Assembly (NCBI RefSeq): GCF_000012285.1
Contig: NC_007181.1
Coordinates: forward strand, 977,706-1,001,705
Length of the DNA stretch: 24,000 nucleotides
Direction: 5' to 3'
DNA from: Sulfolobus acidocaldarius DSM 639
GTDB lineage: Archaea; Thermoproteota; Thermoprotei_A; Sulfolobales; Sulfolobaceae
Position numbers and translations under genes: made by a program. Shown piece after piece: positions 1-24,000 of the stretch (the stretch's first letter is position 1; every line of letters begins with the position of its first letter). The notes under the pieces were generated by a model. That model had not been told where the DNA came from, did no database searches, and worked only from the letters and a program-made list of their open reading frames with translations.

Positions 1-748
1 CTACAGTCAAGAATATTTTACCATTCTGATTAATAGTGTATACGTACTTGTCATAATTCCCACCAGTAATTGTTAAAAATGTGTAAATAACTTGAATAGC
101 AAAGTTCTGCCCATTATTACTATAGTATTTATTCTCAGTGAGATCATGATACACCCACTGAACCCATGTTCCATTAGGGAACGGACCTATGACTGCAGTA
201 TAATTACCCCACAGAGGATTATATACCATTGTCACATCAGTGATATTGCTCCAAGGTAACCCTGTCTGTGGTCCTGATGCAATTCCGTAATGAACCACAA
301 TATCATCTGGTGCTCTTCCTATTGTGGTAATCAATATTGAACCATTACTGAGAACTGTAGCGTAAGTAATCCCCACCACTGGTGGATTTACTTCTAAATT
401 CCAGTTCCAGAACGGATGATTATCATAGTTTATCCATGTATTTGTGGTGTTGTCGTGGAAAACCCATCCAATCCAAGTCCCATTCTGAAAAGGACCTATT
501 GTTGCAGAGAAGTTATTTCCATTCCAGGTCATTGGTGTATCATATACTTGAGTCCATGATGACTGAGGTCCAGGTTGTACTCCCCAGTGTAGTATAACAT
601 CGTCACTGCTAGGTAGTCCAGATAGATATATTGTGACATATCCATTTGATGTGACATTAAAGTTAACGCTGACATTTCCAGTTTGCGCTAGAGCTAGGAC
701 AGACAGGATGGATATTACGAATATACTTAGCACTAGGACTACTTTCAT
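1..748 (-). CDS. Secreted glycoside hydrolase / alpha-amylase-like protein, N-terminal part (gene runs off the left edge)
   Basis: It is absent from the ORF track because it has no stop codon in the window. The minus-strand ATG (cat at 746-748) opens a frame that stays open for 249 codons down to position 2. My translation begins MKVVLVLSIFVISILSVLALAQTGNVSVNF, a Sec-type signal peptide. Two tandem Trp-rich modules of about 95 aa follow (DDVILHWGV..GPQ..W..WNGNNFSATIGPFQNGTWIGWVFHD and DDIVVHYGI..GPQ..W..WGNYTAVIGPFPNGTWVQWVYHD), reminiscent of starch-binding CBMs. A TATA-like AAATTTATAAAC (769-780) lies about 27 nt upstream. The position next to malEFG matches my memory of an amyA gene at this locus; the catalytic domain is not in the window. 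Confidence 0.75.
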   Translation of the reverse strand, partial: MKVVLVLSIFVISILSVLALAQTGNVSVNFNVTSNGYVTIYLSGLPSSDDVILHWGVQPGPQSSWTQVYDTPMTWNGNNFSATIGPFQNGTWIGWVFHDNTTNTWINYDNHPFWNWNLEVNPPVVGITYATVLSNGSILITTIGRAPDDIVVHYGIASGPQTGLPWSNITDVTMVYNPLWGNYTAVIGPFPNGTWVQWVYHDLTENKYYSNNGQNFAIQVIYTFLTITGGNYDKYVYTINQNGKIFLTV

Positions 749-834
749 AAATAAAAATAGATATTCAAGTTTATAAATTTTTTGGTGTAATTATTTTAAT
801 CATATAAAAAATATTACAAAACAAAAATAAAGCC

Positions 835-1692
835 TTACTTACCTCCTGATAGGGAATATACGTTCCTGATGTACTTTTGAAAGGCTATGAATATAGCCAT
901 AATTGGTACACCCATGATTACAGAGAACGCTGCAAAAACATTGTACAAGGTTGAGTGATTTGTCACTGCTAAATAGTACATACCCAATGTCAAGGTCCAC
1001 ATATTCCCTGAGGTTATGAAAGCATTTGCTAAGGCATAGTCAGTATAAGCACCTAAAAAGGCGAGTAACATTACGAAAGCGACAATTGGTCGTGTCATCG
1101 GTAAAAGTATTCTTATATATGCTCTGAATCTTGAAAGACCATCGACCATAGCAGCCTCCTCATATTCTGGGGGGATAGTATCTATGAATATTTTAACTAG
1201 ATAAGCACCGAAAATAGATGTGCCCGATGAATAAGCCAGGATAAGACCATAATATGTATTTATCAGATGTAAAGAAGCGAACATTAGATATAATGGTATT
1301 ACAGTAGCCACAGATGGTAAGAAAGTTAGTATGTAGAGGAAAACGATTAGAGCCTTCTTTCCTGGTACATTCAATCTGGATAACGCAGCCCCGGTCAAAA
1401 AGGCTACTAATACGGAGACAATTATTGTACCTAAAGCCATGATAAGGCTATTTCTTAACCAGACAAAGAAGGGCTCCTGAAACAAAATGTCATAATATGC
1501 ATTCAAACTTATCCTGCTAGGCAAAAGTGAGCCTAGACTCACAGAAGCTAATGAGGGGATATTGTTCAGTGACGTGATTACTATGTAATAAATTGGGAAT
1601 ATTGAAATTATTGCCATTACGACTAAAACTAAATATGATATTGCCAATCTAATTATCTTACCTACTGTTCTCTTGCTACCGACCCTCTGCAT
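835..1692 (-). CDS. malG: Maltose/maltodextrin ABC transporter permease (MalG-type, CUT1 family)
   Basis: This is a 285-aa ORF with about 6 hydrophobic segments. It carries the EAA-loop motif EYEEAAMVDGLSRFRAYIRILLP typical of binding-protein-dependent permeases. Its start overlaps the malF stop by 1 nt (TAATG at 1690-1694), indicating co-translation in an operon. Confidence 0.92.
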   Translation of the reverse strand: MQRVGSKRTVGKIIRLAISYLVLVVMAIISIFPIYYIVITSLNNIPSLASVSLGSLLPSRISLNAYYDILFQEPFFVWLRNSLIMALGTIIVSVLVAFLTGAALSRLNVPGKKALIVFLYILTFLPSVATVIPLYLMFASLHLINTYYGLILAYSSGTSIFGAYLVKIFIDTIPPEYEEAAMVDGLSRFRAYIRILLPMTRPIVAFVMLLAFLGAYTDYALANAFITSGNMWTLTLGMYYLAVTNHSTLYNVFAAFSVIMGVPIMAIFIAFQKYIRNVYSLSGGK

Positions 1693-2576
1693 TATCCCCT
1701 CCCCTCCAATATTCTCGAGTATCTGAACATAATAACAGCCATAATTGCAAGTATTATAGTACTTATTATGGAGTATGCAGAAGCAAGCGCATATTGGTTA
1801 TAACTAAACGCCTCCTGATAAGAATAAACTATCAATATATCCGTGGACGTGCCAGGACCTCCTCCGGTAAGTATAAATACGGGATAGAAATTGTTCCAGG
1901 TGAATATGAAACCACTTACGCCAACAAATACTAATGTACTCTTCATCATTGGTAACGTTATCCTGGCAAACCTCGTTAACATGCCTGCTCCGTCAACCTC
2001 TGCTATTTCATACAATTCTCTGGGTATGCTCTGTAACGCAGACAGAAAAATTGAGGTATAATAAGGGAAAGATAACCATACATTAGTAAGAATAAGTGCT
2101 ACCCAAGCATATGTGGTATTGTTAAGCCAATTTATTGGAGCTATTCCTATTAACCCTATTATCTTGTTTATTATACCATAAGAGTAGTCCCACATCCCTG
2201 ACCAGATAAGCAACGAGATATATGCTGGAAATGCCCACGGTATTAAGAAGGACGAAAAGAAAACATTCTTAAATTTTAGGTCACTCTGATTTAGTATTAG
2301 TGCTAGGAAGAAACCTAGTATCATCATTGGTATTAGACTCCCTATAGTCCAGATTGCCGTATTTTTGAGTAGTTCGACAAAGTAAAAGTTAGGATTAGTT
2401 AAGATATTGATGTAATTTTTGAAGCCAATATAAGAATACTGGAAGAAATGAAACAGGCTGAAATTCGTGAACGAGATATACACAGCGTAAGCAACTGGAT
2501 ATAAGAATAGGAACAGAACTAATGCTAGTATGGGAAGAAGGTAAAAATAATTAAAAATTACTTGTCTTTTACCCAC
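1692..2576 (-). CDS. malF: Maltose/maltodextrin ABC transporter permease (MalF-type, CUT1 family)
   Basis: This is a 294-aa polytopic membrane ORF with the EAA-loop ELYEIAEVDGAGMLTRFARITLP. It lies 10 nt downstream of malE on the same strand. Confidence 0.92.
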   Translation of the reverse strand: MGKRQVIFNYFYLLPILALVLFLFLYPVAYAVYISFTNFSLFHFFQYSYIGFKNYINILTNPNFYFVELLKNTAIWTIGSLIPMMILGFFLALILNQSDLKFKNVFFSSFLIPWAFPAYISLLIWSGMWDYSYGIINKIIGLIGIAPINWLNNTTYAWVALILTNVWLSFPYYTSIFLSALQSIPRELYEIAEVDGAGMLTRFARITLPMMKSTLVFVGVSGFIFTWNNFYPVFILTGGGPGTSTDILIVYSYQEAFSYNQYALASAYSIISTIILAIMAVIMFRYSRILEGRG

Positions 2577-2586
2577 TTATTATCAC

Positions 2587-4029
2587 CTAGTACATGACAT
2601 CTGGTATAGCTAAAATAAAGTCTGGATAATACCCATTAGCTTGCATTTGTTGTATCATGGTTGATTCCATTTCTTGTGCAGCCTGTTGAGCCGTAATTTG
2701 ACCTGCATAGTACTCAGTGACGTATTCATGGAAGGTATTCCAATAGAAACTCATCTGTGGAATATTGGGGAACTTCTGTCCATAATTAGCCTGTTCAAAT
2801 ATCCCTGCCATTATACTGCCGAGATATGAGGGTGTTATGTTACCTGCTTTCAATTGAGTAAGAGCTTGATTATAGCTAGCGAGATATGCAGGTATATCTC
2901 CTGCTATGTTCCATAAGTTCATTTCTGCCTTATAGCCAGTGACAAACTGGATGAACAGAAGTGCAGCTTGTATCTGCTGTGGAGTTGCACCACTAGCTTG
3001 TGGACTAGATATAACCCAACCTGTAGATCCTATAAACGGTGCAGCTCTCAACCCTGTTTGACTTACAATTGGTAATGGTGCTGCTCCTAAATCAGAGCCC
3101 AGGGCACTAACGTACTTCTGTAGATCCCATGGACCGTCAAATATTATGGCAGCCTTACCACTGGTAAATAGCTGTTGTTCTAATGTGGTTGAGATACCTT
3201 GTGGGTTAACTCCCATTACATAAGTTAAGTTGTACCAGAATTGTAAAGCATTGACCATTGCAGTTGAGTTCAATTGAGGAATGCCTTGACTATTAAACAT
3301 CTGACCGCCAAAACCGGCAAACCAGGCAGCAAATCTATAACCGTATTCCTGACCCATTCCGTAAGCTATTCCCCAAACATTGTATGTCTTATTCACATTT
3401 AACGCAATATTCACTAACTGAGCAGTTGTATTGGGAGGATATGGTACATATTTCTTGTTGTAGAACATAACAATATAGTTGACGTTGTCAGGAAGCCCAT
3501 AAATTTTACCACTTAGGTTGAAATTATTGATTGCTATTGGTAAATATTGGCTGAATACACTGGAATTGAGATACTGAGAAAGATCCAGTAATAATCCGGC
3601 AGCAAATAATTTTCCTGCATCATCGCTTGTATCCCTATATACTATTGGGGCTTGACCTGCTTTCGCAGCAGAGGCGAAGTTGGAGGTGGCAACTGATACA
3701 CCATAAGTGACTTGAACGTGTATCCATGGATACTGTTGCTCGAAAGCAGCTAAAGTTTGATTGAATGCCTTATCCTCCGAGGGGCTATATGTATCCCATA
3801 CAGTTATAGTCACTGGGGTTTGCGACGTAGTAGAAGATACACCGCCACTCGAAGAACTTGAAGACATACTGCTGGATGTGTTTGTGGTTGTACTTGGACT
3901 ACTAGATGATGACCTACCCATTAACAGATATACACCAACTCCTATTACGATTATTAAAACCACTACTACAACTATTATTATTTGGGTATTGGATACTCCT
4001 TTTTTCCTTCTCCTGTAATCTTTGTTCAT
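2587..4029 (-). CDS. malE: Extracellular sugar (maltose/maltodextrin) binding protein of the ABC transporter, membrane-anchored
   Basis: This is a 480-aa ORF. The N-terminus has a basic stretch plus hydrophobic helix (RRRKKG VSNTQIIIVVVVVLIIVIG). It is followed by a Ser/Thr-rich linker (SSSSSPSTTTNTSSSMSSSSSSGGVSSTTSQT) and then a family-1 solute-binding-protein-like body. The gene is first in an operon with two permeases and is divergent from the ATPase gene. Confidence 0.9.
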   Translation of the reverse strand: MNKDYRRRKKGVSNTQIIIVVVVVLIIVIGVGVYLLMGRSSSSSPSTTTNTSSSMSSSSSSGGVSSTTSQTPVTITVWDTYSPSEDKAFNQTLAAFEQQYPWIHVQVTYGVSVATSNFASAAKAGQAPIVYRDTSDDAGKLFAAGLLLDLSQYLNSSVFSQYLPIAINNFNLSGKIYGLPDNVNYIVMFYNKKYVPYPPNTTAQLVNIALNVNKTYNVWGIAYGMGQEYGYRFAAWFAGFGGQMFNSQGIPQLNSTAMVNALQFWYNLTYVMGVNPQGISTTLEQQLFTSGKAAIIFDGPWDLQKYVSALGSDLGAAPLPIVSQTGLRAAPFIGSTGWVISSPQASGATPQQIQAALLFIQFVTGYKAEMNLWNIAGDIPAYLASYNQALTQLKAGNITPSYLGSIMAGIFEQANYGQKFPNIPQMSFYWNTFHEYVTEYYAGQITAQQAAQEMESTMIQQMQANGYYPDFILAIPDVMY

Positions 4030-4256
4030 CGGGTTAACTTAATCACGTAATTATTTATAAACTTAATATATATATAAAATATTTAAGGTCTAAACTTAAG
4101 GACACCTCCGTTGAACATGTCAACTTAAGTATTATAAGATGTAGTTTACGAAATGATATTAGTATTATTAATTAGCCTTTATTTAATTTACTTAAATTTA
4201 TTTCTAGTTTCCAGTAAAATTTTTAAACCACAAGGAGTAGGTAAAAAAAGATAAGC
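4030..4256. promoter_or_regulatory. Divergent malE / malK control region
   Basis: This is a 227-bp AT-rich spacer between divergent start codons. TTTATAAATA (minus-strand reading of 4051-4060) lies about 27 nt upstream of the malE ATG, implying a leaderless or very short leader. A direct repeat AACTTAAG occurs at 4093-4100 and 4122-4129, and the second copy overlaps the end of the inverted repeat GTTGA-ACATG-TCAAC at 4110-4124. From memory, the malE promoter of S. acidocaldarius is maltose-inducible through the activator MalR. Confidence 0.55.
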
Positions 4257-5333
4257 GTGCAATCATCAGCATTTCTCCAACTATCAGATATCTGGAAATC
4301 ATTTAAAATAAAAAAACAAGTTATTGAGGTTCTCAAGGGAGTTTCTCTTGATGTAAATAAGGGGGAATTTGTGGTAATATTAGGTCCCTCAGGAGAGGGC
4401 AAAACTACACTTCTCAGAATAATATCAGGGCTTGAGGTTCAAGACAAAGGTGAGGTTTACATTGACGGAGAAAGGGTCGATAATATTCCACCTAAAGATA
4501 GAAACGTTGCTATGGTATTCCAAAACTACGCCATATACCCATTCATGTCAGTCTTTGACAATATAGCCTTTCCTCTGAAACTGAAAAAACTACCTAAACA
4601 AGAGATAGCAAAAAAGGTTAGAGAGGTAGCCGAATTATTGCAGATAGAAAAGCTCCTCGATAGAAAACCTTACCAGTTATCGGGTGGACAAAAGCAAAGG
4701 GTAGCAATTGCCCGTGCCCTAGTCAAAGGTGCACAGTTATTATTGATGGATGAACCTTTAGCTAATCTCGATGCACAAATAAGAATGATAGCAAGAGAAG
4801 AACTCAAAGAACTTCAGAGAAAGTTAGGATTCACCGTAGTTTACGTTACACACGATCAGACTGAAGCCCTTGCTCTAGCCGACAGAGTAGCATTACTTAG
4901 GAAGGGTGTACTTCAGGCATACGATAAACCAATGAAATTGTTTAAGAGACCTAACAATATATGGGTAGCGTCGTTCTTAGGTAATCCACCTATGAATCTA
5001 CTTAAAGTAAAGGTTGATGAAGGTGCAGTGTTATTAGATGAGTATAAGATTGAAATTCCCTCTGAAATATCGGAGAAACTAAAGGGTAGAAGCGAAGTTA
5101 TCATGGGTATAAGACCAGAAGATATAGATATAGGAGGGAAAATTAAAGGGAGCGTGGAATTAACTGAACCTCTAGGTCTTTTCTCAGTGATACATGTAAA
5201 AATACGTGAGGATGAAATAAGAGTTGTAACAAATTCATCAAGCTCTTACGTTAAGGGTGACACTATACAATTAGCTATTTCAGGGAACAAAGCTCTATTC
5301 TTCGATGAAAGTACAGGTGAGTTAATAACATAA
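4257..5333 (+). CDS. malK: ABC transporter ATP-binding protein (MalK-type, sugar import)
   Basis: This is a 358-aa ORF with a GTG start at 4257. It has Walker A GPSGEGKTT, the ABC signature LSGGQKQR, Walker B LLLMDEPL, the H-loop VTHD, and a C-terminal TOBE/MalK-like regulatory domain. Confidence 0.93.
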   Translation: MQSSAFLQLSDIWKSFKIKKQVIEVLKGVSLDVNKGEFVVILGPSGEGKTTLLRIISGLEVQDKGEVYIDGERVDNIPPKDRNVAMVFQNYAIYPFMSVFDNIAFPLKLKKLPKQEIAKKVREVAELLQIEKLLDRKPYQLSGGQKQRVAIARALVKGAQLLLMDEPLANLDAQIRMIAREELKELQRKLGFTVVYVTHDQTEALALADRVALLRKGVLQAYDKPMKLFKRPNNIWVASFLGNPPMNLLKVKVDEGAVLLDEYKIEIPSEISEKLKGRSEVIMGIRPEDIDIGGKIKGSVELTEPLGLFSVIHVKIREDEIRVVTNSSSSYVKGDTIQLAISGNKALFFDESTGELIT

Positions 5334-5660
5334 AGAATCTTGCGATGGTTAACCATGGAAGGTATTAAACTAAAAATTCTTAGTAAAAAAATAACCTTCA
5401 ACCTTCCATAAAATTCTTGTGTACTTATTTAAAGCAAATTATTATTGCTAAACGGTGAATATTACATTAAATGTGAATAGAACTTAGATCGTCTTAACAT
5501 CTATTAATTTCTTAGCCCAATCAAATTATTCTTATTTATCTAACCACCTCGTAATTCATGGTCATGAATCGGGCGAAACTATACCTAACGTACAATATAA
5601 GACAACATTTAAGAAGAGAAATCGAAAATCTTAAAAAAGGCTAACTTATTTACTAAACCT

Positions 5661-6143
5661 CTAGTCAGATCCTGCTCCACAACCACAGTACCCAAACTCG
5701 TCAATCTCCAGACCACATACAGGACATGAGTTTAAATCACTTGCTTCTATCCTCATGTTCGATAGATTATCCAAGTCCACCAACGCTTTCACTAAATCCC
5801 TTATTGAAACAATACCGTGGACCTTATCACCCTCAACTACCGGTAAGTGTCTAAATCCGTTATCCACCATTGTTTTTAAGGCAGTATAAATATCGGTGCC
5901 TATTTTTACTCCTTTTACCTCTCTGCTCATATAATCTCCTACTGTTGCATCAAAATTACCATCTGCAAATGCTTTAACTACATCTCTTTCTGTTATTATT
6001 CCAACTACTTCCTCATTCTCGTTTACCACTACTAATGCTCCTATATTGTGGTTTCTCATCTCTCTAGTTGCCCTCAAAAGACTGTCATTTTCTCTTACCA
6101 CAAGGACGGGCTTACTTATATATGTTTTTAATTCTGATAGCAT
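5661..6143 (-). CDS. CBS-pair domain protein with C-terminal Cys-rich (CxxC...CxC) zinc-ribbon-like tail
   Basis: The ORF track gives 5661..6194. I prefer the internal ATG at 6143 (MLSELKTYISKPVLVV) because a TATA-like TTTATATTTTTAAAT lies about 30 nt upstream of it, inside the longer ORF. There are two CBS motifs (IGALVVVNENEEVVGIITERDV and FRHLPVVEGDKVHGIVSIRDL). The tail is SCPVCGLEIDEFGYCGCG. Confidence 0.85.
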   Translation of the reverse strand: MLSELKTYISKPVLVVRENDSLLRATREMRNHNIGALVVVNENEEVVGIITERDVVKAFADGNFDATVGDYMSREVKGVKIGTDIYTALKTMVDNGFRHLPVVEGDKVHGIVSIRDLVKALVDLDNLSNMRIEASDLNSCPVCGLEIDEFGYCGCGAGSD

Positions 6144-6375
6144 AAGTATATACTTGCTTAAATCATTTAAAAATATAAATAAGTAATCTCTCAATAAAGA
6201 TATATTAAACTACATTTTAACTTTTTAAAAATATGTTGAAACATAATAAAATAACCATAATTATAATTTTACATTCCCCTTAAATAGTTCCTCATGTAAC
6301 ACCCAGTTCACATATTAACTTCTTATATATTGTGCGTATTAAATTAAAAAATTTTAAAATTAATATGAGTAAATA

Positions 6376-6819
6376 TTATTTAACATTAAACGCAATCTCT
6401 AATAACTGCTTAGAATTCCTATAACGCCAATAATCTTGAATTATCTGACCTACTTCTCCAGTAGTGTTTGTGTGAGATTTATTACATGCATTTATGTTCC
6501 AATCATCTATAACGACAATGTTTAATTGTGAAACCTCAGGAGGTACAGGGAAGAGATCGTATATCTGGTCACCATATTTCCTCTCTGCCTGAACCCTATC
6601 AAGAACTTCAGTCCTTATCAATGCGTTTTCCTGTACTTTCTTATTAGCTAAGTTAAATATTTCAGCGATCTCCTCATCGGAAGGCTTTCTCTCAAATTTA
6701 ACAGTTAGCCGACCGTGATTGTCTTGAGTGTAAACACTAGCTGTCCACTTTGCTCCTAAAACCTTGACTACAGCTCCCTTGAGGACATGAAGGGCAGTAT
6801 GAGTCCTTACCTCTATCAC
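6376..6819 (-). CDS. alaX: AlaX-S type alanyl-tRNA editing protein (Ser/Gly-tRNA-Ala deacylase, free-standing second additional domain)
   Basis: This is a 147-aa ORF with a GTG start. It carries the zinc-binding motifs HTALH (HxxxH) and CNKSH (CxxxH), which are diagnostic of the threonyl/alanyl-tRNA synthetase editing (SAD) fold. Its size matches AlaX-S. Confidence 0.85.
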
Positions 6820-6890
6820 AGAATCTATTACTAAATTTAATGATAATAAGTTTTCATGAGTGCTACTATGGACAACAAAACCTTTCAGAT

Positions 6891-7874
6891 CTAACTTAGC
6901 TTAAGGCTAATCTTTTTCTTCTCAGCCTTCCAGTCAACCGTTATAGGTCCTAAACCACGTTTACTTCTTAAATAGTTATAAGCTGACAATGCAGCCTTAA
7001 CACCCTCAGCAGCTGCTATAACTGCCTGCTTGTAAGGAGTCTGTGTCACATCTCCAGCCGCAAAAACTCCTTCCCTACTTGTCCTGCCAAATTCATCTAC
7101 GATCACCTCTCCTTTATCATTTAATTTTAGAAATCCTCTTAGAAAATCAGTCTTCAAAACATAACCCATTTCAATTATAACTCCTTCTACCTTCAGCCTC
7201 AATGTCTCTCCCCCTTTATTGATAACCACTTCTTCAACTTTTCCGTTACCGTTTATCTGAAGAACTTTAGACGATGTGTAGATCTTGATGTTTGAGGTAG
7301 ACATAATTTTCTTTATCAATTCCTCGTCTCCTGATAATTGTCCTGAAGAGGTAACGTAATATGCCGGATTGGCATGTTTAGAAAGTATCTCAATAGCCTC
7401 TAATCCTGGCTCTCCTTCACCGACTACCATAGCAGGTTTTCCCTTGAAAAAAGCTGCATCGCAAATAGCACAGTAGGAGACTCCCTTACCTTTGAACTCT
7501 TGTTCTCCTGGGACGTTTAACTCCCTCGGAGTTTTACCAAATGCTAAGACTATGGTCTTAGACTGATAAACATTATGAATCCCATTAACTATGAAAATTT
7601 CACCTTCTTGACTTATCTCTTTAACTTCCTCCCCTAAAACAAACTCTGCGTTAAATCGCTTTGCTTGAGTGTATATCTTCTGAGATAAACCCCGACCACC
7701 TATACTTTCGATTCCGGGATAATTTTCAATAAGGTCTGTCAGCGTGAGTTGACCTCCTAGATCTTTGGACAACACTAAGGTGGATAGTTTCTGTCTAGCT
7801 GAGTATAAAGCTGCACTTAAACCAGCTATACCACCGCCAATTATTATTGTATCATACACTTTGTTGGTGTCCAT
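6891..7874 (-). CDS. trxB: Thioredoxin reductase-like FAD/NAD(P)-dependent pyridine nucleotide-disulfide oxidoreductase
   Basis: This is a 327-aa ORF. It has the FAD-binding motif [12 protein letters not shown], the redox-active CAIC (CxxC) motif, a second dinucleotide fold [13 protein letters not shown], and the C-terminal FAD motif [13 protein letters not shown]-like tract lies about 26 nt upstream of the ATG. Confidence 0.9.
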
Positions 7875-8020
7875 ATATTTCTTTTTAACTAAATATAATA
7901 AAAAGTTAACTTATACTAAAGCGACGTCGCACAAAATTTTGCCGGTAATTTCCTGATTTTCCAGGTCATTAGAGAAAATTAAACATGTCTTTTTATTACC
8001 TTAAATACATAATATACACT
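7875..8020. promoter_or_regulatory. Divergent trxB / msrA promoter region
   Basis: This is a 146-bp AT-rich spacer. A TATA-like TTTTTATTATATTT (minus-strand reading of 7897-7910) serves trxB, and TTTTATTACC (7991-8000) lies about 26 nt upstream of the ATG at 8021 for msrA. Confidence 0.5.
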
Positions 8021-8551
8021 ATGGAAGTTGCAACTTTAGGCGGAGGTTGCTTCTGGTGCACAGAAGCAGTGTTTAAGAGAGTTAAAGGTGTAGTAAGTGT
8101 TAAACCGGGTTATTCCGGTGGAAAAGTTCCAAATCCAACTTATGAAGAAGTATGCACAGACGAGACAGGACATGCTGAGGTAGTCCAGATAACCTTCGAT
8201 CCCTCAGTCATCACATATAGGGAATTGCTCGAGATATTTTTTGAAATTCATGATCCAACTACACCCAATAGACAAGGTAATGATGTAGGCTCTCAATACA
8301 GATCAATAATACTCTATCATAGTGAGGAACAGAAGAAGATCGCCGAGGAGATGATTAAGCTTTACGAGAGGAAGTTAGGTAAAAAGGTCGTTACCGAGTT
8401 AGTACCTTTTGAAGCATTTTATGAGGCTGAGGATTATCATCATGACTTTTACGACAAGCACAAGAATTATCCCTATTGCAAATTAGTTATTGACCCTAAA
8501 GTAAAGAAATTTATGAAAAACTTCCCAGATAAGGCTTCAATAAGGATCTAA
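8021..8551 (+). CDS. msrA: Peptide methionine-(S)-sulfoxide reductase MsrA
   Basis: The active-site motif GGGCFWC lies at the extreme N-terminus ([18 protein letters not shown]), followed by GYSGG and the HDPT..NRQG.D.G.QYRS signature. The track ORF starts at 7985, but that ATG lies upstream of the TATA-like element. Starting at 8021 gives a canonical 176-aa MsrA. Confidence 0.92.
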
Positions 8552-8696
8552 TGCACTGTACTGTTAATAGAATAGTGGTTGATTTATAAATGACTTTGTA
8601 AATAGATTATAAACTCAAGTGAATAAAAATTTTTAATCTTTTGATTTATGCTCCTTTCTTATACTATATTTATTAATTTATCGACACTGTATCATT

Positions 8697-8761
8697 AAAA
8701 TATTTTGAATGTGCACTTTTATACATATAAGAGACCATGTTATTGGCATTCAAAAATATTT
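8697..8761. repeat. Imperfect inverted repeat (14-15 bp arms, about 35-bp spacer) in an ORF-free spacer
   Basis: The left arm AAATATTTTGAATG (8698-8711) is the reverse complement of the right arm CATTCAAAAATATTT (8747-8761) apart from one extra A. Confidence 0.6.
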
Positions 8762-9381
8762 AGTCATTGAAAATTGTGCTAAAACCCTGGTTTAAGGAGG
8801 ATCTAGATGTTGAAAAAACTACAAAATAGTGATTTAGTTAGTTCGAGTCTTGACAGATTTTTTTAATTAATTACAACAAATTATACAATATTATAATAGA
8901 GTAGGTAGGTGAACCTGGATTACTAATAGATTAGGGGGTAAATATTAAAAGCCTCAATTTTCTACCAACTATTTTCATGTAATAATATTTAAATACATGT
9001 AAATTGAAAAACCGTTTACTTAAACTTTTTAAAACACTCCCAGAGGGATAGGGGCTAACAAGAGCAAATAATTTTTATCTGTATGTTCTAAAAATTAAAG
9101 TAAAAATGATTTTTATAGTTGGAAATTTTCTAGTTCCTTGCAACTCTGTAGTATTATATAAGTATTGACGTGAATTTTGCGTTTAGTGAAATCACGTAGA
9201 GCCGAATTTTGTACGCTTTTCAAACGTTAAACCTATATTAGAGTAAAAATAACAGCAGGGAATTCACAGGAGAGTTAAGCTTTCGGCCAAGATTTTAGGT
9301 GGTTATTATTTTTTATATTAATTAACCTTAAAAAGGACTAAAATTTTTACGTATTTAAATACCTGTGTATTATCATTATGA

Positions 9382-10191
9382 ATGTCTTCCATGAATAAGA
9401 GAGTGTTTGACATACTTAGAGAATTAGACTCTCTTGTCGATTTCTCTAGGGCAAAACTACAGTGGGATATATTAATTATACTTGCAACCAAAGGACCATC
9501 ATCGACAACAGAAATCTCACAAACAATAAACACAAGCAGAAAATCCATAATAGACGCAATAAGAAAACTAGTTGACAAAGAACTTGTAACAAAAGTTAAA
9601 GGAGATATATATGGTCTATCTGAAAAAGGGGAGAAGTTACTAGAAAGTTTTGACTCTATAATGTCTATTAATGTAACAGATAAACCTGATTCTTCCATAG
9701 AAAGTAACAGTATCAGTTTGACCAACATAGCAGAATATTTTTACATGCTAGAGATCTTAAAGATGGCACTTTTAAATAAACAGATAACCATAGATAAGGC
9801 TTCTCATGAACTCGGAATTTCTAAGCAGACCCTAAAATATTACATAGAGACCTTTACGGAAAATAAACTCCTGAAAGTAGTAAATCAGGAGAGTGTTTTA
9901 GGGAAGTCAAAAAAGATATATGTTTTAACTGATGAGAGCCGTAAGTTAGTATCTAGACTACCTGAGCTTACACGACTTAAGAGAAACCTACCCCTTAAGA
10001 TCCTGTTAAAACTCACGGGAAGTTATAGATACGAGATCGCCTTAACTAAAGTAATGCTATTCAACGTGATATCAATTCCGGTTCTTATGTATCTCAAGGA
10101 TCAGTTGGGTATATTGGAAGCGATATGGTTATATGTGATAATTCTACTTCCGTTACTTTCGATATTCGCAGAAATATTTAACAGGATATAA
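9382..10191 (+). CDS. arnR1: Membrane-anchored HTH transcription regulator, ArnR paralogue (archaellum regulatory network)
   Basis: This is a 269-aa ORF. It has an N-terminal winged-HTH region (ILATKGPSSTTEISQTINTSRKSIIDAIRKLVDKELV), a second HTH-like segment (ISKQTLKYYIETF), and two C-terminal TM helices (VMLFNVISIPVLMYL and IWLYVIILLPLLSIFAEIF). It is a paralogue of the ORF at 17238..18047. A TATA-like TATTTAAATA (9351-9360) lies about 27 nt upstream of the ATG. Position next to flaJ fits arnR1 (Saci_1171) as I remember it. Confidence 0.88.
   Translation: MSSMNKRVFDILRELDSLVDFSRAKLQWDILIILATKGPSSTTEISQTINTSRKSIIDAIRKLVDKELVTKVKGDIYGLSEKGEKLLESFDSIMSINVTDKPDSSIESNSISLTNIAEYFYMLEILKMALLNKQITIDKASHELGISKQTLKYYIETFTENKLLKVVNQESVLGKSKKIYVLTDESRKLVSRLPELTRLKRNLPLKILLKLTGSYRYEIALTKVMLFNVISIPVLMYLKDQLGILEAIWLYVIILLPLLSIFAEIFNRI
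9420..9600 (+). repeat. 181-bp block 100 percent identical to 17267..17447 (copy 1, inside arnR1)
   Basis: I compared the two copies base by base and found no mismatch over 181 bp. Flanking sequence on both sides is highly diverged. Both copies have the same codon phase (offset 38 nt from the arnR1 start and 29 nt from the arnR start, each 2 mod 3). Confidence 0.95.
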
Positions 10192-10235
10192 TTTAAGGTC
10201 CTTTCAAAATAAGTACCTTTGGTCATATATTTTCA

Positions 10236-11672
10236 TCAAGTTGTATTCTGAATGCCACTAATTATACCTCCAGATGAAAAAGCTTGAAACAGTTGCGCGG
10301 TGAGCGTTAATATGACATAATACGATATCGCGCTCATAATCATAAGTAGACCTATAAAGTATAGGCTTGCATAAATAGACTTACCATAAGCCAAAGATAT
10401 CGCCATCCCATTCGCAAAACTCATGACGAAAAGCATTATTAAAAATATTTTAGAAACAAATCCTATATCAATAGGGTTGAACGCTATTACCGAAGCCAAT
10501 TCACCAATCGAAAATAAATTATTCAGCATACTAGTTATAGAGATTAAGGCAGCAGAAACGCCTGCTGAGGACACTTGAAGTGCGTATATAGAAGCCTCGA
10601 AAGCCCTACCGTTCTGCTCCTTTCTGGCTCTTATATTCAGTACTACATCACCTATTTTACTTAATATCTCTCCGGTGATCAACATATTACCTCCATTACT
10701 AATTGTCTCGTACAAGATCTCACTGAGCATAGTTACGAGTACGCTTTTACTTTCTCTTCCCATAAGGGAAAAAATTTTGCTTTTATTAACTCCTAAGTTT
10801 AGCCTGTTTAATGCCCTTCTTATCATAGGTTTTGCAGAACCTAAATCACCCCTTAAAACAGCCATCAGTGACTCCTTTAGATTGTTTACAACTGAATAAT
10901 TTCTAGTAAAATAACGCGTAAATAACAAAAAATATCTCTCTAAATTATTTATTTTATTTTCAAATATCCTGTATCTCATTCCCACTCCTAAATAGAGAAC
11001 TCCTGTTATTATCATTGTTATAAATGATGTATAGGTTAGATTTAATGCAATTCCCAGTAAAATTAAAGCAGTTAATAAAAGTCTGTCTCTACTACTATAT
11101 CGCATATAGCTTTCAGGTTTATATATATAGTACATGATTACAGTTAAATTAACTAAGATGACCGTGGAGAGAAAGAAAATCTGTAATAGTATACTAGAAC
11201 CACCAGAGTAAAGAACTGATAGGACAGTCATGTCTGCTACGAGAAATGCTAAAGAACTATTCAAGGTTGCATAGACTGTGAGGAAATTGTTCATAGATTC
11301 AATAACTCTAGCTGAGTGAGAACTGTACTCAGCCAATGAGAAATCTATTTCCCTCTCTAGAAACTGAACCATGTCGTCTCCAAAAGTAACGGCCTGTGAT
11401 AATCTTACCAGAAATTCACTTAGAAATTTTACTTTAGAATTTCTTATAGCATAGTTTATTCCTTGTGAAAATTTATATCTAAATCCTGATACTAAATTCT
11501 TTATTCTCCTAAAGACCTTCAAATACGGATGAAAAGAGTCCTTATTTGATACTTTTAACAAAACCGTTTCAGGGGGCAACCCTGCAGAAAAGAGAGCCAT
11601 CATGAAAGCTAACATAAAGATATATTTAGAGTCCATTTCCTCTTTTTTATTCCTGTCAAATATTACTGACAT
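10236..11672 (-). CDS. flaJ: Archaellum polytopic membrane platform protein FlaJ/ArlJ (TadC/PilC-like)
   Basis: This is a 478-aa multi-TM ORF and the last gene of the operon. Its start overlaps the flaI stop by 17 nt. The architecture, with two cytoplasmic domains alternating with TM bundles, is typical of type IV filament platform proteins. Confidence 0.9.
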
Positions 11673-13197
11673 ATTTTATCGCCTCCTCCAAACCCATCTG
11701 TCTCGCTCTTAAAATATAATCCCAAACATCATAATAGTTGAATATCTTCTTCTCTACAAGAAGATTTAAAAACCTGGATCGCATCTGCAACTCATCATAT
11801 AACAAGCCGATATTCCTTCTATCTATGCCCCTCTTGACTGCTATCTTGTTCTCGATTAGATATGAAGATCCTTTTCCAGCAAATAACATCTTATCCTGAA
11901 CTGAATCATACGTAAATGCAGGGATATAAACTACGTCATTTGTCACAGGATCTATGTCTATTATTTCGTCGACCTCGACAACCCTCCTGATTAGATTCCC
12001 TTTCTTATCGTATAAGGCAGTTTGAAATAACGCAATATTCAAGTTATTAATATAACTCTTTGGAACCTCTATAGGATAACCAGTAAGTCGCTGTATTAAC
12101 GTCGTTATATTCGCTGCATGAAACGTTGCCATTACTGAGTGACCAGTTTGCATAGCCTGAAAGGCGACATTTCCCTCCTTGTCTCTAATTTCTCCCACAA
12201 GTATGTAGTTTGGTCTTTGTCTTAATGCAGCTTTAAGTAAGTCAAATAATTTTATTGTACCTTCACCACCAGTTTCTCTAGTGACCTCTGCAACCCAATT
12301 TGAATGCGGAACCGTCAATTCTGGAGTGTCCTCAATAGTAACTATCTTTAGATTTGGGGGAATGAAAGCAGTTATGGCATTTAATGTAGTTGTCTTTCCA
12401 GATGCGGTTTCTCCACATACAAAAAGATTCATTCCCTCATCCAGCATAGTCCATATATATGCCGCCATCATAGAGGATAATGTTCCAAACATGATGAGTT
12501 GAGTTATACTGGTTGGAACTCTACTAAATTTCCTGACAGTTAGATTTGATCCTCTTCTACTTATATCAACACCGTACACAAAATTTACCCTAGAACCGTC
12601 AGGCAGACTCGCATCAACTACTGGTCTGTTATGAGAAACGGGCCTATATGACTTTTCACTGAGGGAAACTATTAGATTATCTAACTCTTCATAATTCTCA
12701 AATTTAATTGAAGTTCTCATTGGACCGAAAACCTTATGAACGATATATACATGTCCTAGCCCTGGTATTGATATATCTTCTATGTAAGGATCTCTAATGA
12801 GAGGTTCTAATGAACCTGTATATAACTTATCCCTGATGAAATGGTAAATAACATATTCCTTTGGAACAGAAAGCCTCATTCTTAGAAGGATTTTATCTAA
12901 TATTGAGCGTATTAATTTTTCTTTCTCCTTAGTATCTTCTGGTGGTTCCTTATCGCCGATAGATAAGGCAAACTTCTCCTCTATTTCCTCCATTTCATCA
13001 TGAGTAGGTCTAGGAGGTTCTATAACATTATATTGATTATAGCCATCCTCACTTTTTATACTCTGAATATGAATATAAACAAAATCGTCTACTCTATAGA
13101 TTGCATTAAATATTTTGCTCCCCTTCAAGATATTTGGGTTTTCTATTATTGTAGGTCTTTCCTGAAGTTTTGTTAAATAGTCTTCCACGAAGCTCAT
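11656..13197 (-). CDS. flaI: Archaellum assembly/rotation ATPase FlaI/ArlI (secretion superfamily ATPase)
   Basis: This is a 513-aa ORF with Walker [10 protein letters not shown], Walker B-like ILVGEIRD, and Asp/His boxes typical of VirB11/PilB-type hexameric ATPases. It starts 3 nt after the flaH stop. Confidence 0.95.
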
Positions 13198-13200
13198 GAC

Positions 13201-13887
13201 TTATGCCCTCGATAAGGATAATGGTACAACCTTAATGCCCAGCGCAGGATCCACATCAAAAGAAATTGTGTCTGAACCAGATATTCCTCCTGTAGTTTTT
13301 ACTCTTTCTAGGATCTTTACTCTTCTTCCACCTATAGTCGCAGCCGAGAGCTTAAGATACACATCAACTATACTAGTTATTTTACTCTTCATTTCCTCGT
13401 CAAAAGTATCTGGATGAATAGTGAATAGAATCATTTTACCCGTATTAACTAAGACCCTGATGTCCTTCATAAATTGTAATAACTGCTTCTCCTTTGAGAA
13501 AGCAGCTAGTATTGACAAACTATCGATTACGATGAAGTCTATATTTTTACTTCTTATAAAGTTTACAATAACATCTAAAATTTTCTCAGCTAAACTAGAG
13601 TTCCAATTAAATTTCTTCGTATTCAATGGAGCAATTCTTAGTTTTCCCCTTATAAAGTATGGTATTAAATCGATCTTTATTTCCTTCATCTTAATCAAGT
13701 AATCTTTAGTAGTCTGCTCCGTAGTAATCACATATCCCTTCTTATCTGACAATAGAAAACCTAATACGAATTGAGCAGATAACACACTCTTACCCGTGCC
13801 ATGATCTCCTTCTATCATTATCGATGCTGGATATGGTATTCCTCCTAGTCTTCTATCTAGATCGTCATTACCGGTACTTATAATCAT
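13201..13887 (-). CDS. flaH: Archaellum RecA/KaiC-like ATP-binding protein FlaH/ArlH
   Basis: The ORF has Walker A GDHGTGKS and a RecA-like fold (IVIDSLS). The track ORF starts at 13902. I prefer the ATG at 13887 (MIISTGNDDLD) because it forms an ATGA overlap with the flaF stop and is preceded by GGAGGGG. This gives 228 aa. The start could still be 13902. Confidence 0.9.
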   Translation of the reverse strand: MIISTGNDDLDRRLGGIPYPASIMIEGDHGTGKSVLSAQFVLGFLLSDKKGYVITTEQTTKDYLIKMKEIKIDLIPYFIRGKLRIAPLNTKKFNWNSSLAEKILDVIVNFIRSKNIDFIVIDSLSILAAFSKEKQLLQFMKDIRVLVNTGKMILFTIHPDTFDEEMKSKITSIVDVYLKLSAATIGGRRVKILERVKTTGGISGSDTISFDVDPALGIKVVPLSLSRA

Positions 13888-14378
13888 AGGCTTCCCCTCC
13901 ATATTACCGATGGACCATAGTTTGTTACAATGACTACTGTAGCTTGAGTATTTGGATACGGAGGATATGGCAGAATGATAGTTAAAGTAGCCTGAGAGCC
14001 TGGAGCTAACAAAGGAGTATTAATTGTCCAATAATAAGGGCTAGGGTTAGAGTTCTTTGTGTAGTTATATAACGAGAGATTGAAAGTTGAGATATTGCTA
14101 ATGTTAGCATAGTATTGTACTATAACGGAAAAACCTTGAAAATCATACAGATTAGTAGATCCATTATTTTCTAACACAACATTCAAAGTACTTCCCGTTA
14201 ATGATACGGAGCTTACAGTTATCTTCGTTTCTAACTGTTCTAATTCCAATTCATGATTTAATTCTTGTGCTTGATTCAAAATTTGCTGGCTCTTAAAATA
14301 TGCACTCAACAATACAATTCCAAATGAAACACCAATAAAAGTTATTAGAATAAACGCCAAAGTTTGTGACACTCCCAT
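13884..14378 (-). CDS. flaF: Archaellum stator-associated protein FlaF/ArlF (N-terminal TM helix plus beta-sandwich)
   Basis: This is a 164-aa ORF with an archaellin-like hydrophobic N-terminus (MGVSQTLAFILITFIGVSFGIVLL). Its position between flaG and flaH is as in Sulfolobales fla operons. Confidence 0.88.
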   Translation of the reverse strand: MGVSQTLAFILITFIGVSFGIVLLSAYFKSQQILNQAQELNHELELEQLETKITVSSVSLTGSTLNVVLENNGSTNLYDFQGFSVIVQYYANISNISTFNLSLYNYTKNSNPSPYYWTINTPLLAPGSQATLTIILPYPPYPNTQATVVIVTNYGPSVIWRGSL

Positions 14379-14379
14379 T

Positions 14380-14844
14380 TTAGCTTACCTTAAACATGTA
14401 ACTAACAGTATATCCATTGGGTGTAACAATCTGAATAGTATAGTATTGGTTTGATGATAACGGAGAAGACAAATAGATAATGATTTTTACTACTGACCCT
14501 GGCTGTAGTGAATTAGATGTAACTGTCCAATAGGGGGAAGAACCTGAATTATAGCCTACAGGTTGCAATTGACCATTTGGACCGAAATACACTACACTAT
14601 TTTGAAGGTAAGAGATCGTTGTTTCCCCCACATTATGTAAATATGCAACTACAGTGTTTGAGCTCGTGTTAGTAGCATAATCTATCTGTAGTTGTGTCAA
14701 CATTTTTTGAGATTGTTGAATAGAATATGACGACATTGTCGTAGAGATAGATGAGGCGACTGAAAAAACGGTTCCCGCTAAAACGCCAATAAGAGTTACA
14801 GAAACTATTATCATAATGGTCTCACTTATAACCTCACTAACCAT
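14380..14844 (-). CDS. flaG: Archaellum protein FlaG/ArlG (N-terminal TM helix plus beta-sandwich)
   Basis: This is a 154-aa ORF with a hydrophobic N-terminus (ETIMIIVSVTLIGVLAGTVF). It overlaps the flaX stop by 8 nt and ends 1 nt before the flaF start. Confidence 0.88.
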   Translation of the reverse strand: MVSEVISETIMIIVSVTLIGVLAGTVFSVASSISTTMSSYSIQQSQKMLTQLQIDYATNTSSNTVVAYLHNVGETTISYLQNSVVYFGPNGQLQPVGYNSGSSPYWTVTSNSLQPGSVVKIIIYLSSPLSSNQYYTIQIVTPNGYTVSYMFKVS

Positions 14845-15589
14845 TCACACCACCACCCTCCAAAATCATTATATATTTCTTAATTTCAGGAGTTAGTGAT
14901 GAGTAACTCTCAGCTATATTTGCAGCAATAGAAGCTAACTCTTTCGCTGTAATTTTTCTATTCTTTATGAAAGATAAAATTCTTAGAATAGTAAACATAT
15001 CATCTGAAGAGACATATCCTAATTCATACAGCTGTTTAATTTTTTCTTCATCATATTCCATTATCTCCAACAGGACACATGATTTTATAAACCATGTTAA
15101 GTTTACGTTATTAGGGTTATTAGATCCTACTAACTGACTTACGGTACTAATCTCTCTACTAACATGTTCTTCTTCCTGCTGAATTATTGTATTAAACGGT
15201 GAGGAGGAATCTGATTCACTTGCCTTCACAGATAAGGCTAACTCTTCAACTGCTGAGTTAAGATTCTCTATCAATTTTTTCATCTCATTAAAACTGTTTG
15301 TTATATTTGTCAACAATTCATTCTCTTTTTTATCCATCTTCCCTAACACATCCTTTAGAGCCTTTTCGATACTGTCACTTGAGTATTTTGAGGTTTCATC
15401 ATTAGCAGGTTTCTGCTGAGTCGGAAATCGCTGTTCTTGAGAAATGTTTTGAGGGCTTTGCTGGGTTTGCACTCTCTTAGTCTTTGGTAAAATTACACGG
15501 AATAGAATTTCTAGGAATGCAGCTATAGGTATACCAACTCCTATCAATATTATGAATAATGATGATTGTAATAGATCTTGGATAGCCAT
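14837..15589 (-). CDS. flaX: Crenarchaeal archaellum scaffold/ring protein FlaX/ArlX
   Basis: This is a 250-aa ORF with an N-terminal TM helix (SLFIILIGVGIPIAAFLEILF), a polar Gln/Ser-rich linker, and a coiled-coil-like middle (ELLTNITNSFNEMKKLIENLNSAVEELALSV). It is the second gene of the operon, as in S. acidocaldarius. Confidence 0.88.
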   Translation of the reverse strand: MAIQDLLQSSLFIILIGVGIPIAAFLEILFRVILPKTKRVQTQQSPQNISQEQRFPTQQKPANDETSKYSSDSIEKALKDVLGKMDKKENELLTNITNSFNEMKKLIENLNSAVEELALSVKASESDSSSPFNTIIQQEEEHVSREISTVSQLVGSNNPNNVNLTWFIKSCVLLEIMEYDEEKIKQLYELGYVSSDDMFTILRILSFIKNRKITAKELASIAANIAESYSSLTPEIKKYIMILEGGGVNG

Positions 15590-15664
15590 TACTCATGCAC
15601 CGCCTTAGTGGGAAATATTAAATAAAAAACATTATATCTTAAATATCTTCTCATTTTAAACCAT
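15590..15664 (-). promoter_or_regulatory. flaB-flaX intergenic region: candidate flaB terminator (T6) plus candidate internal flaX promoter
   Basis: On the minus strand, GTTTTTTATT (the A6 run at 15624-15629 on plus) lies about 36-41 nt after the flaB stop. TTTAATATTTCC (15611-15622) lies about 28 nt upstream of the flaX ATG. This is the only real gap (75 bp) in an otherwise overlapping operon. Confidence 0.45.
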
Positions 15665-16579
15665 TTATCCTATAACTGTCACTTTTCCATCAGGCTGATA
15701 GATATACTGGGATATTGTTAATGGTGAACCAATATTTGGAGTTATCTGAATTGTCACAGTCTCGTATTGGAAAACGTTAGTTGCCTCGCCAGGACCAAAT
15801 AATATCATCACACCTATTACGGATCCAGCAGGAGCTATATCACTTCCGGCTAATGGGAAGCCGGATACTGGATACGTGAAGGCAAATGTTTTATTAACAT
15901 ATGCATAGTATTCTACCTCCGTACCGTTAACACTTATATTGAAGGTAAATACGTTATCGTTCTTTAGCCATGGCTTTGATGCTACTATAGACGTATTAGA
16001 AATGATATAGAGAGGAGAAGATGTTAATTGACCACCCTTAACCTCCTGACCTAAAGTATAATTCAGAGCTAATAATGCATAATTGGGATCGGAATAGTAT
16101 ACATAAGTTTGTCCTGCACTATTGGAAGAAAAGGCTAATGTTAAATTTATAATACTGGTGCCTAATTTAACTTGTACTTTGTTATTCACCTGGCTAGGTA
16201 GTACAGATAATAAACTGAATTGGTAGATGTTAGATAGTGACACTCCTCTACTAGCAGCTGTAAACGATATTGCTGTAGTTGAAGGAGATAAGTCTACACT
16301 AGATACACCAGAACTAGGAGATACAGTGAAATACATCCAGTAACTCTTTGTATTGGTGGGATAATTCACTGCATATAGCACATTTCCTGATAAAGATAAC
16401 GCAGTAGACGCAGTTTCTTCTCCTTTATTTATAGTAGTCTTAGCTTTTTGAGTTACAAATAACCCCATATTTACTGCAACATATGCCAAAACTGCTGCTG
16501 TTATTATGAATGCTATTAATATTATTGCTGTATCCAATCCTGCTAAACCTCTTGTTTTCCTTCTTTTCATGTATATCAT
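15665..16579 (-). CDS. flaB: Archaellin FlaB/ArlB (archaellum filament subunit) with class III signal peptide
   Basis: This is a 304-aa ORF, or 301 aa if it starts at 16570 (MKRRK). The N-terminus KRRKTRG/LAGLDTAIILIAFIITAAVLAYV is a type IV pilin-like prepilin-peptidase (PibD/FlaK) site followed by the conserved archaellin hydrophobic helix. The C-terminal end (ITPNIGSPLTISQYIYQPDGKVTVIG) matches Sulfolobus archaellins as I remember them. Confidence 0.95.
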   Translation of the reverse strand: MIYMKRRKTRGLAGLDTAIILIAFIITAAVLAYVAVNMGLFVTQKAKTTINKGEETASTALSLSGNVLYAVNYPTNTKSYWMYFTVSPSSGVSSVDLSPSTTAISFTAASRGVSLSNIYQFSLLSVLPSQVNNKVQVKLGTSIINLTLAFSSNSAGQTYVYYSDPNYALLALNYTLGQEVKGGQLTSSPLYIISNTSIVASKPWLKNDNVFTFNISVNGTEVEYYAYVNKTFAFTYPVSGFPLAGSDIAPAGSVIGVMILFGPGEATNVFQYETVTIQITPNIGSPLTISQYIYQPDGKVTVIG

Positions 16580-16721
16580 GTTTCTATCACTTTTTCAAAA
16601 TGAGATTTCTAAGTTGGTCTTTAAAAACCTCCCCTCGATCTTCGACCAAAAATCACAATTTTTCGACTGCTGATCGACGTTAATTTAGTCTTTTTTTTAA
16701 AGAACTTTTATTTTATTATAC
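16580..16721. promoter_or_regulatory. flaB promoter / upstream activating region, shared with the divergent small ORF
   Basis: On the minus strand, a TATA-like GGTTTTTAAAGA (16618-16629) and GTGAT (16586-16590) precede the flaB ATG. Upstream of the TATA element, TCGAC occurs at 16642-16646, 16663-16667 and 16674-16678 (spacing 21 and 11 bp), and TCGATC occurs at 16635-16640. The palindrome AAAAAT-CACA-ATTTTT lies at 16648-16663. Confidence 0.6.
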
Positions 16722-17099
16722 ATGATACTGATGAGAAGGCAATATATTCTTATATCATTATTAATGATACCTTTTCTTATAGTGCTATCAATACTTTATG
16801 ATACACCTTTATTCATGGCTCCAGTTCCGCTATTCTTATTCTACATATCTAGAATTATCGGAATTAACACAATAAATGATAGTAAATCGCTTTATAGATA
16901 CATAAAGAGATATTATGGGAAAGAAATTGCAGATAAAATTCAACAAAACTTTAAAGTTGTAAATAGCTTTGACTTATTGGATAATAATTCTCTTATAATA
17001 TTTGATAACATATTAATTCTAAAAATTAACAATAAAATAGGAGTTTTTGAAATAGAGGAGGGTATAGACTATCTAATAAGGCTAATGAATTATGTGTAA
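16722..17099 (+). CDS. Small hypothetical membrane protein (2 predicted TM helices plus a soluble tail of about 80 aa)
   Basis: This is a 125-aa ORF divergent from flaB and upstream of arnR. Hydrophobic segments are ILISLLMIPFLIVLSILY and LFMAPVPLFLFYISRIIGI. I recognise no motif. The gene is very AT-rich. The call rests on ORF length, TM pattern, and a T-rich TATA-like tract about 25 nt upstream. Confidence 0.6.
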   Translation: MILMRRQYILISLLMIPFLIVLSILYDTPLFMAPVPLFLFYISRIIGINTINDSKSLYRYIKRYYGKEIADKIQQNFKVVNSFDLLDNNSLIIFDNILILKINNKIGVFEIEEGIDYLIRLMNYV

Positions 17100-17237
17100 T
17101 ATTCTCTTTTAATAGATCTATTTATGGTCTAAAGCTACATAATTAACAGTGCATATGTAAATTATTTACTAGAGTGTTTTACTTTTGTATAAAAACAGTA
17201 ATATTTAAATTTTCAGATGGCATAGATTCTCTAAGAG

Positions 17238-18047
17238 ATGACCAAGAGTCTATTCGATGTGTTAAAAGAATTAGACTCTCTTGTCGATTTCTCTAGGGCA
17301 AAACTACAGTGGGATATATTAATTATACTTGCAACCAAAGGACCATCATCGACAACAGAAATCTCACAAACAATAAACACAAGCAGAAAATCCATAATAG
17401 ACGCAATAAGAAAACTAGTTGACAAAGAACTTGTAACAAAAGTTAAACATGATATCTATGGGTTATCCGACAAGGGAAAGGAACTTTGGAACAAGATCGA
17501 TTCGGTCTTAAACATAGAAGTGATAAACGGAAATAATCATAAAGGACAAAGCAAAGATGAAGATATATTAGCTTTAGAAAACCTATCCCAATATTTTTAC
17601 TTAATTAACTTATCCAAAATGATTACAATCAATCACGATGGATTGAGTCTAGATAAAGCAGCTAGAGAATTAGGAGTCTCAAGACAAACACTCAAATACT
17701 ACCTTGAACTCTTTGAGGAGAAGAAATTATTCAGAGTTATAGGTAAGAGGACTCATTTTAAGAAAAATATCTATAAGTGTGTATTAATGAATGAAGGTAA
17801 AAGGCTATTATTCAGATTACCCGAGTTTACGAAAATGAAAAATAATCTTCCGCTTAAGCTACTTCTAAGACTAACAAATAGTTATACTCTCGAAATGGCA
17901 AACGTCAAAGTTATGGGATTTATTCTAATCTCTTTACCATTACTCATGTACTTTAGAGACCAATTAGGTCTAATTGAACTGCCCTGGTTATATGCAGTAA
18001 TATTCTTAGCACTTTTAAGTGTATTTGCGCAAATCCTCAGTAGATAA
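17238..18047 (+). CDS. arnR: Membrane-anchored HTH transcription activator of the archaellum operon, ArnR
   Basis: This is a 269-aa ORF with the same architecture as arnR1: a wHTH, a second HTH (VSRQTLKYYLELF), and two C-terminal TM helices (VMGFILISLPLLMYF and WLYAVIFLALLSVFAQIL). A TATA-like ATATTTAAATTTT (17201-17213) lies about 30 nt upstream of the ATG. Position between flaB and the kinase fits arnR (Saci_1180) as I remember it. Confidence 0.9.
   Translation: MTKSLFDVLKELDSLVDFSRAKLQWDILIILATKGPSSTTEISQTINTSRKSIIDAIRKLVDKELVTKVKHDIYGLSDKGKELWNKIDSVLNIEVINGNNHKGQSKDEDILALENLSQYFYLINLSKMITINHDGLSLDKAARELGVSRQTLKYYLELFEEKKLFRVIGKRTHFKKNIYKCVLMNEGKRLLFRLPEFTKMKNNLPLKLLLRLTNSYTLEMANVKVMGFILISLPLLMYFRDQLGLIELPWLYAVIFLALLSVFAQILSR
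17267..17447 (+). repeat. 181-bp block 100 percent identical to 9420..9600 (copy 2, inside arnR)
   Basis: See copy 1. The two copies are in direct orientation with an offset of 7847 bp. The identical antisense pseudo-ORFs in the track (MSTSFLIASIMDFLLVFIVCEISVVDDGPLVASIINISHCSFALEKSTRESNS) are a by-product of this block. Confidence 0.95.
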
Positions 18048-18316
18048 ACCCTTTTTACCATATTATACCTACTAGAATTTCATTCAATATTTTCTTGTCT
18101 ATTTTAAGATTAGAAATAGTTAATCATGAAATAAATTTCTCTCATATCATAGCTAATCACATTAAAAGAGATAGAATAGTTTAAAAACAGGTGTTTCAAT
18201 ACTAATTATATACAATAAGAAGATATACCCACATAAAGTTGAGATGATACGAGGTGTTAGTTAGTGGAAATTAGGATAATTCACAAGCGAATTTTTCAGT
18301 ATTAGTAGTAAAAGCT

Positions 18317-20188
18317 ATGTTAATGTCGTTTATATTATTGATATCGACATCTATGATACTTATTTCAGTTTTCAGTTATGTGCTGATAGCTTTGATAGTT
18401 TTAGGAATAGTTTTGTCACTAATATCATTGCTATCTCCTAGAGTATCTTACGTATCTTCAGTTTACCTGATAGGTCTAACAGTATATTTAAATCCAGGAT
18501 TTTCTCTAACTCAGTCCCTGATAAATACTGTTCCTATCCTAGGAGAAATAAATATGTTAAGTGGGCTGTTGAAGACTCCTGTAACTTCAATAATATCTAG
18601 CCTTTTCTCCCTAGCATTATTAAATTTAGGCATAAAGGGTTATGAGATATATTTGAGTAAGCACGCTGATATCGTGAAATTAGATTCAATAATTTTCTCC
18701 CAACACGGTCTTCCGAAGCAGGCTAACTGGAATATTGTTGTTAATTCTGAAGTAAAACTCCTCAAGTCAAATGAGAAGCTTATATTAAGCAATACTCCAG
18801 AAGCGAAATATGAACTTTGCCCAACATTGGTAGACCATAAATATTACGTGCCCAATAAGGTGACGGGTTTAGCCTTTGAGGGAGAGGTTATAAGGATTAA
18901 TTACTCTCCAGTTGACGGTGTACCGTATGAAAAGTTCAGGAACTGTTTTACAGTATTTGAGGTCGAAGGACTACCTCCAGATACGAGTTTTGTAATTGAA
19001 ATTAATGGTGCGTCATTGAAGCTCAAGGATAGAAAGTTCGCTAAACTGTCGCTGGAGCCTTTGTACTGGAAAGTAAATGAAATCAGGATATCTAGAGAGG
19101 ATGAAGAAGAAATTTATGAACCTGACATAAAAGAGGGTTTAACTTTTAGAGGTGGGACAGTTAAAATAAACTTCAGGAGGAAAGTGATTAGATATAAAAC
19201 AGCTAAAATACCATCTATAGAAAATTGGGATCCTGGAATTTGGGTGGGTCAAGAGGTTTATGGTTACAGGGTAATTGAAGTAATAGGATTAGGTGGAAAT
19301 GGATATGTTATGAAAGTGGAAAAGAACGGTTTATTATACGCTATGAAAGTTCTATCAGTAAATAAGTTCACCAATTCCCTAGAACACTTTGACAATCTGT
19401 TAAAGGAATCTGAAAATTTGGAAAAGTTATCAAAAGATCCAAGGTTAGTTAGTATATATGGCTCATTTGTAGACAAAAATAACATTCAGTCTGCGTTAGC
19501 TGGGGATTATACCAGCTATTATAAGTACCCGCCGGCAATTATAATGGAGTTTATGGAGGGCGGCACATTATTCGATCTAATTAGTAGAGTTGATCTTGTA
19601 CAGTCTAAATATTGGCAGTACATAGTCAAACTCGTCATAAAAGAAATAGCCAAAGCCCTGACGTTTTTACATAAAAGGGGATATGTTCACCTAGATGTAA
19701 AGCCACAAAATATATTTCTGAAAGAGAAAATCAACGGCGAGCCAGAAGTAGTTTATAAAATTCTGTCTTCTACCCCGGGAATAATTAAGTTGGGGGACTT
19801 AGGTAGTGCAGTTAGAGTAGGAGAGAAGATAACACAAGCAACACCAGCCTATTCACCACCAGAGCAAATAGAGGCAGTAATAACAGGAAAGGGAGCACAA
19901 CCCTCCATGGATAATTATGCATTAGGTGTTACACTATATAAGTTACTTACTATGAAGAACCTAGATTATGTTAACTATTTGGATAAAGCTTTCGATGAAT
20001 ACATCAAAGGGGATCCCAGTATTGCGATGAAATACATAAATATGGCTAAGATGAGTATGGTTAACTTTAAACCTAAACTACCTCATAATACTCTGCCCGA
20101 GTTAGCTAACGTAGTACAGGGAACATTAGTTGTAGATCCAAAGAGGAGACTGACCAGCTACGATATAGTTAAGATATTAGAAGGGTAA
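18317..20188 (+). CDS. arnS: Membrane-bound eukaryotic-type Ser/Thr protein kinase (ArnS)
   Basis: This is a 623-aa ORF. About 4 N-terminal TM segments (aa 1-115) are followed by a domain of about 190 aa that I cannot assign. The ePK domain runs from about aa 310 (nt 19244). It has the Gly-loop GLGGNGYV, the catalytic Lys in YAMKV, the catalytic loop HLDVKPQNIF (a non-RD variant), DLG in place of DFG (KLGDLGSA), and PPE in place of APE (YSPPE). Position next to arnR fits Saci_1181 (ArnS) as I remember it. Confidence 0.9.
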   Translation: MLMSFILLISTSMILISVFSYVLIALIVLGIVLSLISLLSPRVSYVSSVYLIGLTVYLNPGFSLTQSLINTVPILGEINMLSGLLKTPVTSIISSLFSLALLNLGIKGYEIYLSKHADIVKLDSIIFSQHGLPKQANWNIVVNSEVKLLKSNEKLILSNTPEAKYELCPTLVDHKYYVPNKVTGLAFEGEVIRINYSPVDGVPYEKFRNCFTVFEVEGLPPDTSFVIEINGASLKLKDRKFAKLSLEPLYWKVNEIRISREDEEEIYEPDIKEGLTFRGGTVKINFRRKVIRYKTAKIPSIENWDPGIWVGQEVYGYRVIEVIGLGGNGYVMKVEKNGLLYAMKVLSVNKFTNSLEHFDNLLKESENLEKLSKDPRLVSIYGSFVDKNNIQSALAGDYTSYYKYPPAIIMEFMEGGTLFDLISRVDLVQSKYWQYIVKLVIKEIAKALTFLHKRGYVHLDVKPQNIFLKEKINGEPEVVYKILSSTPGIIKLGDLGSAVRVGEKITQATPAYSPPEQIEAVITGKGAQPSMDNYALGVTLYKLLTMKNLDYVNYLDKAFDEYIKGDPSIAMKYINMAKMSMVNFKPKLPHNTLPELANVVQGTLVVDPKRRLTSYDIVKILEG

Positions 20189-20381
20189 AAGAGATTTCAT
20201 TTAACATTTTTATAATTATGATTTTTATTAAATAAAAACTAATACCTTGATTTCACCCCTTTAATTGAGTAAGTATATTTGTTTCTAAAACTTTTAGGAT
20301 TTGGCATTAAACTTCAATTTTAGTTTATCCTCTATTATAACACTTTAATTATGATTGTTAACAAGGGAAAAAGTTTTGTTT

Positions 20382-21815
20382 TTAAACTACACTTTCAGTA
20401 GTTTTGACCTTTTGTTTTAAAACATAGTTCTTGGTAAGTAATGCGACCAGTAAGTTGATGAACATTAAGCAGATTCCTACTAGATATATATAATGGAATG
20501 CTTCAGACGACGGAACTGACGCTATAGGCAGATATTGATTATTAAACAGGTAACCTATCCATGCTGTATAAGTATCCATAAATACGGTAGATATAACTGG
20601 TCCTACTGAACTTCCTATTGACCTTATTAAAGTGTTCATCCCAATCCCAACCCCTCTTTGATCCTCTGGTAAGGATACTGCCACCATATTCACTAAAGGT
20701 ATCATCAGGGATATTATGCCAACAGATGCTACTACAGTATCTAGTAGCACTTGAATATTAGTTGAATTGAAAGCATTTAACAACAAAAAGCCTATAATCC
20801 CCACAATTGAACCAAATATAAGCAAAGGCTTAGGACCAGTGCTATTGATTAGCCTTCCTACAATGGGACCTACTACCATCATTGTGAGTGCTACAGGAGC
20901 CATTAACAACCCAGAGTCAATTATACTTAAGCCAAGACCGTAAGGCTTGGGTAACTGGGCATAATAGGTTAAGCCAATAAACATGAGGAACATCGCAGTA
21001 CCTGCTATTAAACCAGATATATTAGCTACCATAATATTCCTAATTCTAAACAGGTCTAATTTCATAAGAGGTTCCGCTACTCTTCTCTCCACAAAGATAA
21101 ACACACCAAAACTTATAATTGAAGTTAGAATGAGTGAGAATTGAGTTGCTGAAAACCAACCGATAGACGGTCCCTCTGTCAAGTACACTAATAGTGATAT
21201 TACAGCTAACATTAAGAATACAGCCCCTAAATAGTCAATCCTCTCCTTGGTTTTAGATGGTATCTCCTGGATAAATCTTATGGATATAAACATGAGGATT
21301 ATTGAGAGTATGAACGCTGTATGAAAGGCATATTGCCAACCTAAGTCTTGAACTATGTATGCACCGATTAACAAACCTAATGCCGGACCTAGTGCCAAGG
21401 TAGCGCTTAGTATACTTTGAGCCCATGCTACTCTTTCCCTTGGAAATAAATCAGTAATTATTGCAATTGCAATTGGAAAAACTGCAAAGCCCAGACCTTG
21501 AATTGCTCTAGCAAATATAAGCATATAGATATTTGTTGAAAATCCTGCAATTAACACTGCCAGAGAGTAGAAGGCTATAGCTAAAAGATATATTTTCTTT
21601 TTACCGTACCTATCTCCTAATTTTCCGAAAACTGGTGAGGCAACTGCTCCAACAATTAGGTATGCTGAAGTGATCCACGCAACAGTAGTAGCTGAAGTGG
21701 AAAACTGATCCTCTATTTTTGGAAGGGCGGGTATAACCATAGTCTCTACATAATTCACCAAAACCAACATGAGAGAAAGGGTAACTAGAGTGGTTGTTGC
21801 TCCCTTATGATCCAT
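20382..21815 (-). CDS. Major facilitator superfamily transporter, about 14 TM (DHA2/EmrB-like drug:H+ antiporter type)
   Basis: This is a 477-aa, highly hydrophobic ORF. It carries MFS motif A between TM2 and TM3 (GKLGDRYGKKKIY). Its length and TM count fit the 14-TMS DHA2 family. A TATA-like CTTTATTTATAC lies about 26 nt upstream of the ATG. Confidence 0.88.
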   Translation of the reverse strand: MDHKGATTTLVTLSLMLVLVNYVETMVIPALPKIEDQFSTSATTVAWITSAYLIVGAVASPVFGKLGDRYGKKKIYLLAIAFYSLAVLIAGFSTNIYMLIFARAIQGLGFAVFPIAIAIITDLFPRERVAWAQSILSATLALGPALGLLIGAYIVQDLGWQYAFHTAFILSIILMFISIRFIQEIPSKTKERIDYLGAVFLMLAVISLLVYLTEGPSIGWFSATQFSLILTSIISFGVFIFVERRVAEPLMKLDLFRIRNIMVANISGLIAGTAMFLMFIGLTYYAQLPKPYGLGLSIIDSGLLMAPVALTMMVVGPIVGRLINSTGPKPLLIFGSIVGIIGFLLLNAFNSTNIQVLLDTVVASVGIISLMIPLVNMVAVSLPEDQRGVGIGMNTLIRSIGSSVGPVISTVFMDTYTAWIGYLFNNQYLPIASVPSSEAFHYIYLVGICLMFINLLVALLTKNYVLKQKVKTTESVV

Positions 21816-22222
21816 GGAGACTATTAAAAATTTTCGTATAAATAAAGTTTTCGATATATCTCTAGTACTGAATATTATTCAATTAGGGTATATATAGTAT
21901 TGATAGAATATACTATTAGAAGTTACCTAATTACTAATATGTCGTTTTGCTTAAGTTATTTTATTAAAAACTTTTAACATTTTTACATGGCTAAAGATCA
22001 AGTTTTACCTTTTATCATGAAAATTGTAAATAAGCAAGAATTATAAGATATAAATTAGATTATCGATATCGATAATTTCCTAGAACGAGCTTAATTATTT
22101 TTTAATATCTAGTGAAGAATTGAAAATGGTCTTATTTAGGAACCACATAGTGGGTTCTCTTCAATTAAACTATCGTTTATATACGAATATTTTAAATATT
22201 CCGATATATCGGTATAGTATAG
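21816..22222. promoter_or_regulatory. Divergent control region between the MFS gene and the repeat-protein gene, with GATAT(AT)C palindromes
   Basis: GATATATC at 21853-21860 lies just upstream of the MFS TATA element. A perfect 18-bp palindrome ATTATCGATATCGATAAT lies at 22059-22076. A perfect 12-bp palindrome CCGATATATCGG at 22201-22212 lies between the TATA-like TTTAAATATT (22191-22200) and the ATG at 22223. Confidence 0.5.
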
Positions 22223-24000
22223 ATGTATATGAAGAAAAGGGTTTCCCTAATATTACTGATTCTATCAATAATTGTTATCTCTACTTCCTTTAGTTACGTT
22301 ATATCAACTGCTACACCAAACATTCAAGGATACTCGTCTTCCCCTGAGCTTATAACACCAGGAGAACAAGAGATACCTATAACATTTCACCTGATAAATT
22401 CAAACCCCTATGTCCTGTATAATGTACAAATTTCACCGACAGATACATATCCTTTTTACCTGTTCAACTACTATAATGTTAACCCTACAGTTACTATACC
22501 AGAATGGACTCCAGGACAAATGGTTAATGTCACATATATCTTCAATGTGGCAAATGGAGTTAAGGACGGAATTTATGAAGAGTTATTAAATATCCAGGCT
22601 ATAGTTAATAACCAGAGCATATATACTCAAGTATCAGTAGGAGTTCCAGTTCTGGGTTATGTTAACTTCACAGCATCATCAGTATGGGGAACACCATCAA
22701 ACCCAACAGTAGTAGGACCAGGACAAACAAACACACCACTAACAATAATACTACAAAACCTCGGAAACGCGTTAGTTACTAATGTCACCTTAGAGTTCAG
22801 CTCCCAGTTCCCCGTTAAATTCCTACAAAATAACGCAACAATTTCAGCCATAGAGCCAGGATATTATGGAGAGGCAACAGTCTTTGCCTCCGTATACCCC
22901 AACGCTACGGAAGGAGTATATTACATAAAACTTAAGGTAAATTATTACCAGAACAGTGTTCAGTATGTCACAGTCCCTATCGACATAGGTGCAGTTAGTA
23001 AAGTATCGTTGACAGATACATGGGGAACTCCGTCCAATCCTCAATTGGCTGCGGCTGGTTCCTCATTTTTACCCCTAACAATCTATGTGGAGAATTTGGG
23101 AGAAAACCTACTATCAAACGTAACACTAACACTAAAATCACACTACCCAATACAATTCCTACAAAATAATGCAACAATAGGCTTCGTACCAGCAGGACAA
23201 TACAACTACGCAACAGTAATAGCAAGTGTAGATAGGAATGCAACACCAGGTGTCTACTACATTCCAGTTACAGTAAGCATGTACAATGGGTACAAAGAGA
23301 CTGTAATGATGCCTATATACGTTTTGGGGTATGTTAACTTCACAGCATCATCAGTATGGGGAACACCATCAAACCCAACAGTAGTAGGACCAGGACAAAC
23401 AAACACACCACTAACAATAATACTACAGAATATAGGTACTGCAACTGTAACTAATGCTACATTACAACTAGAGTCACAATATCCAGTAAAGTTCCTTCAA
23501 AGTAACTTGAGTATAGGTAACATACCTGTTGGAGTACCTATTGAATTGACTGTGTTGAGCAATGTATATCCTAATGCAACAACTGGTGTGTATTTTGTAA
23601 GTGCTAAAATAACATATTATGACGGTATAACGAAGAATATCACGTTCCCAATATACATTCAGGGAAGTAATCAGGTTTCCTTACAGGGAATATGGGGCTC
23701 ACCATCAAACCCAATACTTGTTGCACCTGGTGAAAATAATATACCTCTAACTGTTGTTGTGGAGAATTTGGGAGAAAACCTACTATCAAACGTAACACTA
23801 ACACTAAAATCACACTACCCAATACAATTCCTACAAAATAACGCAACAATAGGCTTCGTACCAGCAGGACAATACAACTACGCAACAGTAATAGCCGATA
23901 TATATCCCAATGCGTCCTCTGGAGTTTACTACATTCCAGTTACAGTAAGCATGTACAATGGGTACAAAGAGACTGTAATGCTTCCTGTTGAAATACTAGG
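22223..24000 (+). CDS. Large secreted/surface protein built of tandem ~112-aa beta-sandwich-like (CARDB / COG1361 S-layer-domain-like) repeats, N-terminal part (runs off the right edge)
   Basis: It is absent from the ORF track because it has no stop in the window. The ATG at 22223 (alternative 22229, MKKRVSL) is preceded by an in-frame TAG, and the frame stays open for 592 codons to the window end. The N-terminus is a signal/anchor (KKRVSLILLILSIIVISTSFS). At least 5 repeats follow, of the pattern WGTPSNP..V.PG....PLT..L.N.G......V.L.L.S.YP..FLQ.N..I..I..G.......V..PNAT.GVYY. N-x-S/T sequons are very dense. All four antisense ORFs in the track between 22657 and 23885 are artefacts of this gene. 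Confidence 0.85.
   Translation, partial: MYMKKRVSLILLILSIIVISTSFSYVISTATPNIQGYSSSPELITPGEQEIPITFHLINSNPYVLYNVQISPTDTYPFYLFNYYNVNPTVTIPEWTPGQMVNVTYIFNVANGVKDGIYEELLNIQAIVNNQSIYTQVSVGVPVLGYVNFTASSVWGTPSNPTVVGPGQTNTPLTIILQNLGNALVTNVTLEFSSQFPVKFLQNNATISAIEPGYYGEATVFASVYPNATEGVYYIKLKVNYYQNSVQYVTVPIDIGAVSKVSLTDTWGTPSNPQLAAAGSSFLPLTIYVENLGENLLSNVTLTLKSHYPIQFLQNNATIGFVPAGQYNYATVIASVDRNATPGVYYIPVTVSMYNGYKETVMMPIYVLGYVNFTASSVWGTPSNPTVVGPGQTNTPLTIILQNIGTATVTNATLQLESQYPVKFLQSNLSIGNIPVGVPIELTVLSNVYPNATTGVYFVSAKITYYDGITKNITFPIYIQGSNQVSLQGIWGSPSNPILVAPGENNIPLTVVVENLGENLLSNVTLTLKSHYPIQFLQNNATIGFVPAGQYNYATVIADIYPNASSGVYYIPVTVSMYNGYKETVMLPVEIL
22658..23308 (+). repeat. Unit 1 of a 672-bp-period (224-codon, two-domain) intragenic duplication with mosaic identity
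   Basis: 22658-22755 equals 23330-23427 (98/98). 23086-23223 equals 23758-23895 (137/138, with one synonymous AAT/AAC change at 23170 versus 23842). 23255-23308 equals 23927-23980 (54/54). The 330 bp between the first two tracts is only about 45 percent identical at the protein level. Confidence 0.93.
23330..23980 (+). repeat. Unit 2 of the 672-bp-period intragenic duplication
   Basis: See unit 1. All three identical tracts share a constant offset of 672 bp. Confidence 0.93.

Follow-up and report, generated by a model that had tools for sequence, protein, structure and literature searches.

Why should two regulators that differ over most of their length share a part of their genes without a single base change? 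This question is raised by a window (the whole stretch of DNA that we analysed, 24,000 nucleotides from Sulfolobus acidocaldarius DSM 639) that contains the archaellum operon and, on either side of it, the paralogous activator genes arnR1 and arnR. The original description of ArnR and ArnR1 is reportedly that of Lassak et al. in 2013. It is known that the paralogues flank the cluster, that their helix-turn-helix (HTH) domains are 'almost identical', that their sensor parts differ and that ArnR1 occurs only in S. acidocaldarius (PMC6396743, PMC10117864). The original prediction for this locus also stated that the sensing and membrane parts differ, and the sensor difference had already been published.

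The two genes are the same as those of the ArnR and ArnR1 activators studied by Bischof et al. 2019 (PMC6396743), where only the proteins are described as similar. Neither 'gene conversion' nor 'duplication' occurs as a term in that paper. In the ArnR literature that we examined, the original 2013 paper aside, we found no mention of a base-perfect DNA tract, of concerted evolution or of the hybrid gene in strain SUSAZ that is described below. Our conclusion is that the shared tract is very probably a recent patch of gene conversion between the paralogues arnR1 and arnR, i.e., of ectopic conversion. It adds a further case to a familiar process, and the similarity of the proteins was already in print. 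What is added here is the proof at the DNA level, the arrangement of the two tract copies as direct repeats that bracket the operon under regulation, and the hybrid, operon-less architecture of SUSAZ.

A base-exact repeat around the archaellum operon

The gene arnR1 (positions 9382 to 10191, plus strand) encodes a membrane-bound winged-HTH (wHTH) activator of the Saci_1171 type. Its product is an exact match to deposited ArnR1 (Q4J9L2/AAY80518; P0017, P0003) and has a Pfam wHTH match. A start at 9391 (MNKRV) is also possible and aligns with both ArnR and the SUSAZ protein. Its paralogue arnR (17238 to 18047, plus strand) encodes a membrane-bound wHTH activator of the archaellum, assigned by Pfam and by an exact match to a protein named 'HTH-type transcriptional activator ArnR' (P0010; AAY80527). 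Both open reading frames have 269 codons. Features of the ArnR family are present: HTH_24, TrmB, MarR and HTH_45 are matched in Pfam at amino acids 20-94, and an AlphaFold2 model of ArnR (mean pLDDT 73) has C-terminal helices at residues 218-238 and 244-268.

Between the two genes lies the archaellum operon flaB/X/G/F/H/I/J (arlB-J; 10236 to 16579, minus strand), which was assigned by Pfam and by exact matches to the deposited FlaB, X, G, F, H, I and J proteins. The flaB promoter contains ArnR boxes, which are inverted repeats of the TCGA type (16633 to 16677, minus strand). These were recognized by a pattern match at 16663-16677, by the sequence itself and by the published consensus TCGAC-N5-GTCGA (PMC6396743). 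A gene for a conserved membrane protein of 125 amino acids (16722 to 17099, plus strand), found in the open reading frame list and by protein match, is situated between this promoter and arnR, within the bracketed segment. Upstream of arnR1, the gene msrA (7985 to 8551, plus strand; Pfam and synteny) forms the left synteny anchor. Directly downstream of arnR is the Ser/Thr kinase gene arnS (18317 to 20188, plus strand), which was identified by Pfam, protein clusters and alignment.

The original prediction was that a tract of 181 bp is identical at every base at 9420-9600 and 17267-17447, that it encodes amino acids 14-73 of ArnR1 and 11-70 of ArnR, that its boundaries are sharp, that nucleotide identity falls to roughly 50-60% outside it and that the remaining proteins are about half identical. 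Our measurements bear out each of these statements. By direct sequence comparison, 181 of 181 bases are the same, and the copy in arnR1 encodes ELDSL...LVTKVK. Base-by-base extension halts exactly at the tract coordinates and gives a maximal exact run of 181 bp; the adjoining bases are G (9419) versus A (17266) on one side and G (9601) versus C (17448) on the other. A repeat finder returns the two copies as direct repeats, both on the plus strand, with a start-to-start spacing of 7,847 bp. The first base of the tract is the third of codon 13 in the 269-amino-acid reading of ArnR1 and of codon 10 in ArnR, and its last codon is that for K73 or K70, respectively.

Outside the tract, the two genes are far less similar. 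There are 277 differences over 795 aligned coding bases, none of them within the tract, and nucleotide identity outside it is 55%. The second-longest identical run is 11 bp. The proteins are 58% identical overall and 47% identical past the tract. The 3′ border is abrupt, as four of the six conserved D-I-Y-G-L-S codons right after the tract are already synonymously different.

The tract had also been predicted to encode the winged HTH. Mapped onto the AlphaFold2 model of ArnR, it extends from the end of helix a0 through helices a1-a3, with the recognition helix among them, and over the first wing strand, and stops at the wing tip. It coincides almost exactly with the DNA-reading part of the wHTH, although the second wing strand lies outside.

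Two calculations of the kind that had been proposed along with the prediction were carried out. The first was a run-length test with a GENECONV-type criterion, in which the 277 differing sites were permuted 100,000 times. The longest permuted run was 37 bp, and 0 of the 100,000 permutations reached 181 bp. When only codons with the same amino acid were considered, a run as long as the 61 identical codons observed was likewise reached in 0 of 100,000 permutations. The second was an analysis of the codon alignment by the Nei-Gojobori method. It gives 0 synonymous differences at the 42.5 synonymous sites of the tract (pS of 0), compared with pS 0.83 and pN 0.35 downstream of it, and in the 9-10 codons upstream of the tract synonymous sites are saturated. 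Counted directly, codons for the same amino acid differ in 0 of 60 cases in the tract and in 62 of 92 cases outside. Selection at the protein level cannot produce this synonymous pattern of tract versus flanks.

A perfect repeat could also be false, namely if the reads of the two loci were merged during assembly or polishing and the resulting identity was then deposited. The original prediction had itself named such a collapse as an alternative, and assemblies do show damage here. Short-read drafts break or are mis-joined in the repeat, two of them (L004, L005) carry N's and remnants of the Nextera adapter in the tract, and some deposited proteins begin with MCIRDR or MYKRQ. There are also apparent variants, namely an ArnR of 272 amino acids with 'SSTTSTTE' and forms of both ArnR and ArnR1 of 270 amino acids with 'SSTTTE', and these are stitched contig ends. 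We rejected the idea that such in-tract variants are shared indels that prove ongoing conversion, because the N's and the adapter are located there.

However, both Sanger reads and long Illumina reads exceed the 181 bp of the tract in length, and the sequence on either side of it is unique. Records of the same ArnR and ArnR1 proteins come from no fewer than four or five independent genome projects, and the deposited pairs, some from complete genomes, include AAY80527/AAY80518, AGE71116/AGE71107, ALU31323/ALU31332 and WCM35053/WCM35044. In addition, an independent complete genome (CP046615.1) has both exact copies of the tract, 7,847 bp apart. The identity therefore stands, and we attach next to no probability to an artefact.

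Divergence of the tract between lineages

Another explanation does without recombination. Purifying selection, whether for the protein or for a DNA or RNA element within the tract, would have frozen every base of the tract since the duplication. The tract is indeed the most conserved part of the family, with 63-68% amino acid identity to Saccharolobus ArnR, versus 41-44% for the rest. However, selection on the protein leaves synonymous sites free, and the codon counts given above do not fit with such a freeze. We also rejected an embedded RNA element, since the tract has no Rfam match and no excess folding (z = +0.56). There is an antisense open reading frame at 9318-9728, but the arnR copy lacks an equivalent, which further argues against an embedded element.

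The only divergent relative in the collections that we searched is S. acidocaldarius SUSAZ (CP006977). Its tract differs from that of DSM 639 at 15 of 181 sites, and 10 of these changes are synonymous (pS 0.23). By a stricter measure, 9 of 56 codons for the same amino acid differ. In eight neighbouring genes, which we used as the background, pooled pS is 0.29 (range 0.18-0.37) and the codon measure is 0.19. The tract thus gains silent changes between lineages at an ordinary rate, but gains none between the paralogues of one genome. Given that the tract is free to vary between lineages, a constraint at the nucleotide level is excluded. Freezing since the duplication is effectively refuted, and we consider that it has virtually no chance of being correct.

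Change between lineages together with zero divergence between paralogues is the definition of concerted evolution. The time of the last homogenization can be bounded by setting the 15 of 181 differences between lineages against 0 of 181 between paralogues. If a constant rate is assumed, the 95% bound places this event roughly within the latest fifth (~19%) of the time since the split of DSM 639 and SUSAZ.

We constructed neighbor-joining (NJ) trees with ArnR from Saccharolobus and other Sulfolobaceae and with Desulfurococcales outgroups; SUSAZ is the one divergent lineage in them. The tract yields the topology ((ArnR1,ArnR),SUSAZ), whereas the region after the tract yields (ArnR1,(ArnR,SUSAZ)) inside the Sulfolobus clade. 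The conflicting clades have 100% bootstrap support in each tree. From these topologies and the placement of SUSAZ, it follows that the duplication predates the split of DSM 639 and SUSAZ, yet is specific to this lineage. The original prediction had favored gene conversion over purifying selection, and the synonymous sites, the boundaries, the divergence from SUSAZ and the trees all agree on this point.

In a scan with FlaI, whose matches included neither DSM 639 nor SUSAZ, the other Sulfolobaceae loci recovered (including L006 and L007) have a single arnR upstream of flaB, and one of them (L007) extends for 8.5 kb past flaJ without a second arnR copy. When 1.84 billion representatives were searched in full with HMMER, no closer protein of the ArnR1 type emerged. 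Further relatives were found neither in 5.8 billion clustered proteins, the 1.84 billion representatives, GTDB genomes and JGI metagenomes, nor by a metagenome scan with an alignment of ArnR, ArnR1 and the SUSAZ protein. Wherever both genes are present, the genome is clonal with the window, with 0 mismatches in 15 kb, and is uninformative on repeated conversion. A single recent event and ongoing homogenization explain the DSM 639 data equally well.

The hybrid gene of SUSAZ

Because the direct copies of the tract bracket the archaellum operon, a crossover between them would delete this operon. The corresponding SUSAZ locus (L001), as given by a single deposited assembly, consists of msrA, directly followed by a hybrid gene and then by arnS, in otherwise collinear flanks. 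The hybrid gene is arnR1-like upstream of the tract, through the first 29 coding bases, and arnR-like from the first base past the tract, with the switch point inside the tract. Upstream synteny with the arnR1 side extends over ~9.6 kb, at 90.6% identity. The ~7.85 kb that separate the tract copies in the window are missing at this locus, and the fla operon is accordingly absent between msrA and arnS.

The protein clusters give a comparable picture. SUSAZ has members in the 90% protein clusters of three flanking genes (those for thioredoxin reductase, MsrA and an MFS transporter), but not in the 90% cluster of any of the eight proteins encoded in the bracketed segment. A search with FlaX also found no SUSAZ homologue. 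The arnS gene is retained beside the hybrid. Its frame is open over the aligned amino acids 45-622, which are 89.6% identical and free of coding indels, while the N-terminal ~44 residues are unaligned. Given the open frame, we rejected decay of arnS in SUSAZ; an entry of 316 amino acids reflects a choice made in gene calling.

Judging from the aligned sequences, the parsimonious reading is that SUSAZ probably underwent a deletion by recombination within the tract, which left an in-frame arnR1-5′::arnR-3′ gene. This reading is based on the fact that both paralogue-specific halves predate the split, and on the position of arnR next to flaB in other Sulfolobaceae. A collapsed SUSAZ assembly would give the same picture, yet would itself need near-identical tract copies in SUSAZ. 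With deletion and collapse alike, the tract is a homology island in the SUSAZ lineage too. Unless the SUSAZ assembly is collapsed, the 181-bp repeat appears to be a substrate for deletion as well as for conversion.

Pop-out deletion via direct repeats is used for markerless gene deletion in S. acidocaldarius. The SUSAZ hybrid has exactly the structure that this method yields, in that the segment between identical direct repeats is removed by a crossover or by single-strand annealing and one copy of the repeat is left. However, the arnR repeat is natural, and it is located in two coding sequences. Since it is in the same frame in both genes, the product of the deletion is an intact gene for a hybrid regulator.

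Loss of the operon might also be one half of a different route to identical tracts. The fla segment would be lost via recombination between the paralogues, and would later be regained by Campbell-type integration of the circle or of imported conspecific DNA, so that two copies of one tract are regenerated. A hybrid of the SUSAZ type is the expected empty site for such an integration, which is the exact reverse of the deletion. Moreover, chromosomal DNA is exchanged in S. acidocaldarius, and strains from around the world are nearly identical, which means that donor and recipient tracts could be the same. On the other hand, two rare events are needed instead of one, and the tracts of the donor must already be identical or nearly so, which presupposes homogenization. 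There is also no scar and there are no foreign flanks, as the 15-kb comparison of the window with other strains has 0 mismatches. Excision with reintegration is therefore very unlikely in our estimation, and we continue to prefer direct conversion between the paralogues.

Two contigs from the Logan collection (L002 and L003, from SRR10574308 and ERR13709218) contain the exact arnR1/arnR deletion junction and match the window at 100% identity on either side of it, but are only 1-2 kb long. The junction is weak evidence, because the contigs are short and a graph with k=31 branches at a repeat of 181 bp. In addition, the unique 5′ part of arnR has only 29 coding nucleotides, such that tip clipping or coverage-based removal of branches could yield a chimeric junction. 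The reciprocal arnR/arnR1 chimera is absent from the Logan collection, in which intact arnR was never assembled and intact arnR1 was assembled once. The two contigs may well be de Bruijn-graph chimeras, and it is rather doubtful that they are real. Given their shortness and the near-absence of the intact genes from Logan, we did not accept them as proof of recurrent deletion.

A more far-reaching possibility is that the archaellum operon is an excisable cassette. The repeats would be kept perfect by conversion, and the 7.85-kb operon would be lost precisely, as a circle, leaving a functional arnR1::arnR hybrid beside arnS. Imported or circular DNA may then restore the operon by way of the same tract. 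SUSAZ would correspond to a fixed loss and the Logan junctions to recurrent losses, and the whole would act as a motility switch at the level of the population. We mention this idea although we consider it quite improbable.

Proposed recombination pathway, target choice and consequences

The pathway that we infer for the conversion would start from an old duplication in the S. acidocaldarius lineage, which gave rise to arnR1 and arnR. Homologous recombination between the copies, either on one chromosome or between sister chromosomes, would produce a heteroduplex over the 5′ part of the genes, which encodes the wHTH. Resolution of the mismatches would then copy one sequence onto the other, with no exchange of flanks. 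The patch would stop where the flanks, with ~45% mismatches, leave no homology for extension. As an outcome, both regulators have the same a1-a3 helices and first wing strand and both recognize the boxes of the flaB promoter, while the second domain and the membrane anchor evolve apart. The same 181-bp repeat may also serve reciprocal or single-strand-annealing recombination, which would delete the operon and create an arnR1-5′::arnR-3′ hybrid. The product predicted for this deletion matches the architecture in SUSAZ exactly, and SUSAZ thus fits with repeat-mediated recombination.

Conversion between paralogues has precedents in archaea. Archibald and Roger reportedly described gene conversion among the thermosome (chaperonin) subunit paralogues of Crenarchaeota in 2002, and the homogenization of rRNA operons is another example. 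The arnR pair resembles these cases in that a near-perfect patch occurs in diverged paralogues, the trees of patch and flanks conflict, and evolution is concerted. However, the arnR tract is one short block of 181 bp with base-exact borders, and it encodes the DNA-recognition module of two regulators. It also differs in that its copies are direct repeats around an operon that both genes regulate.

To our knowledge, S. acidocaldarius is a hyperthermophile that lacks MutS and MutL. Recombination in this species was found to involve short intervals, heteroduplex and uncoordinated, short-patch resolution of mismatches (PMC3367456). The events studied by Mao and Grogan 2012 (PMC3367456) are similar to the conversion proposed here, in that markers are converted over short intervals in moderately diverged DNA of the same species. 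By contrast, their donor was transformed DNA at pyrE, and not one member of a chromosomal pair of paralogues.

Conversion of the tract might be something other than a neutral by-product of such recombination. Conversions could have been fixed by selection, with the two activators tracking the same ArnR boxes or forming mixed oligomers. In thermophoresis, both proteins bind a two-box fragment of the flaB promoter, with Kd values of 4.6 and 3.3 µM (PMC6396743). The similarity of Kd on the 41-bp flaB promoter fragment, the fact that both proteins oligomerize and the abolished induction in the double deletion (PMC6396743, PMC10117864) would all be in line with adaptive upkeep, as would the close match of the tract to the DNA-reading part of the wHTH. 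On the other hand, the tract ends at the wing tip and not at a domain border. [quoted passage not shown] Selective maintenance is possible, but we regard it as unlikely.

These binding data also bear on the idea, part of the original prediction, that both regulators compete for identical DNA sites. This idea is only partly right, since both proteins bind the flaB promoter but ArnR alone binds the aapF and upsX promoters. Given the difference in binding at aapF and upsX, an identical a1-a3 head does not give identical sets of targets. A contribution to the choice of target must come from the wing tip (residue H71 of ArnR, G74 of ArnR1), from the ten N-terminal residues or from the oligomerizing parts.

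For the archaellum network, the tract provides a reason at the DNA level why two activators with different sensors share a DNA-reading head. As long as the tract persists, the heads of ArnR and ArnR1 cannot diverge independently. Non-motile variants can be expected to arise spontaneously when the whole operon is lost through the repeat. For the study of genome evolution, the locus offers a compact and well-bounded archaeal conversion tract with a natural deletion product, and should be useful for measuring ectopic recombination. There are practical implications as well. Constructs, primers, tags and pop-in/pop-out arms are able to recombine with the other locus if they include the first 210 bp of arnR1 or arnR. 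The breaks and mis-joins of short-read assemblies at the tract, for their part, have already produced bogus protein entries.

Silent divergence and gene content at the SUSAZ locus

The SUSAZ locus (CP006977) carries a hybrid gene with an arnR1-like 5′ part and an arnR-like 3′ part, and the latter (positions 10211-10807 of the locus) is unusually divergent at silent sites. Compared with DSM 639 arnR (window 17448-18044), its silent divergence is about twice the background, with a pS of 0.65 versus 0.29. The difference between codons for the same amino acid is 0.38 in this 3′ part, 0.24 in arnS, 0.19 in eight neighbouring genes pooled and 0.16 in the 181-bp tract. One possibility is that the alleles coalesced earlier, another that this part was imported from a divergent lineage.

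The SUSAZ arnS gene (locus positions 11080-12988) has a product of only 316 aa on record, yet its frame is open and there are no indels within the coding sequence. Its DNA matches ArnS with 89.6% amino-acid identity over aa 45-622, while the first ~44 residues are unaligned. Over aa 45-622 the gene shows no decay, and the 316-aa product is a choice of gene-calling. SUSAZ also has ~4.4 kb of extra DNA (locus positions 13077-17461) separating arnS from the MFS transporter gene, where DSM 639 has ~90 bp (window 20280-20367). Several tiny ORFs lie in this extra DNA, along with an MFS gene and one for a metallo-beta-lactamase-fold protein.

Junctions and broken assemblies at the tract

Two short Logan contigs pass directly from the arnR1 side to the arnR side at the tract, with 100% identity to DSM 639. 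In L002 (SRR10574308, positions 1-2031), window 8617-9600 is fused straight onto 17267-18494, and in L003 (ERR13709218, positions 1-1024), 9242-9600 is fused onto 17267-18112. Both encode a chimera (P0001) of the ArnR1 N terminus and the ArnR C terminus. Either the archaellum operon was spontaneously deleted in strains of the DSM 639 type, or graph assembly produced chimeras across the repeat.

Two draft S. acidocaldarius assemblies have contig ends stitched within the tract: locus L004 (from LPSO01000001.1) at positions 10001-10285 and 17850-18135, and locus L005 (from LPRG01000013.1) at positions 1976-2440 and 9991-10280. N's and Nextera adapter sequence (…GAGATGTGTATAAGAGACAG) occur at the stitches. 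The stitching has led to bogus deposited proteins, namely the 272-aa WP_062500475.1 with its STT duplication, 270-aa “SSTTTE” forms, and proteins with the N termini MCIRDR and MYKRQ. L004 further has the ATPase gene of an ABC transporter (window 4257-5333) in two pieces, of 274 and 114 aa, next to which window 5276-5361 recurs as an inverted 86-bp copy (L004 positions 5552-5688 versus window 5038-5361). Either the assembly is wrong here or a small rearrangement has taken place.

A predicted second winged-helix domain

ArnR aa 116-183 (window 17583-17786), to which a part of arnR1 corresponds, are predicted by an AlphaFold2 model of ArnR to form a second winged-helix domain. Its predicted elements in ArnR are helices 116-131, 138-145 and 149-161 and strands 165-171 and 177-183. 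The literature annotates this region as a putative HAMP or sensing domain. Weak Pfam matches to HTH_29 and HTH_20 lie at aa 133-163, and the best Foldseek matches in the PDB are tandem winged-helix proteins (ScpB, SelB WH2-4, IdeR and the MarR family), all weak with E-values of 1e-3 or worse.

Additional features of the window

A 136-codon ORF lies antisense to the arnR1 copy of the tract (window 9318-9728, minus strand). It is probably spurious, because the arnR copy has no antisense ORF of at least 80 aa.

At window 22223-24000, we noticed a gene for a large secreted or surface-type protein, whose ORF continues past the window end. It is made of ~224-aa repeats with a 672-bp period, whose copies are 82-90% identical and share a 61-nt block of 100% identity (22683-22743 and 23355-23415). 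The repeats are a candidate for a further case of intragenic homogenisation. This region is scrambled in the draft assembly LPRG01000013.1 (L005 positions 15421-17144).

Follow-up and report, generated by a model that had tools for sequence, protein, structure and literature searches.

Organization of the archaellum locus in Sulfolobus acidocaldarius DSM 639

The window analyzed here, to which all coordinates refer, comprises 24,000 nucleotides of the S. acidocaldarius DSM 639 chromosome (NC_007181.1, positions 977,706 to 1,001,705). At its center lies the archaellum operon arlBXGFHIJ, for which Pfam recognizes all seven genes in canonical order (Table 1), the order that is also encountered in six other genera. 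The operon is flanked by the genes for ArnR and ArnR1, two paralogous archaellum activators of S. acidocaldarius that are described as activating the arlB promoter on starvation (Lassak et al., 2013; Bischof et al., 2019, PMC6396743; reviewed in PMC10117864). Upon starvation, arnR is upregulated 160-fold and arnR1 remains low (PMC10117864). The arnR gene adjoins arlB and is divergent from it, an arrangement shared with six other genera. On the other side arnR1 is convergent with arlJ, an arrangement encountered in none of nine outgroup genomes. An alternative ATG for arnR1 is located at 9382. For the ORF in the arlB-arnR gap (ORF125), a weak homolog (27.5% identity over 131 aa) occurs in a single outgroup genome (G031), where its gene directly precedes arnR.

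Table 1. Features of the archaellum locus of S. acidocaldarius DSM 639 and its surroundings (window coordinates).
Feature	Position	Strand	Description and evidence
AT-rich, ORF-free spacer and arnR1 promoter region	8552..9390	+	26.9% GC; kept upstream of the SUSAZ hybrid gene, 82% identity, colinear
arnR1	9391..10191	+	Membrane-bound wHTH one-component regulator; HTH_45, HTH_24, TrmB and MarR matches; literature
Repeat copy A	9420..9600	+	Within arnR1, winged-helix residues; 100% identity to copy B
Unit absent from SUSAZ, 7847 bp	9601..17447 (equivalently 9420-17266)	.	Colinearity break and no SUSAZ match
arlJ (flaJ)	10236..11672	-	Membrane platform protein; Pfam T2SSF
arlI (flaI)	11656..13197	-	ATPase; Pfam T2SSE
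arlH (flaH)	13201..13902	-	KaiC-like; PF06745
arlF	13884..14378	-	Pfam FlaF_Ig-like, 1.6e-53
arlG	14380..14844	-	Pfam Arch_flagellin
arlX	14837..15589	-	Pfam ArlX, 4.2e-98
arlB	15665..16579	-	Archaellin; Pfam Arch_flagellin
ORF125 (125 aa), arlB-arnR gap	16722..17099	+	ORF; no Pfam match
arnR	17238..18047	+	Membrane-bound wHTH activator of the arlB promoter; ORF, Pfam, hydropathy, literature
Repeat copy B	17267..17447	+	Within arnR; same codon phase as copy A
Block of high DSM 639-SUSAZ divergence	17448..18600 (right end approximate)	+	Begins at right edge of tract; arnR 3' part, spacer, arnS 5' end

An exact direct repeat brackets the operon

Repeat copies A and B match at every base over 181 nt and mismatch immediately at each edge. 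They are directly oriented, with a start-to-start distance of 7847 bp, and as both tracts begin 29 nt after an ATG (at 9391 for arnR1 and at 17238 for arnR), they are in the same codon phase. A search of the whole DSM 639 genome identified no copy beyond these two, and they constitute the longest dispersed direct exact repeat in its 2.23 Mb, where 26 exact repeat pairs of at least 100 bp exist, mostly tandem arrays. One repeat unit of 7847 bp comprises the 3' part of arnR1, arlJ to arlB, ORF125, the promoter and 5' end of arnR, and one copy of the tract. In a sequence-only reading of this DNA, two identical, in-phase 181-bp tracts had been described in direct orientation 7847 bp apart, enclosing the 3' part of arnR1, flaJ through flaB, a small ORF and the 5' part of arnR; every coordinate checks out, Pfam assigns the same gene content, and the PCR products proposed there correspond to computed sizes of 8301 bp for the wild type and 454 bp for a deletion allele. 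An integrase-mediated excisable element was considered and rejected, as the interval consists of arl genes and ORF125 only, with no tRNA and no Rfam match. At 34.1%, the GC content of the interval is within the range of the genome and gives no compositional sign that the arl segment is foreign.

Gene conversion as the source of the identity

Outside the tract, arnR1 and arnR share 47% identity at the amino acid and 55% at the nucleotide level, and their synonymous sites are near-random. Inside the tract all 60 codons are identical (60/60), compared with 32 of the 97 codons encoding the same residue outside (33%; P about 1e-29). Because no synonymous site differs within the tract although such sites are near-random in the remainder of both genes, the 181-nt identity is, as judged from codon usage, to be read as a gene-conversion tract between old paralogs and not as the outcome of selection alone. 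Sharp edges together with synonymous identity, in genes that are otherwise saturated, are the signature expected of gene conversion. The paralogs are also older than the identity of the tracts: their 3' parts split before DSM 639 diverged from S. acidocaldarius SUSAZ, the only other genome of the genus (G039; a single contig rated 100% complete), yet copies A and B of DSM 639 do not differ from each other.

Strong purifying selection on the DNA-binding domain might be invoked without any gene conversion, as the HTH is the best-conserved part of ArnR proteins across genera and has been called “almost identical” in the literature on ArnR and ArnR1. However, such selection does not account for 60 of 60 identical codons where same-codon use elsewhere is 33%, and the tract of SUSAZ differs from both DSM 639 copies at 15 of 181 sites, including 10 synonymous ones, which shows that this segment tolerates synonymous change. 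Selection as the only origin of the identity is refuted by the codon data and retains a practically negligible probability. Some public sequences contain indel variants within the tract (P0016, P0021, and P0023) that resemble mutations spread by conversion, but these are scaffold joins containing N; other variants of ArnR and ArnR1 carry adapter-like residues, and all of these were discarded as evidence.

A hybrid regulator gene and no archaellum in strain SUSAZ

In SUSAZ, positions 5381-15034 of contig L023 are colinear with window positions 1-9629 (90.6%), positions 14796-17872 are colinear with window positions 17238-20280 (82%), and the two alignments overlap on the repeat alone. Flanks colinear with the full-length locus and an absent interval are what a deletion between direct repeats leaves behind. 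A three-way alignment reveals that the single SUSAZ gene starts with arnR1-type upstream DNA and the first 29 nt of arnR1, continues with one tract, and is of arnR type from the base equivalent to 9601. The hybrid ORF is in frame, encodes 269 aa, and is followed by arnS. Informative sites are arnR1-like versus arnR-like in a ratio of 9:2 before the tract and of 56:172 after it, evenly spread (Fisher P = 1.8e-4), which places a single switch from arnR1 to arnR between the positions equivalent to 9419 and 9601, i.e., inside the tract. Both ArnR and ArnR1 possess an N-terminal winged helix-turn-helix (HTH_45, HTH_24, TrmB, and MarR matches over residues ~20-95), with which the SUSAZ hybrid aligns throughout, and hydropathy analysis (Kyte-Doolittle >1.6) indicates two C-terminal hydrophobic segments in all three proteins, starting at residues ~215-221 and ~237-251.

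Searches of the SUSAZ genome for ArlX and ArlF found neither protein, a nucleotide match to window positions 9601-17266 was not obtained anywhere in it, and no archaellum genes were found at any other place in this genome. The in-frame arnR1(N)/arnR(C) hybrid that the sequence-only reading had predicted, together with loss of the archaellum, thus occurs in nature, with its junction inside the tract, and the genome survey for a hybrid arnR without fla genes that had been proposed there, once run, turned up SUSAZ as a fitting case. The deletion does not account for the identity of the two repeats, whose cause is the gene conversion described above. In the literature searched, no paper links SUSAZ to archaellum loss. 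Searches of genome and metagenome contigs for further Sulfolobus lineages, with ArnR1 and with an alignment of three sequences, gave no matches.

The natural example consists of one assembly, and the SUSAZ arrangement might reflect collapse across the 181-bp repeat with a middle contig of 7.7 kb dropped, in which case the tract would testify to conversion only and the deletion would be theoretical. No publication on the SUSAZ assembly was encountered in the literature searched, and in other public assemblies of S. acidocaldarius the tract contains Ns from scaffolding as well as residues derived from adapters. The archaellum repressors ArnA and ArnB, moreover, are intact in SUSAZ (98% identical), and so is ArnS; a lineage that lost its archaellum long ago would not be expected to keep ArnA and ArnB intact unless the two repressors served other purposes, whereas a recent loss would pose no such problem. 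On the other hand, the finished single contig of SUSAZ resolves a longer exact repeat of 232 bp, which belongs to another paralog pair, as well as two long CRISPR arrays; a collapse would require that a 7.7-kb contig with normal depth had been discarded; and no trace of an arl gene is present in SUSAZ. Repeat collapse during assembly is unlikely, and we would allow it only a slim chance.

Direction and mechanism of the event

The following course of events is proposed. The old paralogs arnR1 and arnR flank the archaellum operon in direct orientation, and gene conversion keeps their winged-helix segments identical, thereby providing a perfect 181-bp direct repeat. Homologous recombination between copies A and B, presumably of the RadA type, would then have removed 7847 bp (arnR1 3' part, arlJIHFGXB, ORF125, and arnR 5' part) as a non-replicating circle that was lost. 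In the in-frame gene that remains, the promoter and the first 10 codons come from arnR1, the tract common to both genes follows, and the sensor and membrane part comes from arnR. The event would be a deletion and not an insertion. We consider it probable that a conversion-made repeat and a recombination deletion acted in this manner at least once in nature, namely in the lineage represented by the one SUSAZ assembly.

In the nine outgroup genomes from six other genera, a single arnR is divergent from arlB and nothing arnR-like exists beyond arlJ. ArnR and ArlX co-occur across the family, and the only complete genome with arnR but without ArlX is that of SUSAZ. The tree of the C-terminal part, from which the tract was excluded, shows the topology (ArnR1,(ArnR,SUSAZ)) with supports of 100/99 and 99/98, and therefore the divergence of the two gene types would predate the separation of DSM 639 and SUSAZ. 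Both the gene trees and the synteny across the family favor deletion over an ancestral empty site, although the topology fits equally well if the 3' part of arnR1 is a xenolog that stems from an unsampled lineage of Sulfolobus.

In the reverse reaction, a SUSAZ-like chromosome with a single arnR and no archaellum would be the older state, and circular or linear DNA carrying the arl operon with its own arnR would have recombined in the HTH region, by Campbell-type integration or by double-crossover import, generating two chimeric genes. As this reaction is symmetrical, the SUSAZ junction data fit it equally well; the tree can likewise be reconciled with a donor belonging to an unsampled sister lineage, and the archaellum is patchy within several genera. 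A further point concerns the block to the right of the tract (Table 1), where dS between DSM 639 and SUSAZ amounts to 1.51 compared with 0.20-0.55 in neighboring genes (omega 0.10), and identity is ~70-79% compared with 88-95% further on; the high divergence of the block has P = 1e-11. This block resembles DNA imported into one of the two lineages. Nevertheless, simple Campbell integration predicts normal divergence of the arnR 3' part, contrary to these data, and a distant donor combined with identity at all synonymous sites would still require later conversion. The family-wide linkage of arnR to arlB and the recurrence of ORF125 next to arnR in an outgroup argue that the 5' context of arnR is ancestral, and SUSAZ is the strain without it. 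More events would be needed as well, since a SUSAZ-like orphan must itself come from an earlier loss, and arnR is missing altogether from more than 20 genomes of the family that lack an archaellum. Finally, DSM 639 Arl proteins rank other genera by similarity as ArnR does, with no genus unusually close, and the GC content is unremarkable. The reverse reaction is consequently regarded as improbable.

Relative to DSM 639 arnR, the arnR-type half of the hybrid has diverged far more than the neighboring genes have, and the history of the locus must therefore be more complex than one clean deletion. The sequence-only reading had called the loss of the operon irreversible; this would hold in clonal culture only, as re-import of a wild-type allele is possible in principle and the divergent block beside the tract hints at exchange at this locus. 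One might even imagine the tract as a maintained recombination handle, by which the archaellum is lost by loop-out and regained by homologous import from archaellated cells via DNA exchange, amounting to a slow population-level on/off switch of motility with the block from 17448 to about 18600 as import scar, but we hold this for a very improbable scenario.

Hybrid contigs in public sequence collections

The same deletion might also take place in DSM 639-type laboratory strains. Two contigs of the Logan collection, SRR10574308_470 and ERR13709218_199, code for precisely the hybrid that the deletion would leave in DSM 639 (P0002) and match both flanks at 100%, joining window positions 8617-9600 or 9242-9600 to the sequence after 17447, up to 18494 or 18112, with zero mismatches, and the reciprocal hybrid expected from a circle was searched for in the protein collection and is absent. 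Although first read as laboratory deletions, these contigs were downgraded. They do not end at genomic repeats and are therefore coverage-limited, as in RNA-seq, and in the sibling runs ERR13709242 and ERR13709261 transcript-like contigs begin at the second codon of arlB, so the operon was expressed in that study. The unique 5' part of arnR, ~29 nt, is shorter than the 31-letter index words of the Logan collection. De Bruijn assembly would be expected to clip such a short stub as a tip and to drop a weak arnR1 3' branch, which would yield exactly this chimera. A weak arnR1 3' branch is in line with the starvation response, in which arnR rises 160-fold and arnR1 stays low (PMC10117864). As predicted by the clipped-tip model, full-length wild-type ArnR never originates from Logan. 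Wild-type ArnR and ArnR1 sequences are each present in 39 public contigs, and none of the DSM 639-type NCBI genomes carries the hybrid. No paper citing the Logan run accessions was found in the literature searched. Most likely the two contigs are mis-joins of RNA-seq assembly, and a deletion in the laboratory strains from which they derive is doubtful.

Comparison with known systems

Lepore-type hybrids (haemoglobin Lepore delta/beta, opsin, CYP11B1/B2) arise by non-allelic homologous recombination between tandem paralogs. As in the case proposed here, the crossover deletes the interval and leaves an in-frame gene whose promoter and 5' end stem from the upstream paralog and whose 3' end stems from the downstream one. 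In contrast to them, the interval here comprises an entire motility operon of seven genes, recombination in this haploid archaeon would proceed by intrachromosomal loop-out or unequal sister exchange, and homology is limited to a conversion tract of 181 bp in genes otherwise 55% identical. Gene conversion also drives the concerted evolution of dispersed paralogs such as tufA/tufB of Salmonella and E. coli, which like arnR1/arnR display sharp-edged identity, including synonymous sites, between copies otherwise free to diverge. Unlike tufA/tufB, arnR1/arnR are homogenized in one domain (60 codons) and not over the whole gene, and their direct orientation around an operon makes resolution by crossover deleterious for motility. 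Engineered pop-out repeats typically comprise several hundred bp and are resolved under counter-selection, whereas the natural repeat has 181 bp and its copies are 7.8 kb apart. Excision between direct repeats is routine in pop-in/pop-out genetics of S. acidocaldarius, where, as in the proposed deletion, host recombination removes the intervening DNA, and the organism is thus capable of the reaction (PMC12107092).

The case is well supported as a new example of a mechanism already known, namely gene conversion between paralogs coupled with non-allelic homologous recombination. In the accessible literature on ArnR and ArnR1 (including PMC6396743 and PMC10117864), similarity is described at the protein level only, and no nucleotide-perfect tract, conversion origin, role as deletion substrate, or SUSAZ hybrid is mentioned.

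Biological significance

S. acidocaldarius serves as the principal model of motility, and of motility regulation, in crenarchaea, and the repeat provides a concrete route by which a single event could strip a culture of the entire archaellum operon, an outcome that would be easy to diagnose by PCR (8.3 kb versus 0.45 kb). It also calls for caution in data analysis, as assemblies from short reads or RNA-seq are broken or wrongly joined at the 181-bp repeat. Gene conversion lies behind the “almost identical HTH” and forces both activators to one DNA-binding specificity. The deletion would account for the archaellum-less SUSAZ lineage that kept an intact regulator, and the SUSAZ hybrid represents a natural domain swap, with the promoter and N-terminus of arnR1 and the sensor and membrane part of ArnR. 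The reading frame of the hybrid gene is intact, an omega of 0.10-0.13 indicates purifying selection, and its apparent maintenance by selection with no archaellum to regulate points to other targets of this regulator.

The repeat pair and the genes that carry it

Alignment and a base-by-base check confirm what the sequence-only reading had described, i.e., identical, direct, in-phase repeats of 181 bp on both sides of the archaellum operon. A repeat search of the window returns a direct repeat family of 239 nt with a spacing of 7847 bp, the exact core of which comprises 181 nt and is bounded by a mismatch at either side. As each copy of this tract begins 29 nt beyond its ATG (at 9391 and 17238, respectively), the two share one codon phase. 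The genome of DSM 639 (single contig, 2,225,959 bp), of which the window occupies positions 977706-1001705, contains exactly two copies in a whole-genome search, and among its 26 exact repeat pairs of at least 100 bp, mostly tandem arrays, this is the longest dispersed direct pair. Further 31-mers of the window that are repeated in the genome (see table) include those of a surface-repeat gene at the right end, which displays mosaic identity tracts with a 672-bp period.

The genes arnR1 and arnR have been described before, as has the similarity of their HTH domains (Bischof et al., 2019, PMC6396743; PMC10117864). They encode paralogs of 266 and 269 amino acids, respectively. Each has a winged helix at the N-terminus (Pfam HTH_45, HTH_24, TrmB, MarR) and a pair of hydrophobic segments at the C-terminus. 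The interval between the tracts contains neither an integrase nor a tRNA nor an Rfam element, and the reading of this interval as a mobile element was rejected for that reason. The spacer upstream of arnR1 is without an Rfam match and is conserved in position in strain SUSAZ at 82% identity; Logan contigs reach 149-774 nt into it and it may, therefore, be transcribed at least partly.

Positions of the tract copies, neighboring genes, and related loci (window coordinates unless a genome is named; G000, DSM 639; G039, SUSAZ)
Feature	Position	Orientation or remark
Spacer 5' of arnR1	8552-9390	830 bp, ORF-free, 26.9% GC
arnR1 (left gene)	9391-10191	convergent with arlJ
Tract, copy A (in arnR1)	9420-9600	
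arlJ, I, H, F, G, X, B	between arnR1 and arnR	minus strand
ORF125 (125-aa ORF)	between arnR1 and arnR	
arnR (right gene)	17238-18047	divergent from arlB
Tract, copy B (in arnR)	17267-17447	
Divergent block	17448-18600	from right tract edge into arnS
Further genome-repeated 31-mers	19814-19845 and 22658-23950	
Extra segment in SUSAZ, ~4.4 kb	G039:C1:962871-967255	just downstream of arnS; absent from DSM 639 (window 20280-20367)
ArnA/ArnB loci (L041/L042)	G039:C1:996473-999679; G000:C1:1027946-1031152	
Second paralog pair, 281-bp exact tract (L043)	G000 924204-924484 / 2049673-2049953	inverted repeat

A single hybrid gene in strain SUSAZ

When 47 family genomes were searched, only one arnR-like gene was identified in SUSAZ, the sole other genome of the genus, which is a single contig of 2,061,920 bp with a completeness rating of 100%. 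When this locus (L023) is compared with the window by BLAST, its positions 5381-15034 are colinear with window 1-9629 (90.6% identity) and 14796-17872 with 17238-20280 (82%), and the two blocks overlap in the repeat only. Elsewhere over about 50 kb, the two strains are colinear at 89-93% identity. The SUSAZ genome contains neither ArlX nor an ArlF Ig-like domain nor any nucleotide match to window 9601-17266.

In a three-way alignment, the upstream spacer and the first 29 nt of the SUSAZ gene are of the arnR1 type, and the encoded N-terminus, MNKRVFDILR, is that of ArnR1, whereas ArnR reads MTKSLFDVLK. A single tract copy follows, different from both DSM 639 copies at 15 of 181 sites, and from the first base 3' of it the gene is of the arnR type. 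Informative sites are arnR1-like versus arnR-like in a ratio of 9 to 2 on the 5' side of the tract and of 56 to 172, evenly spread, on the 3' side (Fisher P = 1.8e-4); there is thus one clean switch from arnR1 to arnR within the tract. The exact product that had been predicted, an in-frame hybrid with its junction in the tract and with the arl genes gone, is thus present in SUSAZ, and a survey of the kind proposed, for a single hybrid arnR in the absence of fla genes, leads to this strain among the 47 family genomes.

The SUSAZ evidence consists of one assembly. Other public S. acidocaldarius assemblies, i.e., GCA_001560715.1 (L028) and GCA_001560035.1 (L029), present breaks or mis-joins in the tract, scaffold joins with N create false insertions of 1-3 residues, and some proteins of the tract region start with adapter-like residues; P0015, P0018, and P0024 are affected by such errors, one of which sits in a record of 2,220,582 bp. 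An assembly collapse might be suspected in SUSAZ as well. However, that assembly resolves long CRISPR arrays and a longer exact repeat, of 232 bp, which belongs to a different pair of paralogs, and we regard a collapse as very unlikely.

A hybrid protein in the DSM 639 background, P0002, with the N-terminus of ArnR1 and identity to ArnR from residue 11 onward, stems from two Logan contigs, SRR10574308_470 and ERR13709218_199. Both match the window at 100%, from 8617 (or 9242) to 9600 and then from 17267 to 18494 (or 18112). Among NCBI assemblies, wild-type ArnR and ArnR1 occur on 39 contigs each and the hybrid on none. That the Logan contigs reflect real deletions seems rather doubtful; they are probably chimeras of an RNA-seq type of assembly. 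De Bruijn assemblers would clip a 29-nt stub as a tip and drop a weak arnR1 3' branch, which would yield exactly such a chimera, and arnR has no more than about 29 nt of unique sequence at its 5' end, less than the 31-letter words of the Logan collection index. Consistent with tip clipping, which predicts it, full-length wild-type ArnR never appears in Logan while ArnR1 does. Also, the hybrid contigs end away from genomic repeats and are thus limited by coverage, and contigs from the sibling runs ERR13709242 and ERR13709261 start at the second codon of arlB, as transcripts might. The 160-fold induction of arnR under starvation, compared to low arnR1 (review PMC10117864), likewise counts against taking these contigs as proof of deletion.

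Gene conversion between the paralogs

Outside the tract, ArnR1 and ArnR share 47% protein and 55% DNA identity and employ the same codon at 32 of 97 identical residues. Within the tract itself, the codons agree in 60 of 60 cases, for which the probability at the outside rate is about 1e-29. Purifying selection on the protein is ruled out by these codon data as the cause of the identity, and the 181-nt tract is a gene-conversion tract. In DSM 639, an exact tract, of 281 bp, is shared by a second pair of paralogs as well, and the same pair in SUSAZ (L047/L048) contains the 232-bp exact run within copies of about 80% identity. Conversion tracts of domain size are, therefore, a recurrent feature of both lineages.

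Conversion between paralogs and hybrid genes of the Lepore type are textbook mechanisms, the latter arising by non-allelic recombination. In the searchable literature, no paper was found on the nucleotide-perfect tract as a conversion product, on its rank as the genome's longest dispersed direct repeat around a motility operon, or on the SUSAZ allele as a deletion product of it.

Deletion or insertion

Recombination between the tracts is symmetrical and its direction needs a separate argument. Nine genomes from six other genera each have a single arnR, which is divergent from arlB, and no arnR-like gene beyond arlJ; in one of the nine, a homolog of ORF125 lies directly 5' of arnR as in DSM 639. 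This arrangement argues that the arnR 5' context, missing from SUSAZ, is ancestral. A maximum-likelihood tree from 200 C-terminal columns, with the tract left out, gives (ArnR1,(ArnR,SUSAZ)) with supports of 100/99 and 99/98, suggesting that the two gene types separated before DSM 639 and SUSAZ diverged. ArnR1 forms a long branch in this tree, the topology of which would also fit if ArnR1 were a xenolog that came from a sister lineage not yet sampled. In DSM 639, the Arl proteins and ArnR show the same similarity ranking to other genera, with no unusually close genus, and the GC content of the arl segment is unremarkable. We consider it quite likely that the two-copy locus is older and gave rise to the SUSAZ allele through a crossover in the tract. 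The reverse route, in which DNA with the arl genes integrated into a single gene already present, would require more events and appears improbable.

The right flank of the locus has a further history. Between DSM 639 and SUSAZ, dS is 0.20 for a TrxB-like gene, 0.50 for msrA, 0.29 for the tract, 0.55 for arnS, and 1.51 for the 3' part of arnR (omega 0.10; P = 1e-11). In a sliding window, identity is about 70-79% from the right tract edge to about 18600, inside arnS, and returns to 88-95% beyond. Probably, one of the two lineages recombined with a more distant relative and thereby had this block replaced, one end of the replacement probably lying at or near the tract.

Proposed route and archaellum distribution in the family

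Substrate, conversion signature, and natural product were all observed in this analysis. RadA-dependent recombination between the two tracts would loop out a circle of 7847 bp carrying the operon and a reciprocal arnR(5')/arnR1(3') gene; the circle, presumably non-replicating, would be lost, and the hybrid left on the chromosome would come under the arnR1 promoter, which is low and constitutive (review PMC10117864). Excision of such a type is routine in the pop-out genetics of S. acidocaldarius (PMC12107092). The deletion had been called irreversible, which holds in clonal culture but not otherwise, because the deleted segment could conceivably be re-imported from wild-type cells through homologous recombination.

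SUSAZ retains arnS and intact archaellum repressors ArnA (FHA) and ArnB, 98% identical to those of DSM 639; either the archaellum was lost fairly recently or these proteins serve other functions. ArnR and ArlX occur together across the family, more than 20 genomes that lack an archaellum are without any arnR, and among complete genomes SUSAZ alone has an arnR but no ArlX. Two genomes (G015 and G027) possess ArlX and give no arnR match at 1e-10. The patchy presence of ArlX within four genera (1/7, 3/6, 2/4, and 1/2 genomes) indicates repeated loss or gain of the archaellum operon within the family, normally together with arnR.
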